A stretch of 64,000 bases of DNA from IMG/VR virus record IMGVR_UViG_3300033463_000014, positions 32,001 through 96,000 of that record. One strand, written 5' to 3'. This DNA comes from a virus. Taxonomy: Duplodnaviria; Caudoviricetes. The notes under the pieces were generated by a model. It was given only the letters and a program-made list of their open reading frames with translations, did not search any database and was not told where the DNA came from. The position numbers and the translations under genes are program-made. Positions 1 through 64,000 of the stretch are shown one piece after another; the stretch's first letter is position 1, and the number at the start of each line of letters is the position of its first letter.

Positions 1-945
1 CCCTTCCCCCATGACCCTGATCGCGGCGTCCCCGGGGTCCGGACGGAGGCAAAACCTGGACACGACGTTGCCGAAATAACCGGAGAGCTCCTTGAACCTA
101 GGCCGCATGGCCTGGTTCTCTCCGCCTATGGGAGCCTCCGCGTCCGGCGTCCAGACCTGCTGCCCCCTGTACTTCCCGCCCAGTCGCTCCTCCTGGAACA
201 CAGCGACGTCCCTCTCGGACGAGAGGAACCTTCCGTTGTGGAACTCGTGCAGGCTCCCGGACATCGAGTGGCGCTGGTAGGTCTCGCAGGTGACCCTCGC
301 CAGGTTCGAGAGGGCTGACACCCTCACGGAAGCCCCGCCGCCGAGCAGTGTGGCCGAGAACATTCCTCCCTTGATGCCGCAGTTGTGCTGGTTTACGTTG
401 GCGAACTCCCCCGGGTAGACGTCCGTGGGGCGTAAATGGGTGTGGATGTGCGTCGAGCCGTTGAACTCGTCGTGCATCGGCTTCATCATGCCGGGGACGT
501 TCCTGTCCCACGTCCTCCTCTCCAGATCGTCCATGGTGAAGAGGCGCCTGTGGTACTGGTCGGGGTCGTTGTACTCGTCTCCCGTGCCCGAGAACAGCAT
601 CTCGATTGGCATCCTTCCGATGATGACCCCGGACATGATCTTCCTCCCGACAGGCCTGACGAGCACGAACTCGCCTTCCCTCGGCGGGAACGTGCAGGAG
701 TAGCCGTATGAGAGGGAGACGGGCTCGTCGGCGAAACGGCAGCTCCACTGGCTGCTCGTCCCGAAGGCCTGGACCGTCGCCGTGTGCGTGTTCGGGTTGT
801 ATGTGATGACCCTTCCGAGGAGGACGTCCTCGACGCCGTTGTACGCTCCGGAATAGAAGCGCGTGCATCCCATCGGGTCTGAAGACCCGAACGGGACCGT
901 GCCGCCGACCCATCCCATCGGCAGGGCGTTTAGCGTGACTAGCAT
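1..945 (-). CDS. Probable baseplate spike/hub protein (gp5/gpV-like N-terminal OB fold); runs off the window edge
   Basis: Not in the ORF track because it is truncated. ATG at 945 with GGAGG RBS; frame open to position 1. Translation MLVTLNALP...LLGRVITYNPNTHTATVQ...FPPREGEFVLV...GVIIGRMP resembles the gp5/gpV OB-fold pattern. Lies directly downstream of the tube and sheath genes. Confidence 0.55.
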   Translation of the reverse strand, partial: MLVTLNALPMGWVGGTVPFGSSDPMGCTRFYSGAYNGVEDVLLGRVITYNPNTHTATVQAFGTSSQWSCRFADEPVSLSYGYSCTFPPREGEFVLVRPVGRKIMSGVIIGRMPIEMLFSGTGDEYNDPDQYHRRLFTMDDLERRTWDRNVPGMMKPMHDEFNGSTHIHTHLRPTDVYPGEFANVNQHNCGIKGGMFSATLLGGGASVRVSALSNLARVTCETYQRHSMSGSLHEFHNGRFLSSERDVAVFQEERLGGKYRGQQVWTPDAEAPIGGENQAMRPRFKELSGYFGNVVSRFCLRPDPGDAAIRVMGEG

Positions 946-977
946 GTTTAAGTATCCTCCCGATCCGTATCCGCCGA

Positions 978-986
978 ATTATACCA
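978..986 (-). promoter_or_regulatory. Extended -10 promoter motif TGGTATAAT
   Basis: TTTGGTATAAT between the tube terminator and the ATG at 945; same motif recurs upstream of other genes. Confidence 0.6.
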
Positions 987-1009
987 AACGCGGCCAGCTG
1001 TGACGGCTG

Positions 1010-1041
1010 AAAAAAAGGAGGCCCCGTTTCCGGTGGCCTCC
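1010..1041 (-). terminator. Rho-independent terminator after tail tube gene
   Basis: GGAGGCCACCG-GAAA-CGGGGCCTCC hairpin followed by a T7 tract on the minus strand. Confidence 0.85.
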
Positions 1042-1067
1042 GTTCGAGTCAAACTAGCCCGTCATCG

Positions 1068-1496
1068 TCACATGGTCAGGCCTGTGAACACCGCCTGAAC
1101 GCCCTGCCCGATGAACCCCCGCCCTCCCTGGACGGTCAGGCTGACGGCGCTCGCCACGCAGTTGTGGCAGGTCAGCGTCTTTCCGTAGATGTTGCAGGTC
1201 GATCCGCCGAACGTGACGGACATCGTGAACGTGTCGCACCCGCCCTCGTTCAGGTGCATCGCCTCCGCGATGTCGTAGTCCTTCGACAGGATCGTCTCCG
1301 CGGAGAACGAGCCCTGCGCCTCGCCGATACTGATGACGCGCTTGTCACCGATCGTGTTGATCACCTCGACCTGGCGGCCGAACTGGATCTGTGCGTTGAT
1401 GGCAAGCATCGTAGCCCCGTTGATGGTGATGATCGCCTTGCCAGTCCTTACGACCACGGGCTTTCCAGTGTCTGTTCCAAAAACCGAATTAGGCAT
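1068..1496 (-). CDS. Tail tube protein (putative)
   Basis: 142 aa, beta-rich; immediately downstream of the sheath gene; AAGGAG RBS; followed by a strong terminator. Confidence 0.7.
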   Translation of the reverse strand: MPNSVFGTDTGKPVVVRTGKAIITINGATMLAINAQIQFGRQVEVINTIGDKRVISIGEAQGSFSAETILSKDYDIAEAMHLNEGGCDTFTMSVTFGGSTCNIYGKTLTCHNCVASAVSLTVQGGRGFIGQGVQAVFTGLTM

Positions 1497-1528
1497 TTCT
1501 TTATCTCCTTGATTTCACAAGACCGGCG

Positions 1529-3754
1529 TTAGACCGTCAGGACGATGTCGATGCGGTTGCACGGGTACGGGACGCTGAGCCTGATGGCCACGTCCACGTG
1601 GTCCTTCACGAGGGGGTTCTGCCTGATGTAGAGGATCTCGGTCTCCTCCGCGATCAGCTGCGGGCCGTACACGCTCGAGCTGCCAGCGAACTGGTCGATC
1701 AGCCGGACGGCCAGGTTGTTCAGGATCGCGATCAGGCCCGGGAAGATGTTGTACTTGCCGTAGTACGGGCGGAAGGTATCGGCGAAGGCGTAGGAGATGC
1801 TGTCAACGTTCTTCGTGATCGAGATCTCCCCTGTGTTGAGGTTTCCGTCCGAGTACGCCGTCGTGATCTGGTGCCTGACGTAGACGACGTCGTCGGGGAG
1901 GTCCTGCGCGATGATGAGCGTCCCGCCGGCGGCGATCCTGTTGAGGTCGTCGCGGCCGTAGCGGCTGTAGGTGAGCGGGATGGAGTCGATCCCCCTGACC
2001 GTCATGTTCGTGAACGGCTGCTGGGGCTCGAGGGACGAAACGAGGCCGGCGATTGCGCAGGCCGCGAACTCGCCTGTCATCTCGACTCCTCCGGAGACGA
2101 ACTTCGGGGGGAACACGTTCATGGTCCTGCGGTCGGAGAGGTGCCGCGAAAGGCTCGCGATCTCGTCGGCGGACTCGGAGGCGGATAGCCTGTGGTAGAT
2201 CTCGATCTTGGCCGGCACGTAGCTCGTGCTGCCGATCTTTCCGAGACTGGACACGTCGACCTTTCCGTAGACCTCAACGGTGTAGTTGTTCACGACGCGC
2301 TTGACGGTGTAGGTGTCGGGCTCGGTCTCGCCCCAGGCGTTCTCGCCGAACCTGAACAGGACGATGTCTCCCTCTTTGAGGTTCGCCGAGCGGAGCGCGA
2401 TGTCCGTGTTGCCGTTCGTGTCCGAAACGGACTTTGTTACCCTGAGCATCGTGTAGTCCGTACCGTCTGGAGCGACGCCGACGGTCGGCGAAACGGGGAT
2501 CGCCAGGTAGTCGTTCCCGTTAAGGTCCATCGAGGAGTCCAGGACGGGAACCGTCTCAGGGACGTCCTTGGAGACGTACGAGACGCGCCACTGCTTCTCC
2601 GTCTCGCTGGACATGCTGGCGACGTGGCTCATGACCTTTTCGATGACGGCGCCGTCCCTCGTGACCGGCGCGAGGTTGTAGACCCTGCTGGTCAGGGACG
2701 CCTTGTTCAGCACGAAGTCCCAGCCCGCGGAATCGTTCGTCGGGATGGCCATGAAGTAGACCGGAGGGGCCTCGTTTCCGGACGCCGCGTTCAGGCAGGC
2801 CATGTGGACGCCCTCGGCGAGGGGGTTGTCCGGCGAGACCGCCCCGAGAAGCCCCTCCACCTGGGAGTCGCCGGTCACGGAATGGATGTTGTCAGCGTAG
2901 GACGTGTCGAGCTCGCGGAACTGGACGTAGAGGTCTGCGAAAAGGACGCCGCTGTATTGCGGCTCCTCGAAGTAGTCGGTGACCTTGAACTTCAGGGTGG
3001 TGATCTGGACGCCGTAGAAAGACCCGTCGCTGTCAGTCAGTTTCGTGTCGGGCTGCGTCCACTGGTAGTTTCCCGGGCGGTCGAAGTCCTTAGATGTGAA
3101 CTCGACGCCGCTCCGGACCTCGACGAGCTTGACGGAGACGGAGGATGTGTTGACGGTATCGGGGATGGCGTCTCCGATCGTGATGACCGTTCCGACAGCG
3201 ATCTCCGTAGAGGAGTCGCCTCCGGATAGCGAGCTGTCGATATCCGTCGCGCTGTCGTAGTACCGGAATCCCTTGACGGTGGTCTTCAGGTAGGTGGTAG
3301 GGGCGCCCGATCCGGTCTCCTGATAGGATACGATCAGCGTGTCGCCGACCTTAAGGTCCTGTTTGAGGGCGTCCATCCTGCCCTGTCCGGCCACTTTTTC
3401 GCCGGCGAGCCCGAGGAGGGTGTACCCGCCGTTCGCGTCACGCACGGCCTTGACGGCGTCCTTCTCGGGGAGCGTCACGCTGCCGATGTTCGCGAGCTCG
3501 ACGACCACGTTGTCGCCGAAGAGCCTCGTGAAGGACTTGTCCACCTTCTCCTCGTCGAGTACGGAGGGATAGCGGACGCTCATGGAGGCGCCCTCGTAAA
3601 GCCCGACGTACGTTCCCGCCTTCTCTGCCTCGTCCGTGTACCTGTGGAGATAGAAGCTCGGCCCGAAGACGAAAGCGGGCTGCTCACGCTCGACCGAAGT
3701 CGGGGCGATTGTCAGATCCTGTTTTACAGTGACCATCGGTTGCTGGTATGCCAT
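1529..3754 (-). CDS. Contractile tail sheath protein
   Basis: 741 aa; sheath-like C-terminus (ACAIAGLVS...PFTNMTV...LNRIAAGG...VYVRHQITT...EISITKNVDSIS...VPYPCNRIDIVLTV); AAGGAG RBS. Confidence 0.85.
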   Translation of the reverse strand: MAYQQPMVTVKQDLTIAPTSVEREQPAFVFGPSFYLHRYTDEAEKAGTYVGLYEGASMSVRYPSVLDEEKVDKSFTRLFGDNVVVELANIGSVTLPEKDAVKAVRDANGGYTLLGLAGEKVAGQGRMDALKQDLKVGDTLIVSYQETGSGAPTTYLKTTVKGFRYYDSATDIDSSLSGGDSSTEIAVGTVITIGDAIPDTVNTSSVSVKLVEVRSGVEFTSKDFDRPGNYQWTQPDTKLTDSDGSFYGVQITTLKFKVTDYFEEPQYSGVLFADLYVQFRELDTSYADNIHSVTGDSQVEGLLGAVSPDNPLAEGVHMACLNAASGNEAPPVYFMAIPTNDSAGWDFVLNKASLTSRVYNLAPVTRDGAVIEKVMSHVASMSSETEKQWRVSYVSKDVPETVPVLDSSMDLNGNDYLAIPVSPTVGVAPDGTDYTMLRVTKSVSDTNGNTDIALRSANLKEGDIVLFRFGENAWGETEPDTYTVKRVVNNYTVEVYGKVDVSSLGKIGSTSYVPAKIEIYHRLSASESADEIASLSRHLSDRRTMNVFPPKFVSGGVEMTGEFAACAIAGLVSSLEPQQPFTNMTVRGIDSIPLTYSRYGRDDLNRIAAGGTLIIAQDLPDDVVYVRHQITTAYSDGNLNTGEISITKNVDSISYAFADTFRPYYGKYNIFPGLIAILNNLAVRLIDQFAGSSSVYGPQLIAEETEILYIRQNPLVKDHVDVAIRLSVPYPCNRIDIVLTV

Positions 3755-3830
3755 TCATTTCTCCTTCCGTGGAGACCCGTTGCGGGCTCGTAAAGATTGA
3801 CTCTGAACATTATCCTACATAAGAGGAGGC

Positions 3831-4634
3831 CTAGTTGTCAACGGGCGTGTCCGTCTCGGAAGACAGGTCGCCGAACCTGATGTCGGTCACTCCGGGCGTG
3901 ACGTCGACCGGCGTTCCGGACACGAAGATCCCGGTCGGGAGGACCGGCTTCATGCCGACGGTCTTCAGAATGGGCGACTCGATCTTCACGGACCACGCGT
4001 CCGCCCAAGAAAACGAGACCTGAACGGCGGACATCAGCCTGTCCCTGCCGTCCGCCTGCCCCGATTCGCCCTTCTGGACCGGGACGCGCCCCCTGACGAC
4101 GAAGCTCTCGAAGCAGTACTGGTCGGCGATCTGGCCCTGGAGGGAGGAAAGGAAGCTCTCCGTGTTGTCAGCGAGGCAGCACGCCTCACCGACGCTTGTC
4201 CCGACGTGCGCGAAGGTTGCGGAGCACGACCCGGTGCGCTCGTAGCGCATCTCACCTCCCGGGCTGACGTACGTCAGGCCCTCCGGGCTGATGGACGGGA
4301 CGGGCTCGTAGGCGATCTCGCCAAGCCTGACGAAGATGGCAGGCAGAAAGTCTGGGCGCATGTCCTCCCACCTGAGCTCGGTGTCTATCCATATCCCGGT
4401 ACGCTCAGGATCAGGCTTCCAGACGACGCTAGGGCATCCGAACACGCGCCCCTTTTTGTCCGCGTATATCGAGCGCGCGGTGGAGACGAGCATGGCGTAG
4501 AGGACGGACGCGGACTTCCTGAGCTCGCAGATGTGCTCCATCCCGCCCACGCGGTGCCACGGCTGCACCTCCTCCTGTGAAATCCCCAAACGCGCCTTAC
4601 TGATCCTCGGGTCAGACGCCTTCCTCCTGCCCAT
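3831..4634 (-). CDS. Putative tail terminator/neck protein
   Basis: 267 aa; lies between head-closure and sheath genes; PAIFVRLG segment and beta-strand pattern like tail-completion proteins. Confidence 0.5.
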   Translation of the reverse strand: MGRRKASDPRISKARLGISQEEVQPWHRVGGMEHICELRKSASVLYAMLVSTARSIYADKKGRVFGCPSVVWKPDPERTGIWIDTELRWEDMRPDFLPAIFVRLGEIAYEPVPSISPEGLTYVSPGGEMRYERTGSCSATFAHVGTSVGEACCLADNTESFLSSLQGQIADQYCFESFVVRGRVPVQKGESGQADGRDRLMSAVQVSFSWADAWSVKIESPILKTVGMKPVLPTGIFVSGTPVDVTPGVTDIRFGDLSSETDTPVDN

Positions 4635-4635
4635 C

Positions 4636-5454
4636 CTAGTCCTCCCCTTCTCCGGAATCCGTTCCGCCGGCGACGCCTATCCTGTAGGCCGCGTCGCTGA
4701 GCGGGGCCTCGCTGAACGAGACGTTCTGCAGGCAGGGTATGCGCCTCACCTCGGACGTCACGCTGACTGACGCTATGACGTAACGCTTGTCCTGAGCCCT
4801 GTCGATGACGACGTCCCCCATCTTCAGGACGGGGTTTCCGATCGCAAGGGCCTCGAACACGCGCTCCTCCCGCGTGCCGTCGTTCGTCCTCGCCTCCCTG
4901 TGGGCCGCGTCGGCCGAGAAGGACATCATCATCCTGTGCGGGCCGTAGTAGGCCGGGAACCTTCCGGTCCCGAAGCACTTCGGGCAGTGCGTGTCCCTGA
5001 CGACGCCTGTCACCGGGTCGAGGCACCTCGGGCATCTCGGGCCGAACGTCGAGCGGATGTACACGTCGCACTCGACGCCGGCGAGGACGCGGGCCCTCAG
5101 GAGCTCCCTCCGGATGATCTCGCGAGCGAGAAGGAAGTCGCGCCTCCCGAGATCACCGTACGGCTGCCTGGCCGAGGAGAAGTACGTTCCCTTCGGCGTG
5201 TCCATCCTAAGCCTGAAATACAGGACGTCCGACTTCCCGACGAGGTTCTCTCCCCCGGGAGCCCTCCACGAAACGACGTTGACGAGGACGGGCGACACGT
5301 CCTCCCACGGCCCGCCGGACGAAGGGCCCCTCTGCACGCGGAAGGTCCACGGCGATGGGTCGCTGAACCCGCCGAAGACCTCCCACGAGTAGGAGAATCC
5401 GCCCGCGTAGCCTGGCGCTATCGTGAACGCGCTGAATGGGCTCTCAACAGGCAT
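4636..5454 (-). CDS. Putative head closure/neck protein with Zn-finger insert
   Basis: 272 aa; CPRCLDPVTG...CPKCFGTG and PVLKMGDVVID...RYVI; neck position. Confidence 0.55.
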   Translation of the reverse strand: MPVESPFSAFTIAPGYAGGFSYSWEVFGGFSDPSPWTFRVQRGPSSGGPWEDVSPVLVNVVSWRAPGGENLVGKSDVLYFRLRMDTPKGTYFSSARQPYGDLGRRDFLLAREIIRRELLRARVLAGVECDVYIRSTFGPRCPRCLDPVTGVVRDTHCPKCFGTGRFPAYYGPHRMMMSFSADAAHREARTNDGTREERVFEALAIGNPVLKMGDVVIDRAQDKRYVIASVSVTSEVRRIPCLQNVSFSEAPLSDAAYRIGVAGGTDSGEGED

Positions 5455-5456
5455 TC

Positions 5457-5615
5457 CTACTTTCTGTCCGGGCTAGGACGCCTTTCGGTCTTGTGTTCTT
5501 GCCGCCCGGTATTCCCACCGTCTGCTTTCGCCGCGAACTTGGCGAGCGCGACCGGATCGACCCCTCGGTCCTCGGCTGCCTTGACGAAACCCCTAATGAA
5601 TGTCTCTCTGCTCAT
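5457..5615 (-). CDS. Small virion-associated protein with GFxKAAxxxGVDP motif
   Basis: Start moved to ATG 5615 (AGGAG RBS), 52 aa; FIRGFVKAAEDRGVDPVALAKFA matches the scaffold C-terminus. Confidence 0.55.
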   Translation of the reverse strand: MSRETFIRGFVKAAEDRGVDPVALAKFAAKADGGNTGRQEHKTERRPSPDRK

Positions 5616-5634
5616 GCGTTTCTCCTGTTGCCAC

Positions 5635-6579
5635 TTATTTACCACTGCCTTGTCCGTCGGTCTGTGCGTCATCAAGCGCCTTTAACAGGCTTCCCCAGTC
5701 GATCCTGGAGGCACCTCCTGCGAGGGCTCCCAAAGCGGCCCCCCTGCCGGCTTTACCACCGAAAAGCTTGCTTATGGCGGCTCCGCCTATCGCGCCTCCT
5801 CCCGTTGAAAGGAGAGCCTTCGTCACGGCGTTCTGTTGCCCGTACCAGTCCCTGGCCCTTCCAGCGTATTTCCCGATCTGCTCCTTGACCTGGTCCCATG
5901 TCGCGGACGCCTTTTTCTCGGCATTGCCATTGGCCTCGGCCTCGTCCCTTTCTCCCTGCGATCTGCCTAAGCGCTTGAGAAGGCCATAATCCGCGAGCCC
6001 AGGAACTACATACTTTGCGAGTAACGAACCCTTGTCAGCCTCGATCTGCTCCCTAGCCGTTCTGCGTCGTTTCACAGCGGCCGCTATGGCCGCCGCAAGA
6101 TGTCCGGCTACTGCCAGTGCAGCTCCGGAAGCCCCTCCTTTTATGGCTCCTTTCTTCCCGCCGGCCGCCGCTCCTATTCCAGCTCCAGCTCCAATAGCCG
6201 ACAGTAGAGCTATCGGACTACCAATATGCTCTGCAACGGCGTGCGCGACAGGTCTTGCGTCTTTGTCTCCCTCGTTCTCTTTGATGGCGGCAAGTTCCCT
6301 CATCACTTGCGTCTTTATGCGGTTACCCAGCCGATATGAACCTACCCCAGGGAAAAAAGCTGGCCACATTTTTTTCTGTCGGTTGTCCGGTTGGGACGCC
6401 AGTCCAGCAAGATACGCGAGGCCCATTTTGGAAGCCGCCACTGGACCCACACCCGGAAGTGCAGAAATCAAAGCGGATGCCGGCATCCCGGCTACCACAT
6501 CTCCGGCAACACCGACACCTTCCGCGCGCTTCACGGATGAACACTTCTCCATTGCCATGGTTAGCTTTTCCTTATACAT
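5635..6579 (-). CDS. Putative internal virion/ejection protein, Gly/Ala-rich hydrophobic segments, KxA motifs
   Basis: 314 aa; VKRAE and EKKAS motifs; glycine-zipper-like stretches; AAGGA RBS. Confidence 0.6.
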   Translation of the reverse strand: MYKEKLTMAMEKCSSVKRAEGVGVAGDVVAGMPASALISALPGVGPVAASKMGLAYLAGLASQPDNRQKKMWPAFFPGVGSYRLGNRIKTQVMRELAAIKENEGDKDARPVAHAVAEHIGSPIALLSAIGAGAGIGAAAGGKKGAIKGGASGAALAVAGHLAAAIAAAVKRRRTAREQIEADKGSLLAKYVVPGLADYGLLKRLGRSQGERDEAEANGNAEKKASATWDQVKEQIGKYAGRARDWYGQQNAVTKALLSTGGGAIGGAAISKLFGGKAGRGAALGALAGGASRIDWGSLLKALDDAQTDGQGSGK

Positions 6580-6593
6580 GCCTTATCCTTTCA

Positions 6594-9335
6594 TCAGTCC
6601 TGCTGGACCGTCTTCTCCTTGAGCTGTAGCGTGAGGTCGCCCAGCGACTTGAACACGTTGCGGAGCCTGTCCTCCATCTGGACGACGTCGTCGCTCCCGT
6701 ACCTCTGGTTGAAGTCCTCGTGCTTCCAGTAGAACAGGAACAGGATGCGTCCGAGCCGGTCGATCGTGTCCATGAACTCAGGGACGTACGAGTCTACGAC
6801 GTTGCCAACGTCGTAGACCTTGACGAGCCCGCCGATGGCGGCCTGGTCGAACACGTGGCGCTGACCGGCGGCCGCCGCATCCGCGGCGAGGGCCTTCGCC
6901 TCCTCGTCAAGCGGGAGGGCGCCCTCGAGCGAGTCCGTGTGCCCGTCGGGGATCTCCTCGCCCCCCATGTTGCGCTCCATCTCTCCGCCGATGTTGATGC
7001 CGCGAGTCATGCCGCCCTCGGGCGGGAGCCCCGGGACGCCGGTGAACTGGCCGTGGACCATCTCGACGTACGGCGACGCGTATACGGGAACTCCGGAGTA
7101 GGGGTCCGTCGCGGGGATCTGGTCCATCGGGGCAGGCATCGCGACGTTCACGAGGCTTCCGACCTGCGCCGACTTCCCAATCCCGGCCTTTCCGGACAGG
7201 GACGGTACCATTACGAGAATCCTTACGCCGTCCGAGGAAGCAGCCGCCTTTGAGAGGTAAGAGAACGCCCGCCTTGGCCTCATACCGAACCTTGTGACGA
7301 GGTCTACGGCCGCCTGCTTGTATCCCATGGGGCCGTGCGGGCGTTTGGCGCCGTCGACGCTGAAGTAGAAGTCGGATCCGTCTGAGGCGATCTTGATCCT
7401 CTCGACTCCCTCGCTCTTCATCTGGTCGAGGATGTCCCCGGGATGTCCGAACGTGTACCTGCTGATCAGGGCCTTCCGTTCCTCGCCGGCCCTGGCAATG
7501 CTCATTTCCCGATCCGCATCGCTCTCGTCCGGATTGTATGCGTGTTCCGGCAGCGTCCTGACCTTTAGCGCCTTCCAGTCTGCAGGGATGATGACTCCGG
7601 ACGATGTCTTCTTCGGCATGCCGCCCTCCGAGCCGACGCTGAGGAAGTCCGAGGACCCGCAGATTTCGCACTCGCAGCAATTGTCTGCGTCGTACCACGT
7701 CTTCCTTCTCCCGTCGAAGTCGTGGTAGCGGTCGGACATATCCCAGTCCATGAAACCGTAATGCGGCTCAAGGGAACCGGACGGCTCTGTCTCGATGACG
7801 CAGTTCCCCCATCCGGTTGAGAACCTAGTGTGGTCCCCGTCCTTGAAGACGTGCTTGATGAAGAACGGACCGGCCGCATTCCCCTTGTCGTCGATGAACA
7901 TGTACGGCGTTCCCCTGTCCCTTCCGTCAGTCCCGACCTCGATTCCGCCGATGTCGGAAGCCTTCCCGTAAAGAGCCTTGAGATCGTCACCCTTGTCATC
8001 CTTCGCGGAATCCTCCTTGAACTCAGTCGTGAGGACTGACATCGGGGATGCCTCCGCGATCACGAACCCGTTGTCCTCGAAGCAGAAAAGCGTGCAGTCC
8101 TTGCCGCAGGTCGGAGAGACGACTGCGTTCAGCATAAAGCCCTCGCGGGTCATACCGTCCCCCATTACGAAATTGTACATCCCGGGACCGTCCGGAGGAT
8201 TGAACCTGCGCTCGAAGCTGACGAGGGCGTCGTCGTCCGTAACCTTGGCCGTCTCCTCGTCAGGGCGGAGATCCTCGATGGTGAAGTCGCGCTCGACGAT
8301 CTGCCTGGCGTTCTCCTCGACCGTGAGAGGGCTATCCTCCTTACCGACGTCGGATGCAGGGGTGTCCTGGGCGGACTTAGACAGGTCACCGATGTCACCG
8401 ACGACCCTTACCTTAGGCGATGAAGCGGCGATCTTGCGCATCCTGTCGACGTGGATGGATGCGTTCGCGAGCCTGTCGGTCCAGAACGCTCCTGCGTCCT
8501 TGTAGAGCGTGAGGGCCGCGTTGGCGAACCCTGCGTCGTGCATTGCCCCGAGGAACATGACCATGCACTCCGGTCCTCCCACCTTCTCCATGAAGGACCG
8601 GATGTATCCGGACTCGGCGCGCTTCTCAACCTTTCCAACCACCGACGACGCGAGGCCTGCCAACATTTCCGCGGTGTCCGGATCGGAGAGGGCTTTCGCG
8701 GTAGCCTCCTTGATGTGTTCCCACGCGTCGGAGAACGTCCACAACTCGTCTTTTTCAGCCGATCCCATCTTCCCGAGCATCACCTGCGGGCGCTGGACAA
8801 ACGTGAGGTCAGGATTCCGCATGGTCTCCCTGACGCGGTCGTCGGCAGCCTCGCCGATGCTGACGGAATGCCGGCTGATGATGAAGTCGATCCATTTCTC
8901 CTCAAGCGGGATGAACTGGTTCGTCTTCTTGTTGAGGATCATGTCGATCCCGCGAACCTGATTGTTCAGGAAGAACGCGGGGACATAGTAGAAGTCGTCG
9001 CCGATCTTGTATCCGAAGATGCCGACGGCCTTCGAGCCGTCCTCGCTCCTGTCGACGACCTCGAACCCGATGAGGTACTTGATGAGGGCCGGCGCCCTGT
9101 CCTGGACGAACTGGAACGCGAGCGACCCGAAATCGTCCTCGTACTGGCGCTGGTTCGCCGACTCCGGGGCCTGCATCTCGTCCGGGTTACCAGTCACGGG
9201 GGACTGTCCCGGGTCTGGCGGGATCCCCTCAGGGCCTCCCGGCGCAGCCATCTGCGCCTCCTTGAAAATGAGCGTTCCCAGCCCGATTTTCGGGCTTATC
9301 CTGAGAGAGTCGAAAGTGGGTCTAGAGCTTGCCAT
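6594..9335 (-). CDS. Large putative head protein of unknown function, multiple KxA motifs
   Basis: 913 aa; AAAGGAG RBS; FKEAQ, EKRAE, RKIAA, SKSAQ, GKSAQ; located in the head module. Confidence 0.7.
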   Translation of the reverse strand: MASSRPTFDSLRISPKIGLGTLIFKEAQMAAPGGPEGIPPDPGQSPVTGNPDEMQAPESANQRQYEDDFGSLAFQFVQDRAPALIKYLIGFEVVDRSEDGSKAVGIFGYKIGDDFYYVPAFFLNNQVRGIDMILNKKTNQFIPLEEKWIDFIISRHSVSIGEAADDRVRETMRNPDLTFVQRPQVMLGKMGSAEKDELWTFSDAWEHIKEATAKALSDPDTAEMLAGLASSVVGKVEKRAESGYIRSFMEKVGGPECMVMFLGAMHDAGFANAALTLYKDAGAFWTDRLANASIHVDRMRKIAASSPKVRVVGDIGDLSKSAQDTPASDVGKEDSPLTVEENARQIVERDFTIEDLRPDEETAKVTDDDALVSFERRFNPPDGPGMYNFVMGDGMTREGFMLNAVVSPTCGKDCTLFCFEDNGFVIAEASPMSVLTTEFKEDSAKDDKGDDLKALYGKASDIGGIEVGTDGRDRGTPYMFIDDKGNAAGPFFIKHVFKDGDHTRFSTGWGNCVIETEPSGSLEPHYGFMDWDMSDRYHDFDGRRKTWYDADNCCECEICGSSDFLSVGSEGGMPKKTSSGVIIPADWKALKVRTLPEHAYNPDESDADREMSIARAGEERKALISRYTFGHPGDILDQMKSEGVERIKIASDGSDFYFSVDGAKRPHGPMGYKQAAVDLVTRFGMRPRRAFSYLSKAAASSDGVRILVMVPSLSGKAGIGKSAQVGSLVNVAMPAPMDQIPATDPYSGVPVYASPYVEMVHGQFTGVPGLPPEGGMTRGINIGGEMERNMGGEEIPDGHTDSLEGALPLDEEAKALAADAAAAGQRHVFDQAAIGGLVKVYDVGNVVDSYVPEFMDTIDRLGRILFLFYWKHEDFNQRYGSDDVVQMEDRLRNVFKSLGDLTLQLKEKTVQQD

Positions 9336-9358
9336 TGCTTCTCCTTTGATTCGTCCCT

Positions 9359-9367
9359 ATTATACCA
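9359..9367 (-). promoter_or_regulatory. Extended -10 promoter motif TGGTATAAT
   Basis: GTTGGTATAAT about 24 nt upstream of the ATG at 9335. Confidence 0.6.
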
Positions 9368-9405
9368 ACAAATGCCCGAAACATCTTTTGCTGAGGGCCA
9401 GCGGC

Positions 9406-9867
9406 CTACGCCCACCCCCATCCGAGATTGGCGTTCAGCTCGCGCTTTTTCTTCCTCACCGCGGTAAGGAACTCGTCCCTGAGCCGCATGGACGCCTGGT
9501 CATACTCTGCAGCCTTCGCCTGGTCGTTGACCGACGTTCCACCCGCGCTGATCTGGAGGCTGTTCCTCCTGTACCGGTGGGCCGCCATGGCGAGAAGGTT
9601 GGACGCGACGCCGAGGAGGAGAATCGATCGGTAGGGGAACTTGTCCCAGTCCGTCCTGTAGATCTCCGGCGGAGTGTCGTTCCACCTGTCCACCGTGATG
9701 TTCATAGCCGTCCGGATCTCCTCCGGAGTGAACTCGAAATCGTCGAGAAGGATGTTCGCCGCCGGGTTTTTGTCCCTGAGGAAGACGCGGACCTCCATGT
9801 CCGTCATCGGGGCGTCGTTTCCCTTTGGATCGATCGGCCTACCGTCTCTGTCCGTCACACCAGCCAT
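9406..9867 (-). CDS. Putative head-tail adaptor/connector
   Basis: 153 aa helical protein (EVRVFLRDKNP...NILLDDFEF...WNDTPP...SAGGTSVND); two genes downstream of the major capsid gene. Confidence 0.6.
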   Translation of the reverse strand: MAGVTDRDGRPIDPKGNDAPMTDMEVRVFLRDKNPAANILLDDFEFTPEEIRTAMNITVDRWNDTPPEIYRTDWDKFPYRSILLLGVASNLLAMAAHRYRRNSLQISAGGTSVNDQAKAAEYDQASMRLRDEFLTAVRKKKRELNANLGWGWA

Positions 9868-10367
9868 TCGGACCTCCCGGAATTCTTCTTTTCACCGTCC
9901 GTCCCTCCGGACCCTCCAGTGCCGTTGAGCCTGAGCAGGGGCGATTTCTTAGGGTCGACCGGGCTCACGTATCCAGGCGTGTCCGTGAAGGCGCTCTCAA
10001 TGGCGCTCCTGTTAAGCCCTAACAGCTCCCTTACCCTGTCCACGACCCTTCCCCACGCGTTCGAGAGGTGTCCCCTGTCTGCCCTGCCGTGCCTCTCGCC
10101 GTCCGCTCCCAGATAGAACGCGGCGCTTCCGACCAGCGCGGGGATCAGCCAGGACTTGTTCCTGTCCCAGAACGTCTCCTCGACATACCCTCCGTGTCCG
10201 CCGTGCCCGCCGTATGCGACCTTTCCGATGGACGCCTCCTTGCACAGCCTCTCCGCGACGGAGATCGCGTCGTCCGCCGGAAGCCCAGCCTCCGAGGCCG
10301 CCATCATTGCGCCTGCGGCGAACATAGGCGCCATGTTGTCCCTCAGGAACCTGTCTCTGATATCCAT
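9855..10367 (-). CDS. Hypothetical virion protein with KxA motifs and one hydrophobic segment
   Basis: 170 aa; CKEAS, GKVAY; WLIPALVGSAAFYLG. Confidence 0.6.
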   Translation of the reverse strand: MDIRDRFLRDNMAPMFAAGAMMAASEAGLPADDAISVAERLCKEASIGKVAYGGHGGHGGYVEETFWDRNKSWLIPALVGSAAFYLGADGERHGRADRGHLSNAWGRVVDRVRELLGLNRSAIESAFTDTPGYVSPVDPKKSPLLRLNGTGGSGGTDGEKKNSGRSEWLV

Positions 10368-10380
10368 GAATGTCCCCCAC

Positions 10381-10419
10381 AGAAGAGAGGCGGGACCGGA
10401 AACTAATCCGGCCCCGCCT
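10381..10419 (-). terminator. Rho-independent terminator after major capsid gene
   Basis: AGGCGGGGCCGGA-TTAGTT-TCCGGTCCCGCCT hairpin followed by CTCTTCT. Confidence 0.7.
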
Positions 10420-10474
10420 GGCCGTTAAGACCGTTGGACGGCTTGCTGGCTATGTCTCGATTCGCTCCATACGG

Positions 10475-11494
10475 CTAGCTGCCGCTGCCAGAGTCAGAGC
10501 CCGAGGTTTCGGTGTCCCAGCTTCCCTGGAACTGCGACCCGAACCGGGCCACCGCCATGCCGGCGATGTTGCCGAACGAGAAGCCGCCCAGCCAGTAGCT
10601 GAACCACTTGATGAAGTACGCCTCCTTGTTGAGGTACATCGTCCAGTCGGTCAGCGTGTAGTTGTGGCCGAGGAACGACGGCTCCGCGAAGAAGTAGATG
10701 TACCCCTCCGGGACCAGGCTGCGCTTGATCGTGGAGATCGCCTTGATGCCCATGATCGTGGTCTCGGTGAGGCCGTTCTTCCAGTGCTCCTGGGCAAGGT
10801 CGCCACCGATTTCCTGACGGTTGAGCTTCAGCACGTCGCGCAGCGTGTTCTCGTGCGCAAGCATGACGTAGTTGCGGGCGATGAACTTGTCGTTGGCGTT
10901 TCCGGCCGGCAGCATCTTCGTTGCATCCGTGAACGTGTCGCGGTTGAGGCCTTCCTCGAAGTCCCTCCACTGAACCTTGCCGGTGACGGGATGGACGTTG
11001 CCGGCCACTCCGCCGCCAACAGTGTTGCTGACGATCGAGTTGACGGTGTCGATGAACTTCCGGTCGTGCGTAGCCATGCCGTCCTTGATGCTGTTGTCGG
11101 TGAGCATCTTGCGGATCGGGTAGTTGTACGTCCGGAGCTGGTCGATGTCCTTCGTGAACGCCGGGGTGACGATCCGGGCGAGCGGGGTGATGTACTTGGA
11201 CCCCGTGATGATCTCGCCCTCGGGGACCATCTCGAACGGGACGTACTTCGCTCCCGGGGAATCGGGCTCGAGGTCGTCGATGACGATCAGGTCCTCGGTC
11301 ATGGTCTTCGCCAGCTTCTCGTTGCCGATCTTCTCGGGCGGGAGGATCTTGTTGGCGAAAGAACCCTCACGGATGTTGATGCGCGTCACGTCGCTCGCGG
11401 CCTGCGCCACCTTCTCGATGTCGGCGGACGCGCCCTTCTCGAGCATGGCGCGGAGGTTGCGGTCAAGAATCTGCTCCTGTGCTTCCTTAGTCAT
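10475..11494 (-). CDS. Major capsid protein (HK97 fold, putative)
   Basis: 339 aa; protease-scaffold-decoration-capsid gene order; IREGSFANKILPP and VPEGYIYFFAEPSFLG; strongly biased codon use; followed by a terminator; N-terminal EKVAQ candidate maturation site. Confidence 0.8.
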   Translation of the reverse strand: MTKEAQEQILDRNLRAMLEKGASADIEKVAQAASDVTRINIREGSFANKILPPEKIGNEKLAKTMTEDLIVIDDLEPDSPGAKYVPFEMVPEGEIITGSKYITPLARIVTPAFTKDIDQLRTYNYPIRKMLTDNSIKDGMATHDRKFIDTVNSIVSNTVGGGVAGNVHPVTGKVQWRDFEEGLNRDTFTDATKMLPAGNANDKFIARNYVMLAHENTLRDVLKLNRQEIGGDLAQEHWKNGLTETTIMGIKAISTIKRSLVPEGYIYFFAEPSFLGHNYTLTDWTMYLNKEAYFIKWFSYWLGGFSFGNIAGMAVARFGSQFQGSWDTETSGSDSGSGS

Positions 11495-11509
11495 CTGTCT
11501 CTCCTTTCC

Positions 11510-12049
11510 CTAGATGGCGGTTTTGAAGCGGATGACCGAAACGTTGGCGCCGGTGCGGACAGCCAGCCTGCGGTCGTTGGGGCTGCCGGGGACGGCGACC
11601 GCGTCATTCACCCAGCGCTCGAACGGGGCCGCGGTGACATATCCGACGAGGGGGTTAGTCCCGTCGCTTCCGGTCGTGGTGAGCAGTCCGTCGGCGACAT
11701 ACAGCTTAGCCCCGACCGTGTAGTTAGTCTTGGACTTGTCGTACACGCTCGTCTCGTACTCGCCGTCCTGGGTGAGGTCGATGGCGCCGATCGCGGGCTT
11801 GCCGCCATTCGGGTCGAACGCCGTACCGACAAACCCGGCCGTCGGGTCGGAGCTGTCATGGAGCGCGACGTAGAGAATATTGTCCGTGTTTCCGGCGATC
11901 TTGAACTCGGCGTTGGCGCCGGTTGCGTCGGAGGTAACCGCGACGATCATGCCGCGCTCGAACGTCGTAACGCTGTCCGCTGCCGGAAGCGTCTTGTCGA
12001 CCTGGGCGAGGCTCGGGTAGGGTCCCTTAACAGGAGAAAACCATCCCAT
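11510..12049 (-). CDS. Capsid decoration/cement protein (putative)
   Basis: Start moved to ATG 12049 (MGWFSPVKG), 179 aa; beta-tulip-like pattern YETSVYD...YTVGAKLYV.DGLLT...VGYV; immediately upstream of the capsid gene. Confidence 0.65.
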   Translation of the reverse strand: MGWFSPVKGPYPSLAQVDKTLPAADSVTTFERGMIVAVTSDATGANAEFKIAGNTDNILYVALHDSSDPTAGFVGTAFDPNGGKPAIGAIDLTQDGEYETSVYDKSKTNYTVGAKLYVADGLLTTTGSDGTNPLVGYVTAAPFERWVNDAVAVPGSPNDRRLAVRTGANVSVIRFKTAI

Positions 12050-12108
12050 GTTTTTTGCCTTTCCTTTGGTTTTGGCTTGTTGGTTGTGAACCGGCTGGCC
12101 CACATGGG

Positions 12109-12546
12109 TCAGTCGACGTAACCCGCCCCGCGGCGGCAGCCGAGGAGCAGGGCAGACCACGGATCATCGACGCTCCGGGAGGAATCGAAGTCTGATGCCC
12201 TGCCGAGCGTGGGCGCGGAAATGCTTTCCGCCATCTTCTCGACAAGATCCCAGACCCCTGACGGATCCTCCGCGACCTTGTTGACGAAGTCGTCAACCTT
12301 GTCGTTCCCGATCGCGCCGCATCCGGCCAGAACCCTAGCGGCGTGCGCGGCCTTCTTGTTGAAGCTCTCGCGGGCCTCAACGAAATTATTCAGCGTTTTC
12401 TTCGTCTCGCCAATCTCGACCTCGGCGGAAGCGAGCTTCTCGGTGAGGCGCCTCCCGAAGTCGCAAAGGTCGAGGATGCGGGCTGTCCTCCGGAGCTCTT
12501 CAGCCTCGGGGACCAGAACCTGCCTTTTCTGAATCTCTGCGCTCAT
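12109..12546 (-). CDS. Head assembly protein, scaffold-like, KxA motifs
   Basis: 145 aa; EKLAS, KKAAH, EKMAE; GGAGG RBS. Confidence 0.6.
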   Translation of the reverse strand: MSAEIQKRQVLVPEAEELRRTARILDLCDFGRRLTEKLASAEVEIGETKKTLNNFVEARESFNKKAAHAARVLAGCGAIGNDKVDDFVNKVAEDPSGVWDLVEKMAESISAPTLGRASDFDSSRSVDDPWSALLLGCRRGAGYVD

Positions 12547-12562
12547 CGGAGAACACCTCCCG

Positions 12563-14068
12563 TCAGTTCGACTTGCGGCACGCGAGGGCGTACCGGGCGA
12601 GGGCGGCGGGGTCTACACCCATCTCGGCGGCCTTCTTGCAGAACCCCTCGATGTACTTGGCCTCGTCGCCAGTCGGACTGGCGGATGCCGTCTTCTCGCG
12701 GATCTTGGCCTCGATGGCGTCCTTGCGGCGCTGCAGGCATGCGGCGACCTTTCCGAGAAGCCCGCCCTTCGCTGACGCGGCGCTGGCCCTGTTGGCGACG
12801 ACCGCGGAGGCGACCTTGCTGATGGCGTTTTTCCTGATCGCAGCGGCGGCGGTCTTCATGGCCTCCTCGGCGGCGGCGGCACCGGCCGCCTCGTCCTGGG
12901 CGTCCTGGATCGCCTGCGCGGCGTCGGCCTCTCCGGCCGCTGCGGCATCATCGGCGGCGGCGGCTTCAGCGCCGGCCCCGGAACCACCCTCGATCTCGCC
13001 TACGATGGCCTTGGCCTGCTCCGGTGTGATCTCCCCGCTCTCGAGCCCCTGCGCGATGATCTCGGCGGCCTCGTCCTCCGTGATGTCTCCGTTCTCACCG
13101 GCGGCCGGCTCGGATCCTTCGTCCCCGGCGAGCTCATCGACGAGGGCCTTGGCCGTGTCGACGTCGAGCTCTCCTGTGCGGACGAGGTCCACGATCGCGG
13201 CTCCGAGCTCTTCCTCCGTCACGTCCTCGGGGATCTGGACATCCCCAACGCCGGTGGCTGCATCGGCGGCGGCTGCATCGGCGGAACCTGCGTCAGCGGC
13301 GGCCTCGGCGGCCGCGGCGTCCTCGCCGGAGATTCCGGCCATGGCCATGGCGTTGTTCGCGGCTGCCTCGGCGGCGGCGGGATCAAGCCCGTCGGCCTGT
13401 GCGGCCTTCACGCAGGCGGCCTTGATCAGGGAGATGACGGACTCCCTGTCGGAGGCCTTCTTCTCCTGGGCCTTCTGGATAGCGTTCTCGGCGGCCCCGC
13501 GACCGGCCATGAACGCGGCACTCGCGGCGGCGATCTTGGAGATCGTTTCGTCGTCCAGGGCGATAGTCGTCTTGGAGGGGTTCTGAGGCACGTCCGTCTG
13601 GGCCTGCTTCTGGGCGGACGGTGCGGGCTGTGCCTGCTTCTGGGAGGCCTGCTTCTGTGTTTCCTGCTTCTGGGCGGCCTGCTTCTGCCCGCTGTCGATG
13701 TCGGACAAAAGGTCGTTGATGAGGCTGGCCATGCGGTCGGACGCCTCCTTGGCGCTGAGGGCGTCGTCCGTCACGAGGGGCTTCTCGTCCGGGTTCAGAA
13801 GCGGCTGGTCGACCTCAAGCTTGCCCTCGTTGAGAGGCTTTGCGTCGCCACCGTTCACGGCCCCCTCGGAGGATGTCGCTCCGGCGGGTAGGCCCTGCGT
13901 GACCTCCGGATCGGGTTTCTCAGCGTCCTTGGGGACTTTCTCGTCATGCTCGGAACCCGGAAGGGAGTCGACGCCGACAAGAGCCCCCGGTTCTGCAGCG
14001 AGCGTCTCGTTCGCAAGCTTCTCGAGCCTGTTGAACTGTTGGATGAGCTGGTTCAGCGGAAGTGCCAT
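12563..14068 (-). CDS. Prohead scaffolding/core protein
   Basis: 501 aa, acidic and Ala-rich; more than 10 KxA motifs including QKQA repeats; directly downstream of the protease; AAAGGAG RBS. Confidence 0.7.
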   Translation of the reverse strand: MALPLNQLIQQFNRLEKLANETLAAEPGALVGVDSLPGSEHDEKVPKDAEKPDPEVTQGLPAGATSSEGAVNGGDAKPLNEGKLEVDQPLLNPDEKPLVTDDALSAKEASDRMASLINDLLSDIDSGQKQAAQKQETQKQASQKQAQPAPSAQKQAQTDVPQNPSKTTIALDDETISKIAAASAAFMAGRGAAENAIQKAQEKKASDRESVISLIKAACVKAAQADGLDPAAAEAAANNAMAMAGISGEDAAAAEAAADAGSADAAAADAATGVGDVQIPEDVTEEELGAAIVDLVRTGELDVDTAKALVDELAGDEGSEPAAGENGDITEDEAAEIIAQGLESGEITPEQAKAIVGEIEGGSGAGAEAAAADDAAAAGEADAAQAIQDAQDEAAGAAAAEEAMKTAAAAIRKNAISKVASAVVANRASAASAKGGLLGKVAACLQRRKDAIEAKIREKTASASPTGDEAKYIEGFCKKAAEMGVDPAALARYALACRKSN

Positions 14069-14169
14069 TTTTACTCCTTTAGTTTGTCTTGTTCCGTCTT
14101 TCCTGCCTGCGCCGTCGGTCGCCGGCTAGTACGCGGAGTACTTCCCAAGCAACTTGGCTGACACAGTAA

Positions 14170-14198
14170 ATCATACATAATCCTCTGTGGCGTGTCAA
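14170..14198 (-). promoter_or_regulatory. Sigma70-type promoter for the scaffold-capsid operon
   Basis: TTGACA (14198-14193), 17 nt spacer, TATGAT (14175-14170). Confidence 0.75.
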
Positions 14199-15670
14199 CT
14201 CGCGGACGGCGACACCATGTCCTGCGCCGCTGCGATCGCGATCACGTCGTCCTCACGTATGCCGGCGCATGCCGGCCCTGACAGCGCCGCGGCCAGCGCG
14301 GCCACCTTGTACATCGCGTAGCGCCTGGCCAGCCTGTCCGCGACAGCGGAAACCTCGCCGTCCGCATCCGCGTCCGCGCTTTTCTCCATACGGACGAACT
14401 GCGGGCACTCCCCGGACGCCATGGCAGACAGAATTCCAGTCACGGCGTCCCATGCGGAGAACCCGCCGGCGGACGCGGACTTCGACAGGGCCTCGCGGAT
14501 CGGACCGGGGACCGGACTAGAGAGCGCGAGCGGGCAGGACGGGTCGTAAGACGCGCAGTTGCAGAACCCGGCGCACGACGCCGTCTTGACGGCCTCCGTT
14601 ATGATCCCGGGAACCCTGCGGGCGACATGGCCAGCGTATCGCACGACCTTCCCGTATTCGGGGCCGAACGCGTACTTCAGGAACGATTCGGCGTCGAGGA
14701 TGACGCCGGCGTTCCCGAGCGCGGCGAAGGCGTCGGAAGGGTCAAGGGCCCTGAGCGACGACAGAGTCTCCCCGTCCAGCCTGGCGCCTGCGAGCTTCCT
14801 GAGCTCGAACTCGTATGCCTCCCTAGCCCCCGACGGCTTCGCGCCGCCGAAAATCCACGAGTCCATCCTGGAATAGGCGCCGGCCAGCTTTTTCATGATC
14901 CCGAGCTTCCTGACCGCCAGGTCCGACTCGATGACCAGATCGTCAGGGAGTACGTATCCCTCGATCTCTGCCCGCTTGACGGAACTGCAGATGGGGATGT
15001 CCTCCGGCATGCCAGAAGCGACCTTCAGGCTCCACGCGATGCGGTCCGCTGGCCGGCCGACGAAGGAGATGTCGAACCACGTCGGCTCGTCATTGTAGGT
15101 CCCGATCTGACTGCCGTCCTCCGCGATCTTCCCGAGGCTGTATTTGACGTGGTCGCACTCGTTCTCGTCGCCCGCCTGCTTCCGTATGGCCCCGCAGCAT
15201 GAGCAGCGGTCAAAAGGCACCTTGGCCGCCATGCTGAAGCTGACCTCGCCGGTCTTCTCGAGGCGGTCAAGATGGTCGCGGGCCTTCTCGTTGTCCGCCC
15301 AGATGTACAGCTCGATCCTGTGCATGTCCGGGTTGTATGCCGCGGCCTTGATCTGACCGATTGCCTTTTCGGGGTCCTTGTTCCTGTGGTGCTGGAAGAC
15401 GTGGCCGTACTTCACGAACGTGTCGTGGTACTTGACGCACGCCTCCTTAGGGAACAGATCCCCGTTCCTGTTCATCGGGTACGCCTCTGAGTCCCCGAGG
15501 GCGACCAGGTGGATCCCCGTCATGCCATCCGGAGGCTTGAGCTGGTCGTACCCGCACCTGAAGATCGTGGAGGCCTGCTTTCTCATCTCGGACGCGGACT
15601 TCACGATCTCCCCGCCAACCCCGACGGACTGGCTGATGTCGGAAGAGTATGTGACCTTGATCATCGACAT
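14195..15670 (-). CDS. Prohead maturation protease (HK97/assemblin-like) with Zn-binding insert
   Basis: 491 aa; NRNGDLFP, VFQHHRNKDPEKAIGQI (His), VSFSMA (Ser), CSCCG...CDHV, FDISFVGRPAD; KxA motifs flank the catalytic core. Confidence 0.8.
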   Translation of the reverse strand: MSMIKVTYSSDISQSVGVGGEIVKSASEMRKQASTIFRCGYDQLKPPDGMTGIHLVALGDSEAYPMNRNGDLFPKEACVKYHDTFVKYGHVFQHHRNKDPEKAIGQIKAAAYNPDMHRIELYIWADNEKARDHLDRLEKTGEVSFSMAAKVPFDRCSCCGAIRKQAGDENECDHVKYSLGKIAEDGSQIGTYNDEPTWFDISFVGRPADRIAWSLKVASGMPEDIPICSSVKRAEIEGYVLPDDLVIESDLAVRKLGIMKKLAGAYSRMDSWIFGGAKPSGAREAYEFELRKLAGARLDGETLSSLRALDPSDAFAALGNAGVILDAESFLKYAFGPEYGKVVRYAGHVARRVPGIITEAVKTASCAGFCNCASYDPSCPLALSSPVPGPIREALSKSASAGGFSAWDAVTGILSAMASGECPQFVRMEKSADADADGEVSAVADRLARRYAMYKVAALAAALSGPACAGIREDDVIAIAAAQDMVSPSAS

Positions 15671-15710
15671 GAATCACCCCTCTTTGAATAAACAAACTAC
15701 TCCAGAAGAT

Positions 15711-16781
15711 CTATTGATCCCCCAGAAGTTCTATTGCTCTATTGAGGTTATCCACACCGCCGCTGTTCATGTTAGCCAATACGGACAGTAACCCGCCGGC
15801 GAGTGCCGACGCTCCTCCTGCAGCAGCGGGCGTCCTGCTTGCCCTGTACCTATGATCGGATCCTTTTATCTTTACTACTCCTTTTGGCTGAGCTCCCGGT
15901 TCTTTGCTAGCAGTCAATGCTTTGTAATTACTGGCTGCTTCTGCAGCATTGACACCTCTACGAGCATCTGAAACAGCTTTGTTTTTACCTCCTGGATTTG
16001 TGAAGGTATTTGCTTTCGCATTGCTCACTTCACCCAAACCAACCTTCGAATTCGCAAATGCCAAATTAGCGTCAGTAACGTTTTTAGCATCTCTCAGAAA
16101 ATCTGACCATTTCGCATTATAATCCCTTGCGCTAAGCAAGTTACCAATGTATTTTCCGAGCCCCCAAGCTCCTCCTGCATAAAACGGAATACTAGCCAAA
16201 TTTTCGACTGTACCAGCGAGGTTCCCCTCCGAAGCCAACCCTTCTAACGTTCCTTTCGGATCCGCTCCCGTGGCCGCCCTTCTCGCCTCTGCGTAATTAG
16301 TATCACGGCCTTTGCGAATACCGCTGATAAGATCGAGCACTTCGCTGGTATCCGCGGCTTTCTTCTTAAGCATGTCACCGAGGGCATAACCACCGTAAAT
16401 TCCAAGTCCAGCCGCGCCTAGTGGAAGGATCTTGGAAAGTGCGCGCCTCCACGCCGGCTTCCTTTTCCCGTTTTCGTCATTATCTCCACCGGCGAGCTCA
16501 GAGGCAACCGAATGAGACAGAAGCCCACCACCAGCCATAAGGGCCAGCGTTGTCCAGTCGAGATCTTTCACGGACGGGGCGGGACTCTCCGCCTCCCCAT
16601 CTAGACCATTGGCCGCGGCGTTACTGATCTGCTCTTTAACTTTCTCCAGTTTCCTCTCGGCCCTCCTGCTGTCCACGGGAACGAGAAAATCGTACCATGA
16701 CCTAGGAAGAACGGACTTCACAACATTCATATCATCACCATTCTTTCTCTGACTTCTATCAGTAGAGTGTTCCAGCATCAA
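15711..16781 (-). CDS. Putative internal virion protein with hydrophobic segments (start may be 16730)
   Basis: 356 aa; KKKAAD motif; several Gly-rich hydrophobic helices; AT-richer 3' half. Confidence 0.6.
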   Translation of the reverse strand: MMLEHSTDRSQRKNGDDMNVVKSVLPRSWYDFLVPVDSRRAERKLEKVKEQISNAAANGLDGEAESPAPSVKDLDWTTLALMAGGGLLSHSVASELAGGDNDENGKRKPAWRRALSKILPLGAAGLGIYGGYALGDMLKKKAADTSEVLDLISGIRKGRDTNYAEARRAATGADPKGTLEGLASEGNLAGTVENLASIPFYAGGAWGLGKYIGNLLSARDYNAKWSDFLRDAKNVTDANLAFANSKVGLGEVSNAKANTFTNPGGKNKAVSDARRGVNAAEAASNYKALTASKEPGAQPKGVVKIKGSDHRYRASRTPAAAGGASALAGGLLSVLANMNSGGVDNLNRAIELLGDQ

Positions 16782-17200
16782 ATCTCAACAACCTCTTCCG
16801 TCGGGATCTGCGCCGTGAAGCTGGCGCGGAGATCATCAACGGCGCCCTCGATCCGTCCAATGACGATCTCCTTCCACTCGTTCCCGACGGCCCTCGCCTC
16901 TCCTACGGAAGAGTAGTCCCTAGAGTCGAAGCTACGCATGTACGGGAAGCCATGCAGGACCCTGACATACTCGTCGCCGAAAGTGACCGTCTTCTCCGGA
17001 TCCACGGAGGCCGACCTTGCCGACGCGCCCTGTGACTTAATCGTGGTGTCCGAGTACGTGTAGGTGACGTCTCCACCGACGTTGATCTCCGGCTCGCCGT
17101 ACTGGACCATCAGCTCAAGGTCTCTCTCGCTCCAGTCCTCTGTGTTGATCAGAACCCTGAAGACCGAATCGTCCATTGAAAGAAAAACGCGAATCTTCAC
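16778..17200 (-). CDS. Hypothetical protein
   Basis: 140 aa; GTG start with GAGG RBS; 4-nt overlap with the next ORF. Confidence 0.6.
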   Translation of the reverse strand: MKIRVFLSMDDSVFRVLINTEDWSERDLELMVQYGEPEINVGGDVTYTYSDTTIKSQGASARSASVDPEKTVTFGDEYVRVLHGFPYMRSFDSRDYSSVGEARAVGNEWKEIVIGRIEGAVDDLRASFTAQIPTEEVVEI

Positions 17201-17208
17201 GGAACCTC

Positions 17209-18681
17209 CTAGAGATAGTTGGAATCCTTGATCGAGCTGTCCAGCCTCGTAAGGTCCTCGACGTTCGACATCCTTATCCCCTTGTCCACGTCAGTCATGA
17301 CCTTCATGTCCGCAGGAGACACGGCGACCGAGTTCACCGCGGACCTGAGGACGGACCTCACCATGGCCTTGTCAAGGGATATGCGGGGGGACGACATGAC
17401 GATCGACTTGTACACCTCCGCTACGACGTTCGGATCGGCGTCACGGATGATGGGGTCGTTTGCCATCAGGTCGTCAAGCAGCATCGACCTCCTGACGTTG
17501 AGAAGCATCTCGTCCTCACCCGACAGCTTGCCGTTGTCCGAAAGCGCCTTAAGCGCCGGGCTGAAGCTCACGGTCGGCAATATGTTCGCTATCGGGGCGG
17601 CGTCCTTCTCGATTTCCGTACCGGTCCCGTCTGAGGTGAGGGAACCATCCGCCATCTCACTGATGACAGACGCCAGTTTATCGCTCAGACGGCTGTCCGC
17701 GATGGTGTCCCATCCCGTACCGTTTGACGATCCTGAAACGTCTCCTTCAGGCTTGCCGTCAGGGGCATCCATGCCAGACGCTACCGGTTCGGCAGGGTCG
17801 AAAAAATCCGAAAGCGAAGACCCTCCTGCGTTATCATCCGGAAGTCCTGTGACGGAGGACTCAGCCTCCTCCGCTTTCTTGATGTAGAACGCCTCCTTGC
17901 CCCTGAACTCGGATGCCATGCCGAGAATGGTGTCGACCTCCTCGGCCATCTTGAGCAGGTCTTCCACGGGGGACGCGTCAAACACGGCGGACGACGCGAA
18001 CGCACCTCCGTCGGACGACGCGACGGACCCGCATACAGAGGAAACGAGTGAAAGGGCTTTGCCCGCCGTACAGGCCGATTTGAACATGGCGGCCGTTGTT
18101 TCCGGATCTTTGGACATCTCGATCGCCTCGGCGATCTTAACGGCCCGTTCGCGCGCGGCGATGTCCATCTCCCTGGAGAGACTTCCCGCCATCTCGCCGG
18201 CGGACTTCAGGAGATCGATGTCCCCGAAAATCATCTTCAGCACGCTCGCGCTCGACATTCCGGACGTTCCGTCATCATCCTCCCTTGACGAGGCCTCCTT
18301 CACGGCGGAACTGAATCCGGCATCCATGGCCTCCATCGTGGCGTTCGTTTTCGAAGGCGGATTCGCGTAGAAAGAGTAATCGCATACGTTTCCGGTTTCT
18401 GACGAAGCGGCCTTTTTGAGCCCGCCGTCCGACGCGCCGTCAAGGAGGATCTTGGCTACAGCCTCCTTGCTCGCCAGCTCGCAGGCCCCTGTCGGGTCGT
18501 TCTTGTCGCGCTCCTTGCTGATCGCGGCGAGCGTGTTGAACATCTCGACCAGACGGTCGGTCTGGTTACCGTTGAAATCGGCAGCCGACGCGGCCTTGGC
18601 AACCGCGTCGTTCGCGCCCATCCCGCCGTTGTAGTCCGCGGCAGCGGATTTCACGGCCTCCATCAGCTTTTCTTTAATCAT
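17209..18681 (-). CDS. Putative head core protein, many KxA motifs
   Basis: 490 aa; VKSAA, AKAAS, KKAAS, VKEAS, LKSAG, VKIAE, LKMAE, DKLAS, EKDAA; AAGGAG RBS. Confidence 0.65.
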   Translation of the reverse strand: MIKEKLMEAVKSAAADYNGGMGANDAVAKAASAADFNGNQTDRLVEMFNTLAAISKERDKNDPTGACELASKEAVAKILLDGASDGGLKKAASSETGNVCDYSFYANPPSKTNATMEAMDAGFSSAVKEASSREDDDGTSGMSSASVLKMIFGDIDLLKSAGEMAGSLSREMDIAARERAVKIAEAIEMSKDPETTAAMFKSACTAGKALSLVSSVCGSVASSDGGAFASSAVFDASPVEDLLKMAEEVDTILGMASEFRGKEAFYIKKAEEAESSVTGLPDDNAGGSSLSDFFDPAEPVASGMDAPDGKPEGDVSGSSNGTGWDTIADSRLSDKLASVISEMADGSLTSDGTGTEIEKDAAPIANILPTVSFSPALKALSDNGKLSGEDEMLLNVRRSMLLDDLMANDPIIRDADPNVVAEVYKSIVMSSPRISLDKAMVRSVLRSAVNSVAVSPADMKVMTDVDKGIRMSNVEDLTRLDSSIKDSNYL

Positions 18682-18710
18682 GGGACAAAAGTCTCCTTAG
18701 TCATGTCATG

Positions 18711-18739
18711 ATTATACCGAATAAAACGTGTAGAGTCTA
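18711..18739 (-). promoter_or_regulatory. Sigma70-like promoter
   Basis: TAGACT, 17 nt spacer, TATAAT, 30 nt upstream of the ATG at 18681. Confidence 0.65.
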
Positions 18740-19978
18740 ACCGCCAATCTCGAGCCGGGACAGGTAATCGTCCAGCGCTTTCATTTTCTCTTTTCTTATG
18801 CCATCTGCCTTCGGAAAATCCTTGTGGATTGACTTAACCATCTCAGACGCCATTTCGCGGCTCCACGGCTTTCCAAGGATCTCGTCGTACATCCTGTTCT
18901 TCGCATACGTGTCCCATATCACCTTGTCTTCATCGTTAAGCACGCCTTTCATTCTCTTGAGTAACTCCATACCCTCGTATTCCTTGGGCCTGATTTCCTC
19001 GCCTTCCATTATTTTCCCAAGAACCCTGTCTATCTTGTACCTTAACTCTGCCCTTTTTCTGTCGACCCTGTTTCCCTGAGCCCCGATTTCCGCGGCTGCG
19101 GTCTGGAGAGGGGCAACCATATACAACGGGAACTTAGCCGCTTCGGTCACAGCGGACCGGACACCTTTCCTTATACCATTCTCCAAGCCTTCGGATCTCG
19201 CCGACTTCCCTCCTTCTGACAGTCCAATTCCGGCAACGAAAGCTGGCAACGCGTACTTCCCTCCGAGGAAGAAGCTCGGGAACGCGTATCCGTTAAGAGC
19301 GGATCCCGCTATCTCTCCCGAGTTTCCTCCCTTGAGGTACGTTCCTATACCCTCCTTCGCGCCCATGGAAACGCCTATAGGTGTCTTGAGCTTACTGAGG
19401 GCGCCGAACGCCTTACCAAATCCTGACGCCACAGCGCTGCCTCCGGGAATCTTTGATGCGACACTTCTCATGGCGCCAGACACACCCCTCGCCATGGGAA
19501 CAATGCCGAGCCTTTTGAGGAGGACGGCCGCTGAGTTTGCCCCGACCATACCTGCTGTCGCCTCAGGGAGATAGGATCCGGCCGCCATTACCTTCTCAAG
19601 CGGGGTCCCCTTCTCGAATGCGTATTCCCTTCCAGCATCCAAGGCCGACTGAAGGCTAGGGTTTCCGAGCGCCCCGTACCATCCCCTGTATGCCATGTCA
19701 GGGTTTGCGCCGTTGACAGACCCGGAACCTCCGTTCCATTTGCCCTTTCCGGATGTCATGACGGACTTCTGTTCTCCGCCAGGAGCGACATTTTTCCACG
19801 CCCTTATCTGCGGTACCGGTCTTCCTGAACTATCAAGCATGTGTCCGGAAGGCGATCTCGCGTCCCTGTTGTAGCCATGGTATCCCTCAAGCCACTCCGC
19901 CGGCCTCATCTGCGCTGTCTTCAACATGTCTACCCACGACGTCTTTCCTTCCATCGCCATACTGAACCCTCCTGACAT
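18737..19978 (-). CDS. Hypothetical virion protein (N-terminal LKTAQ)
   Basis: 413 aa; Gly-rich hydrophobic middle region; AT-richer than the core genes. Confidence 0.6.
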   Translation of the reverse strand: MSGGFSMAMEGKTSWVDMLKTAQMRPAEWLEGYHGYNRDARSPSGHMLDSSGRPVPQIRAWKNVAPGGEQKSVMTSGKGKWNGGSGSVNGANPDMAYRGWYGALGNPSLQSALDAGREYAFEKGTPLEKVMAAGSYLPEATAGMVGANSAAVLLKRLGIVPMARGVSGAMRSVASKIPGGSAVASGFGKAFGALSKLKTPIGVSMGAKEGIGTYLKGGNSGEIAGSALNGYAFPSFFLGGKYALPAFVAGIGLSEGGKSARSEGLENGIRKGVRSAVTEAAKFPLYMVAPLQTAAAEIGAQGNRVDRKRAELRYKIDRVLGKIMEGEEIRPKEYEGMELLKRMKGVLNDEDKVIWDTYAKNRMYDEILGKPWSREMASEMVKSIHKDFPKADGIRKEKMKALDDYLSRLEIGG

Positions 19979-19995
19979 TTATGTTCATCAATGAA

Positions 19996-21642
19996 TCAGT
20001 TCTTTCTCCTTGCCCTGTCAGCCTGTCCTCCTGCGTCTTTTGCAGCTTGGCTAATCATCCCGCCGGAAAGATCATCAAGCCGAGACACAATGTCTGGATG
20101 TTTCTCAATAAACGGGACGAAGTCTCTCCACCCCTTTTCAATCGACGGGAAAAGTCCGATTGTCTTACTGTTGAACCCTATGTCCCCAAGAGCTGTTTTA
20201 GGCATAAAAACGTATGGCCCGACGTTGTCAAAAAACCTTAGAAGCTCGTCGTAATGTCTCTTCATGGACTCTTCTGTATGGTATGCGCCGGTTCTCCTTA
20301 TGTCTGCGACAACCTTCTTGAGAGCATTAGACCCCTCCAGAGTGGGCGCTGACGCCGAGTAGTCCCAGAAAGGCCTCTTGATCCCGTACCCTTTCATGTC
20401 TGACACGTCTCCGAAACCACCGTTTATGTACGCCGACAGGACATTCCTTGAGGCAGGATACCTTGCGGATGTCCACTTTATCGCATCCATGACAGCGCGG
20501 TCGAGACCGTTTGTCTCTACAGCATCTTTCTGTTCGGCAGACCATCCTTTTCGTTTCGCGTACAAACCCATGACTCCCGGCATGGCGTATGCGAGATTTC
20601 CAATGTAAGCCGATTCTCCTTCCGGCCGCCGATATCCGCTGTCTGGCAACATCCCGGCGGCAAGATATGTCAGTGGGGCAACCCTTACGTCCTCCTTAAT
20701 GCCGTAGACCCCGGGGTTTTCCCCATTAGACGGAACGACTTGAGGCTCTATGGCCGAGACTGCACGCTCGATTGGTCCGACCCTAGGCTTATAAATAAAA
20801 AGCTCCTCGTCATCAGGGTCCGCGAACGCATTCTCCCAAAGGTACACGTTTTTTGGCCTAGGGATATAACCTGTTCCTACTCCTTTTTCCTGGTTCTTCC
20901 GTACGAGCTCCCTAAATGATTCATTGAACGCACGATAATCATTTTTCGTTTTAGCCGTTGCTGCCCTATCGAACAGCGCGACCTCGGGGATTGCGGCCCT
21001 TGCGAGACGAGGATGAAGCGCATCAGGAGTTAAGGTTTCCGCAATCCACTTTCCGAAATCAGCTTTTTTGAGCATCCTCCTTTTCTTCTTCTTCTCCCTG
21101 AGAGCCCTTACCTTTTCCGCTATAACAAACGAGAGCGCTATGGCGCCAGCGACAGATCCTGCTATCTGCGCACCATTACGGACAAGATCCATCCATCGCG
21201 GAACCTGATTTTCTCCTGGAACTTTTGATAATGTCCTATTCCTCCGTCTCCTTCCTCTTCGACTTTTAGATGATCTGGATTTTTCACGTAAAGATTTTTC
21301 GATTTCCGATCCAGAACCGGGAGAAGGGTCAGAAGTGGGAGAAGGGTCAGAACTGGATGATGTCCCAGAAGGGGCTAGAGTGGCAGAAGAGTCTTCTGTC
21401 CCTACGTAAGTGGCCCACCTACCCATTTCTTTAATATCCTTATCCGAGTATACGTCCTGTTTTCGCGAATTGAACGATCTTTCAGCAAAAGATCTCACTA
21501 TTGGAGCGCCCCATTCGTCCCAATCATTTATCCTTTTTCTATCATAAGGCGTACTTCCTGCTATTAACACTTTTAGAGGATCGGGAAGTCGGCTGAAATC
21601 GATTCGTCCTTCTCTCAATGCATTTTCAAGCGTTTTATCCAT
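19996..21642 (-). CDS. Hypothetical protein with one TM-like helix and LKKAD motif
   Basis: 548 aa; SDPSP repeat, basic patch, hydrophobic IAGSVAGAIALSFVIA then KKKKRRMLKKAD. Confidence 0.6.
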   Translation of the reverse strand: MDKTLENALREGRIDFSRLPDPLKVLIAGSTPYDRKRINDWDEWGAPIVRSFAERSFNSRKQDVYSDKDIKEMGRWATYVGTEDSSATLAPSGTSSSSDPSPTSDPSPGSGSEIEKSLREKSRSSKSRRGRRRRNRTLSKVPGENQVPRWMDLVRNGAQIAGSVAGAIALSFVIAEKVRALREKKKKRRMLKKADFGKWIAETLTPDALHPRLARAAIPEVALFDRAATAKTKNDYRAFNESFRELVRKNQEKGVGTGYIPRPKNVYLWENAFADPDDEELFIYKPRVGPIERAVSAIEPQVVPSNGENPGVYGIKEDVRVAPLTYLAAGMLPDSGYRRPEGESAYIGNLAYAMPGVMGLYAKRKGWSAEQKDAVETNGLDRAVMDAIKWTSARYPASRNVLSAYINGGFGDVSDMKGYGIKRPFWDYSASAPTLEGSNALKKVVADIRRTGAYHTEESMKRHYDELLRFFDNVGPYVFMPKTALGDIGFNSKTIGLFPSIEKGWRDFVPFIEKHPDIVSRLDDLSGGMISQAAKDAGGQADRARRKN

Positions 21643-21659
21643 ACAAACCCACCTTCACT

Positions 21660-21989
21660 TCATTTTCGATCTATCGGGTATAGAACCGTGTCGGCAACCG
21701 CCTCCAGGCACGTGTCCGCAGCCGGTATAACGGAGACAGGCACCGACAATACATTATACCATGAAAACCTGAATACGCCGTCCGTCGCCATCATCTGCGG
21801 GAACGCCGTAACGGCCGTCCACGACGCCATCTCCCTCGTGGACTGGTAGGGCCTCTCTATCCTCGCGTCCGTCCACGGGCATCGGTTGTAGACGTTCATG
21901 CAGCCGGACGATATCGCAAGGACGGCCGCCAAAAGCGCCGGTATTACGATGCGGGCAGGGATAAGAACACATTTTGTCGCATAGTCCAT
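21660..21989 (-). CDS. YceK/YidQ-like lipoprotein
   Basis: Start moved to ATG 21989 (109 aa); lipobox-like ISSGC; PYQST and DTCLEAVADTVLYPID match the YceK/YidQ pattern. Confidence 0.55.
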   Translation of the reverse strand: MDYATKCVLIPARIVIPALLAAVLAISSGCMNVYNRCPWTDARIERPYQSTREMASWTAVTAFPQMMATDGVFRFSWYNVLSVPVSVIPAADTCLEAVADTVLYPIDRK

Positions 21990-22003
21990 CAAGCTCGCCA
22001 CAA

Positions 22004-24106
22004 CTACACCCCCTTTATCTCGACAGGGTCGTTCGGGCCGATCTCGCCGCCCCTGTACGCCCTGATCGCGTCCGCCTTCGTCTCGAACACCCTGACCGGA
22101 CGCTTCGTCCTGCCCCTCGTAAGCGCCCACAGCCCGGATATCTGCTCCTTCTCGGGCTTGTACCTGACGGACTTCATGTCCGTAAGGCTGATGAGGTTCT
22201 CGGACGGGAGCATCTTCTCAAGGGACTGCTTTGCGGCCTTGTCGCTCGCCGGCACGTGGATGTTCACCGTGTTGCTGAGAACGACGCCGTCGTCTGAAAT
22301 GAACGTGTCGGGGCCTGGCACAGTAAGATCATACCCGATTTCCTCCTTGCCCGTCTTCTCGACGGACTTGATCTTGAGCCACGAAACCTTATATGACGCC
22401 GTCTCCGAAAGGGCCTTCATCTCGGCGCAATCCCTGAGTTCGGTGTCCGGGCTTCCGTACAGGGAAAACAGAGCCTTTATGTCCCCCAATTGTGACCATG
22501 TAAGGAATCCCTTCTTCCTCGCGATGTATATGTCGTTAACCGATTTCCTCACATCGGAGGACCATGTCGGAGCGATCCTTGGCTTCGAGGCGTTCCACCC
22601 GTCCGAGAGGGCTTTCAGCTCGTCGCCGCTCACGCTGACCTTCCACGACCTCCTGCTTCCGCCCGCGTCCTTCTCGAGCATCCCGGAGAACCTCGACTCG
22701 ATATCAGCAAGCACGGACAATCCATTATCCCTTGCGATTGTGTTCTTTTCGGCCATCTCGTTCCCAATGGCCTCGATATCGCGGACGGTATTCCTGGTTA
22801 TCGTTCCGATACACGCGCGATTCCTCACGTTCATGGCGACACTATTCACTTTTCTTCTCATCGCCATCTCGTCTTCTCCTGCGGATCCCTCGTCAGAACC
22901 CGAAACCTCGAAAGTCGGTATCAGACGCGATATCTTTTCCGCTATTCCGCGAGGGAACGGGATCACATCGTTCCTGACGTAGGTTGAGCGCGTGTCAACA
23001 TGGGAAGAGACGAAAATGTCCCTCTTTCTCGAATGGCAGCACATCGAGAGGAGATCCACGCGCTTCGCGTCAACTGTGCTTACTGAGCATATCCAAGAGT
23101 CGTTCCCTCCGGACGTGCGCTTGCTGTAGGAAATAGAAGACCCGACCCCGAGGAGCTGGCAGCACCTCCTGAACTCCCTGACGAGACGGATGGATGTGCT
23201 TGAGAACGATATCAGGAGCTGGGGCTTCTCTTTGCTGTGGCTCAGGCATACCGTCCCGTCCGTAGCGATAAGCCCGTTAACGAGACCAAGGATAAACTCC
23301 CTTCCAGCGAACTGGAACCAGACCGGAAGCCTCTTATTGGCTGACCCGGACGTTTTCTCGTCCCCATGCCCGTCGATGAGCTCCTTGATCCGTCCTCCGA
23401 GAATACTTCGTCTACCGGAGTTCAGCCTGTAAGCGGTCGTGTCCCCGTACCTACCGGACTCATCGCAGAACCTGTGCTCGATCTTCGATATCGTGAAGTC
23501 CGGGAAAACGGTCTTCAGGAAGTCTGATACGAAGGCGATGTTATATCCATCGTTGTCCGAGAGATATGGGTTTAGGCACCTGTCCGCCCATCCGTCTCCA
23601 GCCATGATTCCGACGAACTGTCCGAAACCGAACCCGATTTCAGTACACAGCCCTGACTTTTCCAGCTTGATCATCCCATCCTGAAAATCAAACGACAGGC
23701 CATCAACAGAGGAGGCTAGAGGACAGTCCGATACGGGGACGAGAACATTCTTGTCCATCGCATCGGACGGCGTGAACCTCCCCGGAGTCATTGAGTCTCC
23801 GTTGGCCGCGATGCCGTAGACTGCCCTCGGGTCGTTGTCCGTGATGATCTGCCTTCCGTCCTCAAGGTTTACGATCTCAACCTTCTTCCCCCGATGCACG
23901 GACCAGAATTTGACATCCCTGAACTCGGGGAGACCGGTCTTCTCGTTGTATGAGGAAACCCTCACGCCTTCCGGGACATCGTAGAACTCAATGTCGTATC
24001 CGGAATCCTTCCTCACTGACGAGAGCCCGCCATGGGGGAAGTCCTCGAGATCAACGACAACCGGGACACCTTCCATCTCAGCCACCACGCTCTTTTTGAT
24101 CTGCAT
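22004..24106 (-). CDS. rpoC: C-terminal part of a split (or frameshifted) intein with LAGLIDADG endonuclease, fused to an 88-aa RNAP beta-prime C-extein
   Basis: 700 aa. LAGLIDADG motifs VGIMAGDG and VNGLIATDG; block F/G IKSVEKTGKEEIGYDLTVPG...VVLSN. Then TVNIHVP...KMLPSENL...PEKEQISGLWALT, matching RpoC QMAVHVP...LMMSTNNI...PSQDVVLGLYYMT. Own AAGGAG RBS. Confidence 0.85.
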   Translation of the reverse strand: MQIKKSVVAEMEGVPVVVDLEDFPHGGLSSVRKDSGYDIEFYDVPEGVRVSSYNEKTGLPEFRDVKFWSVHRGKKVEIVNLEDGRQIITDNDPRAVYGIAANGDSMTPGRFTPSDAMDKNVLVPVSDCPLASSVDGLSFDFQDGMIKLEKSGLCTEIGFGFGQFVGIMAGDGWADRCLNPYLSDNDGYNIAFVSDFLKTVFPDFTISKIEHRFCDESGRYGDTTAYRLNSGRRSILGGRIKELIDGHGDEKTSGSANKRLPVWFQFAGREFILGLVNGLIATDGTVCLSHSKEKPQLLISFSSTSIRLVREFRRCCQLLGVGSSISYSKRTSGGNDSWICSVSTVDAKRVDLLSMCCHSRKRDIFVSSHVDTRSTYVRNDVIPFPRGIAEKISRLIPTFEVSGSDEGSAGEDEMAMRRKVNSVAMNVRNRACIGTITRNTVRDIEAIGNEMAEKNTIARDNGLSVLADIESRFSGMLEKDAGGSRRSWKVSVSGDELKALSDGWNASKPRIAPTWSSDVRKSVNDIYIARKKGFLTWSQLGDIKALFSLYGSPDTELRDCAEMKALSETASYKVSWLKIKSVEKTGKEEIGYDLTVPGPDTFISDDGVVLSNTVNIHVPASDKAAKQSLEKMLPSENLISLTDMKSVRYKPEKEQISGLWALTRGRTKRPVRVFETKADAIRAYRGGEIGPNDPVEIKGV

Positions 24107-24242
24107 CTCCTAAACTCCTTTTCTGATTGGATGCGTGATAATTTATCAAAAACTTAAGATTGATGCAACCAATATCTTTGCTACTCAAAAAGTCGTCAAG
24201 AGCCTTGCCAGTAAGGCTGACGCGAACGCTTCCAATCTGCTG
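22271..24242 (-). mobile_element. Intein inserted directly after RNAP catalytic NADFDGD, split over two ORFs (N part 24242-24078, C part 24106-22271)
   Basis: Removing it restores NADFDGD-TVNIHVP; ends in Asn followed by Thr; carries a LAGLIDADG homing endonuclease. Confidence 0.8.
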
Positions 24243-27200
24243 GTCGCCGTCGAAGTCGGCGTTGAACGCGCCACAGACTAGAGGGCAGACGTTGATTGAG
24301 CGCCCTTTCACGATGTGAGGCTTGAAGGCCATGATGTTGAACTTGTGCCACGTCGGGGCCCTGTCCATGAGAACGGGCCGCTCCTCCATGACGTCGTCCA
24401 GTATGTGCCTCGCAGTGGCGTTTCTCTCGTCGATCATCTCCTTTGAGGCGACCGGGGAATAGCCGCGCTGGACGAGCTTGCGCTCTACGAAGGGTCTGAA
24501 TATTGTCCAGGCCATGTCCTCAGGGATCCCGATCTGGTCCATGCTGAGGTTGCCGTTCGGGGTGATGACGGAGCGTCCGACGAGGTCCTGGGTCTTCGAG
24601 ACGGTCTTTGCCTGGAACATCCCCATCTTCGGGACTGTCCCTATCACCTGCCTGACGGCGCCCTTGAGGTTCTTCGCGCGGCCCTCCTGCGTTACGGGGT
24701 CACCGAGCCCGTAGGCGGCCTTCACGGCCCCGTAGACGGCAAGGCGCTCGTCCGCGAGGGCGGAGGCGGGGAGCTCCCTGGAGAGGTCCTCGTAGTTGCG
24801 CTTCATCTCGATGAGCTCCTTGTAGAGCTCGTTCATGTCGGGCACGAGGGCTACGTCGCCCATCTTGGAGACCGGGCGGAACATGGGCGGGAGAACGGGA
24901 ACCCGCGAGATCATCCAGTCTGACGGAGAGATGCCCATCTTATTGGCGGACTTCAGGTATCCGAGGACCTTAACGGCGTTGTCCCGCTGCGCCCCGCGCC
25001 TGGTTAGAACCTCCGAGCGGGCCTTCTCGATGGCGCCGTCCACGTCGACCTTCGACAGGGCTTCCCTGAGGGCTTCCCCGCCCGTCTTGCCGTTCAGCTC
25101 CTCGCGTCCGGAGAGGACGGCCTCCATTTTCTTCGCCGTCAGTCCGAGGACGCGGCGTACGGGCTCCTCCATCATCGGGTTTGGGACGGGATCCGGGAGC
25201 GTGATCATGCTCCAGCGGTTTCCGCCCATCCCGCCCGTCTTTCCGAGGTCGAAGAGTCCTCCCCTTACGGGGTTCATGTCGGGGTCGACCATCTGCGAGG
25301 AGTCGATCACTCGGCCCTGGGCGAGCTCGTCGATGTCCTTGTCGGTCTGCGGCATGATGGATGTGACGTCTCCCTTCTCCACGACGTTCACGCCGCCGGC
25401 GCGGAGTGTGTTCAGGAACTTCTGGTAGATGAACGGCACTCCGGGCTCCTCGACGGGGAGCCCGAGGCGGTAGCGGCGCCAGTACTCGTCGTTGCGCGAG
25501 CCGCGCAGGGTTATGGAGTCCTTCAGGACGTCGGTCGCGCCGTGAGAGAGCAGGGCCGTCGCGTCAAAACCAGAATTTGAAACCAGGCAGTCAGAAGCAC
25601 AGTATTTGTGCGATTTCGCAACTGTAATGTCATACAGGCATATTTCGTCGTCTGGACCATGCTTGCCATCGCTGTACGGCCTCACAGATGTGACAAGCGC
25701 CGGGACGCTTCCAAGTGCGTAAGCAGTGTCTACACCTACGTACGTTTCATACAGCCTTGAAACTTCATTTATCAGCCACTTCTTAGAGGCTGGTATGTCT
25801 TCAGGCCTGATGTATTTGGCTACAATACGAGCCATACTGCGGCAGGCATCAGCAGACAACCCCAAGTAATAATACTCTTTTTTTACACCTTTGTAGGTTT
25901 TATGCGTCGTCCTGACAGTCACGCCAGCGCCAAGCCTCCCGCAAAGCCATTCGGCAAGCCTACAGTTCTCTTCATACGTAAAGTTCAATGTTGATATTGC
26001 CCCAAATGGGCTACCGGTCGGCACTCCATTCTTCGTGTGCTCAGATGCGCAGCCATCGTCAAGGAACCATGCGGCTATGCCGACATCATTTATGTTAGAC
26101 AGGTCGACGTTGACAAGGCTCTTACGACCGAGAGACCCGTCTGGCTGTCTATAGAACATGTTCTTGAGCCGTTCTGCTATGTCATGGCGGTGAATCTGAA
26201 AATACACAATATGCGAGTCGTCTCCATCAGCACGCCTAAATCCAGTCTTGCTCTTCCTCTGGGTGTTCTTTCTGCTTGACACCAGCGCTCCTAGGCAGTG
26301 TATCTTCCAGTTGACGTAGGCGTACTGATGGTGGCTGTGCTGCTCTTGGTAGAACGGTATACATCCGACGTCTAAGCTATTCGTCCTGTCAGACTTGCAT
26401 AGATTGTCGTTTATATTGCATATGCATCCATCGCCAAGCATAGAACCCATTAGAATGGACATCTGGTCCTCTGTAGGCACATACCCGTATGTCGTCAGCC
26501 AGTCACCAGGCCTTAAATCACCAGCAAGAACTTCACCTTTGTTGAAGGAGTACATGTGATGCTGACGTGTGACATGCATCGTCTTGCCTGTGTATACTAC
26601 TCGCTTACGGCTACAATTATCTGACCCTGGCAGATAGTTAATTGATATGGACAGAACCTCTGACATCTTCCCCTTGCGGCAGAACCAGTTCGTTATGAGA
26701 GAATAACCCCATGACCCGTTGTCGAAGCGGGTCCACACGTATTCGGGAATTTTCTTGTCTACGATATGACCTATGGATTCCTCTCCATGCAATACCCTGA
26801 TCGGCTGATCTGCGGTGAAACACATACGCTTAGCACCGTCATCGCCCCCCTTGGCCGGCTGCTCGTCCATCGTGTAGGCGCTGTCCACGCCGCGTGCCGA
26901 GAACTTCTTTTCGGCCAGGTGGTGGAACGCCTTGACGTACGCGTACCCGTCTCCGACGTTCTTGATGATCCTTCCCGTCTGCGGGTCGAACACGTCTGAC
27001 GACTCCTTGACGCCGTTCTCGTCCATCTGCCGTTTGACCCATGCGGTCCACCCCTCTTGCGGCGGCAGCTGAGGGATGCGGATCTGCTTCCCTGTCTTCT
27101 TGGCCACCTTGGCGAGGTTCATCAGGGCTATCTGGCCCGGGGCGACGCGGGAGAGGAAACCCATGGGGTTCATCAGCATGTCGTACGGCTCGTTCGTGGC

Positions 27201-30200
27201 CGCGTCGCGCGGCATCTTATCGTCCGGGATGACGTCCGAGACGACCCCCTTTAGAGAGAAATCGGGGCACAGCTTGTCGCCGGGCTTCACAGGAGGGTCG
27301 CTGTTGACGATCACCTTCGCGCCGTGCGGTCCCGACACGATGTCCGTGACGACTCCAGGCCAGTCGTGCTCCCACTTCTGTGATCTGTCCGTGATGGCGT
27401 TCCTCAGGACGCCGGAGAGCTTTCCGAGCTGTGCGTTCTCCGGTGACAGCATCTTGGGCCCGATGGCGAGGATCATGGGGTCGTCCCTGTGGAGCACGGT
27501 ACCGACCTTTACGACGCCGTCGTCCCCGATCGTGTCGGCCTGCGCCTTCGTGTAGGCCGACGGGAACGCCGCGAGGAACTTCGACCTGGCGATCTGCACG
27601 CCGTTCTTAGTGTCCTGCTCGAAGTTGTACGTGCGCGACGTGGCGAGCTTCTTCGCCGCGGATTCCGAGATCACGATGGCGTCCTCGAACGACGACGTGC
27701 CCTGCGGGGCGGGAAGCACGGCGACCTTCAGGTTCCGTCCCATGGTGACCGTTCCGGTCTTCGGGTCGGTGAAGTTGGAGTTGGCGAGGATTCCGCCCTC
27801 CTCCACCTCGTCTCCCTTTTTCACCTGGGCGGTGAACGAGAGGGAGGACAGGCGGTTGAACGGGAGGCCCTTGACGAGCGACGCGGTGTGCTCGCGGCCG
27901 TCCTTCCCGCGGAGGACGATCTCATTGTCGCTCACCTTCACTACGGTACCGGCGAACGGGGCCGTCAGGCATCCGACCCTCCGCCCGTAGTACTCGCCGT
28001 ACGTCGTTTTCCCGTCGTCGGTCAGGCTCTCGACAAGAGGAACCTCTCCCTCTTTCTGGGGGAGGAACTGCTCCCAGAACTTCGACATGTAGAACTGGCG
28101 GGCGCCCATGACGGCCGTTGGCATCGGGTTCATGTTGATGCCGGCAGACACGGTGTTGCCGAACCCAGGCACCATGAAGTCCACCTCGTCCCTGGGGACC
28201 ATCGTAGGCACGCCCTTGCGCATGACGTAGAGGTTGGGTGACTTCGGGTCCTGGCCCGGGAAGGCCACGGTGTGGGACGACGCGTCGTTCAGGGAGACGT
28301 AGCGGGTTTTACCGGTCCGCATGTCGATCATCTTGTTGTAGATCCGGTTGTCGCTCCCCTTCATCGTCCCGAGCGCCGCCCTGACGTCGATCCCGATGCC
28401 GAACGACTCAGGACCGCTGATGAAGTCCACGTAGCCCAGGTAGTCACCCTGGACGTTGCGGGCCTCGTTGGTCACGAGGTCGGGCGAGGAGATGCCGCCC
28501 TCCCCAAGGCGGGTGATGCGGGACTGCTGGGTGAGGAGCGACATCGGGTTCGCCTCCTCTCCTGGCATCGCGAGTCCGGACCCCGAGAGAAAGGTGTCGA
28601 GATAGGGCCCGAGCGCGTTCCTGGCTATGCGGGCCAGCGAGCGGTCCCGCTTCGCCCTGAACAGGAGGGACTTCGTGAGGCGTCCAGAGTCGCGGTCGAT
28701 GCGCTCGCGCATCATGTCCTCCACCCCGTAGAACCGGCTGAAGCGGGGGTTGTCGCGCTCGTCCGGCTCCTCAGCGCCCCTGTTGATGTTCAGGAGCTTC
28801 TGCGCGGCCCTGAGCATGACCTTCCCGGTCACTCCAGAGGCGTTCTCAAGCCCGAGCGTCCGGACGACGACGTCTGGGTCGAGCCCGCTGGAGGCAAGCG
28901 ACTCGGAGATGAACGAGGCCTTCTCGGACGGGGTCAGGCTCATGTCGGCCCGGCGGCCGGCGTAGCGCGCGTAGACCTTGTCGACGGCCCTAGGGTCGAA
29001 CTTGGCGATGTTCACGTTCGCAACGGCGTCTCCCCAGGACTTCCGCATGTCGTCATCCGACACGCCGAGGGCGCTCAAAATGGGGTAAAGGGGGACATGG
29101 CCCTGTCCGACGCTCATGTTCAGTGCGCCGGTCGACCTGTCCAGTCCGATCCGGAAGCCGAGCCCGTTCGCCACGTTGAACTGGGACTCGAGCTCGCCGT
29201 TCTGCTTGCGGCGCACGTAGACCCCGGGGGACAGGCGGGCCTGAGAGATGACGGTGTACTCGCTCCCGTTATTGATGATCGTTCCCCTGTCGGTGTAGTA
29301 AGGTACCCTGATGACGCCGTCCCTTCGCTCGTCCAGGACTTTCCCGGTGCGCTTGTCCGTCAGGCGCCACGTCCCGGCGACAGAGCATCCGAGGCGCCTG
29401 TTGTTCAGGATGGCCCTCTTCTGCTGCTCAAGCGTGTAGGAGGTAGGACCCTCGTATTTAACGTCCAGAAGCTCGAGGCGCACGTCGTCGTTCTCGATCG
29501 GGAAGCGGTTCTTGACGGCTTCAAGGACGTTGTCCATGATGGCCTGCCGAGTGGCCGGCGCGTCCGTGAACCCGCGTAGCCTCACGCCCGGAGGCACGCC
29601 CTCCATGGGATCGTCGGCGTCGTCCGCCTGGGAAGTCTTGACTATGCTCTTCTCTTTCTTATATCCGGAAGCAGTCTCCTCGTCGTCAAGATTCTTCTGA
29701 GCCTCTTCCCGAGTGTTGAACACCTTCCCGGGATGGTCTCCGAACCCGCCGTACATGGCGAGTCCGGTGGTCTTAAACCTTCCCCCTTCTTCGATGTCTG
29801 GGGAATCTAGCCAGCAGCAGTAGTAATCCTTTCCGTTGGACCGCTTCCCGCCGTAATAGTATCCTACGATCTTACGTACCTTTCCACTCATCCTCGCGTG
29901 AGGGAAGGTTACCCATTTCCCGATAGGAAATTTTTCCTTCATTTCCGCGGGGATATCATCCTCCTCATGACGATCTTGCGATGTCTTGACGATGCTCTTT
30001 TTTTCGGCTGGATCTGATTTGGCGGCAGGGGCCTTGTCCGCGGGAGCCTGTTTTTCGGTCTTGGCTGGATTCGAGGCCTCCTGGTTCAGGACCCAGACGT
30101 CACCGTTCCTCCTGAGCCTCTTCATGAAGTCGCTGTGGAGCTTCGCCGACTTCGCGACGGCCGCCTCGCTGTAGCTCCTGTTCCCGGGTATCGTGTGGGC

Positions 30201-31349
30201 AGGAGTAAACACCTTTCTCAGAAGCCAGTCGGCGTACTTGTCAGCGGTGAACTCCGCCCCGGCGGCCATGTGGGCCTTGTAACCGGACCTGGACGGCATG
30301 TAGACCTTCGTGAAATAGTCGATCTGGCTGTCGGACGAGTCTTGAAGCCCGTTCTTCGCGAGCCACGCCTTATAAGCATCAAGAGAGGGGCCCGTGTACT
30401 GGAAGAGCCCGCGTCCACCTCCCCCTCCCATCTGCTTAGTGGCGTAGTCGAATCTACCTCCTGTCTCCCTGTCTATGTTCGCCAGCACAGCGGCCTCTAG
30501 AATCGGGTTGTTCAGATTCTCGTGGAGCCTCTTTGCAACGTTATTGAACCTTTCGTAGACATCCACCGGACCGGCGGCTTGCTTTGGCGGGGGGATAACA
30601 ATTTTCTGCCCGATAGAGAGAACGTTCGGGTTCTTGAGGCTGTTCGCGGCGATCAGCTCTTTCAAAGGAACCTTTAGCTTTTGGGCGATACCGTAAAGCG
30701 AGTCGCCCTTCTGGACGACGTATTCGGACGGGCGATTGACAGGATTGACCTGGGCCGCCTTCTCGTTGACCTTTATCGGATCGACGATCGGAGCGACGGA
30801 CCTGTACTCGTGGAACGGCTTGGTCTTGCGGTCAGACGAGTCGATCCACTTCCTGAACTCGGCCTTGGAGACAGGCGTGATCCATCCTAGGCCATTCCAC
30901 CCCTTCTGGTAGCAGGCTAGGTAGGTCTTCTTGGCGTCCTCGACGCTGTCGAAACCGTACATGACCTTGTGCTCGTCGAACTTTCCGGTCTTGGGGTCCA
31001 CCTGGTCGATGACGAAGACGCACCCCTTCTCCGGATGGTCGGACAGGTAGATGTCCACCGGGTCGCCGTCCGTGTCTGTCGTGCCCCTGATGTCTCCGTA
31101 GTCGCATGCGAGAGCATTGCTCCACCTCGTCCCGTCCGGAGAGACCCCGGATCGGATTGACCCCTTCGGGTTCTCTATGGACACGCGGAACCCGTCGATG
31201 GACAGGTGGACCTTTCTGTAGTTCCCCGCCCTTCTCTGCCCTTCTGTGGGGTTCTCGGCTGCGTCAGGGGCTCCTGCGTTCACGGCGCGCTGCGCCGGCG
31301 AGGAGGCCTTTTTCGAGAAGATCGAGTCGATGGTTTCAAGTAGCGTCAT
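24078..31349 (-). CDS. rpoBC: Phage RNA polymerase polyprotein: InPase-like, LysM, tail-lysozyme-like, cassette, RNAP beta (with intein), RNAP beta-prime N-part to NADFDGD, N-intein
   Basis: 2423 aa. RpoB motifs: GTIINNGSEYTVISQARLSPGVY, SFEDAIVISES, PGDKL....LKGVVS, MNPMGFLSR, HHLAEKKFSAR, QPAKGG. RpoC motifs: GGLFD, WMISRVPVLPPMFRP, GRSVITP, VLMDRAPTWH, AFNADFDGD (NADFDGD at 24263-24243). Confidence 0.92.
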   Translation of the reverse strand: MTLLETIDSIFSKKASSPAQRAVNAGAPDAAENPTEGQRRAGNYRKVHLSIDGFRVSIENPKGSIRSGVSPDGTRWSNALACDYGDIRGTTDTDGDPVDIYLSDHPEKGCVFVIDQVDPKTGKFDEHKVMYGFDSVEDAKKTYLACYQKGWNGLGWITPVSKAEFRKWIDSSDRKTKPFHEYRSVAPIVDPIKVNEKAAQVNPVNRPSEYVVQKGDSLYGIAQKLKVPLKELIAANSLKNPNVLSIGQKIVIPPPKQAAGPVDVYERFNNVAKRLHENLNNPILEAAVLANIDRETGGRFDYATKQMGGGGGRGLFQYTGPSLDAYKAWLAKNGLQDSSDSQIDYFTKVYMPSRSGYKAHMAAGAEFTADKYADWLLRKVFTPAHTIPGNRSYSEAAVAKSAKLHSDFMKRLRRNGDVWVLNQEASNPAKTEKQAPADKAPAAKSDPAEKKSIVKTSQDRHEEDDIPAEMKEKFPIGKWVTFPHARMSGKVRKIVGYYYGGKRSNGKDYYCCWLDSPDIEEGGRFKTTGLAMYGGFGDHPGKVFNTREEAQKNLDDEETASGYKKEKSIVKTSQADDADDPMEGVPPGVRLRGFTDAPATRQAIMDNVLEAVKNRFPIENDDVRLELLDVKYEGPTSYTLEQQKRAILNNRRLGCSVAGTWRLTDKRTGKVLDERRDGVIRVPYYTDRGTIINNGSEYTVISQARLSPGVYVRRKQNGELESQFNVANGLGFRIGLDRSTGALNMSVGQGHVPLYPILSALGVSDDDMRKSWGDAVANVNIAKFDPRAVDKVYARYAGRRADMSLTPSEKASFISESLASSGLDPDVVVRTLGLENASGVTGKVMLRAAQKLLNINRGAEEPDERDNPRFSRFYGVEDMMRERIDRDSGRLTKSLLFRAKRDRSLARIARNALGPYLDTFLSGSGLAMPGEEANPMSLLTQQSRITRLGEGGISSPDLVTNEARNVQGDYLGYVDFISGPESFGIGIDVRAALGTMKGSDNRIYNKMIDMRTGKTRYVSLNDASSHTVAFPGQDPKSPNLYVMRKGVPTMVPRDEVDFMVPGFGNTVSAGINMNPMPTAVMGARQFYMSKFWEQFLPQKEGEVPLVESLTDDGKTTYGEYYGRRVGCLTAPFAGTVVKVSDNEIVLRGKDGREHTASLVKGLPFNRLSSLSFTAQVKKGDEVEEGGILANSNFTDPKTGTVTMGRNLKVAVLPAPQGTSSFEDAIVISESAAKKLATSRTYNFEQDTKNGVQIARSKFLAAFPSAYTKAQADTIGDDGVVKVGTVLHRDDPMILAIGPKMLSPENAQLGKLSGVLRNAITDRSQKWEHDWPGVVTDIVSGPHGAKVIVNSDPPVKPGDKLCPDFSLKGVVSDVIPDDKMPRDAATNEPYDMLMNPMGFLSRVAPGQIALMNLAKVAKKTGKQIRIPQLPPQEGWTAWVKRQMDENGVKESSDVFDPQTGRIIKNVGDGYAYVKAFHHLAEKKFSARGVDSAYTMDEQPAKGGDDGAKRMCFTADQPIRVLHGEESIGHIVDKKIPEYVWTRFDNGSWGYSLITNWFCRKGKMSEVLSISINYLPGSDNCSRKRVVYTGKTMHVTRQHHMYSFNKGEVLAGDLRPGDWLTTYGYVPTEDQMSILMGSMLGDGCICNINDNLCKSDRTNSLDVGCIPFYQEQHSHHQYAYVNWKIHCLGALVSSRKNTQRKSKTGFRRADGDDSHIVYFQIHRHDIAERLKNMFYRQPDGSLGRKSLVNVDLSNINDVGIAAWFLDDGCASEHTKNGVPTGSPFGAISTLNFTYEENCRLAEWLCGRLGAGVTVRTTHKTYKGVKKEYYYLGLSADACRSMARIVAKYIRPEDIPASKKWLINEVSRLYETYVGVDTAYALGSVPALVTSVRPYSDGKHGPDDEICLYDITVAKSHKYCASDCLVSNSGFDATALLSHGATDVLKDSITLRGSRNDEYWRRYRLGLPVEEPGVPFIYQKFLNTLRAGGVNVVEKGDVTSIMPQTDKDIDELAQGRVIDSSQMVDPDMNPVRGGLFDLGKTGGMGGNRWSMITLPDPVPNPMMEEPVRRVLGLTAKKMEAVLSGREELNGKTGGEALREALSKVDVDGAIEKARSEVLTRRGAQRDNAVKVLGYLKSANKMGISPSDWMISRVPVLPPMFRPVSKMGDVALVPDMNELYKELIEMKRNYEDLSRELPASALADERLAVYGAVKAAYGLGDPVTQEGRAKNLKGAVRQVIGTVPKMGMFQAKTVSKTQDLVGRSVITPNGNLSMDQIGIPEDMAWTIFRPFVERKLVQRGYSPVASKEMIDERNATARHILDDVMEERPVLMDRAPTWHKFNIMAFKPHIVKGRSINVCPLVCGAFNADFDGDQQIGSVRVSLTGKALDDFLSSKDIGCINLKFLINYHASNQKRSLGDADQKERGG
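24140..24168 (-). promoter_or_regulatory. Internal sigma70-like promoter upstream of the 22004-24106 ORF
   Basis: TTGCAT, 17 nt spacer, TAAATT with upstream TG, in an AT-rich patch about 35 nt before the ATG at 24106. Confidence 0.5.
25575..26822 (-). mobile_element. Intein with LAGLIDADG homing endonuclease in the RNAP beta C-terminal region (416 aa)
   Basis: Starts CFTADQPI, block B VTRQH, motifs LMGSMLGDG and IAAWFLDDG, ends YDITV...LVSN then Ser. Removal restores GAKRM-SGFDATALLSHGA (RpoB GGQRF-GEMEVWALEAYGA). AT-richer than flanks. Confidence 0.9.
29635..29999. repeat. 17-bp direct repeat (1 mismatch), copies 348 bp apart, flanking a 116-codon cassette inside the RNAP polyprotein
   Basis: gtcttgactatgctctt at 29635-29651 and gtcttgacgatgctctt at 29983-29999; both copies lie within KSIVKTSQ. 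Confidence 0.8.
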
Positions 31350-31464
31350 TTCTTCACCTGTGAGTTCTCAGCGCCGGTCACCGCGTTTCCTCTCGAATAG
31401 ACCGGAACGGGCCATTTTTCGTTGAGCCGGCCATCTTTGATCGGGTAGTGTATTAAGCGGTCTT

Positions 31465-33180
31465 CTAGGTTTTGGCATTCGAGACGGTGGAAGGCTGCGG
31501 AGCCATACCTGAAAGAGCCTTGTTCACATAGTTTCTAGTGAACATCCTCCTCAATCCCAGACCGTTCATAAGCCAGCTCAGGAATCTAAACCACAGGCTC
31601 CCTCCCCTAGCCCACCCGTTATTTACGATCATTCTGTTCGTCCTGTCCTCCACCAATTGGTTCCACCCGGGGTGACTCCCATCGTTTAGGTAGCTCGTGA
31701 ACAGGTCCCCTACCCTCTTGTCGGTGGTAACCCTTCTCTGAAGCTCATTCGGATCAAGTTTGGCGAACATGCCAAGCCTGTCCTTCGGAATCATCTCAAG
31801 CATTTTTTCCCTAGCGAGACGGGTATTCGGGTTTTCAGGGTCATACGCTTTCGCTATATCCAAAAGCTTATCCTTGTTCTTCTCATCGCTTATGATACCG
31901 TATATTTCGTTTACGGCGTTACCGTATCCTGTGTCATTAGCTTCATACGCATCCTTTGGGACGAATTCCTCCTTAATTTTGTCCACGGCCCTACTGAATA
32001 AGTTCACCGAGTCTTCCGCCTTTTTCTCCATTACAAAGTCCATGAACATGGCCTGCTTGATGGACGCGGCTGCGAGTGCGGCCTCAGGCCGGATCCTCAT
32101 GTCCTTACCGTCAACTGTCCTGTATAGGACGAACCGGTCGTCCGGTATCGAGCTGGACCTGTCCTTCGCCTCCTCCTTCTCCCTCTTGCGCATCTCCATG
32201 ATCTTGTTCGTGACCATCCACATGGCGACGGCCGGGATAATGAACGACGATCCTATCACGGCTCCGGTAAGCGAGTTGATGTTCTCTCTGGGACCGTATC
32301 CCTCCTCCTGGGCCGTTTTCTCGCCTCCGCCCTGCAGGATGTTGACGTAGCGATTCCTTGCCCGCTCGGCGTTCTTCATTGAATTCTGCGCCCTCATCTT
32401 GTTTACCCTGTCGACAATCATGGCGGACAGGTAGATGGCGCCGACCCCTCCAGCCGATATGGCAGTAGGGACGAAGGCCCCGGACTGGATGAACGCCTTC
32501 ATCGTCTTGCCAGGATGGGCTATGGCCTTCCACGTCGAGTCAGCCCAATCAAGGTTCCAGCCGTCGTCCTTGGCCGTTTTCTCGTTTGATCCGGAATCTT
32601 GCCCGTTTCCTCCATCCCCGTTATCGCGCTTCTCTCGCTCCTCCTCGGCCTTCATAACGCCGATCGGGGATGTCGGGGACACGAACCTTCCGGCGTCGTC
32701 CCTGGGGAGATCCGTCTTTTTGTCACCGCCTTTCTCCGGAACGTCATCCTTGCCGCCCTCAGGCTTCGCCTTATCGGGCTCTGGAGAGCCTGACCCGTCC
32801 ACGGCAGCCTTCGTGCCGAAAAAGTCGAACCGCCTCTCGCTCTTTCTCGATATCTCCCTCTTGAGACTGTCGATATCCTTTTTATCCATCCCCGAGATGT
32901 CCGTCTTCGCCACAGCGTCCGTTTCCCCTCCGAACATCCTCCTGTGCTCCTCCGGCGTCGGCAGGCCCTTTGTGAAGTTGGACTTATCGATGTCGACTAT
33001 GATCGCACTCTTGGACTTGTGAGGGTCAATGGCCTTCCGGCGCTTATCGTCCGACTTGACCCCGCTCGCGTACGTCCCGATCCCGGCCGACAGGACGCCG
33101 GCACCGAGAGCCCACCTCAGGTATTTCGCGAGTTCCTTACGCTGCCTTTCATCAAGTTGCAACTTAGCGCTCTTAATCAT
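31465..33180 (-). CDS. Putative internal virion/ejection protein with three hydrophobic segments, each preceded by a KxA motif
   Basis: Start moved to ATG 33180 (AAGGAG RBS), 571 aa; IKSAK, EKTAK, EKTAQ, EKKAE; TM-like WALGAGVLSAGIG, AISAGGVGAIYLSAMIV, GAVIGSSFIIPAVAMWMV. Confidence 0.65.
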   Translation of the reverse strand: MIKSAKLQLDERQRKELAKYLRWALGAGVLSAGIGTYASGVKSDDKRRKAIDPHKSKSAIIVDIDKSNFTKGLPTPEEHRRMFGGETDAVAKTDISGMDKKDIDSLKREISRKSERRFDFFGTKAAVDGSGSPEPDKAKPEGGKDDVPEKGGDKKTDLPRDDAGRFVSPTSPIGVMKAEEEREKRDNGDGGNGQDSGSNEKTAKDDGWNLDWADSTWKAIAHPGKTMKAFIQSGAFVPTAISAGGVGAIYLSAMIVDRVNKMRAQNSMKNAERARNRYVNILQGGGEKTAQEEGYGPRENINSLTGAVIGSSFIIPAVAMWMVTNKIMEMRKREKEEAKDRSSSIPDDRFVLYRTVDGKDMRIRPEAALAAASIKQAMFMDFVMEKKAEDSVNLFSRAVDKIKEEFVPKDAYEANDTGYGNAVNEIYGIISDEKNKDKLLDIAKAYDPENPNTRLAREKMLEMIPKDRLGMFAKLDPNELQRRVTTDKRVGDLFTSYLNDGSHPGWNQLVEDRTNRMIVNNGWARGGSLWFRFLSWLMNGLGLRRMFTRNYVNKALSGMAPQPSTVSNAKT

Positions 33181-33616
33181 CTCCATCTCCTTCATCGCAT
33201 TCATCGCCTTCATCGAATTCGCAGCCTTCGTCTGTCTCATCACCTTTTGACGGACTATCTCCTTCCCCGGCGAACTCCACATACTCGACATACTTCATCC
33301 AGTATGACGTCCCGTCTGGACGCCTAACAAGGTCCTTGCTCGTCTCGACAACGGCCTCAAGCCTTCCCACCTTCACGAGCAGACGCTTCCAAAGACTCTC
33401 GTACGCCTTCCTCTGATCAATGTCGGAAAGGTCGAATATCTCGACCTTCACCTTCTTGACCCTGAACTCGCTCCCGAATCCAGGAACCGGCGTCCCCCCA
33501 TCACCGCCTTCCGAAGCCCTGAATAGGGAATCAGGATTTATCGGGGCTCCAGTACAAAATGTCGGCACCCCCCTGCGGGCTGGACTTGACGAAACGAACG
33601 AGAATCCAGACATCAC
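33173..33616 (-). CDS. Hypothetical protein
   Basis: 147 aa; acidic repeat tail; overlaps both neighbours by a few nt. Confidence 0.6.
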   Translation of the reverse strand: MMSGFSFVSSSPARRGVPTFCTGAPINPDSLFRASEGGDGGTPVPGFGSEFRVKKVKVEIFDLSDIDQRKAYESLWKRLLVKVGRLEAVVETSKDLVRRPDGTSYWMKYVEYVEFAGEGDSPSKGDETDEGCEFDEGDECDEGDGDD

Positions 33617-34092
33617 GCGAGCCTCTCGTCAAGCGCGTCCATGAGCTCTCCGTACCGCTTCTCGTACTCATCGGACGGCATTTTCTTGTAGTTCCTGGCG
33701 AGGTCGTCCCTCATCCCACGGACGCGGTCCATCCACTTCGCGTCCTCGAGCTCCCTCGCCCTTCCAGCGTACATGGCCTCCACCTTCCTGTTGAACTCGG
33801 TCTCAGGGGACTCCCTTTGCATCCTGTCCTTGATGAGGTTCCACGCTACCGATCCGACCGTGCCTGCCCCAGCGCCGTAGACCGAGAGAGCCTTCAGGAG
33901 ATTCACCGTCTCCTTCGTGAGCCCCCAGGCGGCCGGAACTGGGGAAACGAGCACGCCTCCTGCGTTCTTCAGGACTTTGAGGAACTCGCTGAACGATTTC
34001 AGGTCCACTTTCGCCGTCTTCTCCATCAAGGCGTCCCGAACGCCAGCCCTGAAAAGCAGGCCACGCTCGCTTTCGCTGATATACCCTGTCAT
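33613..34092 (-). CDS. Hypothetical virion protein (MEKTAK, one hydrophobic segment)
   Basis: Start moved to ATG 34092 (GGAGG RBS), 159 aa. Confidence 0.6.
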   Translation of the reverse strand: MTGYISESERGLLFRAGVRDALMEKTAKVDLKSFSEFLKVLKNAGGVLVSPVPAAWGLTKETVNLLKALSVYGAGAGTVGSVAWNLIKDRMQRESPETEFNRKVEAMYAGRARELEDAKWMDRVRGMRDDLARNYKKMPSDEYEKRYGELMDALDERLA

Positions 34093-34106
34093 CAAAACCT
34101 CCGGAT

Positions 34107-34451
34107 CTAGTATTTCCTGATGGCCGAGACGGCGCCTATGCCGGTCCCTAGCCCCTTGAGAAAGCCGTTGTTCGTGAATGCTCCCGTTATGACCCTTCCG
34201 AGGATGCCTCCTCCGATCATTCTGAGCGCGTTTTCCGCCGGCGACGTGCTCCTGAGTCCGGAGTCGATAATGCGCCCGAACGCGTCCCTGCGCTCCTCTG
34301 GAGTCCCGATTCCCCTCGCCTGGGCGACGCCTATTGCGTTGAGGACGTCTGCGACCGACGGCTCGGGGTTTTCCCGTCCTACGGTGGGGGACCAAGCCTG
34401 GCCGTAGAACGCCAGCTTCTGAAGGGTTGATGCGTGTCTGTCAGTGATCAT
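34107..34451 (-). CDS. Hypothetical virion protein with glycine-zipper C-terminus (QKLAF)
   Basis: Start moved to ATG 34451, just downstream of a TGGTATAAT motif (possibly leaderless); 114 aa. Confidence 0.6.
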   Translation of the reverse strand: MITDRHASTLQKLAFYGQAWSPTVGRENPEPSVADVLNAIGVAQARGIGTPEERRDAFGRIIDSGLRSTSPAENALRMIGGGILGRVITGAFTNNGFLKGLGTGIGAVSAIRKY

Positions 34452-34460
34452 AACTGACTG

Positions 34461-34469
34461 ATTATACCA
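34461..34469 (-). promoter_or_regulatory. Extended -10 promoter motif TGGTATAAT
   Basis: TGTGGTATAAT about 10 nt upstream of the ATG at 34451. Confidence 0.6.
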
Positions 34470-34484
34470 CAAACGGGATGAAAG

Positions 34485-34603
34485 TGGCGGACGGGGCGGG
34501 GGTCGAACCCGCATGCCTGGATGTCGGATGGTCCTGCGCCGTTCCGCGGCGTGTCCGATTCCGGTCGAAAGGAACAAAGCCCGGCATCGGACGGCTCCCG
34601 TCC
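34485..34603 (-). ncRNA. tRNA-like RNA (119 nt): 7-bp acceptor stem, T-arm and encoded CCA, non-canonical core
   Basis: 5' GGACGGG pairs with 3' CCCGTCC followed by G-CCA; T-arm GCGGG-TTCGACC-CCCGC; intergenic; no canonical D-arm or anticodon arm recognisable. Confidence 0.5.
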
Positions 34604-34614
34604 TCACGGATAAT

Positions 34615-35391
34615 TTACCCAATCTGAACGGTCAGCGCATCCGGGGCCCACAGGCTCCTGTTCCTCTCGAGCCATGAGTCCGCCATATTTTTTTTCCTTC
34701 TGGAGAACGACGCGCTTCCCAGATGCTCGATATACGGGTCGAGCGACTTTATGCGATGGCCCTTTAGCCCGCGCTCCTCGCAGTCCCTGTAGAACCACGC
34801 CCCTGTGTCGTAGTGCTTGTTCGGGAGATTATTTGAAAGCATCTCCATGAACTCGCCGTTGTAGTACCTTACTCCGGAGTCCCGGACTAACGGAACGTTT
34901 ATGAATGACAGGAACGGCAGAACCCTGTACGGGCAAAGTCCCATCTCATCGTTAAATGCGGAGAAGACCTGGCCCGACCATACGGCATCGTCAACGACAA
35001 AATCACGGATATCCCCCTTCATCAGCACATCGCTGTCAACCAGCATGAACGGCTCGTCGGTGTTGTCGATAAACCATTGGACAGACCTGCAATGCTTGGC
35101 CGACCCGTAGTTCGAGATGCGTGCATCCCTTGCGACCTTGTCCGGAAAACCCCGGAGCATCTCATCGAAGTCTATGACCTTACCGGACGTATTGTCGACA
35201 ACATCTATCCCGACACTTACGGTTTCCGGAGCTACGAAAGGGTCTCTGTCGCTGCTGTCGAATATGACGACACGGTCTATGCCCTTAGCGTTTTTATCGA
35301 TCGACCTTACGGCGGCCGATGTCACGTTGGGGGTATTATAGTGCGCGATGAAAGCTGTCATTCCCACAGTCTCCTGTTCATCTCGATCCAT
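34615..35391 (-). CDS. Glycosyltransferase family 2-like protein
   Basis: 258 aa; IAHYNTP...VVIFDSS...FMLVDSD (DxD)...YDTGAWF...IEHLGSAS. Confidence 0.75.
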   Translation of the reverse strand: MDRDEQETVGMTAFIAHYNTPNVTSAAVRSIDKNAKGIDRVVIFDSSDRDPFVAPETVSVGIDVVDNTSGKVIDFDEMLRGFPDKVARDARISNYGSAKHCRSVQWFIDNTDEPFMLVDSDVLMKGDIRDFVVDDAVWSGQVFSAFNDEMGLCPYRVLPFLSFINVPLVRDSGVRYYNGEFMEMLSNNLPNKHYDTGAWFYRDCEERGLKGHRIKSLDPYIEHLGSASFSRRKKNMADSWLERNRSLWAPDALTVQIG

Positions 35392-36134
35392 GCGTGGAAA
35401 CTCATCCTCTTCCTATATGACGCGGATCCATAATGAACGATGTATTGGTCTAGAGACTCCAGCCTTTTGCCGTCCAGACCGCGCTCCTCGCAGTCCCTGT
35501 AGAACCACGCCCCAGTGTCGCAATTACTTCCATACTCATCTTCTGAGAATCTCCACATGAAATCCTCATTGAAATAACGCGCTCCCGCATTCTTTACCAT
35601 CGGAACGTTTATGTAACACGCGAACGGCAATATCCTTGTCGGCTTTAAACCATAATCCTCTGAGTATTCCGAAGAACATTCACCAACCCATGCGTGGGAT
35701 TCCGAAACCATTACGGACATGTCACTCTTGCAGAGAACATCGCTGTCAAGGAGTACAAACGGGTCGTCCGAGTTGTCTATGAGCCATTGAACTGACCTGC
35801 AGTGCCTGGCTGACCCGTAGTTAGCCGTCCCCCTCTCAGGGCGTTTCCCCTTTCTCTCGCTCACCATCCTGTCCAGATCAACAAGGTTTCCACCGGTGTT
35901 GTCCAAAACGCGGACGAGGTTTCCTAACCCTTCAGGTATGACGAATGGAAGATGGTCGCTGTTGTCGAAAACCGTTATCCTTGAGACGGAAGGCGTGCTT
36001 TTGACAACCGATTTTACGCAAGCGGACGTGAGGTCTGGGGTGTTGAAATGTACGATGCAGACGCCGATCATGCCATTTCCGTGATCGCAGGAGCCTCTCA
36101 TTCCCGTGTAGCGCAAATATCCTCCTGACATCAC
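35358..36134 (-). CDS. Glycosyltransferase family 2-like protein (paralog of the adjacent gene)
   Basis: 258 aa; IVHFNTP...TVFDNS...FVLLDSD...CDTGAWF...IVHYGSAS. Confidence 0.75.
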   Translation of the reverse strand: MMSGGYLRYTGMRGSCDHGNGMIGVCIVHFNTPDLTSACVKSVVKSTPSVSRITVFDNSDHLPFVIPEGLGNLVRVLDNTGGNLVDLDRMVSERKGKRPERGTANYGSARHCRSVQWLIDNSDDPFVLLDSDVLCKSDMSVMVSESHAWVGECSSEYSEDYGLKPTRILPFACYINVPMVKNAGARYFNEDFMWRFSEDEYGSNCDTGAWFYRDCEERGLDGKRLESLDQYIVHYGSASYRKRMSFHAWIEMNRRLWE

Positions 36135-37312
36135 ATGAACCCAGGATATCCAGGGAAATCATTAAGGTTCTGGGGGTCGGCTATCCACGTCGGGTACTGA
36201 AGCCTGTCCTTGACTTGGATGAAGAAGCTCCTCTCCGTCGCGTAGCATTTTCCGGTAAGCGTGTTGTAGAAGTCCGCGTGGATGAGCGGCCTGTGGCTGA
36301 TGAAATTCTCTATCCACTGGTCGTATCCGCTTCTGAACACAGTCGCGGCGTGCGTTCCCCACAGGTCGCCCTTTATCCGGCCGAACCTGCCGTCAGTGTC
36401 GAACAGACCGTGTTTCCCGGCGAGGTCGTGCCTCCTGACGAAATGGAGATTTCCGAACGTGATCTCTGTCGCGTCGTCCGGTATTCCGCCATCCAGGAAC
36501 CTGCCCAGCTCGTCGCGGCAATTTGTGGCAGGGTAGGCGTCCGACTCGAATATGGTGATCTGGGGGAAATTCAGCGATTTCGCCGCCTTGATGAGCTCCA
36601 GATGGCTCAGGGCGCACGCGTCCATTCCGTTCGGGACGGAGCATGCCGGGAACCTACCGTCATACATGGGAGGTATTTTGCCGAATCCTGCGCTCTCCAT
36701 CCTTTCGGCGAACCTTCCGTACTCTTCCCCGCTCACGGCGAGGGCGAACGAGTGCTCCATCATCTCATCCACGGAGAAGCTCCTGAAAGTACGGACCCTC
36801 TTTACCCACGATCCGTCTTTGAAAGTCTCCGAAGGCCCTCCGATGTCGTAAACAGCCTTGCTAACGCCTTCGAACGGGAAGTCGTGCCCGGCCACGAATT
36901 TCGGGCCCATAGACATGGACACGGCGATGTCTGATTTCACGTGCTCGTAGAGGTGGCAGGCGTCGATATACACGAGGTCGGGACGGACGTTCGGATATTC
37001 GTCATGGAAATCCTCCAGAACTCCCTTGAACTTCCTGATTTTGTCAGGATGTTTTGCCGCCACCTCGTCGAACGCTAGCTCGACCTCGCTCATGTCGGAG
37101 TGGGACGCCTTGTCGCTGTCGTCGTACCCAGGCTTCCACGGGTCAACGCACCAGATCTCGCGGACCTGCGGCATGTTTGCGAAGACCTCGGCGCTCTGTC
37201 CGGCGTAGCTTCCGACCTCAACCATGGAGATGCCGCTCAGGCCCGTATACTCGATGAGCTGGCGGAGGCCCTCGCGCCCTCCACTGTACCCACGCATGTC
37301 CATGACGCTCAT
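36131..37312 (-). CDS. Class I SAM-dependent methyltransferase fused to a GT25-like glycosyltransferase
   Basis: N-term MVEVGSYAGQS, WCVDPW, LVYIDACHLYE, VAGHDF; C-term ACALSH...ITIFESDA...WGTHA. Start placed at ATG 37312 (track start 37375). Confidence 0.7.
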   Translation of the reverse strand: MSVMDMRGYSGGREGLRQLIEYTGLSGISMVEVGSYAGQSAEVFANMPQVREIWCVDPWKPGYDDSDKASHSDMSEVELAFDEVAAKHPDKIRKFKGVLEDFHDEYPNVRPDLVYIDACHLYEHVKSDIAVSMSMGPKFVAGHDFPFEGVSKAVYDIGGPSETFKDGSWVKRVRTFRSFSVDEMMEHSFALAVSGEEYGRFAERMESAGFGKIPPMYDGRFPACSVPNGMDACALSHLELIKAAKSLNFPQITIFESDAYPATNCRDELGRFLDGGIPDDATEITFGNLHFVRRHDLAGKHGLFDTDGRFGRIKGDLWGTHAATVFRSGYDQWIENFISHRPLIHADFYNTLTGKCYATERSFFIQVKDRLQYPTWIADPQNLNDFPGYPGFM

Positions 37313-37459
37313 GAGAGGAGAACCTTTCTTATCGCCGCAAGGCTTGGACTCATAGGTGGAGAAGGAGGTTGCCAAAACAGGGGCGTGGAACCTTGCACGG
37401 GGGACATCGGATGCAAATAATCGTTCATCATTCTTTTCGCCTGCCCAAAGCCAATGGTG

Positions 37460-37951
37460 TTATTTTTTCCACCATTTTCCCGCATCATAATCATTAGGCA
37501 ATCCAACGGGTTTCGCCGCGACAGGAAGACGTTCCGGCTTAAGATATTCTATGCCGCGCCTAGTATTTACGTAATTCACTACTCTATTCTGCGTATTGTC
37601 TCTATCTCCAAACCGCACCGATCCACCATGCTGGGTACTGAAACTATTCCCCGGCGCCTGCATTACATCTTTTTGAATAGTCCTGTAATTCCTATTTTGG
37701 ATCGGTGTATTGCTGACATAAACAGGAACGCCGTTCTTTGTATGGAACCCTGCTCTTCCGCCATTAAACATCGTCCCGCCATGTTGGGTTGCAAGAGATC
37801 TCGCTTTCTGCATCAATTTAGGCGTCTGCGGCTGCGCCGTGGGCCTCGTTTGAGTCTGCGGCTGTGCCGCCTGCGCCGTTGTCCGCGTCTTAGCGGGTTT
37901 ACCGGCCTGGGCGATCTTGACGAGAAGGTTGATGTGGTCGAATGCGTTCAT
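37460..37951 (-). CDS. Hypothetical virion protein (N-terminal VKIAQ)
   Basis: 163 aa; AAAGGAG RBS; AT-richer body after a Gln/Thr/Pro linker. Confidence 0.6.
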   Translation of the reverse strand: MNAFDHINLLVKIAQAGKPAKTRTTAQAAQPQTQTRPTAQPQTPKLMQKARSLATQHGGTMFNGGRAGFHTKNGVPVYVSNTPIQNRNYRTIQKDVMQAPGNSFSTQHGGSVRFGDRDNTQNRVVNYVNTRRGIEYLKPERLPVAAKPVGLPNDYDAGKWWKK

Positions 37952-38021
37952 TCCATAACTCCTTTCCTATATTAGACCAAAAACAGGGAAAACCAGAAAC
38001 TTCTCATAAGCCAATACGCAA

Positions 38022-39770
38022 CTACGCCTCGTTCGGGTCGAGGCGGTCGTCGACTGGGGCGTCCCCGCTCACAATACCTCCGCCGAACGCCTCGGGCGGT
38101 ATCATGTCGTCGACGGCCATTCCGAGCAGCTTCATCGCGGCCATGCTGGCGAAGCACAGGGCGTGGCAGAAGTCGTCTGGCTGTGACTGGTTCCTGAGGT
38201 AGAGCCTGTGCGTTATCCCGCCGACCTCCGTTGTCGCCTCGTAGTCCGACAGGAGGTCCTCGAGGTAGATCCAGAACCCCTCCTCCTTCGGGAAGAAGGT
38301 CCTCCGGTTCCTAATGGCTAAAAAAAGGACGTCTAGCGCCATGACCTTGTCTATGGTCCAGCACTGGACGGTGTTCGTCCTTCCCGTTGACTGGTTCCTT
38401 CCGAACAGCTTGAGCTGCCGGGTGTACTGCATCTGGATGATGGGGAGCCCGAACCTCTTGGCCAGGATCTGGTTCTTGTCCAGACCCATTCCTGCGTCAG
38501 CCGCACACGCTATGACATTGTAGAACCGGCACACCTTGGCTATGTCCGTCATCTGCTCGTCGGGGTCGAAGCCCCTGTAGCGCCTCGCCCATAGCACGTC
38601 TATGCGGCCGCTCGGACGTATCCCGATGACCGTGATGACGGTGAAGGACGAGAGCTCCGCTCCGCCCCAGTCGATTCCGGCAACGGTGAAGGAGTACCGG
38701 TTCGGGTTCGCCTTCAGCTCCTCCTGAAGCGTCTTGGTCGAGGGGAGGAGGCACTGGCGCTGGATGTCGGCCCGCGTCAGTAGCCTCTGTCCGACAGAGT
38801 AGGAGATTCCGAGGTTCTCCTGGATGAAGGTCGCAAGGATTCCGGACGTCAGCTTGGTGAGCAGGCGGTTCCACTTTGCCGGGTCCTCCACGATCGCCGG
38901 CACGACGACCTGGGGTATGTGGTAGCCCCTGAAGGAGTTCATCCTGCCCGGGAATGCGGCGATCCACTTGCCATCCCTGACGTTGAGCTTTCTCCCGCAG
39001 TGTACGCAGTGCATGCCGTCCGCCTGGATCATGTTGAGGACCTTGCCGTCCATGTTGGGTATGTTGTGGTACCCGCATGACTTGCACCGCATGACCCACT
39101 CGCACTGGGCGCTCTTCTGCCATAGCGACTCGATGAGGTTCTCGACCACCATGGCCGTGCCTGTGTAGCGGGAGCACCCGTACTTTGCGGACGTTAGCGT
39201 CTCCTTGACGATCGGGATGGTCTCCGAGGACTGGGACTGTATCTCGTCGAAGTCGCAGAACTCCTCCTCGAGGCCGCGGACGCGGTCGGCCGACGACTTG
39301 GCGTAGGTGAGGACTACACCTGATCCGTTCGCGAAGCTCTTGTGACCCGTGGCCTTGTTGATCTTCGAGTCGGACATCGTGTCGGCTAGAGCCTGAGACT
39401 GGAGGGCCCCGGCGAGCGGGCATGACTTGATGGCCTCGCTCAGGATGAGGTCGCTGTACCGCCTTGACTGCTCCTGCAGCGGGGCGACGTAGAGCATCTG
39501 CAGGTTCGGGATCGTGATCATGTTCATCACCTCGCTCCTGGCGAGGTTCTGCGTCTTCCCGATCTGCCTGCCCGTCATGAAGATCATGTCCGGGACGAGC
39601 TCCCTGCCGTACATGACCCTGAACTGCGGGTAGTCCCTGAGGCTGTAGGGCTCACCCCTGATCCTGAACAGGGCGGGGAGCAGGTCTGCGCGGTCCATTG
39701 AGCGCATCCTCTCCCTGAAGGAATCGCTCCTGGCGATCCTGACAAGCTCCTCCGCCCCTATCTCTGCCAT
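38022..39770 (-). CDS. terL: Terminase large subunit (lambda gpA-like)
   Basis: 582 aa; Walker A GRQIGKT, DRVRG...CDFDEIQ Walker B, TGT motif, CKSC/CVHC Zn finger, RGYHIPQ, nuclease GIDWG and PDDFCHA. Confidence 0.9.
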   Translation of the reverse strand: MAEIGAEELVRIARSDSFRERMRSMDRADLLPALFRIRGEPYSLRDYPQFRVMYGRELVPDMIFMTGRQIGKTQNLARSEVMNMITIPNLQMLYVAPLQEQSRRYSDLILSEAIKSCPLAGALQSQALADTMSDSKINKATGHKSFANGSGVVLTYAKSSADRVRGLEEEFCDFDEIQSQSSETIPIVKETLTSAKYGCSRYTGTAMVVENLIESLWQKSAQCEWVMRCKSCGYHNIPNMDGKVLNMIQADGMHCVHCGRKLNVRDGKWIAAFPGRMNSFRGYHIPQVVVPAIVEDPAKWNRLLTKLTSGILATFIQENLGISYSVGQRLLTRADIQRQCLLPSTKTLQEELKANPNRYSFTVAGIDWGGAELSSFTVITVIGIRPSGRIDVLWARRYRGFDPDEQMTDIAKVCRFYNVIACAADAGMGLDKNQILAKRFGLPIIQMQYTRQLKLFGRNQSTGRTNTVQCWTIDKVMALDVLFLAIRNRRTFFPKEEGFWIYLEDLLSDYEATTEVGGITHRLYLRNQSQPDDFCHALCFASMAAMKLLGMAVDDMIPPEAFGGGIVSGDAPVDDRLDPNEA

Positions 39771-39796
39771 CCCCTACAGTTCCCCAGATCACGGAC

Positions 39797-40366
39797 CTAT
39801 CGTTTGATTCCCAGCGATACCCCGAAGAGGTGCCTGTTTTTGGTGTAGAAATCCCAGTCCATTGCGCCCATGTCGAGATCCATAGGCTTGACGTAGGACT
39901 CGAACATGGTGTCGATGACCCCGCACCCCCAGTCCCGGTCTATGACGTAGCAAAGGTATGGAGACTCGTACTTGTACTTCAGGAACGCCTTCCAGCAGTC
40001 CCCGTTCCACGCCAACGGCGAAGGCTCCCTCCTCTGCTGGTCCTCCCTGACAGGAAGGATGTCGTGCAGGACGACCACTCCCCCGCCGTTCAGGAACCTC
40101 ATGGAGTTCATGATGTCCCTGTAGACCTGGTCGCTGTGGTGGAGCCCGTCTATGAAGACGATGTCGAACGTCTGCGCGTTCGAACCGAAGAACTCGTCTG
40201 ACCCCATGACGTGCGTCTTTCCGACGCTTTTCGGATTCGGGTCCACGCCGACCTTCAGGCCGCACCTGATGTTCCCTATGACCTCCCCCCTGTCAACCCC
40301 GATCTCCAGGTAGCTCTGATATCCCCTGCTGTCTATGAAATCCTGTATGATGTCCCTTCTCGTCAC
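39797..40366 (-). CDS. Class I SAM-dependent methyltransferase (Methyltransf_24-like)
   Basis: 189 aa; YLEIGV, VGVDP, FDIVFIDGLH, GGVVVLHD, WNGDCWKA. Confidence 0.85.
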   Translation of the reverse strand: MTRRDIIQDFIDSRGYQSYLEIGVDRGEVIGNIRCGLKVGVDPNPKSVGKTHVMGSDEFFGSNAQTFDIVFIDGLHHSDQVYRDIMNSMRFLNGGGVVVLHDILPVREDQQRREPSPLAWNGDCWKAFLKYKYESPYLCYVIDRDWGCGVIDTMFESYVKPMDLDMGAMDWDFYTKNRHLFGVSLGIKR

Positions 40367-40406
40367 GACACCCTCCTTTTTTTAGCCATCGCGCGACACG
40401 CCGCCC

Positions 40407-41054
40407 CTACCTCGGCTCCGAATAGTCGCTGTCGTAGACGACCTCGAGGTCCGGACTGTCGAAGAACGACTGGGCCAGATACTTCGGCCCGCTCCTGAGT
40501 ATCCCGTGCCACAGCGATCCCTTGAGCATGGGGATGTCCAGTCCTGGATAGCACTTCCTGACGAGCTCGTGGCAGTAGACAGGCTCGCCTCCCGAGGCGC
40601 CTTCCTCTACCGCGAAGTCGTAGTCGTACTCGTTCCCAACGTATTTGAGCGCGATACCGGCGGCTTTTCCGGTCAGCTCAGCCATGTCGCGCCCATCGGA
40701 CTGCTTCGGGCGGAGGATGGCGAACCCGTCGCACCTGAGGAAGTCGATGATGTCGGTCTTCTGGACGCCGTCGCTCATGGAGTGGACGATGAGGCCGTCC
40801 CCGATGCAGATCCCGGAGTGCGTGAACCTTCCCGGGATGAAGTACCCGTCGAGGTAGTTCCTGTACCTCCTGACGAAGATGTCCCCCGTCCTTGCCATGG
40901 ACAGCGCCTTCCTGATGCCTGCGGCCCTAACGTCATACCCCTTCGGCGAGTATATGACGAACATGGGCCACCTGTAGACCTTGATCTTCCCGAGGACATA
41001 CAGGAAACCTACCTTAATGCTCTTGACGACTCCGTGGCACAAACCCTTGAACAT
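40407..41054 (-). CDS. Permuted papain-like NlpC/P60 enzyme (YiiX/YaeF family)
   Basis: 215 aa; TGDIFV...FTHSGI (His) precedes YDYDF...VYCHELV (Cys). Confidence 0.8.
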   Translation of the reverse strand: MFKGLCHGVVKSIKVGFLYVLGKIKVYRWPMFVIYSPKGYDVRAAGIRKALSMARTGDIFVRRYRNYLDGYFIPGRFTHSGICIGDGLIVHSMSDGVQKTDIIDFLRCDGFAILRPKQSDGRDMAELTGKAAGIALKYVGNEYDYDFAVEEGASGGEPVYCHELVRKCYPGLDIPMLKGSLWHGILRSGPKYLAQSFFDSPDLEVVYDSDYSEPR

Positions 41055-41086
41055 CTCTCTTCTCCCTCTTTTGACCGACTGAACTA

Positions 41087-42442
41087 TTATACGTCTTTAC
41101 CTATCGCCCCGGCTATCTGAGAGTCGATTACCTCTGCATTGATCTCCCTGCCCCTGTCCTCGATGCTCTGCCTGTCGATGGCAAGCTGGCTGGATATCCT
41201 GCTCTTGATCTCTGCGCTCCTCTCGAGCATCGTCCTCTCGTCCGTGTCGACCGCGACCATCTCGGGCGCCGTGAGGGAGAGGATGCCCATGAGCGCGTTG
41301 ACCGTGTCGTCCGCACCGACCTCACCGGAGCCACGGCGGTCCTCGGTGAGCTTCTTCGACTGGGCCGTGTAGGCCGAAAGGATCCTAGCGGCGTCCTCGT
41401 GCCTCATGTCTCCCGTGAACAGGTCGGACAGGAGTCTCCCCGTCGCCGCCTTCCATCCGAGATCCATGGCGTGCTCAAGGCTCCTGTCCGTCATGCCGTG
41501 CGCCTTGCCGTCCCATCTCCAGTAGTAGATCAGGGCGTCATAGCCCATCGTCGCCGCTATCGCCCTCCACACGTCGCTGTCCTTCGCAAGGGGGCGCCCG
41601 TCGCCGATCACGAAGCCGTCGCTGTCCAGCTCCTCGTTCTTCCTCATGAACGTCTTCAGGGGTCCGTAGGGCATAGCCATCCTCTGGATGAGCTGCATCG
41701 ATGGGTTGAGGGACCAGTCGTCAATCCTGCAGTTGTAGAAGAGGCGCTCGTAAGCCTCGATCGCGGGACGTGCGCTCTGGATTCCGATAAGGTCAAGGGT
41801 AATCACGTCCATGTCTATGCCCGTCAGGAGGAGGGGCTCTATCCTTTTCCTCATCGCTGCCTCGCTCTCCCTCTCGTAGTACCATCTGGAAGCGAGGCGT
41901 ACCGGGACGCTCTCGTCGGATATGCAGGATCCCTGCGACTCGTCGTTATACATGACGACCATCCTGGCTATCCAAGGATCGGATGCGAACGGCCTGTAGG
42001 ATGCGTCCGTGTCGAACGGAGGGATCGCCCTGCACGTTGTCTCCACAACCGTGCCCGCCGGCGGCTGTTTGGATCCGTTTTTATTTTTCCGGCCCTTTCT
42101 GTGGGCTGATGCCGTGTTCTCTGGTGATGCGTGCGTTTCAGAAGGGATTTCTGACCTCTCCGGGGGGTCTTCGTTTTTGGGGTGTACTGTAACGTTTTGG
42201 TCAAATACCCCCCCCGTTACGGTACGCCCCTCCTTCGGGGGGTCTCCGGAGGGGTCTTTTTCGGCGTTTGTTACTGTACGGGTTACGGATATTCCGCCTG
42301 TTTTCGCTATGCTGTCCAGATCCCCCGCGTTTCTCGCTCCTGCCGAGAAAAGGTAGCCCGCCACGATCGACCTCCAGGCCGGGTTGAACTGGCACGGGTC
42401 GTCAAGCGGTGTCACGACTTCGCCTGTATCTGGGAGTAACAT
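41087..42442 (-). CDS. Hypothetical protein
   Basis: 451 aa ORF in gene order with a low-complexity insert; no motif recognised. Confidence 0.6.
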   Translation of the reverse strand: MLLPDTGEVVTPLDDPCQFNPAWRSIVAGYLFSAGARNAGDLDSIAKTGGISVTRTVTNAEKDPSGDPPKEGRTVTGGVFDQNVTVHPKNEDPPERSEIPSETHASPENTASAHRKGRKNKNGSKQPPAGTVVETTCRAIPPFDTDASYRPFASDPWIARMVVMYNDESQGSCISDESVPVRLASRWYYERESEAAMRKRIEPLLLTGIDMDVITLDLIGIQSARPAIEAYERLFYNCRIDDWSLNPSMQLIQRMAMPYGPLKTFMRKNEELDSDGFVIGDGRPLAKDSDVWRAIAATMGYDALIYYWRWDGKAHGMTDRSLEHAMDLGWKAATGRLLSDLFTGDMRHEDAARILSAYTAQSKKLTEDRRGSGEVGADDTVNALMGILSLTAPEMVAVDTDERTMLERSAEIKSRISSQLAIDRQSIEDRGREINAEVIDSQIAGAIGKDV

Positions 42443-42451
42443 CTGGTCTGG

Positions 42452-42766
42452 TCAGGGCGTTCTTCTGTTCTTGTTCGTCGCGCCGTGCGCTTCGTGCGCC
42501 TTGTTCCGGTTGTCTCCGACAGATCCGCAGTAGATCGACACGACCTCGTCCCAGTCGTCGTCACCCCGTTTTGAGAAACCCCATATGTCCTTACGGAGTC
42601 TCGCGAGGATGGCTGAAGGCTCACCGTCACGCCCCCTGACGATGACGGCGCTTGCGTCCGGAGAGTCCAGAAGTACGTCGGAAGGCCCGAGCCCGAGCAC
42701 CATGACCCCTCCCTCGGCGGAAGGAGGGGCCTTTTCGGGAACGGTCTTTGATGCCCCCTGTGTCAT
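42452..42766 (-). CDS. Hypothetical protein
   Basis: ATG 42766 overlaps the upstream TGA (ATGA); 104 aa. Confidence 0.5.
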   Translation of the reverse strand: MTQGASKTVPEKAPPSAEGGVMVLGLGPSDVLLDSPDASAVIVRGRDGEPSAILARLRKDIWGFSKRGDDDWDEVVSIYCGSVGDNRNKAHEAHGATNKNRRTP

Positions 42767-43683
42767 TTGAAAGCCTCCATTCCCGTGAACAGGGCGCCGA
42801 GCGACGTCTGGACGGGGTGTTGGTCCTTCTGCTCCCTCTGGACGTCCGAGTAGACGAGGGTCCACAGGCCGTCATACGATACTCCGGGCTTCCAGTTTCT
42901 GACGACGGCCCTTGTCATCACCCCGCCGGCCGAAGCGCCGTAGGAGAACTCGGCCTCCCTGCAGCCGCTCCAGCACAGGATCCTGGAGGAGACGGCCCTT
43001 CCCGAGGAGTCCACGGAGAGGGCGCCTGCCTGGACGAAGTCCGAAGGGTCGAACGTGAATCCGGACGACCACATGACGCACCTAGCGGAGAGCGCCCTGG
43101 CGTCCCCTCCCCGGATGGCCGATAAGTCCGACGCCACGCTCCTGTAGAGCGTCGCCGAATGGCATGCGTCGAAATAGAGGAAGACACGTCCCTTGCAGGA
43201 GCTCACGATTTCCCATATCTCGTCGTCCAGCATGTGCGTGTCGTAGAGGCACAGGTACTCGTCCTGCCTGTCGGCTCCGTCGGGCTCCTTCCCTCCGAGA
43301 TACTCCTGACCGCCGTGTCCGGAGTAGAAGAACAGGAACAGGCCGCCCTCCTGGGTCGATGACACGCCGTTCCTGAGCATTTTCTCGACGTTTGCCTTTG
43401 TGGCCTTCTCTGACACCAGGGTGTCGCCCGTGTACCCGAGCCCGTCCATGATCGAGGACAGGACCTCTGCGTCCTTTTTGCATCCCGGGCACGAGCCGAA
43501 CCGGGCCGACCTCTCCATCCCGACGCAGAGGTATGTCGCCGCGGCGTTAGTCCTGGACGACCACCATCCGGGATCCTCGCCGCATTCCCCTTCGCACGTC
43601 TTTCCCCTGCATCCGGCCAAAGAGACGGCGATCGCAGCAGCGGCCGACGCGGCCGAGGCGAGTGTGAGAACAGAAACTTTCAT
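42763..43683 (-). CDS. Metacaspase (peptidase C14) with lipoprotein signal peptide
   Basis: 306 aa; LAGC lipobox; FFYSGHGGQ (His) and YFDACHS (Cys) dyad; DGADRQDEYLCLYD, LDDEI. Confidence 0.85.
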   Translation of the reverse strand: MKVSVLTLASAASAAAAIAVSLAGCRGKTCEGECGEDPGWWSSRTNAAATYLCVGMERSARFGSCPGCKKDAEVLSSIMDGLGYTGDTLVSEKATKANVEKMLRNGVSSTQEGGLFLFFYSGHGGQEYLGGKEPDGADRQDEYLCLYDTHMLDDEIWEIVSSCKGRVFLYFDACHSATLYRSVASDLSAIRGGDARALSARCVMWSSGFTFDPSDFVQAGALSVDSSGRAVSSRILCWSGCREAEFSYGASAGGVMTRAVVRNWKPGVSYDGLWTLVYSDVQREQKDQHPVQTSLGALFTGMEAFK

Positions 43684-43727
43684 TCCATATCTCCCTTCGT
43701 TTTTTCTGTATTACAACCGCGGGCGCG

Positions 43728-44099
43728 TCATGCGTCCGCGCAAGACGACGTATCGGCTGGATCGGAGGACTGAGAGGCGGACGACCCATAGCCGGTCTCG
43801 GAAAGGAGCCCAGGGCTCGCGTAGCCCCTGTCTCGCTTGCCTCCCCACGTCGTCAGGGACCTCAGCCTCCACTTCCTGCACGGCGGGTCGAGCGAGTTCT
43901 CCTTCTTCTCCTCGATCCCGCACCTGAACTCGCAGGTCGTGCAGATCCTTTTCGGGCAGAACCCGGGGCATCTGCTCATGAGGCCCCTGGACCCGATGAC
44001 GCTCCCGTCCCCGTCCTTCCAGGCGCAGACGGCGGACACCGTCCCCCGGCTCGCAAGGACGGACCTTCTCCTGTAGTGTACGCACCACTGGCATGTCAT
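43728..44099 (-). CDS. Cys-rich small protein
   Basis: 123 aa; CQWCVHY, CAW, CPGF, CTTCEF, C, CRKW; GGAGG RBS region. Confidence 0.55.
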   Translation of the reverse strand: MTCQWCVHYRRRSVLASRGTVSAVCAWKDGDGSVIGSRGLMSRCPGFCPKRICTTCEFRCGIEEKKENSLDPPCRKWRLRSLTTWGGKRDRGYASPGLLSETGYGSSASQSSDPADTSSCADA

Positions 44100-44145
44100 A
44101 CCTTACCCTCCATCTCCACTATTTTACAATATATTGAAATCGCCG

Positions 44146-44496
44146 TCAACCGGAGTCCGACTTGCCGGACTTCATGCGTCTATGAGACTTCCCGACGGAG
44201 GCCCTCCCGCCGGACCACAGGGGGCATTCCGACGCAGACTTTCGGACGTCCAGCGTGCACGCGCCCTTCCTCGCCGGCGTGACGCCGTCGGCGAAATACT
44301 CTCCCCTGGACCAGTACCGGCAGTTGGGGCAGCTCCGCCTCAGGGAGAAGTCTGGGCATGTCTCCCTGCTGTACGGACGGGGCTCTCCCATCCTCTGGCT
44401 TTTCGGCGTGAACCTTACGCCCGCGTGCTGCGGGAGGGAGCACCTCCCGTACCTGCTCCCGTCGTAGCGTAGGTGCGAGCACCGGTGGCAGTCCAT
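44146..44496 (-). CDS. Cys-rich small protein
   Basis: 116 aa; CHRCSH, CSL, CPDF, CPNCRY, CTL, CPLW. Confidence 0.55.
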   Translation of the reverse strand: MDCHRCSHLRYDGSRYGRCSLPQHAGVRFTPKSQRMGEPRPYSRETCPDFSLRRSCPNCRYWSRGEYFADGVTPARKGACTLDVRKSASECPLWSGGRASVGKSHRRMKSGKSDSG

Positions 44497-44750
44497 CAGA
44501 ACTCCCCTTTCACTCCGACGGATACGAACACGTCCTTCGGGCCTCCCTCGCTGTCAGGGGTCCGCACCTTCACGAACGGCCTCACGCGTGGGCGACCTTG
44601 GCCAGCCTTGACCATCTCAAGGGATTCCGGGGACGGTGGAGAGTCGGCGTCAAGGCTCCTGGGGAGCCTGGAGGTCGGTCCGACGATACGACCGGGACCT
44701 GTGCTTTCCTGTCCAGCGCTTCCACGGGCGCCACTGTTTTCTCTTTTCAA
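44496..44750 (-). CDS. Hypothetical protein
   Basis: 84 aa; TTG start after GGAGG; C-terminal VFVSVGVKGEF. Confidence 0.45.
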   Translation of the reverse strand: MKRENSGARGSAGQESTGPGRIVGPTSRLPRSLDADSPPSPESLEMVKAGQGRPRVRPFVKVRTPDSEGGPKDVFVSVGVKGEF

Positions 44751-44751
44751 G

Positions 44752-45828
44752 CTATTTCCTCCGTCCGCTCCCCTTCTGGACCCTCCTTGGAGGGTCCGGG
44801 GTCGGCTCCCTGTGGAGCTTCAGGATGAGCCTCCTCCTGAGCTCGGCCATGAACAGAACGGCCTCCTGGGCCGTTATCTCGCACGAGGACATGTCGTCCA
44901 GTATCTCGGACTGTGATTCGTAAGGCTTTATCCTGCCGAACGCTATGTCCTCCTCGATGTCCGAGACGCAGGAGTACGGCCTCGCCTTCCTCCTCGTGAA
45001 CCCAGCGTCCTGGACAGGCGAATTTCCCCCCGCGTCGGCGGCGCCGCATTTCGCTTGCGCAACGGGGGAAAGCGCTTCTGTTTTAGCTTCGTCCGCCGCC
45101 GCGGGGGAAACCCTAACGTCATCCTCATGCCCCTTCCTGGGGCACTGTGCCTTCTGCTGGCGCCTCTTCGGCTCCCAGTCCATCAAGAAGCCGCCGAAAA
45201 GCGACGGCTGGTTATCCGACAATTCCCTCGCCTCGGCCCTCCTGCGCTCGGCGTTGGACATCCTCCTGGGGGACGGATCCGGGACGCACCCGGCCATGCT
45301 CTCGGCTTCGGATATGCAATCCTCCGCGCCGTCGCAGAACCCCGGATGGAGGTATGTGCCCTTCAGGGAATCCCTGGACTTCAGGACAAGCAGGCGTATC
45401 TTGAACGAACGCATGTCCCCAAGCAATACCGCCCTCCTGAACCTGTGGGTCGCGTACGACGCGACCTTGTCTCCGAAGAGGTCGCTGGCCAGGTCCTCGC
45501 AGATGGACGAGACCGACTCCTCCCAGTCAGTCAGCTGAGGAGGCTGGTAGAGACCCCTTCCAGAGTTCGCCCTTCCCCTGGACACGGCGGAGCGCATGGC
45601 CGAGAACCACCTGGAGTAGATGTCGGCTGCGGCCCTCAGTAGCCTGTCCGCGTTCGACCTGGCCCTCGTCACGCCGAACATGTCCGGGTCGTCGTCCACG
45701 CACTCATCGGTACTCGGATCCGCAGGAGGGGGACCTCCCCCGCCTACCGTCCAAATATCGGCGGCCGTCATCCCGGCCGCCAAGCGCCTCTCCTCTCCGA
45801 GGCCAGCGCACGCCATCTCCGCGCCCAT
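44752..45828 (-). CDS. Hypothetical protein
   Basis: 358 aa; GAGGAGG RBS. Confidence 0.55.
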   Translation of the reverse strand: MGAEMACAGLGEERRLAAGMTAADIWTVGGGGPPPADPSTDECVDDDPDMFGVTRARSNADRLLRAAADIYSRWFSAMRSAVSRGRANSGRGLYQPPQLTDWEESVSSICEDLASDLFGDKVASYATHRFRRAVLLGDMRSFKIRLLVLKSRDSLKGTYLHPGFCDGAEDCISEAESMAGCVPDPSPRRMSNAERRRAEARELSDNQPSLFGGFLMDWEPKRRQQKAQCPRKGHEDDVRVSPAAADEAKTEALSPVAQAKCGAADAGGNSPVQDAGFTRRKARPYSCVSDIEEDIAFGRIKPYESQSEILDDMSSCEITAQEAVLFMAELRRRLILKLHREPTPDPPRRVQKGSGRRK

Positions 45829-45862
45829 TCCAAAACCCTCCTCAGCTTATCCGCGACACGGG

Positions 45863-47011
45863 CTACTCTACGTCCTGACGCGCTTCGTCCTCCGGCGCTG
45901 CGTCCTCCCCTGACTGCTCGCCACCGAAATCCCCTCCCGCGTCAGCGAGCCTGATGAATCCGACGAACGAGAGCCCGCCGGCTATGGGGAGGTCGAACCT
46001 CGATCCCAGGAAGATCACCGGGTCGTCCACGTACCGCTTCCCGTCCATCGTGTAGGACATCAGGAGCCTGGCGGTGGGCTTGGGCGTGATGGTGGCCGAT
46101 CCGAACTTCGAGACTACCGTGATGCACGGGGCGGCGTGATAGACCATTATGGCGTCGAAGCTCATCTTCGTCCCGTCGATTTCGAAGGTAACGGGCGTGC
46201 TCCCGCTGATCCACCTTGTGAACGCGGACTCGTCCACGGAGGATGTCTTGTCAAGCGCGTCCTGCGCCTTCGCAGAGGCCGCCGAAGCGGTCACGATCTC
46301 GGACACGCGCCCCTGAAGGTCAGAGAGCGTCCGCTCGATGCCGTCGAACGAGATGCCGAGCCTCCTGTACAGGTCGTCGCGGAACTCCTCGAACTGGGAA
46401 ACGCTGACAGCCCCCGACGCTTTCCTGGGCTTCTGCTGAGCGGGGACGCTTTTCGCCACGCCGTCTTTGGGCCCTTCCTTCCATGCGCCGGCCTGAGGGT
46501 TTTCAGGTAGGGACGTCCCGTCCCCGCCCTCGAGCCTGTGCCCGTCCTCTGACCAGGCGCTCTCGTGGTTGATCCGACCGTTCTTCATGTCCTCCACCCT
46601 CCTGACGGCGGCCGCCTCCCGGACGGCCCTGTCCTCCTGGCTTTCATCATGGACGCCGGAACCGGACTGGCTGTCCTGGCTGACGGGCCCGTTACCCACG
46701 ATCGGGACCCGCGCGCCGATGTCGTCATCGTCGTCGTAGTCCTCCGGACGGTCGGGTACCGCCTTCCTTCCCGGTTTTTTCATCTGGGCCTTTCGGAGGC
46801 TATAGAGGCTGAGCACGTCGTCTCCGTCGACGGTCACGTATCCCGTCTTGTGCTTCCGCCTCGCGACCTCCTTGTCGGCCCTCTCCTGTGGACCGGGAAG
46901 CGGGGGCTTTCCCATGGCCCTTCGCCTTCTGTTCTCCTCCTCAAGGTCCTCAAGCTCCTTGGCGAGCCTGTCGGCCTCCATCATGATCGACCCCATGTCC
47001 CTTTCAGACAT
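45863..47011 (-). CDS. Hypothetical protein
   Basis: 382 aa; coiled N-terminus, beta-rich C-terminus. Confidence 0.6.
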   Translation of the reverse strand: MSERDMGSIMMEADRLAKELEDLEEENRRRRAMGKPPLPGPQERADKEVARRKHKTGYVTVDGDDVLSLYSLRKAQMKKPGRKAVPDRPEDYDDDDDIGARVPIVGNGPVSQDSQSGSGVHDESQEDRAVREAAAVRRVEDMKNGRINHESAWSEDGHRLEGGDGTSLPENPQAGAWKEGPKDGVAKSVPAQQKPRKASGAVSVSQFEEFRDDLYRRLGISFDGIERTLSDLQGRVSEIVTASAASAKAQDALDKTSSVDESAFTRWISGSTPVTFEIDGTKMSFDAIMVYHAAPCITVVSKFGSATITPKPTARLLMSYTMDGKRYVDDPVIFLGSRFDLPIAGGLSFVGFIRLADAGGDFGGEQSGEDAAPEDEARQDVE

Positions 47012-47020
47012 CCGAACCCC

Positions 47021-47758
47021 CTATTTCCTCGACTTGCGTTTCTTTGACGTTTTCTCCTGCGCCGCGCCGCCGGCCTCCATCTCCCCGTTCTGCCTGAGGA
47101 CCGCGCCAAGCCCAGTCTCAGCGAGCTCGCGCTCCTTCTCCGCGGCGAGCCTGTCCATCTGACCCGAGCGCTCCGGAGCCTCGGGGACGGGGAGCTCAGT
47201 CTCCGCCTTGGCGCGCTCCGCGCCTTTGGCCATGTTCGCGCCGATCGGGTCCAGGGCGAGATTCTGGTCAAACTTTGCCCGTCCGGACGCGATCCTCTCG
47301 TTCTCGGCGATGATGTCCTCGAACCCGGACTTGATGACGTGCAGTGAGTCCGGCCCGCCGACTCCACGCCTGCGCTCTTCCGTCTCACCGTTGATGAGGG
47401 CCTCGCGCCTGGCGCCATCGGCGTTAGCCTTGCGCACGCGCTCGAGATGCTCGGACTGGAGCTTCCTCGCGCTCTCTATCGCCCGTTTCTCGCCAGTCGG
47501 GTCGCGCCTGATCTCGAGCGGGATGACGCTGGGGTCGAACTTCTCGCCCATCTCGTTGAGGTCCATGAGCCGCATGATAAGCCTAGCTTCGGTGTCGTTG
47601 AGTATCAGGCCTATCTCGTTCCTGCCCCCGCAGGCGTCGCACACGCTTTTCAGGGCGCTCTCAAGGTCCCTGTACGTGTCAGGCGTGGTCCTGCCGGGCC
47701 TCATGTTTCCCATGCTCGACAGGTAGATGTTCCGCGTTGTCATGTTGACGAATCTCAT
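47021..47758 (-). CDS. Hypothetical protein
   Basis: Start moved to ATG 47758 (AAGGAAGG RBS), 245 aa. Confidence 0.6.
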   Translation of the reverse strand: MRFVNMTTRNIYLSSMGNMRPGRTTPDTYRDLESALKSVCDACGGRNEIGLILNDTEARLIMRLMDLNEMGEKFDPSVIPLEIRRDPTGEKRAIESARKLQSEHLERVRKANADGARREALINGETEERRRGVGGPDSLHVIKSGFEDIIAENERIASGRAKFDQNLALDPIGANMAKGAERAKAETELPVPEAPERSGQMDRLAAEKERELAETGLGAVLRQNGEMEAGGAAQEKTSKKRKSRK

Positions 47759-48731
47759 TGCTGACCTTCCTTGTTTCGTCCTTCCGGACTTCCTGGCCGT
47801 TTTTGCCGTTCTGTCTGTTCTTGTCTTCACTGCACGCGTCGCTCCCCGGCCCGGAAGACGACGGGCAGGGGGATGACGAAGAGACGCTGTCGGCCAGCTG
47901 CTGCTGCGTCATCTTGGTGGATGGCGAAGGAAGGCCCGACTCGTTAGCCTCCCTCATGATGCGCAGGGCCGACGCGACGAAAGCGGTCGCCTTCTCGGCG
48001 CTGAACCCAACGCTCCCGAAGAATCCCGACTCCGCGCCGGCCGCAGCCCTTACGGATCTCCTGGCCAGCATGGGTAGCAGGGGGCATGACCCCGTGTCGA
48101 ACAGGAGGGAGGTCAGGGTGTACACCACCGGCGTCGCATCCCGCTTCCTCACGGCGTACAGGAGCCTCCTCCTCCTGCACTGGGGGTTCCACGACAGGAA
48201 CCCTTCCTCCGCGGAGCTCTCCGCTATGGCCCTTTCCATGACAGGCATGACGGCGTCCTCTGCGAACGATCCCGACGGCTCGGACACGAACCTGGCCATG
48301 GCGATCTCGTCGGCGAGCGAACGCATGGCCTTCCACACGTCCCTGGCGAACGACTGTTCGCTCGAGTCCGCCCGCATGGACAGAACCGCCGAGACGAACG
48401 AGGCCGCGTTCCTGGCCCCCTCAGTGTCGAGGTTGAGCCTGTCCCCGGCCTCCCACGCCCTCCTCACGGACACCGCCGCGGGTATGATCCTGTCCTGGGA
48501 CACGCATCCCCTGTCGAACAGCTCGGCGACGGCCGACACCGACGGCATCCAGATCGCCGGGTCTTTCGACGCGGACAGCCTCCTCTCCTCGCTCTCGCCG
48601 CACTTTGACCATGTGACGACGTAAAACCCAAGGCCAGGGTCGAGCGTTATCCTCGCCGGCATCCGCTCGAACCTGAACGCGGGACGGCGCCTTTCGCCTC
48701 CCGTTCCGCTTCCTCCTGACGACACTGTCAT
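47679..48731 (-). CDS. Hypothetical protein
   Basis: ATG 48731 overlaps the upstream TGA; 350 aa. Confidence 0.5.
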   Translation of the reverse strand: MTVSSGGSGTGGERRRPAFRFERMPARITLDPGLGFYVVTWSKCGESEERRLSASKDPAIWMPSVSAVAELFDRGCVSQDRIIPAAVSVRRAWEAGDRLNLDTEGARNAASFVSAVLSMRADSSEQSFARDVWKAMRSLADEIAMARFVSEPSGSFAEDAVMPVMERAIAESSAEEGFLSWNPQCRRRRLLYAVRKRDATPVVYTLTSLLFDTGSCPLLPMLARRSVRAAAGAESGFFGSVGFSAEKATAFVASALRIMREANESGLPSPSTKMTQQQLADSVSSSSPCPSSSGPGSDACSEDKNRQNGKNGQEVRKDETRKVSNEIRQHDNAEHLPVEHGKHEARQDHA

Positions 48732-49411
48732 TCCCCCACGGACACGCATACCATGACTGTGAAGACGCAGCCGCTCTCATCCGACAAAGGCCCCAAGGGA
48801 CTGACCGTCATGGGATTTAAGCCGAGAAAGCGGCTCCGGCGACTTCCGGGACCCTCGTTCCGGATCCCATCAGGCACGGCACGGGCAGACCCTACGTCAC
48901 CGCAAGAGTCTCCGGATCCCCTCGACCACTTGCTTAGATCGACACCGAGCCTGTCCTTTATGTAGTCGAAGATGATAGGCTTCCACCCCGACGAAACGGA
49001 GCTATCGTGACCGATGACGTATTGGGCGACATCCAGCGCCCACTTGACGAGAACCGAAAGGAGGAGTTTCCTGATATACGACTTCTCGGCGCCTTCCGCG
49101 CCCCTGTCGTCCCCGGAGAGGTCGATTCCGTTTTTCCTCGCCGTTAACTCGACTACGTCTATAACGCTACTGCCCGACTTCTCGCACGCGTCCAGGAAAC
49201 CATCGATATCCTCCTGGCTGACATAGCACTCTTCTTTTTTCTTCGAAAACTCCTTTATGGACTCTTCGGCAAGGCCCCTGCCGTATTTTCCTATCCTGTC
49301 GGAAAAGGAACCGTCCTTGTTGCATTTTCCCCAACCGCACCCGGAGGAGCATCCCTCTTTCTCACCGTTACCCATATTCATCAATCCTTTCGTTCCGATG
49401 CGCAAGTACAC
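48728..49411 (-). CDS. Hypothetical protein (start may be 49381)
   Basis: 227 aa; first gene after the promoter motif at 49425. Confidence 0.55.
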   Translation of the reverse strand: MYLRIGTKGLMNMGNGEKEGCSSGCGWGKCNKDGSFSDRIGKYGRGLAEESIKEFSKKKEECYVSQEDIDGFLDACEKSGSSVIDVVELTARKNGIDLSGDDRGAEGAEKSYIRKLLLSVLVKWALDVAQYVIGHDSSVSSGWKPIIFDYIKDRLGVDLSKWSRGSGDSCGDVGSARAVPDGIRNEGPGSRRSRFLGLNPMTVSPLGPLSDESGCVFTVMVCVSVGE

Positions 49412-49424
49412 ATCCGTCTCTAGT

Positions 49425-49450
49425 ATTATACCACAATATTGTCACAATAT
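49425..49450 (-). promoter_or_regulatory. Extended -10 promoter TGTGGTATAAT with overlapping palindromic operator-like site
   Basis: TGGTATAAT at 49433-49425; ATATTGT-N-ACAATAT inverted repeat at 49436-49450. Confidence 0.6.
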
Positions 49451-49481
49451 GTTTTCTTTTTGAGAAAAATGTCCAATAGCT

Positions 49482-49510
49482 AAAAAAAAGGGCCGGGTTC
49501 CCCCGGCCCT
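49482..49510 (-). terminator. Rho-independent terminator ending the small-gene region
   Basis: AGGGCCGGG-GGAA-CCCGGCCCT hairpin followed by a T tract. Confidence 0.85.
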
Positions 49511-49538
49511 CCTAAGGCGCGAACGCCGATATCCGCCC

Positions 49539-49736
49539 CTACTCCTCCGGACGGAGTTTGTAGGACGCATGGATCGAATCCGATATGCACCCAAGCGCCG
49601 AGTAGAGCGCGGACATGACATCCCTCTTGGCGTCGGTGTCAAGCGGGCCTCCGCTGATCCTGGACGCGGCGCTCTCGACGGCCCTCTCGGCATCCCTGAG
49701 GTCATTTTCGAAAGCGTCAACTTCCTCGTTTGTCAT
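49539..49736 (-). CDS. Hypothetical protein
   Basis: 65 aa helical ORF ending before the terminator. Confidence 0.5.
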   Translation of the reverse strand: MTNEEVDAFENDLRDAERAVESAASRISGGPLDTDAKRDVMSALYSALGCISDSIHASYKLRPEE

Positions 49737-50496
49737 CAGCCGTCACCGTCACCCTTTCCTTTATCGCCGAATCGACACCCTGCATGATGATGTCAAGAGC
49801 TTCGCACATAATATCCTGAAGATCGGTATACGAGACTGGACGTGACACCATCATGAGTATCCTCCTGTATGCCCTGTTTGCATATGCCTTCCTGTCCGTG
49901 TCCGGGGCGGAGCTCGAAGCCTCAGCAAGGTGCGCAAGCGATCTCGTCAGCGAAACGAACGACATCCACGATTCCCTGTCTTCATCGAAGAACATTTCTC
50001 GCACTTCATCGCGAGTGTAAGGGTAATTCAGGAACTCCTCGACATACTGCCATTTCGCCATTTCCATGTCGCACCCAGACGCCTTTGACAAAAGCATGCC
50101 GGCAATGCCATCCATAAATACGGAAAACTCCTTGCATTTTTCGTCAAACGCCTGCCCCTCAACCCTCGTGAACCAGTACAGACCCTTCCTTTTCGCGGAG
50201 ACGACCAGAGCGTACGCGAAAAGGTATTTCATTGTCGCAAACGCGCTGGATTCGGCAGCCTCTTCGGTAAGGATCGAAGCCCTTACAATGTCCGTGTATA
50301 CGTCCACTACGGAAGGGCCCTCCAGAACGTCCAGACCGTAGAGATTGCCGTACTCAAGCTCCCTTGCCGCAATGATCATGTTACGGAAATATCTTCCGAA
50401 ATCCCTTCTTCCTGAGAAGTAGGACAAAACATCGGAACCACCAGACTCTGACATTCTCAATCCCTCACTTTCCATCTGCTGACAATTCTTTTCCAT
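49717..50496 (-). CDS. Hypothetical protein
   Basis: 259 aa in operon order. Confidence 0.55.
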   Translation of the reverse strand: MEKNCQQMESEGLRMSESGGSDVLSYFSGRRDFGRYFRNMIIAARELEYGNLYGLDVLEGPSVVDVYTDIVRASILTEEAAESSAFATMKYLFAYALVVSAKRKGLYWFTRVEGQAFDEKCKEFSVFMDGIAGMLLSKASGCDMEMAKWQYVEEFLNYPYTRDEVREMFFDEDRESWMSFVSLTRSLAHLAEASSSAPDTDRKAYANRAYRRILMMVSRPVSYTDLQDIMCEALDIIMQGVDSAIKERVTVTADDKRGS

Positions 50497-50953
50497 GGTT
50501 TATGGCGGACGCGACCTCGCTCTCGGCGATCTTGACCTCCTCGTGGATCTCCTTGTCCAACGCATTGATCCTTTCTACGATCATGGACTGGGCCATGTCG
50601 AGAGCCTCATCGAAATGAAGAAGAACGACCTGCATCATTGCCCTGTCAATCTCATCCTTCGCGTATGCGATTGCGTCCTCGTTTATGGAATTACCGTCGC
50701 CCATGATCCTGATCATTCCCGGAAGGCCTCCCTTTTTCTCTCCGATGTCGTCCCTCGGGATGATCGTGTTACCCTTCCGGATGATTTCTTCCGCCGTGTA
50801 TCCGCCATGCTCGCCTTTCGGCCACACGACTCCGTTCAGCTCCGTGTCGTACATCCCTACGCACATCGACGGGCAGTACTCCAGCAAGGACCTAAGTGCC
50901 CTGACCGCCGTGTACGCGTCGGCCTTCCTCGTCATCTCGTAAAGCTTGTCCAT
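50465..50953 (-). CDS. Hypothetical protein
   Basis: 162 aa; GGAAGG RBS. Confidence 0.55.
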   Translation of the reverse strand: MDKLYEMTRKADAYTAVRALRSLLEYCPSMCVGMYDTELNGVVWPKGEHGGYTAEEIIRKGNTIIPRDDIGEKKGGLPGMIRIMGDGNSINEDAIAYAKDEIDRAMMQVVLLHFDEALDMAQSMIVERINALDKEIHEEVKIAESEVASAINHGKELSADGK

Positions 50954-50956
50954 TTA

Positions 50957-51358
50957 TTATTGATCACCTTCCTTTTTAGCTATAGACATCATGGCATCGT
51001 CAACGCCGCACTCGCGGCTCAGGATTTGAAGGGATTTCTCGGCGACGCCGATCATCTCCTTGCAATCGCAATAGACTTCGTTCACGCGGGACACAGCCAA
51101 GTCTCTCAACCTCTCCAACGCATCGCGAATGTATGCGATGTCCCCGCACCCCGTGTAGCGGTGCATCCGGTTCATCTCTTCGCAGAACTGGGTGGCGTTC
51201 TTGACCGCATCCTTGTTCCTTCGGTGAGGCTCTCCGGAGAAAAACAGGATGACGTTGCCGTCCGCGTCCCTCACGGTTGCCGTAGGAACCGGAGGAGAGT
51301 ACGTTTTTTCACGCTCGCGTTTCCGACCAAGGTTCGTGAGAGGGTATCTCCAGTTCAC
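50957..51358 (-). CDS. Hypothetical protein
   Basis: Start placed at GTG 51358 (GTGA overlap with the upstream stop); 133 aa. Confidence 0.45.
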   Translation of the reverse strand: MNWRYPLTNLGRKREREKTYSPPVPTATVRDADGNVILFFSGEPHRRNKDAVKNATQFCEEMNRMHRYTGCGDIAYIRDALERLRDLAVSRVNEVYCDCKEMIGVAEKSLQILSRECGVDDAMMSIAKKEGDQ

Positions 51359-51759
51359 TTTTCCTTGCTCCTTTCGCGTTTTACAAACCTGACATATCCA
51401 TCCCACCCCTTGTCGAATATGAGGAGAGCGTGGAATCTGGCGCATCCGAACATGGCTCCCGTGCAGTCTTCGCAGACGCTCAGTATCGCATTCTCGAAAT
51501 CGAGCTGACTGCTGTTCGTCATCCTCGGAGTCCACTTCTTACCGGTTTCGCGCTCGAATTCCTCCCGTTCCTTTTTCCATTTTTCCCTCTCTCCCTCGTG
51601 GCTCCTAAGCCACATCACGCCGGCCTTCGCCATCCTCCTGCAGGCAGCCTCATACCCTCCTCCGAATCCGCTGATCTCGAAAGGCCATTTGAACTCGCCT
51701 GCATCCTTCCTAACTTTCGAAGCCAGCTTCCTATCAGGTTTTGTCTTGCCGTCTCTCAT
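51355..51759 (-). CDS. Hypothetical protein
   Basis: 134 aa; EISGFGGGYEAAC...CTGAMFG; ATGA overlap. Confidence 0.55.
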   Translation of the reverse strand: MRDGKTKPDRKLASKVRKDAGEFKWPFEISGFGGGYEAACRRMAKAGVMWLRSHEGEREKWKKEREEFERETGKKWTPRMTNSSQLDFENAILSVCEDCTGAMFGCARFHALLIFDKGWDGYVRFVKRERSKEK

Positions 51760-51992
51760 TCACAATATCCTTCCTCGGTTTCGGGCTCGACCCATTCATC
51801 TTCATGTTCCACGGAAACGACCTTGATTTCCTCCACGGACAATCCTTCTCTCAGGCACCAGTCCGAGCAGAAAACATTGTCCGACTCATCCTCGGCGAAA
51901 TACCGCACCTGAAGGTAGTTGTCGCAAACCTTCAGGTACGTTTCCCCGTCATTCAATTCCTTTCCGCACACAGAGCATATCATTCCGCTCAT
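51756..51992 (-). CDS. Small Zn-finger protein
   Basis: 78 aa; CSVCG...FCSDWC; GGAGG RBS. Confidence 0.6.
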   Translation of the reverse strand: MSGMICSVCGKELNDGETYLKVCDNYLQVRYFAEDESDNVFCSDWCLREGLSVEEIKVVSVEHEDEWVEPETEEGYCE

Positions 51993-52022
51993 TTTCCTCC
52001 CGCCGTGTCAGTCGCGGTAAAC

Positions 52023-52541
52023 TCAGGACAGTTTCTCGTCCCCCTCGACCTCTCCGATGCTCCTGTTTGCCTCGTCAACCGTTTTGTCGAGTTCCTTCCT
52101 GCTCGAATCGGACAGCTTGACGAACGCTTCCTTTATGAGATCGCCAGTCAATCCGATGATCTCGTCCAAATGACTATAGATTGTCATAAGTACCGCCTTC
52201 TCAAGAAACGTACTGAGGCTCCCCTTAGTTTCCGAGTACTTAGACGCATTCTTTCCGACAACCCGAAGGAGTCCACCCGCTCCACTGCAGAGGAATCCGA
52301 GCTTTGGAAGTCCGTCCGCATGCAGCTTCTCCTCTTTGTAGCTCCATGACCAGAATTCTGGGTTGAGGAAACCTCCTTCGTCCACAACCGCAGGAGGCTC
52401 GTAATCGCTGAACGAGCTTTCCCTGTCAAATACAACGATCCCTACGTTCCCTTCCTTGATATCCTTCTGGAGCTCACGTGCAATCCTGTAAGACTCAGGA
52501 AGATTATGCAACAATTCTAAGTTGATAATAACATCACTCAC
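52023..52541 (-). CDS. Hypothetical protein
   Basis: 172 aa; AAGGAG RBS. Confidence 0.55.
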   Translation of the reverse strand: MSDVIINLELLHNLPESYRIARELQKDIKEGNVGIVVFDRESSFSDYEPPAVVDEGGFLNPEFWSWSYKEEKLHADGLPKLGFLCSGAGGLLRVVGKNASKYSETKGSLSTFLEKAVLMTIYSHLDEIIGLTGDLIKEAFVKLSDSSRKELDKTVDEANRSIGEVEGDEKLS

Positions 52542-52571
52542 AACACAACTCCTTCCCTATTTCCAAATACC

Positions 52572-52994
52572 TCAAACATCTCCTGAACCGTCTCCGTCTC
52601 CGTCGCCGTCGTCGTATCCGGAGCCGTAGCCATAGCCGGAACCGCAGCCGTAGCCGGATCCGAATCCGTAGCCAGCGCCAGAGCCGTCGCCGGCGTCGTA
52701 TCCGGAGCCGTAGCCGTCGCCGACGCCGCATCCGTAGCCGCTTCCGTCGCCGAATCCAGATCCGGAGCCGTCGCCTGAGCCGCATCCGTAGCCGCGGCCG
52801 GATCCGCAGCCGTAGCCGCAGCCAGACCCGTCGCCGGCGCCGTCGCCGCAGCCGTGTCCGCAGCCAGATCCGTAGCCGGTGCCGGAGCCGTAGCCGTGGC
52901 CGTATCCGGTGCCGGAGCCGTAGCCTGATCCAGATCCGTCGCAAGAGCTGGAGCAAGATCCGAACTTAAACGGCTTTGCTTTAATTTTGCTCAC
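52572..52994 (-). CDS. Glycine-repeat (G-x)n protein, copy 2 (Cys-containing)
   Basis: 140 aa of GSG/GYG/GCG/GDG repeats directly downstream of a DUF6948-like gene. Confidence 0.55.
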   Translation of the reverse strand: MSKIKAKPFKFGSCSSSCDGSGSGYGSGTGYGHGYGSGTGYGSGCGHGCGDGAGDGSGCGYGCGSGRGYGCGSGDGSGSGFGDGSGYGCGVGDGYGSGYDAGDGSGAGYGFGSGYGCGSGYGYGSGYDDGDGDGDGSGDV

Positions 52995-53376
52995 ACACTG
53001 CCGCCTCTCTTATTGTCCTCGCCGCCGTTTCGCTGCACGGTATCACCTCATATACGTCTCCCAAGAAGATTTCTGGGAGTTCGTCCGGAAGGGCTATATT
53101 ATTGGCGATGCCATGCACCGCGACCGCAGAGAGCGAAATGCCCTTTTTCGCCTTCCAAGACCACAGCCTACGTGAGTTGACGAGTTGGCAGTGGTTGCCG
53201 TCGTGATCCTTCAAAAATCCCGCGTGAACGCCACAGTAGTAGCCTCGGCATATCACGTACGGGAGTCCGTCGGTGTTCTGAGCGGGGTATTTGGCGGTTT
53301 CGTGGATTGCGCTTCTTCGTACCCACTCCTCGCCGTTTATCGTCATTGTGTCATCTGTGTTCATCTGAGTGTTCAT
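52981..53376 (-). CDS. DUF6948-like phage protein, copy 2
   Basis: 131 aa; YVICRGYYCGVHAGFL...LVNSRRLWSWK...ISLSAVAVHGI...EVIPCS. Confidence 0.7.
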   Translation of the reverse strand: MNTQMNTDDTMTINGEEWVRRSAIHETAKYPAQNTDGLPYVICRGYYCGVHAGFLKDHDGNHCQLVNSRRLWSWKAKKGISLSAVAVHGIANNIALPDELPEIFLGDVYEVIPCSETAARTIREAAVCEQN

Positions 53377-53428
53377 CCTTTGTGTTTTTCATGATGGCCC
53401 TACTCGCTCGAGCTTTCGGGCCATCGTC

Positions 53429-53926
53429 TTACCTGTCGTAGCCGTCGCCGTATCCGGATCCGTATCCGTCGCCGTATCCGTCGCCATAGCCGTCGCCATA
53501 GCCGTCGCCTTCGCCGGCGCCGTAGCCGTTGCCGGAGCCGAATCCGGCGCCGTAGCCGTTGCCGGAGCCGAATCCAGAGCCGTCTTCGTCGCCGGAGCCG
53601 TCGCCGTAGCCGTCTCCATAGCCGTAGCCTTCGCCGTCGCCTTCGCCTGAGCCGTAGCCGCGGACGTAGCTGTCTCCGGAGCCGTAGCCGTTGCCGGAGC
53701 CGAATCCGGCGCCGTTGCCGTAGCCGTATCCAGAGCCGTCTTCGTCGCCGGAGCCGTCGCCGTAGCCGTATCCAGAGCCGTCTTCGTCGCCGGAGCCGTC
53801 GCCTTCGCCAGATCCGTCGCCGTATCCTGAGCCGGAGCCGTATCCGGGTTCTGAATCGGGACTGAAACCGAAGTGCAGTCCGACTTCATCAGGATCAATC
53901 ATTATCGTCTTCGATAAACTTCTCAT
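53429..53926 (-). CDS. Glycine-repeat (G-x)n protein, copy 1 (acidic)
   Basis: 165 aa of GYGDGSGDEDGS repeats directly downstream of a DUF6948-like gene. Confidence 0.55.
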   Translation of the reverse strand: MRSLSKTIMIDPDEVGLHFGFSPDSEPGYGSGSGYGDGSGEGDGSGDEDGSGYGYGDGSGDEDGSGYGYGNGAGFGSGNGYGSGDSYVRGYGSGEGDGEGYGYGDGYGDGSGDEDGSGFGSGNGYGAGFGSGNGYGAGEGDGYGDGYGDGYGDGYGSGYGDGYDR

Positions 53927-54305
53927 AGGTTTCCCACGCGTGGTCGGTCACGGGAATGTACTCGATCGCGTTTGTCAAGACGACCTCGTCCGTCCTGTTA
54001 AGCCTTCCACTTGCGATCCCGTTGTGCGCGACGGCCGAGAGCGACAATCCCCCTCCGCTCCATTTCCAGAGACGGAGCGCATCCTTCAGATGGCACTCCG
54101 TAGCATTGTCCGGGTTAACCGACACCAAAGTGCCGATATGGACACCTGCCGAATAGGACCTGACAAGCACGCGCTTCCCGATCATAGGATGCCGCCAAAC
54201 CGGACGGCTGGCCTCCTTCACATTGCCTTCTTCCTTCACATCGCCTTCTTCCTCCATACCGACGATCTTCTCCAAAATTCCGATAAGCCTCTCATACTTT
54301 CCCAT
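53895..54305 (-). CDS. DUF6948-like phage protein, copy 1
   Basis: Start moved to ATG 54305 (GGAGGAG RBS); IGKRVLVRSYSAGVHIGTL...LKDALRLWKW...LSLSAVAHNGI...EYIPVT. Confidence 0.7.
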   Translation of the reverse strand: MGKYERLIGILEKIVGMEEEGDVKEEGNVKEASRPVWRHPMIGKRVLVRSYSAGVHIGTLVSVNPDNATECHLKDALRLWKWSGGGLSLSAVAHNGIASGRLNRTDEVVLTNAIEYIPVTDHAWETYEKFIEDDND

Positions 54306-54336
54306 AATCCAAAGTCTCCTCCGATTTTCGTTCTGC

Positions 54337-54413
54337 AAAAGAAAAAACCCGCCGCCGCCAATTCATTAAGCGCTCGCACCCCTCCAACGGGGGCCGTCCG
54401 CGACGGCGGCGGG
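54337..54413 (-). terminator. Large-loop terminator/attenuator-like structure
   Basis: CCCGCCGCCG...CGGCGGCGGG 10-bp stem (13 with G-U pairs) enclosing about 40 nt, followed by TTTTTTCTTTT. Confidence 0.5.
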
Positions 54414-54557
54414 CATCCCTGCACCCGCCGGGAACATTTTGTCCTGCATGATTCCGTTCCAGACTCGCTCGAACATCTCGTATAGGGCGTACGACGCGTC
54501 TTGTGACAGGTGGTAAACGCTCTCGTCGGTGTCCATTATGACATACGTGTCCTTCAT
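54366..54557 (-). CDS. Hypothetical protein
   Basis: 63 aa; GAGG RBS; stop codon lies inside the structured element. Confidence 0.45.
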   Translation of the reverse strand: MKDTYVIMDTDESVYHLSQDASYALYEMFERVWNGIMQDKMFPAGAGMPAAVADGPRWRGASA

Positions 54558-54566
54558 GTAGCGACC

Positions 54567-55070
54567 TCACCGCGTCGTCTCCAAGATGGCCTCGTCCGCC
54601 TTGAGCACTAGGTCGCTGACGGACTTTGCGAGTGTCTTCACAATATGCTTCTTGATCTGCTCGCCCATTATCTGGAACACCCAGTTGCCCTGGCCGACCT
54701 CGAACAAAGCCATGTTTTCGTCGACGCGCTGCTCGATGGACTTCCTGAGTTCGTCTGACATCTCTGAAACCTGATGCAGAATCTCTGCGTTGAACGACCT
54801 CCTGACCTCGGCCCTGATGTGCTCACGCGCTTCATTCGTCAGCCTGACCATGTTGTCGTCCCTGTGGGGATACCAGATGCCGAGGGTTGTGCTGTTTTGA
54901 ATCACGGCGAGAATCAGCTTGTCGATTCTCTCTGACACCTGTTGCTTCACCTGCTCCTTGATTACCTTCTCCACCAGCTCGGCGACGTCGAGCCCCTGAA
55001 AGGTCATCATGATCTGCTCCTGTTTGGGCATTTTGGCGCTCTTGCGCCTTGAGTTTGTTGCTTTGCTCAT
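54567..55070 (-). CDS. Hypothetical protein
   Basis: 167 aa helical; AAGGAG RBS. Confidence 0.6.
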   Translation of the reverse strand: MSKATNSRRKSAKMPKQEQIMMTFQGLDVAELVEKVIKEQVKQQVSERIDKLILAVIQNSTTLGIWYPHRDDNMVRLTNEAREHIRAEVRRSFNAEILHQVSEMSDELRKSIEQRVDENMALFEVGQGNWVFQIMGEQIKKHIVKTLAKSVSDLVLKADEAILETTR

Positions 55071-55074
55071 TTTT

Positions 55075-56106
55075 TCAGTCTCCTTTGTTGTTATCTTTTT
55101 CCGACTCCGCCTGCTTCCTGGCGAGTGGGAACTTTTCCCCCATGACCGCTTCGTACAGCGCGAGCATGTTTTCGCGGGGTATCCTGTGGCAGCCGATCTG
55201 GATCGTGTCTCCCTCGTATCTAACGATGGAGTAGGGTCCTATCTTCATCGTGCGCATGTCCTTCCCGAGCGCCCACAGCCTCAGCAGCACCTTCGCCTCG
55301 TCCAGCGGGACGCTGACGCGCTCCGACGTCCTGATGCAGTTGTTTTCGGGCTCCGGCCACACGTACGCCGCGTTCCTGTCGATCTTTTTCCGGAACATCG
55401 TCCTCTGGTAGCGGTCGAACGGGAACCTCTCGCTGTGGTATCCAACGTCGAAGACCGCGCGCACGAACTCGCAGTAGTCCGCGCCAGACGTCTCCCCCTT
55501 CGGAAGGTACTTTGCGAACAGGATGCGCGTCTCGGCGGCGCGCTCCGCAGCCTCCCTGCGCCTCTTCGCCTGTAGCTCCTTCGCCATCTTCTCGACATCC
55601 ATCGCCTCGAACCGCTTGAACCTACGGTCGCGGAGGGGCCTCGCCCATTCCTCGCACGAAAGCTCCATTACCTTTTTGCGGCACGCCATGAGATTCGCGA
55701 ACTCGCGGCGGTTGCCGATCGTGTTCAGCTGGCCGGTTAGTCTCTCGAGGGCCTCGAGGAAGTTCTCCGCCACGCCTCTCGGCGAGAAGTCGGAACACCC
55801 CCTTCTGAGCGGCACGGGCACGACCGTGAACGGGCTCGCCTGTAGCACATACGATATGTGCTTTGACGTCGTTTTGCTCATCGAGTAATATGATATGAGC
55901 GTCAGCCCAGTCTCAGGATCATTCGTGCGGACGTCCTTCTCCTCCCTGTCCTTCGTCGGGACCACCTTCGCGATCGCCGTCGAGTAGCTGAAGGCCGTGG
56001 ACCCCCTGTATCTCAGCGAGCATCCGCGGTACGCGTGGCTCTCGTCTCTGTCGACGCCCTTGTAGTAGAAGTCGTGGGCCATCGACCAGTTTGTGTGACT
56101 TGACAT
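55075..56106 (-). CDS. Hypothetical protein
   Basis: 343 aa; FSYSTAIAK...YSMSKTTSKH...IRTSERVSVP...IQIGCHRIP. Confidence 0.65.
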   Translation of the reverse strand: MSSHTNWSMAHDFYYKGVDRDESHAYRGCSLRYRGSTAFSYSTAIAKVVPTKDREEKDVRTNDPETGLTLISYYSMSKTTSKHISYVLQASPFTVVPVPLRRGCSDFSPRGVAENFLEALERLTGQLNTIGNRREFANLMACRKKVMELSCEEWARPLRDRRFKRFEAMDVEKMAKELQAKRRREAAERAAETRILFAKYLPKGETSGADYCEFVRAVFDVGYHSERFPFDRYQRTMFRKKIDRNAAYVWPEPENNCIRTSERVSVPLDEAKVLLRLWALGKDMRTMKIGPYSIVRYEGDTIQIGCHRIPRENMLALYEAVMGEKFPLARKQAESEKDNNKGD

Positions 56107-56136
56107 GTTTACCTTCTTTCGTTCGTTCTTTCAGGC

Positions 56137-56475
56137 TCACGCAGCCACGGCCGGACGTAGCGTCCAGCCGTCGTCTTCGAGCTGCGTCTCAACGGGCCCG
56201 TACAGCCACGCTGGGAGCCGATTGTCCGCCCCCTTCGGGACCAGTGACACGATCTCGCGGACGCACCGTACGTCGGCGGCGTCCACGAGTTCGATGATCT
56301 TCTTACACAGCAAGTCTCTGGTCCCATGCGTGGTGCATGGCATGGTTCCGTCAAGAAACCTCCCCATGGCGAGCAGCGTCAGTTTCCCGTTCCAGTAGAT
56401 CCGATCCGTGACGCGTTCGACGTTTTCCTTCACGACCGTCTTCACACGGTCGAATTTAATCGACTTTTCAGACAT
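56137..56475 (-). CDS. Hypothetical protein
   Basis: 112 aa; GGAGGAG RBS. Confidence 0.55.
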   Translation of the reverse strand: MSEKSIKFDRVKTVVKENVERVTDRIYWNGKLTLLAMGRFLDGTMPCTTHGTRDLLCKKIIELVDAADVRCVREIVSLVPKGADNRLPAWLYGPVETQLEDDGWTLRPAVAA

Positions 56476-56544
56476 GATTCTCGATCTCCTCCCCGATACC
56501 CGTTACGATCCGGTATAGATCCTCGTCAGTGTCAGTTCCCATGA

Positions 56545-56913
56545 TCACTCCTTGTCAACGTCACCGCTTCTGTCGGAGACTCCGGTTTCAAACAGTTCCC
56601 TGGCGTCCTCCACATCAGCGGCGCACAGGCTACTTACCTTCCACAGCCTGTAGATCTTCCTGAACGTCCTGTTCGCGCGCAGATGCCGAAGGAGGACATC
56701 GAGATCGACCTTTCCCTTTATCCTGTCGCGTTTAGGGTTCCAGACATACGCAGTAGCCATGAACGCGTCGCACACGTCTCCCTCGACCAGCTCGACCAAG
56801 ACGCTGACCGGGAAGGACTTCCTCTTCCCGGTGAAGGCGACCTTACCGAATTCAATCGTGCTGATCATTTTTCTGGGTTTCATCGTCGCCATCGACTTCC
56901 CTCTCTGTAGCAT
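56545..56913 (-). CDS. Hypothetical protein
   Basis: 122 aa in operon order. Confidence 0.5.
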   Translation of the reverse strand: MLQRGKSMATMKPRKMISTIEFGKVAFTGKRKSFPVSVLVELVEGDVCDAFMATAYVWNPKRDRIKGKVDLDVLLRHLRANRTFRKIYRLWKVSSLCAADVEDARELFETGVSDRSGDVDKE

Positions 56914-56924
56914 TCTCCCATTTC

Positions 56925-57173
56925 CTAGTCCTTTGACCTGTAGTTTTCGATTTGCTCACCCAGGCAATTCGCGGCGTCTAAGATGTGCCTGATCGCGGCC
57001 CTCACGAGGGTCTCCGCCGTCTCCATGGACATCAGGAAGTCTCCCTCGAACTCCCTCTCGTAGTCAAAGAGGATGCTGTACGCGTACGCGAGATGCTCGA
57101 CGCACTCCTTCTTCGCCTCGATGTAATCAGCAACCCCTTTAACCTCTTCCATGTCTTCTCTGTTTTTAGCCAT
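56925..57173 (-). CDS. Hypothetical protein
   Basis: 82 aa; AGGAG RBS. Confidence 0.55.
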   Translation of the reverse strand: MAKNREDMEEVKGVADYIEAKKECVEHLAYAYSILFDYEREFEGDFLMSMETAETLVRAAIRHILDAANCLGEQIENYRSKD

Positions 57174-57266
57174 ACCCTATCTCCTGAATAATGACCCGTC
57201 AATCAGATTGTCGCCATCGACTTCCGATTCTTGCGGATGTCGGTCGTTCCGATCTTCTTGATCATT

Positions 57267-57566
57267 TTAATTCTCCTTTCGTGTTTGCCATGTTTTCCTT
57301 AGCCCCATAGCATATTCGCCAGGGGGGATGTACCCTTTGTAGACGGACTGTGCAACACCCTTTACGAACACGACATTCGCGAGCGCGCAAAGTGTTTCCA
57401 CCCGCTCAAGGAACTCGTCTTCATCACAACTCTCGATCCTTTCCTCCGCAACACTTACCGCGAAGTCGGCGACAAACCTCGCCGCCCCGGTCGGATTCCT
57501 TGTCAGCATGTCCTTCAGCCAAGGCTGTACGTGGCCGGCGAACGTTACTTCCAACTTCATTCCCAT
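57267..57566 (-). CDS. Hypothetical protein
   Basis: Start moved to ATG 57566 (GGAGGAGG RBS); 99 aa. Confidence 0.5.
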   Translation of the reverse strand: MGMKLEVTFAGHVQPWLKDMLTRNPTGAARFVADFAVSVAEERIESCDEDEFLERVETLCALANVVFVKGVAQSVYKGYIPPGEYAMGLRKTWQTRKEN

Positions 57567-57681
57567 GTCATACCTCCTCCGCCTCGAATGTCGAGTGCTT
57601 GTATTATGACTACTCTCATCCCTTGGACCAGTCGTCCAGGCCCTTTTCAATCTTGTCGGCGAGCTCGGTACATGCGCTTCA

Positions 57682-57927
57682 TCAATCGAGCCTATTCCAG
57701 CCGTCGAACCGCATCATGCACTTCGGCGGCCGTGTCGGCTCGGGGTCCGCCTGTGTGACGGACTGCGTTTCTCTACCGTACGGATTGTCGACGGCGCAGC
57801 ACATTTCGATCGACCCCCTGTCGAGGAGGTCGTCGACATACTGTTCCGCCTCTTCTCCGTCTTCCGCCTTCACGGCGACCCGCAGGTGGCGCGTCTGGTC
57901 GATGTCTACGTAGAACCATCTTTTCAT
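57682..57927 (-). CDS. DpnD/PcfM-like small protein
   Basis: 81 aa; FYVDIDQTRHLRVAVKAEDGEEAEQYV pattern. Confidence 0.5.
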   Translation of the reverse strand: MKRWFYVDIDQTRHLRVAVKAEDGEEAEQYVDDLLDRGSIEMCCAVDNPYGRETQSVTQADPEPTRPPKCMMRFDGWNRLD

Positions 57928-58094
57928 GGATCAATTTTCCTCCATACCTGCGTCCCTTTCGGGAGCCGCCTGTAGCCATACCTGTCCCGGTACCACGCAC
58001 GGGCCTCGGCCTCCGAATACGCATACACGTCGGACGCGTAAACATGCCCCGGGATCCAGAGCATCCAATGTATCAACCGCTTCACATCCTTCAC
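57924..58094 (-). CDS. Hypothetical protein
   Basis: GTGA overlap start; 56 aa; VYAYSEAEARAWYR...RLPKGTQVW. Confidence 0.45.
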   Translation of the reverse strand: MKDVKRLIHWMLWIPGHVYASDVYAYSEAEARAWYRDRYGYRRLPKGTQVWRKIDP

Positions 58095-58534
58095 AGGCAG
58101 GCATCCTTCAGCGGGCACTTGCTGTCCTTGAGGATGGACCTCTTCGCGATGTCGATGATGCCCTTCGGAACGTCGGCCGGCCTGAACCCGTCCGAGGCGA
58201 CCACGCACTCCTTCCCGTCGGAACGTGTGCACCGAAGGACTACGGTGCTTCCGTAGATGCCCCACGCGTCAACGATCGCGTAGGCGTTATTCATGGGATC
58301 GTCCTGGTTCCACAGCATCACCAGCGTCCCCGGTTCCTGCTCGAGGGCCTCTACCCACTTCCACGGCATCGCCAGAAACATGATCTTTGGCGCGGGCATT
58401 CCTGCTCCGTACTGCATGCGATATGCAGTTGTGTACCTCTGGTACATTTCGTCGCATTTTGCCTCGAGTTCCTTTGCATCACTGCTGATGTGTATAGCGG
58501 GGCGGCTCCCCGCCAGTTTCTCCAACACGTTCAT
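58091..58534 (-). CDS. Hypothetical protein
   Basis: 147 aa; AAGGAG RBS; ATGA overlap. Confidence 0.55.
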   Translation of the reverse strand: MNVLEKLAGSRPAIHISSDAKELEAKCDEMYQRYTTAYRMQYGAGMPAPKIMFLAMPWKWVEALEQEPGTLVMLWNQDDPMNNAYAIVDAWGIYGSTVVLRCTRSDGKECVVASDGFRPADVPKGIIDIAKRSILKDSKCPLKDACL

Positions 58535-58743
58535 TCCGCTTCTCCTTTCTTTTCTTCATCAGGCTCGTATGGCCACGGAGCGTTTGGGCACATGTCGTGT
58601 CCGAGTATCGCGCGCAGGAATCCGGACTTGTCACAGCATGGATAGTCCTCTCCAGGCGCATAGGACGCGACCTTGCAATGTCCGCACGTCTTCCAGTTTC
58701 TGTCACATTTCGATGTTATAGGAGAGTATTTCCTCATCGTCAT
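58531..58743 (-). CDS. Small Cys-rich hypothetical protein
   Basis: Start moved to ATG 58743; 70 aa; CGHC, CC, C. Confidence 0.45.
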   Translation of the reverse strand: MTMRKYSPITSKCDRNWKTCGHCKVASYAPGEDYPCCDKSGFLRAILGHDMCPNAPWPYEPDEEKKGEAE

Positions 58744-58748
58744 TGACC

Positions 58749-59051
58749 CTACTCGTTTTTCTCGATCTCCTCGTTTTCCTCCGATGGCTGCGGCTCGAAG
58801 CACAGACTCTCCCCGCACCCGCCGTAGCTCCATATCGCGACGTCGCGGAGGCGGAAGTCACCGTTGGCGCAAAAGTCGAGCGTTATCTGGTCCACGTCCG
58901 ACATCGGCTCCTCGGACCTTCTGTCCCACTTCACGCCCGCGCTCTTGAGCGCATTGACCATCGCCGCCACTGCGTCCTCGAACGCCGCGCGCTGGGCAAG
59001 ATTCAGCTTCAGGTAGTCTTCGTAGCCGTCGTACTTTTCGCGCTTGGTCAT
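58749..59051 (-). CDS. Hypothetical protein
   Basis: ATG 59051 overlaps the upstream TGA; 100 aa. Confidence 0.5.
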   Translation of the reverse strand: MTKREKYDGYEDYLKLNLAQRAAFEDAVAAMVNALKSAGVKWDRRSEEPMSDVDQITLDFCANGDFRLRDVAIWSYGGCGESLCFEPQPSEENEEIEKNE

Positions 59052-59611
59052 TCGTCCTTGTCCTTCCAGTCGCGCCAGACGCGGCGCGCAGTCTTTCTCA
59101 CGAACTTGGCGAAGTCTTCCCACGAGCGGTAGCCAACAGGGGCGCCCAGATCCATCCTATCAATGTAGCCGTTGCGGCCCTTCGTGAAGACCATTCCCCA
59201 CTTGAGGTCGATGGACTCGTCGGTGTCGTCGACGTGCCCCTCCTCGAGCTCCGGGTCAGCCTTGGCCATCGCCTCGGTGACGTACGGCATCTCGAAGTCG
59301 ATGTCGTAGTCGCACTGCATGATGTTGTTGTGCGTCTGCCGGCCGATCTTCCAGCAGATGCGCCAGCCTTGGTCCACCTCCTTCGGGTCGACAGGCGGGC
59401 AGAACGCGGGCCGGAGCTCGCCGTTCTTGCCGCACCATTTCTCCTCGGACGCCGGGCCGTAGCCGGACTGCCAGCCCATGCAGACGCAGTACCGGTACTT
59501 GTCGGTGCTCGCGAAGTGGATGGAGCAGCAGCCCGCCTGTTCGCGGACGAGCCACTCCCACCACCTCTTGAGCTCCTTTCCGGTGACTTCCTTGAGGTCA
59601 CATGTCCTCAT
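59048..59611 (-). CDS. Hypothetical protein
   Basis: 187 aa; AGGAG RBS; ICWKIG...MQCDYDIDFEMPY. Confidence 0.6.
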   Translation of the reverse strand: MRTCDLKEVTGKELKRWWEWLVREQAGCCSIHFASTDKYRYCVCMGWQSGYGPASEEKWCGKNGELRPAFCPPVDPKEVDQGWRICWKIGRQTHNNIMQCDYDIDFEMPYVTEAMAKADPELEEGHVDDTDESIDLKWGMVFTKGRNGYIDRMDLGAPVGYRSWEDFAKFVRKTARRVWRDWKDKDE

Positions 59612-59927
59612 CGCAGGTCTCCTGTTTTAATCTCCTGTGATCTACGAGATAGGCCATCTCGTGCATGGTTCGCCCCAACAGCCAGTGCTTGCTGAACCCC
59701 GGGTCGGGTTCGTAAGGGAGTCTGTTGTTCCGAAATTCTATGGACAGCCGGACAAGCGCCTTCCGGCGCGTCCCGAACTTGAACCCCTGGACGTACTCCT
59801 TCCTGTGGCGGTCGAGTATACACCACCATATCTTCCCGTCCAGCGCGATGCGCTTGACCGGCTCGAACCTCGACTGCCCGAACCGGACGCACCGACACTG
59901 CGGGTACCTTTGGTCACTCGTCCTCAT
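59598..59927 (-). CDS. Hypothetical protein
   Basis: 109 aa; AAGGAGG RBS. Confidence 0.55.
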   Translation of the reverse strand: MRTSDQRYPQCRCVRFGQSRFEPVKRIALDGKIWWCILDRHRKEYVQGFKFGTRRKALVRLSIEFRNNRLPYEPDPGFSKHWLLGRTMHEMAYLVDHRRLKQETCDEDM

Positions 59928-59999
59928 TGTCTATTTCCTCCTTGATAATCAGTCAGTCTCCTCTACCTCGAAGGTCGCGTTAAGATGAGACGCGCACCT

Positions 60000-60203
60000 T
60001 CATCTGAACCTCTTTCCGCTGTCCGTGTCCGTTAACCGGTATCCCTGCCTGAGGTTGGACAGGGCCGTCACCGCACGGTCCCTCTCGGAACCATCCGTTC
60101 CTGCTATCCAGGCCATCAGGTAGTCTTCGTATTCTTTTTTGCTATGGAACGTGAACGACTTCCCGTAAGCGACGATCCCATACTTTTCCCCTTTTCCGCT
60201 CAT
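60000..60203 (-). CDS. Hypothetical protein
   Basis: ATG 60203 overlaps the upstream TGA; 67 aa; WIAGTDGSERDR. Confidence 0.5.
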   Translation of the reverse strand: MSGKGEKYGIVAYGKSFTFHSKKEYEDYLMAWIAGTDGSERDRAVTALSNLRQGYRLTDTDSGKRFR

Positions 60204-60478
60204 GCACGTCTCCCAGGCCTCTTTTTCAGATATTCTCTCTCCACATCGTCTGTCTCTAAGCGGAGCATGTCCCATAAGCCGTCCATGTCAACGCACAAGC
60301 CAAGCTCATCGTTCATCGTCGCGTTGTCCTCAAGGAACCTTCCCCATGTTCCGGCAATCATCATGTCCGCTATCAGCTTGAAAGCAGGCCTAGTCTCAGG
60401 GGACGCGTCATCGTACACGGACCTCTTAGCGAACTTTACCCATTCGATGTCATTCTCGTTCTCTGTCATCATCCACAT
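60200..60478 (-). CDS. Hypothetical protein
   Basis: 92 aa in operon order. Confidence 0.5.
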   Translation of the reverse strand: MWMMTENENDIEWVKFAKRSVYDDASPETRPAFKLIADMMIAGTWGRFLEDNATMNDELGLCVDMDGLWDMLRLETDDVEREYLKKRPGRRA

Positions 60479-60480
60479 GA

Positions 60481-60744
60481 CTAATCCTCTTCGTCTTCTT
60501 TTTTTTCCCCTCCCTCCGATACGGGCACGGACTTGACCGGCCGGTATTCCCAGCCGCCCCTGCGGTCCTGAACGAACACCACCGTGTCGTCCTCGACCTG
60601 GATGTCAAGGTCGTCCCAGTCGCAGAGCGGCGCGGCGTTGGCGATCTTTAACGCCTTATCCTCGGCCTCTTCCGTGGATCCCGCCTCGACCTCAACTAGT
60701 TTCTCCAACAGTTTCGTAAGCGTCACCGTGTATTCGAACGCCAT
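60481..60744 (-). CDS. DpnD/PcfM-like small protein
   Basis: 87 aa; YTVTLTKLLEKLVEVEAGSTEEAEDKA pattern. Confidence 0.55.
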   Translation of the reverse strand: MAFEYTVTLTKLLEKLVEVEAGSTEEAEDKALKIANAAPLCDWDDLDIQVEDDTVVFVQDRRGGWEYRPVKSVPVSEGGEKKEDEED

Positions 60745-60791
60745 ATCCTTCTCCTTTTCCTATTCCGCTTCATCCACCTCATAGGTGGTGT

Positions 60792-61223
60792 TCAGGTTTG
60801 AAGCTTGTTCCACCTCGCCACAGCCTCTTGATCCGTAATTGCCCAGGTTTCGGTCTGCGGACTATAGCGACACTTCTGGCAGCGCACATAAGAGCCGCCG
60901 TCATACGTCGGATGCACGATCCTTGCCCCGTCCTCGCCGCACCTTGGGCACGGCAGGGGGATTACAGGCTCGGAAGCGATCGTCTGGTGGACGGGTGATG
61001 GCCGGACGGAAATGCGGGGCTCGCCGTCGTCGTCGCTCGCCTCGAACCCGTCAGTCCACACGCACACTTCACCCGAGTCAACGAGGCCGCGTATTTTCTG
61101 CGCGGCCTCCTTCTTACTCCAGGCGTCAACGTCGTAGACCTTCTTGACGGTCCACCTTACCTCAACTTCGTATCTCTTCAGATGTCCTTGTTCGTCGGTG
61201 CCAAGCGTAATGTATCTGCTCAT
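60792..61223 (-). CDS. DpnD/PcfM-like domain fused to a Lar (restriction alleviation)-like Zn ribbon
   Basis: 143 aa; N-term YEVEVRWTVKKVYDVDAWSKKEA; C-term LPCPRCG...YVRCQKC...EAVARWN. Confidence 0.55.
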   Translation of the reverse strand: MSRYITLGTDEQGHLKRYEVEVRWTVKKVYDVDAWSKKEAAQKIRGLVDSGEVCVWTDGFEASDDDGEPRISVRPSPVHQTIASEPVIPLPCPRCGEDGARIVHPTYDGGSYVRCQKCRYSPQTETWAITDQEAVARWNKLQT

Positions 61224-61279
61224 GGCGATACCTCATTTCCCTCAGTATCACTTTCGTCTTTGTCGTCGACGCGTATTTC

Positions 61280-61579
61280 TTATACGAAATTTCCCCAGTC
61301 TTTGAGCGCGCCGACCCTGTCCCAGTCCCTTATCGGGTTGTCGTCACACCTGACACCGAGCGCGTAGAGAAGCGCTCCGTCGATCGTGTCGAATGATTCG
61401 ATGAACACGTCCTTCCCCGTTGATGAGTCCACGACTTCGAACTTGCCATTGACCGACAGGTTTGGCGGCAGGATCCACACTCCGATTTTCGGCTTACGAA
61501 GCAGGCATCCGGCACGGATAACCCGTTCGGACTCCGTCATCTCTTTGGCGTTCTGTACAAACGTTATCTTCATACCCAC
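61280..61579 (-). CDS. Hypothetical protein
   Basis: 99 aa; FEVVDSSTGKDVFIESFDT. Confidence 0.55.
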   Translation of the reverse strand: MGMKITFVQNAKEMTESERVIRAGCLLRKPKIGVWILPPNLSVNGKFEVVDSSTGKDVFIESFDTIDGALLYALGVRCDDNPIRDWDRVGALKDWGNFV

Positions 61580-61652
61580 GTCCTTTCCTTATAGTGAACA
61601 ATGGTTCTCCCACACCACGGTGGATTTCTCCGGGTTCACTTTGACCCGAAGC

Positions 61653-62003
61653 TCAACCGAGTACCGGCTTCGGCAGTGTTACACACAGCTGAATGACGGA
61701 TTCTCCGTTTAGGACGATCGATCCGTTCGTCAGAACGGGCGTCGGTTCGATGACGCGAATTTCCGGCGTAAGATTCAGTAGAGCTTCGCCGTCGAGAATG
61801 CGCGAGCGCTTGAGTTTTTGGTGCAGTTCGCTCCCGAGCTTCGCCCGGATGCTCGTCGTCACGTAAGAATTGTCGTTCACGCAAAGCATGACAGGCGAGC
61901 AAATAGCGGGCAAGACGCTTCGTAGCGTGAGTCTGCCCTCTTTCTTTAGGTTAAGCGTCACCGACTCGGTGTTAGCCGGTATGTCCAGATCGATCTTCTG
62001 CAT
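61653..62003 (-). CDS. Hypothetical protein, tandem duplicate A
   Basis: 116 aa; GAGGAG RBS; near-identical N-terminus to the 62014-62385 ORF. Confidence 0.55.
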   Translation of the reverse strand: MQKIDLDIPANTESVTLNLKKEGRLTLRSVLPAICSPVMLCVNDNSYVTTSIRAKLGSELHQKLKRSRILDGEALLNLTPEIRVIEPTPVLTNGSIVLNGESVIQLCVTLPKPVLG

Positions 62004-62013
62004 TGTCTTCTCC

Positions 62014-62385
62014 TCATCTTACTTCTGTTTCCTGCACGTTCCTTCCGCGAGAGCGGCAGTCCACCTTCGGCGGCGTCACACATAGCTGAAGGACGATCGA
62101 TCCGTTCAGCACGATGATGCTGATTTCTGGCGCGAGGTTCAGGATAGCTTCGCCCTCGAGGATGCGCGAGCGCTCGAGGATGCGCGAGCGCTCAAGCTTT
62201 TTGAGCAGGTCGCTCCCGCTCTTAGCCCGGATACTCGTCGTCACGTAAGACTCGTAGTTCACGCAGAGCATGACAGGCGAATGAATAGCGGGCAAGACGC
62301 TTCGCAGCGTGAGTCTGCCCTCTTTCTTTAGGTTCGGCGTTACCGATTCGGTGTTCGCCGGAATATCCAGATCAATCTTCTGCAT
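62014..62385 (-). CDS. Hypothetical protein, tandem duplicate B
   Basis: 123 aa; AAGGAG RBS; internal ERSRIL duplication. Confidence 0.55.
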   Translation of the reverse strand: MQKIDLDIPANTESVTPNLKKEGRLTLRSVLPAIHSPVMLCVNYESYVTTSIRAKSGSDLLKKLERSRILERSRILEGEAILNLAPEISIIVLNGSIVLQLCVTPPKVDCRSRGRNVQETEVR

Positions 62386-62656
62386 TGTCTTCTCCTTGTT
62401 TCACTTCGGTTTCGGTTTCGTGAACGCTCCAGACAATGCACCCGCCGTCCGGGAGAACCAGTATGGCGTCGTCGTCCGTGTCGAACGGCGTCGTGTTTTC
62501 GTCCGGCGGCGAGTGCAGGTCCCGCTCGATATACTCTTCCTTGAAGTCGTCCACCATCGCGGAATGGGCATGGTCCCCATGCAGGAACGTGTAGCAGGCC
62601 GACCGTACGTAACCGTACTGGTTGAGCCAGATCTTTTCCAGAACCCACACTCTCAT
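62372..62656 (-). CDS. Hypothetical protein
   Basis: 94 aa; GGAGG RBS. Confidence 0.5.
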   Translation of the reverse strand: MRVWVLEKIWLNQYGYVRSACYTFLHGDHAHSAMVDDFKEEYIERDLHSPPDENTTPFDTDDDAILVLPDGGCIVWSVHETETEVKQGEDNAED

Positions 62657-62681
62657 CTGACCTCCGTCCTCACTGTAAGTT

Positions 62682-63659
62682 TCATTTCAGTTCGTCCTTG
62701 TCCCTGATGATGTTTTCGCTGCGTATGGTGTCGTGGCTGAACACGTCCCAGAGCCGCTCGCCGTCCCCGACGAACGCGTTGTAGGCGCTGTTCCAGTGAC
62801 GGTACACCTTGGCCTCGGAGAGGTCCTGCGTCCATGAGGCGCGAACCTTTCTGCCGTTTATGACGTCTGACTCGCGGCATAGGTACAGCTTCGTCTCTGG
62901 GTGCACGATCACCAGCTCGGGTATCGTCCACTCGTCCCCGACGAAACGCCCCGTGGCGTCGAACACGTCCGTGTCCTCGTTTTTCGAGAAGCCGATGTCG
63001 TCGACGGAGTCAACGTAGTACCCGCCGCACGAGTCGCCGTCCTCCCAGTCGCAGTCGTCGAACTCCCGCCCGTCGGGATAGACCCGCTTGAACGGGACGC
63101 GAGTCTCTTCGCGATACCAGAAGCACTCGCCGTCCAGATACTTCTGGAACAGCTCGAGCTCGCCTTCCGCCAATTTCCACAGATACCGCCTGAACTCCGT
63201 TTCGTCCTTGGCCTCTCGTCTGGACTTCGTTTCCTCGTCGTATAGCTCCATCCAGGGTCCGCACATCTTCTCGAAGCGCTCCCTGTCAGTCCACATATAC
63301 GCCGCGTTCCTGGTAGTGTCCCAGCCGCCGGGATCGCACGGGAACTCCCGTATCGACCCCATGCTGAGCGCGATCCCGGAGTGGATGTACGCGGAGACCG
63401 GGAACGCGACGACGCCTTCGCGGAATCCATACTCTCCCGTCCCATAGCCGTCCTCGTCCTCGATTTCGACGAGCGGGCTGACGTAATCCTTCCGCCGCTC
63501 GTTGCCGCAGAACTCCCTCGGGATGTTCGAGTGAAGCAGGAACACCTGGTCGTAATCGATGAGCGGGTTTGGGCCGTCGCGGTCCCAGTCGATGATGACG
63601 TGCGTTGACGCCTTGCTGGAGTCGCGCTCGTCAAGCGCCAGCACTTTTTTCTTGATCAT
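62682..63659 (-). CDS. Hypothetical phage protein
   Basis: 325 aa; PVSAYIHSGIALS...GGWD...ELELFQKYLDGECF...DSCGGYY pattern familiar from phage accessory proteins. Confidence 0.65.
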   Translation of the reverse strand: MIKKKVLALDERDSSKASTHVIIDWDRDGPNPLIDYDQVFLLHSNIPREFCGNERRKDYVSPLVEIEDEDGYGTGEYGFREGVVAFPVSAYIHSGIALSMGSIREFPCDPGGWDTTRNAAYMWTDRERFEKMCGPWMELYDEETKSRREAKDETEFRRYLWKLAEGELELFQKYLDGECFWYREETRVPFKRVYPDGREFDDCDWEDGDSCGGYYVDSVDDIGFSKNEDTDVFDATGRFVGDEWTIPELVIVHPETKLYLCRESDVINGRKVRASWTQDLSEAKVYRHWNSAYNAFVGDGERLWDVFSHDTIRSENIIRDKDELK

Positions 63660-64000
63660 TGTAGAACTTCTCCGTCTTGTCCACCCCCGAACGCTTCGTC
63701 CGCCTTTCCGTGCACCCTGTCCTGTAGCGTGGACTTCACGTACTCAAGCACCTCAGGCGGGACGTCGGATTTCACAATCTCGTCCGCTTCCAGACTCGAT
63801 TCGCCGGTCGCAAGCAAGACCGCGACATTCCAGTGGTGGTGATTGCATCCGACAAGGGTCCATCCGTTTGTCATTCCGATCTTCCCATCTTTCGTGCGGA
63901 CGAGCACGTCCTTTTCCCACTCGAACGCATCGAGTCGGCGGAGGTCCACGTCTTCCAGCAGAAATATTTCGAAGGGCACATATTCGCGGTCCTCTTTGTA
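63656..64000 (-). CDS. Hypothetical protein, 5' end outside the window
   Basis: Frame of the 63656-63979 ORF stays open to the window edge (YKEDREYVPF...). Confidence 0.55.
   Translation of the reverse strand, partial: YKEDREYVPFEIFLLEDVDLRRLDAFEWEKDVLVRTKDGKIGMTNGWTLVGCNHHHWNVAVLLATGESSLEADEIVKSDVPPEVLEYVKSTLQDRVHGKADEAFGGGQDGEVLQ

Follow-up and report, generated by a model that had tools for sequence, protein, structure and literature searches.

Natural split inteins with a short N-terminal part (IntN) are already known, among them AceL-TerL, GOS-TerL and PolB16 OarG. Fractured genes, reportedly described by Dassa et al. in 2009, are said to combine split inteins with free-standing endonuclease genes. 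Among the three known splicing classes, class 2 (KlbA) lacks an N-terminal nucleophile, its Cys+1 attacking the N-junction with the assistance of the block-B His, and no other known route works without an internal nucleophile (PMC2807308). Changing the F:4 Cys of the class 3 prototype to Asp leaves C-terminal cleavage only (PMC2807308), and Arsp-FB24, the sole described intein to combine a non-nucleophilic residue 1 with F:4 Asp, carries a "pseudogene" title (PMC2807308, PMC3196547).

We analysed a window of 64,000 nt from a tailed-phage genome (IMG/VR record IMGVR_UViG_3300033463_000014). Our preferred reading, to which we assign a probability of roughly 0.6, is that an atypically split intein interrupts the sole catalytic domain of RNA polymerase (RNAP) beta' at DFDGD/T, and that its halves associate and the intein is excised, the exteins most likely, if as yet unproven, being trans-spliced.

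Gene layout at the polymerase locus

The catalytic part of beta' is divided between two overlapping genes, ORF1 and ORF2, the latter encoding the long C-terminal intein part (IntC):

24078..31349, minus strand: ORF1, 2423 aa, TGA stop; in order InPase, LysM, tail-lysozyme-like, RNAP beta (with intein 1), beta' N-part to NADFDGD, and IntN tail (PF18823, PF01476, PF18013, PF00562, PF00623, PF03161)
25575..26822, minus strand: intein 1, aa 1510-1925 of ORF1 (beta part), with canonical Cys1, block B TRQH and VSN/S, an internal contrast (ORF1 translation, Pfam)
24243..24263, minus strand: NADFDGD, the catalytic Mg-binding loop, aa 2363-2369 of ORF1, its last Asp being N-extein residue -1 (alignment to solved beta' chains)
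24081..24242, minus strand: 54-aa tail of ORF1 after NADFDGD, ended by the TGA
24115..24120, minus strand: AAGGAG Shine-Dalgarno (SD), 8 nt upstream of the ORF2 ATG; an equivalent SD and start codon are kept in contiguous relatives
24078..24106, minus strand: 29 nt shared by ORF1 (end) and ORF2 (start), holding an A5 run at 24093-24097 (ORF map)
22004..24106, minus strand: ORF2, 700 aa, frame +1 relative to ORF1
22271..24106, minus strand: IntC, ORF2 aa 1-612, comprising a family-specific insert, HINT N-lobe, LAGLIDADG domain and HINT C-lobe with end VLSN (Pfam, family alignments)
22007..22270, minus strand: C-extein, 88 aa (TVNIHVPASDK...), +1 residue Thr (T613), strand and helix completing the beta' double-psi barrel; in intein-less alleles the last 86-91 aa occupy the identical position

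Re-reading the coordinates bore out every detail of the earlier note on this locus, both for the 2423-aa ORF that stops 54 aa past NADFDGD and for the 24106-22004 ORF in another frame, with its 29-nt overlap, 612-aa C-part, VLSN/T end and AAGGAG 8 nt before the ATG. Its reading of TVNIHVP as the continuation of beta' after NADFDGD likewise holds: when a profile of contiguous relatives is aligned to solved bacterial beta' chains, its two extein parts fall on adjoining residues (...NADFDGDQM / MAVHVP...), and intein-less alleles (about 70 close and 37 more distant, about 108 in total) read through the insertion site as DxDGD/[TAQV]xxxHVP, e.g. DFDGD/TVNIHVP. GC content, at 50-57% in the intein, 34% in the tail and 60-66% in the exteins, was counted toward a foreign origin. 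A Pfam search of the complete 181-kb phage genome gave a single PF00623 match. With no other catalytic domain of beta' present, the polymerase can be active only if the two gene products come together; the note had gone further, suggesting that activity could depend on, and be timed by, their trans-splicing. The one hint of such timing is a conserved patch in the tail with promoter-like and RBS sequences. The beta' of this phage is further divided among additional genes.

Conservation of the split and its origin

ORF2 has about 70 homologues, and the ORF1 tail about 30. Aligning homologous phage RNAP genes, a check that had been proposed earlier, gave both contiguous and split forms, with 43 cluster representatives (47-68% identical) in one all-split clade with support of 100. 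Junctions vary within the split clade, with overlaps of 29, 11, 11 and 14 nt, and in relative L056 the ATG is preceded, 12 nt upstream and in the same frame, by a tandem TAA TAA. Across the family there were at least 3-5 independent splits (L002 clade, L003, L017, L051 clade); the halves are 1.26 kb apart in L051 and about 5 kb apart in G001, with other genes between them, and IntN in these two relatives is 12-13 aa long. The parts of the intein lie in separate genes, as in a naturally split intein, and are conserved as split. Judged from these sequences, the observed pattern is far beyond chance, and the division at DFDGD/T is a genuine, evolutionarily stable two-gene split.

Removing one A from GATCAAAAAGAG would fuse both frames, and an indel introduced into the A5 run by sequencing or assembly could conceal a contiguous intein gene. 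We give this very little credence: the split recurs, with other sequences at the junction, in relatives that come from different samples and assemblers, including the in-frame TAA TAA, the halves are kilobases apart in some of them, two Logan assemblies of this very sequence keep the same ORF geometry, and a TAG stands in the ORF2 frame two codons upstream of its ATG, in addition to the SD. We rate just as low a programmed +1 frameshift or readthrough yielding one precursor, for while an AAA-to-AAG +1 re-pairing is conceivable within the overlap, no shift site is conserved, the four overlaps differ in sequence as well as length, L056 has two tandem in-frame stops, and the halves of L051 and L047 occupy separate loci. 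The tandem stops of L056 rule out an indel or a frameshift. The earlier view of ORF2 as a real gene rather than a sequencing slip is thus upheld by the 43 split relatives, the varied junctions, and the gene's own RBS and upstream stop.

Contiguous relatives were newly seen to contain an internal SD and start codon at the position where ORF2 starts, and this conservation suggests a route by which inteins may become split. If translation of the C-part is already independent, a single stop codon in the linker, which is disordered in the AF2 model of the contiguous homologue L018, would suffice, and such a route would fit the repeated independent splits.

Intein fold, predicted association and splicing residues

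The following elements were assigned within the two halves:

24180..24242, minus strand: IntN core, ORF1 aa 2370-2390 (QQIGSVRVSLTGKALDDFLSS), about 21 residues forming the canonical intein beta1 (block A) and helix, first residue Gln, not Cys or Ser (AF2 model of L018, co-fold contacts)
24126..24173, minus strand: predicted second docking element, ORF1 aa 2393-2408 (IGCINLKFLINYHASN), with INLKxLxNY conserved across the split clade; lowest-error co-fold contacts with ORF2 137-146, 261-267 and 306-314
24140..24168, minus strand: putative sigma-70-like TTGCAT-N17-TAAATT, TG-extended, lying in a part of the tail with 34% GC; L053, L054 and L055 have comparable hexamers at the matching position
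23828..23842, minus strand: block B, T89-D-N-D92-P, with Asp replacing the His common to all three known classes; T89, D90 and D92 (near-)invariant (family alignments)
22427..23629, minus strand: LAGLIDADG homing-endonuclease domain, approximately aa 160-560, motifs MAGDGW and IATDGT, both with an acidic residue (PF14528; D171 and D283 conserved)
22271..22336, minus strand: blocks F and G (GYDLTVPGPDTFISDDGVVLSN), with F:4 Asp, penultimate Ser and terminal Asn (invariant GYDLTVP...LSN)

With about 21 canonical residues in the tail, the split falls shortly after block A, within the range of short IntN parts (about 11-37 residues). Residue 36/38 of the L018 model is aligned with residues 3/5 of solved inteins, and ORF2 from residue ~45 onward aligns, in weak sequence matches, to residue ~23 of the Spl DnaX and NrdJ-1 mini-inteins. 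The pN/pS of the tail is 0.28-0.51. Its promoter-like hexamers fell below the 9/12 rule of a consensus promoter scan and were not listed by it.

The L018 model (residues 36/38-555) matches PI-PkoII (2cw7; Z 25.9, rmsd 3.5, 396 aligned), TliVMA (Z 24.9), NpuDnaE (Z 13.2) and others, the structural alignment spanning the first residues past DFDGD to the terminal Asn; the HINT fold therefore runs from N- to C-junction in this contiguous homologue and is assigned to the window itself by homology and co-fold only. In ORF2, Pfam gives LAGLIDADG_3 (PF14528) at 31.5 bits against a cut-off of 22.5 and, below threshold, an Intein_splicing match at aa 532-610. Both endonuclease motifs are conserved with their acidic residues (MAGD171GW, IATD283GT) and the domain is I-DmoI-like in a homologue model (Z about 15-17), so that the endonuclease is apparently intact. 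The atypical arrangement described earlier, a short N-part with a long LAGLIDADG-bearing C-part, is confirmed by the ORFs, Pfam and the relatives.

Co-folding the ORF1 tail with ORF2, another check suggested in the note, predicts a rebuilt HINT domain with an ipSAE of 0.70, against 0.01 for the best of three controls, although the HINT portion of the interface may echo solved split inteins. A mark of 0.70 was reached by 58/80 solved complexes and 2/110 mismatched pairs, counts that are rough because our own alignments were used for the co-fold. Runs agreed in at least 73% of contacts, with partner pLDDT of at least 60, and the IntN core is predicted to contact HINT core residues 11-20, 45-51, 88-89, 591-594 and 602-610 of ORF2.

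The splicing residues present a different picture. Residue 1, a Gln in this phage, can be any of F/L/D/E/C/Q/Y/A/K/N/S/M in the family, whereas SN/T, GYDLTVP and TDxDP are invariant among members 29-68% identical. The C-terminal Asn followed by Thr+1 is likewise invariant (LSN/T); Thr+1 occurs in every intein-bearing allele seen, while intein-less alleles also have Ala, Gln and Val. Class 1 requires Cys/Ser1 and block-B TxxH, in place of which we find Gln1 and TDNDP. Class 2 fits in its lack of an N-terminal nucleophile and fails at +1 (Thr) and B:10 (Asp). Class 3 fits at residue 1 and +1, but the WCT triplet is absent (B:12 Arg, F:4 Asp593, G:5 Leu610). No conserved Cys occurs anywhere in the family alignments. 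By alignment, then, none of the three known classes fits, and class 1 or class 3 chemistry cannot be at work. A conserved [WF]SxH about 20 residues upstream of block B is a candidate NX His (weak sequence matches). Of the trans-splicing claimed earlier, the split intein is real and its HINT domain is rebuilt in the model; ligation had been assumed, and Gln1, the block-B Asp, the F:4 Asp and the penultimate Ser speak against taking it for granted.

Proposed mechanism and comparison with known inteins

ORF1 would supply the N-extein and the 54-aa IntN, made up of about 21 residues of beta1/helix, the docking motif and a linker that would also hold the promoter-like patch and RBS of ORF2. ORF2, translated from its own start, would supply the remaining HINT fold, the endonuclease and the 88-aa C-extein. 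The predicted IntN-IntC contact would bring the two proteins together, and the intein, which would otherwise sit on the Mg-binding loop, must then leave both junctions. As no known splicing mechanism applies, ligation is something we infer: the most likely product is DFDGD-TVNIHVP, formed by non-canonical trans-splicing. A class-2-like route would be simplest, with the invariant Thr+1 directly attacking the Asp-Gln bond before the invariant Asn cyclises, and the acidic invariant block B (TDxDP) may help. Every intein studied so far begins splicing with residues that are missing here, so the enzyme probably relies on a form of protein processing that has yet to be studied. More tentatively, and somewhat against the odds, the whole phage-RNAP intein family, contiguous and split, could use a fourth mechanism that dispenses with the residue-1 nucleophile, block-B His and block-F Cys. 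The attack on Asp-X would come from Thr+1 or from an Asp(-1) anhydride, with help from TDxDP and perhaps from a metal ion that the DFDGD loop shares, and RNAP activation would be a conditional trans step after two separately expressed proteins meet.

Alternatively, IntN and IntC could merely dock the pieces, with Asn612 cyclisation releasing a C-extein that begins exactly at Thr and the N-junction possibly hydrolysed, so that the polymerase is a nicked, non-covalent complex. The canonical part of the intein is indeed its C-terminal machinery only (Asn, F:4 Asp); the class 3 F:4 Cys-to-Asp mutant only C-cleaves (PMC2807308); the internal SD and start codon of contiguous relatives mean that IntC and C-extein are probably made separately family-wide, and beta' is already divided into further genes. 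We nevertheless consider assembly without ligation unlikely, since an uncleaved N-junction would, from RNAP structures, leave a ~70-kDa intein attached to the final catalytic Asp, within the active centre, and Thr+1 is invariant in intein-bearing alleles though Asn cyclisation alone needs none. To our knowledge, no functional RNAP has its chain broken immediately past the Asp triad. In relatives, the same insertion site also holds canonical Cys1 and Ser1 inteins, which suggests that selection there requires ligation. The missing nucleophile and histidines, and an Asn within the Asp triad of some intein-bearing relatives, could also mark a splicing-dead relic that lost Cys1/Ser1, its polymerase inactive or dispensable. 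This is improbable given purifying selection that is stronger on the exteins than on the intein (N-extein pN/pS 0.12-0.19), a C-extein nearly identical to that of intein-less alleles, HINT motifs invariant despite deep divergence, the all-split clade of 43 representatives, and the sole catalytic domain in a complete genome.

If the trans-splicing reading is right and the products ligate, splicing would use none of the nucleophile arrangements by which the three known classes are defined, in the most conserved loop of multisubunit RNA polymerase. The long-standing question of how much of an intein active site is dispensable would become directly testable, and a split intein would be at hand that needs no cysteine and has a short N-fragment, possibly within reach of synthesis. 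Biologically, a phage transcription machine would be built post-translationally from separately expressed pieces, one with a homing endonuclease.

The known short-IntN split inteins share with the RNAP intein a phage or metagenome origin, a split just past the first HINT strand(s) and helix, and a long IntC that is a near-complete domain with a groove for IntN. They have Cys1/Ser1, no endonuclease and demonstrated trans-splicing, whereas the RNAP intein, known from sequence and model, has Gln1, a 54-aa IntN with a second docking motif, and a 612-aa IntC keeping LAGLIDADG. Class 3 inteins (prototype MP-Be DnaB; split AceL NrdHF) resemble it in a non-nucleophilic, variable residue 1, Thr/Ser at +1 and phage hosts (PMC2807308, PMC7891396), but here Asp, Arg and Leu replace the Cys (F:4), Trp (B:12) and Thr (G:5) of WCT, and the block-B His is missing. 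KlbA (Ala1) likewise lacks an N-terminal nucleophile and has F:4 Asp (PMC2807308); it uses Cys+1 and block-B His/Thr in place of Thr+1 and B:10 Asp, and the RNAP intein family is phage-borne and large, in an unrelated host protein. Cysteine-less oxyester class 1 LAGLIDADG inteins include the best structural match, PI-PkoII (Tko Pol-2, 2cw7), and have in common with the RNAP intein Thr+1 and a block-B His that is dispensable or absent, as in PolB16 (PMC10189870), yet they keep Ser1, and their NX His follows Arg/Lys where the preceding residue varies in the RNAP intein family. Like the fractured genes, this host gene is broken at an intein with an endonuclease at the locus, but their endonuclease has a gene of its own, placed between the halves, and here it is embedded in IntC.

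Two genes, their junctions and their start signals

The source record, of which the window is bases 32001-96000, is a complete virus of 181,382 bp with terminal repeats, and its RNA polymerase (RNAP) catalytic loop lies at the boundary of two overlapping genes:

24078-31349, minus strand: ORF1, 2423 aa
24243-24263, minus strand: NADFDGD, aa 2363-2369 of ORF1
22004-24106, minus strand: ORF2, 700 aa, in frame +1, beginning 29 nt ahead of the ORF1 stop

ORF1 carries in order InPase, LysM and tail-lysozyme-like domains, the RNAP beta part with a LAGLIDADG intein inside it, and the beta' N-part as far as NADFDGD, after which a tail of 54 aa (QQIGSVRVSLTGKALDDFLSSKDIGCINLKFLINYHASNQKRSLGDADQKERGG) runs to the stop. 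ORF2 has AAGGAG 8 nt upstream of its start and an in-frame TAG two codons before it; its aa 1-612 terminate in ...DDGVVLSN, and from T613 it continues as TVNIHVPASDKAAKQ..., the beta' strand and helix that normally come next after NADFDGD. When re-read in the sequence, all elements of the earlier note's description of both ORFs (coordinates, overlap, frame, ribosome-binding site, VLSN and T) were correct. The three domains fused N-terminal to the beta-beta' chain (29560-31349, minus strand) look like a polyvalent protein, probably virion-delivered, and InPase-RNAP fusion is common to many ORF1 relatives. No Pfam match was obtained in seven scanned ORFs (six downstream of ORF2, one upstream of ORF1), and neither a DNA nor a protein match was found in the phage GenBank collection.

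That ORF2 is a real gene rather than the product of a sequencing slip, as the earlier note proposed, is borne out by its relatives and by two further assemblies. ORF2 has about 70 homologues, and the 43 cluster representatives, 47-68% identical, are all approximately 685-703 aa long, share the same start Met and group in a single clade (support 100). Four loci from close relatives were retrieved: in three the genes overlap by 11, 11 and 14 nt, and in the fourth (L056) the two stops TAA TAA close ORF1, in the same frame and 12 nt ahead of the ATG. The differing junctions and these tandem stops leave no shared sequencing error and no conserved frameshift site, which rules out both a sequencing indel and a programmed +1 frameshift. 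The window's own sequence shows identical ORF geometry in two other assemblies; the split was checked through relatives and independent assemblies.

Other splits occur in the family (the L002/P0053-65 clade, L003, L017 and the L046/47/51/52 clade), and the family tree requires at least five changes between contiguous and split states, three of them forced by supported branches. The split in L017 consists of one in-frame stop, in a gene whose sister L016 is contiguous; the stop falls 23 codons after DFDGD (L017:2751-3000) and the frame is otherwise open to the internal Met, so that this split looks very recent, or like a sequencing error or a recoded stop. Elsewhere the halves are separated: the N-gene of L051 ends DFDGD/CQWGHVFVCIRNS (a slash marks an intein junction throughout) followed by a stop, and its C-gene, which encodes a mini-intein lacking an endonuclease, begins 1.26 kb downstream; in genome G001 a DNA ligase gene lies between the halves, which are separated by about 5 kb. 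Such arrangements allow only association in trans. Joining at the RNA level, by an intron or by bypassing, is unnecessary given that the linker is disordered and variable and that 1.3-5 kb separate the halves in some relatives.

A new point is the presence of internal start signals in contiguous relatives. Across about 36 of these, the codon aligned to ORF2 Met1 is always a start codon (ATG in 30, GTG for all five Val, TTG for one Leu), and GGAG, GAGG or AGGA stands 5-17 nt upstream in 17 of the 20 examined; control positions within those genes have such a motif in 9.7% of cases (binomial p ~5e-15 for enrichment of this Shine-Dalgarno-like motif). The reading frame of the motif varies among contiguous relatives, and two contiguous intein types described below, B and C, have AAGGA-7-ATG and AAGGAG-6-ATG. 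Judged from these conserved start codons and upstream motifs, the C-part looks like an independent translation unit even within continuous ORFs, which would explain both the tolerance of one linker stop codon and the recurrence of splits. The tail also contains one promoter-like element:

24140-24168, minus strand: putative TG-extended sigma-70-like promoter, TTGCAT-N17-TAAATT, inside the 34% GC tail patch

A similar pair occupies the same position in three of four close relatives (L053, L054 and L055); a consensus promoter scan did not list the pair in the tail. The putative promoter lies across the codons for the conserved CINLKFLINY motif of the tail; constraint on this DNA may concern the protein and the signal alike.

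The insertion site and its alleles

Close ORF1 relatives, 62-83% identical across the beta' N-part, sort into four groups. About 70 alleles are intein-less, reading DxDGD/TVNIHVP... and ending 86-91 aa further on; about 30 are split and carry a tail of 39-54 aa resembling that of the window's ORF1; the others hold contiguous inteins at the same insertion point, either type B ([ELFM][SC]RSPY...ILSN/T) or type C (DFDGN/CVDYDS...VVVWD/T), the last residue of type C being Asp, not Asn. Among more distant relatives there are 37 further intein-less alleles (residue +1 being T in 27, A in 9 and V in 1) and further intein types starting with Ser or Cys. On solved bacterial beta' chains, to which a profile of contiguous relatives was aligned, the extein halves abut. 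Together with the intein-less alleles, this places the element immediately after the last catalytic Asp and directly ahead of the following residue.

In phage beta', DFDGD/T is a hot spot for inteins. At least five unrelated-looking types occupy it (in relatives such as L057, L058, L067, L100 and L110), with N-termini xQIG..., xSRSPY..., CVDYDS..., SIEISG... or SIDITT..., CYYGQV... and SSINSI.... Asn stands in place of a catalytic Asp of NADFDGD in 10 alleles with an intein (about 4-5 lineages) and in none of about 108 without one, and this change in the triad invariably accompanies inteins of the Ser1 "type D" and the Cys1 "type C":

DFNGD: L067, L070, L071, L074, L075, L009, L020
DFDGN: P0104, P0157, P0168 / L057

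Both Logan contigs with P0003 (SRR10393135 / SRR10393136; 8.9 and 13.6 kb) start about 192 nt upstream of ORF2 Met11, at the insertion point, which may reflect coexisting intein-plus and intein-minus variants breaking the assembly graph.

The phage's RNAP holds three inteins, each within a catalytic motif (beta, DFDGD and the trigger loop). The two that accompany the split one are:

25575-26822, minus strand: intein 1, beta part, ORF1 aa 1510-1925; Cys1, TRQH, VSN/S
about 172.6-175.4 kb of the phage's own contig (G000:C1), outside the window: intein 3, trigger loop of the beta' C-part (NFKH/C...IVSN/SG; handle L061)

Intein 3 has the motifs CLSEGT..., STSSH and IVSN/S, and lies in a beta' C-part gene of 1024 aa about 118 kb from ORF1 and ORF2. 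Inteins 1 and 3 are canonical (Cys1/TxxH), both with LAGLIDADG domains. We found no paper on an intein at NADFDGD in phage RNAPs, and inteins go unmentioned in Weinheimer & Aylward 2020 (PMC7481178), on RNAP-encoding phages of the same kind.

Splicing residues and candidate chemistry

Residue 1 of the split intein is Gln in the window and F, L, D, E, C, Q, Y, A, K, N, S or M across the family. Block B reads T-D-x-D-P, with an invariant Asp at the position held by His in classes 1-3 of known splicing mechanism; block F has Asp at position 4, the intein carries Ser as its penultimate residue, and family alignments contain no conserved Cys column. Under published class definitions (PMC2807308), class 1 is excluded by the lack of Cys/Ser1, class 2 by Thr+1 in place of Cys+1 and the lack of the block-B His, and class 3 by the lack of WCT; no paper describing a fourth class was found. 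The conserved [WF]SxH, whose His71 in ORF2 contacts the tail in the co-fold, could be the NX-motif His of PolB16 OarG (PMC10189870) or a Ser-His dyad, the sequence match to PI-PkoII being too weak for residue alignment.

The simplest proposal is that Thr+1 would attack the N-junction directly, in a class-2-like manner, perhaps helped by the acidic block B. Its main rival is cleavage without ligation: changing F:4 Cys to Asp in a class 3 intein left C-terminal cleavage alone (PMC2807308). Only one intein combining F:4 Asp with a non-nucleophilic residue 1 has been described, and it is reported to be a pseudogene (PMC3196547). A dead relic is argued against here by several features: GYDLTVP...LSN/T and TDxDP are invariant across members just 29-35% identical, constraint on the exteins exceeds that on the intein, all intein-bearing alleles have Thr+1 (intein-less alleles use Ala, Gln or Val too), and only one beta' catalytic domain is encoded in the complete genome. 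If left unprocessed, the intein would occupy the Mg-binding loop, from which we infer that both junctions need processing. The trans-splicing suggested in the earlier note is plausible and, with one catalytic domain available, biologically required in some form, but known chemistry, that of classes 1-3, does not explain it.

Anatomy of the split intein

The contiguous relative L018 was modelled with AlphaFold2 from a 24-sequence alignment (mean pLDDT 75.6). Immediately after DFDGD come a confidently predicted strand and helix, then a disordered linker, then the remaining HINT fold around the LAGLIDADG domain. The model aligns with PI-PkoII (2cw7; Z 25.9, rmsd 3.5, 396 aligned), and also matches TliVMA (Z 24.9) and many mini-inteins, the structural match beginning at model residue 36/38, directly past DFDGD, and reaching as far as the terminal Asn. 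Weak profile matches equate ORF2 from residue ~45 onward with residue ~23 of the Spl DnaX and NrdJ-1 mini-inteins. Both lines of evidence identify the first ~21 residues of the ORF1 tail as canonical block A, and in the model the split sits within a family-specific disordered insert. The alternative that the ORF2 N-terminus is block A, with Met replacing Cys1, was rejected since the model and its alignment put block A on the ORF1 tail.

Co-folding ORF1 2355-2423 with ORF2 1-640 gave a score of 0.70 (best of three controls, 0.01), a mark attained among solved complexes by 58 of 80 and among mismatched pairs by 2 of 110; these counts are a rough guide only as own alignments were used. Runs share at least 73% of contacts, with partner pLDDT of at least 60. 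Tail residues 2370-2384 contact the HINT core (ORF2 11-20, 45-51, 88-89, 591-594 and 602-610), and the conserved INLKxLxNY element (2393-2408) contacts the endonuclease side (137-146, 261-267 and 306-314). The predicted complex supports putative binding between the two intein parts, IntN on the ORF1 tail and IntC on ORF2; the HINT part of its interface may be a carry-over from solved split inteins. Purifying selection acts on the tail (pN/pS 0.28-0.51, compared with 0.12-0.19 in the N-extein), and GC content (exteins 60-66%, intein 50-57%, tail 34%) fits a mobile element with a putative regulatory patch.

The relatives' separate genes and the modelled position of block A support the original reading of an atypically split intein. 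Inteins of this kind have IntN parts of 25 aa (AceL-TerL), 37 aa (GOS-TerL) and 15 aa (PolB16 OarG), and all three are divided at the same general position as the intein described here (PMC11766414, PMC10189870).

Follow-up and report, generated by a model that had tools for sequence, protein, structure and literature searches.

A phage RNA polymerase gene with pyrophosphatase, LysM-lysozyme and other modules set between K-x-A motifs, and its possible delivery as capsid cargo

The window, a stretch of 64,000 nucleotides (positions 32,001 to 96,000 of IMG/VR record IMGVR_UViG_3300033463_000014) from an uncultured 181-kb phage, contains a single open frame of 2423 amino acids (P0001) at 24078..31349. 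Coordinates are those of the window, and all features described lie on the minus strand. From the N to the C terminus the product is arranged as a leader, an InPase domain, a LysM-lysozyme module, a cassette termed cassette A, a β subunit containing an intein, the N-terminal part of β′ as far as the motif NADFDGD and a tail of 54 codons. Pfam identifies InPase, LysM, Phage_lysozyme2, RNA_pol_Rpb2_6 and Rpb1_2 domains and a LAGLIDADG intein within β, placing at least two functionally unrelated effector domains (InPase, LysM, lysozyme-like, polymerase) in one frame; no zincin-like metallopeptidase is among these matches. The polymerase homology begins at Met-582 with 581 residues ahead of it, which agrees with the about 600 residues, carrying the same three N-terminal domain families, that a first-pass annotation had placed before the RpoB homology. 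An independent start just before this region is not indicated, as no Shine-Dalgarno sequence was found upstream of Met-582.

The N-terminal leader (aa 1-16, 31302..31349) ends in KKAS (aa 13-16) and is proposed to serve in capsid targeting and as the first cut site. The InPase domain (aa 37-169, 30843..31241) matches PF18823 with an E value of 2.3e-50 and 170.4 bits (cut-off 26.8), covering profile positions 2-134 of 135. The acidic metal-binding motifs DGDPVD, IENPKGS, DQVD and DEHKV are present and, together with DYGDIRGT, are invariant across 13 aligned homologues; their acidic residues are presumably catalytic, as in family I enzymes. The domain is predicted to be a family-I-type pyrophosphatase of polyvalent proteins, the substrate of which may be pyrophosphate (PPi) or alternatively a nucleotide-derived compound (PMC5512222). 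The nearest PDB sequence is the unmodelled C terminus of the Pa193 portal (PDB code 9b41, E 1.9e-28). A KAAQ boundary motif (aa 197-200, 30750..30761) follows the domain, and in 67 relatives such a site lies within 40 residues after InPase.

The LysM domain (aa 210-253, 30591..30722) matches PF01476 (E 3.5e-15, 56.1 bits), and its model has the β-α-α-β fold, aligning in Foldseek with LysM structures at a probability of 1.0 and an rmsd of 0.9-2 Å. The helical lysozyme-like domain that follows (aa about 264-421, 30087..30560) appears to be of the phi29 gp13 N-domain type; the Phage_lysozyme2 model (PF18013) matches aa 286-352 with an E value of 1.3e-7 and 32.4 bits (cut-off 28.2) over profile positions 21-88 of 140. 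The AlphaFold2 (AF2) pLDDT is about 80 over this domain, and Foldseek relates it to 3csq and 3csr with a probability of 0.99, a TM-score of 0.55 by target, an E value of about 0.03 and an rmsd of about 6 Å; comparison with PDB sequences gave no meaningful match. The glutamates of its LEAA and RETGG motifs are invariant in 5 homologues. LysM and lysozyme had initially been annotated as two separate units, but the KQAA motif between them (aa 256-259) is missing from four homologues, and they are therefore counted as a single module. A disordered Pro/Ala/Lys linker (aa 426-458, 29976..30074; pLDDT 31-32) closes this region and ends in SIVKTSQ.

The same LysM-lysozyme is encoded as a stand-alone gene in related phages, often with a Tat-like RRxLLK leader; in phages with a large terminase (TerL) 50% identical to the one here, it is inserted between two genes that in this genome are adjacent, 294 nt apart. 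The Tat-like leaders point to cytoplasmic export rather than capsid delivery, and several leaders considered as capsid-targeting tags are better read as Tat signals. A search of the 181 kb for five muralytic or wall-binding families (SLT, T4-type lysozyme, Amidase_2, GH19 and a second LysM) found none. Given the separate Tat-leader homologues and the lack of another recognizable muralytic enzyme among these five families, the lysozyme may act in lysis instead of at entry, where its role is uncertain.

Cassette A (aa 459-574, 29628..29975) ends in the second SIVKTSQ and is the 116-residue cassette described at first, which proves to be bounded by imperfect 28-nt direct repeats. The repeats lie 348 nt apart and encode SIVKTSQ twice, with KTSQ at aa 455-458 and 571-574. 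The two copies differ from each other at synonymous sites, which suggests that it is the peptide, and not the DNA, that is under selection, and the equivalent site in relatives is mostly KTAQ. The AF2 model of the cassette (pLDDT 83, pTM 0.75) is composed of an SH3/Tudor-like β-barrel and two helices. VIA-align returns weak matches below the trusted level (Z 5.5-4.5) to a chromo barrel, the Tudor domains of UvrD and PcrA, CarD and EF-P; nothing was found by Foldseek at E ≤ 0.001, and an ESM Atlas feature search yielded nothing usable. The likeness of the modelled barrel to Tudor domains that bind polymerase (UvrD, CarD) is a lead only.

The polymerase core extends from Met-582 to NADFDGD (24243..29606), with Rpb2 domain 6 at an E value of 3e-30, Rpb1 domain 2 at 1e-21 and the NADFDGD metal-binding loop at aa 2363-2369. 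It comprises β fused to only the N-terminal part of β′, the C-terminal half of which is encoded elsewhere in the genome. The LAGLIDADG intein in β (aa 1510-1925, 25575..26822; Pfam LAGLIDADG_2) is missing in relative L004 and found in L005. The frame ends 54 codons past NADFDGD within a disrupted intein-like insert, and an overlapping 700-residue ORF with its own Shine-Dalgarno sequence (22004..24106) is Hint/LAGLIDADG intein-like and ends in VLSN followed by TVNIHVP. Relatives without the intein read DGD-TVNIHVP at the β′ junction, and the terminal TVNIHVP is read by this comparison as the continuation of β′; this split recurs downstream of both P0057 and P0059. The genome contains one β gene, and P0001 is the only β/β′-N RNA polymerase chain of the phage.

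The fusion is widely conserved. Comparison with the N termini of related polymerases, as the first-pass annotation had suggested, shows InPase on the polymerase in 92, and the LysM-lysozyme module in 8, of 120 protein clusters retrieved from metagenomes. All of InPase, LysM, lysozyme and polymerase share one frame in seven more clusters from different samples, and in P0124 a single frame encodes LysM, lysozyme and polymerase but no InPase. Cassette A is found in 53 of the 92 InPase-polymerase clusters. The stretch between InPase and β is a variable array of cassettes, each module ending in K-x-A/S-Q/E. A K-x-A-S motif lies within the first 25 residues in 68 of 69 family members, and K-x-[AS]-[QE] lies no more than 14 residues ahead of the polymerase core in 67 of the 69. 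The arrays range from a minimal form in which one motif joins InPase to β (P0075), through "empty" arrays with two motifs side by side (P0065, P0079), to as many as six cassettes in P0005; LysM-lysozyme takes either the first or the last position in the array. Cassettes bearing HExxH, recognized by this motif alone, occur in only 7 relatives. In sister clades nothing more than a leader of about 20 residues and a K-x-A-Q motif stands directly ahead of the polymerase. From this comparison InPase, LysM-lysozyme and the Tudor-like barrel are judged to be independent modules in a row. A scan of IMG/VR with InPase-derived patterns returned mostly unrelated phages of 50-60 kb, with L066 and L082 as useful matches.

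The four separators originally proposed are partly borne out, as KKAS, KAAQ and KTSQ fit the pattern K-x-[A/S]-[Q/S/A/E], whereas EKQAP does not. In 17 head-module proteins K.A[QSAE] is observed 64 times against 17.6 ± 4.0 expected (z = 11.6), with reversed, shifted, Arg-for-Lys and Ser-for-Ala control patterns flat, and the looser K.[AS][QSAE] shows no enrichment in the rest of the genome (83 against 89 expected; GC3-filtered ORF calls). The motif in head proteins is often placed 11-31 residues from the N terminus, with N-proximal sites in proteins of 339, 413, 490, 491 and 913 residues, which the leader and K-x-A-S of P0001 resemble. Across the 69 family members, related sequences in which counts are not independent, the motif occurs 67 times in leaders (8 expected) and 170 times in the linker array (31 expected), compared with 0 times in the InPase domain (7 expected) and 18 times in the polymerase core (140 expected); K-x-A-[QSAE] has no occurrence in the P0001 core. 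The Salmonella phage Arash serves as an independent replicate, with 34 sites in the head module against 10.8 expected and 4 in tail proteins against 4.6. The N terminus of Arash gp206 reads MPKSAS and that of D69 MPKKAS. The K-x-A code appears to be conserved over the whole Arash-like group, the polymerases of which are only 30% identical. A stricter pattern, [EV]K[TSAEMN][AS]Q, was rejected as a genome-wide code, with 5 matches of which 3 lie in the polymerase gene and 2 outside. The motifs on either side of cassette A both read KTSQ, whose type, K-x-S-[QSAE], shows no enrichment among the head proteins (9 observed, 11 expected); this counts against the capsid-cargo proposal made below.

The polymerase gene is located among late, virion and packaging genes, the order being TerL, probable portal and polymerase, continuing to a candidate protease, scaffold-like proteins and the capsid protein, with a sheath gene also downstream. 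TerL (38022..39770) matches phrog_675 with an E value of 1e-60. The ORF directly upstream of the polymerase gene (31465..33291, 608 aa) has no match in Pfam, PHROG or PDB and aligns with the Arash portal in BLASTP at E 0.06. It is termed the probable portal on synteny, as in relatives a gene for 492-631 residues stands before the polymerase, a place occupied in Arash by the portal. About 8 kb downstream of the polymerase gene, a 491-residue protein (14195..15670) matches phrog_18299, "head maturation protease," with an E value of 9e-5 and has ESM Atlas feature matches to Peptidase_S77/S78 clusters (0.91), while the Pfam S78 and S77 models find no match in the genome. It is a weakly indicated candidate for the head-maturation protease. 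The putative capsid protein has no PHROG match; mReC phages have been reported with the T4-type capsid protein PF07068 (Weinheimer and Aylward 2020).

Since the tags at the joints also mark head proteins, packaging of the chain in the capsid and its cleavage into separate injected enzymes are probable. We propose, at about even confidence, that the polymerase is tagged by its leader, packaged in the capsid and linked to cargo that the head-maturation protease releases. The chain would be synthesized late alongside the head proteins and enter the prohead, where the head-maturation protease (candidate 14195..15670) would cut the tags, most likely between K-x-A and the following S/A/E/Q by analogy with assemblin-fold proteases. 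At infection the polymerase and the freed enzymes would exit the capsid with the DNA, the polymerase transcribing the early genes, the pyrophosphatase clearing PPi or a nucleotide-derived signal and the lysozyme acting on peptidoglycan. Packaging is suggested by analogy with Arash, a cultured relative with a 30%-identical polymerase, and the cut, the pairing of protease and substrate, the ejection and all the enzyme activities are likewise predicted. The HExxH cassettes of some relatives could process the chain in place of the head protease and, with a single β gene in the genome, the enzyme may also work unpackaged. The packaged, protease-cut kit of the first-pass annotation has comparative support from the motifs, the conservation of the fusion, the gene context and Arash, although its wall-breaching step at entry is uncertain.

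The chain might instead remain uncut, with several enzymes tethered to the polymerase in the manner of N4 gp50; the K-x-A tags would then be flexible linkers rich in Ala and Lys and handy recombination joints for exchanging cassettes, and not cut sites. N4-like virion polymerases function as single giant proteins and fusions of them to lysozyme are already described (PMC5512222), the linkers here are predicted to be disordered, and the adjacent motifs of the empty arrays look like recombination scars, as does the stretch ...DPIKVNEK[AV]A..., which P0004 carries in duplicate behind its lysozyme cassette. We regard this as unlikely, since linkers for exchange within one gene do not explain the motif enrichment in unrelated head proteins, here and in Arash, and the depletion of the motif from the folded InPase and polymerase core and the synonymous differences between the SIVKTSQ copies, which argue for selection at the peptide level, also count against it.

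The position of the gene within the head module, between probable portal and candidate protease, speaks against a different reading, in which the protein is not capsid cargo and is a single cytoplasmic transcriptase with an attached pyrophosphatase that would drive the reaction onward, its LysM-lysozyme being a relocated lysis enzyme. The sole β gene would suit such a transcriptase, and the separate LysM-lysozyme gene of phages with the 50%-identical TerL, the RRxLLK leaders on some stand-alone copies and the null result for other lytic families in the 181 kb would suit a relocated lysis enzyme; with five families tested, however, the endolysin may simply be unrecognized. This reading is quite doubtful in view of the head-module location, the leader and K-x-A-S as in other head proteins, the high rank of Arash polymerase subunits by number of spectra in virion preparations and the occurrence of InPase elsewhere in portal fusions and predicted virion-delivered proteins. 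The record is a metagenome assembly, and a fusion could in principle be mimicked by chimeric joining, an overlooked stop codon or a separate start before the polymerase part. Such an artefact is extremely improbable given an identical protein on two contigs, the in-frame InPase and polymerase of 92 clusters, the seven further four-domain clusters with P0124 beside them, and the missing Shine-Dalgarno sequence before Met-582.

Extending the capsid-cargo proposal, we suggest tentatively, at somewhat less than even confidence, that the polymerase N terminus is a general "cargo bus" in which any module placed between tags would enter the capsid in step with the polymerase, be released by cleavage and be injected. 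Its modules so far may be the pyrophosphatase, the muralytic enzyme, an HExxH peptidase-like protein, a GNAT-like protein and the Tudor-like barrel, and they would shift between the array and stand-alone genes via recombination at the tags. If the proposal is true, a simple rule (leader plus K-x-A tags) would predict the injected proteins of phages of roughly 180 kb, so that the injected proteome of each could be read from its sequence alone. It would also join virion-packaged multisubunit polymerases, polyvalent effector proteins and head-maturation protease specificity, and would describe a natural means of filling capsids with variable enzymes. Arash would serve as a cultured model for testing the tag, with virion mass spectrometry data already in existence.

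Arash is among the closest known systems. Its gp206 is likewise a fused β/β′-N polymerase, 30% identical over 99% of the β part (PMC10585845), its gene lies just downstream of the portal gene and its head module shares the K-x-A enrichment. In virion mass spectrometry Gp206 ranks first of all the virion proteins with 3516 spectra, while Gp216 (β′) yields 1210; the "virion" proteome of 116 proteins includes reductases and ligases, and carry-over is therefore possible (PMC10585845). Unlike P0001, Arash gp206 opens with some 20 residues ahead of the polymerase homology and has no InPase, lysozyme or cassettes; this lack of an N-terminal extension counts against the capsid-cargo proposal.

The polyvalent proteins of Iyer et al. 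2017 (PMC5512222) similarly combine unrelated effector domains in one late, presumably virion-delivered protein, and the InPase and lysozyme of P0001 are typical phage-type domains of that class. InPase occurs in polyvalent proteins that are predicted to be delivered by the virion, and its removal of PPi has been proposed to aid early transcription (PMC5512222). The P0001 polymerase is of the cellular type (β/β′), whereas the polyvalent N4 kind is single-subunit (PMC5512222), and a zincin metallopeptidase is proposed for processing of polyvalent proteins, whereas P0001 has no zincin and its joints carry the head-protein motif. No mention of InPase fused to a multisubunit polymerase was found in PMC5512222 or the jumbo-phage survey PMC7824862, and P0001 would be the first case found in which InPase is fused to the very enzyme that generates the by-product it is proposed to clear. 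An InPase of the same family is also present in gp19 of the PB1-like Pseudomonas phages Pa193 and E217, on a protein inside the capsid at the portal; there it is the C-terminal tail of the portal itself (Pa193 residues 529-765, without density in PDB code 9b41, PMC11456595), whereas in P0001 it is the first domain encoded by the gene that follows the probable portal.

Delivery-linked polymerases are also found in N4 gp50, crAss-like gp66 and the tape-measure-fused polymerase of P23-45, which, like P0001, join a polymerase to the delivery apparatus. As described, these are single giant proteins of fixed architecture from other polymerase lineages, with no motif-delimited variable cassettes. For wall-active proteins, T7 gp16 is an ejected muralytic protein of the internal core, and the N-domain of phi29 gp13 (PF18013; PDB codes 3csq and 3csr) is a virion-borne lysozyme-like fold used at the wall during entry. 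However, gp13 is a tail-knob protein, whereas the lysozyme-like domain of P0001, a modest structural match, is preceded by LysM inside a polymerase gene.

In T4 (prohead protease gp21; internal proteins IPI-III and Alt, which bear capsid-targeting leaders) and phiKZ (gp175 and its substrates), proteins packed into the prohead and later injected have a leader followed by a protease motif, and the motif is repeated in scaffold and core proteins. P0001 shares with them a short N-terminal leader and a candidate protease motif that also occurs in head proteins. The motif here is K-x-A-(S/A/E/Q), compared with L/I-x-E or S/A/G-x-E in T4 and phiKZ, and the protease is weakly recognizable, unlike gp21 and gp175. 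In a further difference from the T4 and phiKZ cargo, the motif in P0001 also divides several modules inside one chain.

A single open frame of 2423 aa (24078..31349, minus strand) lies in an IMG/VR virus record of 181,382 bp that is complete with direct terminal repeats and of which the window covers bases 32001-96000. Its Pfam matches comprise InPase (aa 37-169, E 2.3e-50), LysM (aa 210-253, E 3.5e-15), Phage_lysozyme2 (aa 286-352, E 1.3e-7, exceeding the curated cut-off), RNA_pol_Rpb2_6, RNA_pol_Rpb1_2 and a LAGLIDADG intein within beta. The first-pass annotation had placed InPase, LysM and lysozyme-like domains and a 116-aa cassette ahead of the RpoB homology, an observation confirmed by the presence of all these domains and the polymerase in one frame with no Shine-Dalgarno-like sequence found ahead of the codon for Met582, where the polymerase homology starts. 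Structural modelling is consistent with the Pfam assignments: the LysM model aligns with LysM domains of known structure (probability 1.0), the helical region resembles the phi29 gp13 lysozyme-like domain with a probability of 0.99 but an E of about 0.03, and the linkers of the N-terminal region are modelled as disordered. The 116-aa cassette (cassette A, aa 459-574) is predicted to form a small SH3/Tudor-like barrel with two helices (pLDDT 83; fold matches weak, best Z 5.5).

Relatives retrieved with residues 1-600 and, separately, with the beta core form 120 polymerase clusters at 90% identity, of which 92 carry InPase, 53 cassette A, 8 LysM-lysozyme and 7 HExxH-containing cassettes. Two contigs carry an identical 2423-aa protein, and this together with the conservation among clusters sets aside the mis-assembly or missed stop between domains that had been considered as alternatives to a genuine fusion. 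Where the beta core is at least 78% identical, almost every relative has InPase; at or below 72%, none does. The N-terminal extension is missing from three relatives in which the ORF opens with the polymerase: contig L082 and two cultured phages at 30% identity, Arash of Salmonella and D69 of Vibrio. On the 202-kb contig L066, InPase belongs instead to a multi-domain 546-aa protein (L066:6689-8329, plus strand) encoded by its own ORF 4 kb upstream of the polymerase gene. This protein combines InPase with a HAD-like stretch (DxDGT) and a SET-like motif (GWG), its parts being separated by K-x-A-[AE] tags; the polymerase gene there (2340 aa) is intein-rich.

The region between InPase and beta is highly variable. 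Among the polymerase clusters, P0075 has a single motif as its InPase-beta joint (…IKVKAAQAKQDDPMEG), P0065 and P0079 have two motifs side by side with nothing in between, and arrays reach as many as six unrelated modules (P0005); LysM-lysozyme opens some arrays and closes another. Every module of the array ends in K-x-[A/S]-[Q/E], with a site no more than 14 residues ahead of the polymerase core in 67/69 proteins and K-x-A-S inside the first 25 residues in 68/69. InPase-less sister clades open with about 20 aa of leader (M-x-L-K-x-A-I-D-E-W-L…), closed by K-x-A-Q, and continue with an acidic stretch and the core. The sites in the 2423-aa protein are KKAS (13), KAAQ (197), KTSQ (455) and KTSQ (571); three of the separators originally proposed, KKAS, KAAQ and KTSQ, fit the wider pattern K-x-[A/S]-[Q/S/A/E] and "EKQAP" does not. 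KQAA between LysM and lysozyme was rejected as a boundary as it is not conserved. Two SIVKTSQ copies flank cassette A, encoded by a 28-nt repeat (82% identical), and differ in their codons at synonymous positions only, suggesting that selection acts on the peptide. HExxH cassettes, possibly zincin-like peptidases, occupy the same array position in P0012, P0049, P0064, P0067, P0072, P0082 and P0086, and a GNAT-like cassette is present in P0024 and P0159; neither type has a Pfam assignment in precomputed lists. In P0004 (L090:3001-10548) the InPase end …PIVDPIKVNEKAAA recurs behind the lysozyme cassette as …PVVDPIKVNEKVAA, which looks like a recombination scar of cassette insertion.

K-x-A-[Q/S/A/E] was counted in 17 head-module proteins, a set that spans the 72-aa ORF at 5457 through the probable portal gene, against composition-preserving shuffles, giving 64 observed and 17.6 +/- 4.0 expected (z = 11.6). 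Controls in the same 17 proteins (the motif reversed or shifted, Lys replaced by Arg, Ala by Ser) show no enrichment, and the looser K.[AS][QSAE] occurs 83 times in the rest of the genome versus 89 expected. Many of these sites are close to the N-terminus, at a distance of 11-31 residues, as in the 339-aa putative capsid protein and head-module proteins of 413, 490, 491 and 913 aa. Across the polymerase family, whose sequences are related and counts not independent, the motif is found 67 times in the leader (8 expected), 170 in the array (31 expected), 0 in InPase (7 expected) and rarely in the core (18 versus 140 expected). Distant, cultured Arash provides an independent replicate with 34 in the head module (10.8 expected) and no enrichment in tail proteins (4 versus 4.6 expected); polymerase N-termini read MPKSAS in Arash and MPKKAS in D69. 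The motif looks like a head-protease code conserved in this phage (window 5457-21642, minus strand) and Arash (L002, L100). A 583-aa plus-strand ORF (10370-12121) over the putative capsid gene (10475-11494, minus strand) was rejected as spurious (GC1 0.85, GC3 0.56; genuine genes of the region have GC3 0.7-0.9).

In the polymerase chain, beta is joined to the N-terminal portion of beta', reaching NADFDGD, behind which 54 codons are read before a stop, a tail whose consensus shows it kept in many relatives. Exactly behind NADFDGD, beta' is broken by a low-GC stretch of about 150 nt containing a stop codon and a strong Shine-Dalgarno sequence. From the latter an overlapping ORF of 700 aa follows, coding for an intein-like protein that ends …VLSN↓TVNIHVP (break and ORF together, window 22004-24263, minus strand). 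DGD-TVNIHVP is unbroken in intein-free relatives, L004 and L005 both being uninterrupted there, and the same split occurs in at least two relatives (downstream of P0057 and P0059). The genome has one beta gene only, and the beta' C-terminal half is encoded about 110 kb from the polymerase ORF (G000:C1:172676-175702, minus strand, outside the window), with neither leader nor K-x-A-[QSAE]. Its open frame is 1024 aa versus 606 aa in Arash, and because the match falls in two blocks a further insertion (an intein?) is probable. The LAGLIDADG intein in beta (window 25575-26822, minus strand; 416 aa, CFTADQ…CLVSN↓SGFD) is present in L005 and missing from L004, and is therefore mobile within the clade.

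The minus-strand gene order is TerL, probable portal, polymerase, several K-x-A-rich proteins, a candidate head-maturation protease (14195..15670; phrog_18299, E 9e-5, with Atlas leads towards S77/S78), scaffold-like proteins, putative capsid protein and sheath. We infer that a leader-tagged polymerase would be taken into the prohead together with a series of cargo modules, which the head protease would free by cutting at K-x-A↓(S/A/E/Q), polymerase and modules then entering the cell along with the DNA. The cut would fall after Ala because this position of the motif varies least and because proteases with the assemblin fold cleave between Ala and Ser. Taken as a chain of packaging, cleavage, ejection and enzyme activities, the proposal stands at about an even chance. 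In Arash virions Gp206 (beta/beta'-N) gave 3516 spectra, the most of any protein, and Gp216 (beta') 1210, in a preparation that also held many non-structural proteins (PMC10585845). Polyvalent proteins predicted to be delivered by the virion are known to carry InPase (PMC5512222), and so are portal fusions.

The fused LysM-lysozyme could act in lysis, either alongside a role in entry or in place of it. Related large phages encode stand-alone LysM-lysozymes (47-57% identical), several with Tat-like RRxLLK leaders and some with C-terminal cassettes also found in polymerase arrays. In two phages (L097, L098; TerL 50% identical) the stand-alone gene sits between two genes whose homologues adjoin in the present genome with a 294-nt gap (G000:C1:168801-170702, outside the window), an "empty site". 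The polymerase ORF has the sole LysM of the genome, and searches of the genome for SLT, T4-type lysozyme (Phage_lysozyme), Amidase_2 and GH19 domains gave no hit. Given the empty site and no other muralytic domain among the families tested, the module may have moved into the polymerase gene.

The literature searched yielded no description of InPase fused to a cellular-type beta/beta' polymerase, of such a polymerase bearing a variable array of cassettes, or of the K-x-A code. Three kinds of system are already known: polyvalent proteins, capsid cargo that is processed by a protease, and virion polymerases joined to modules for their delivery.
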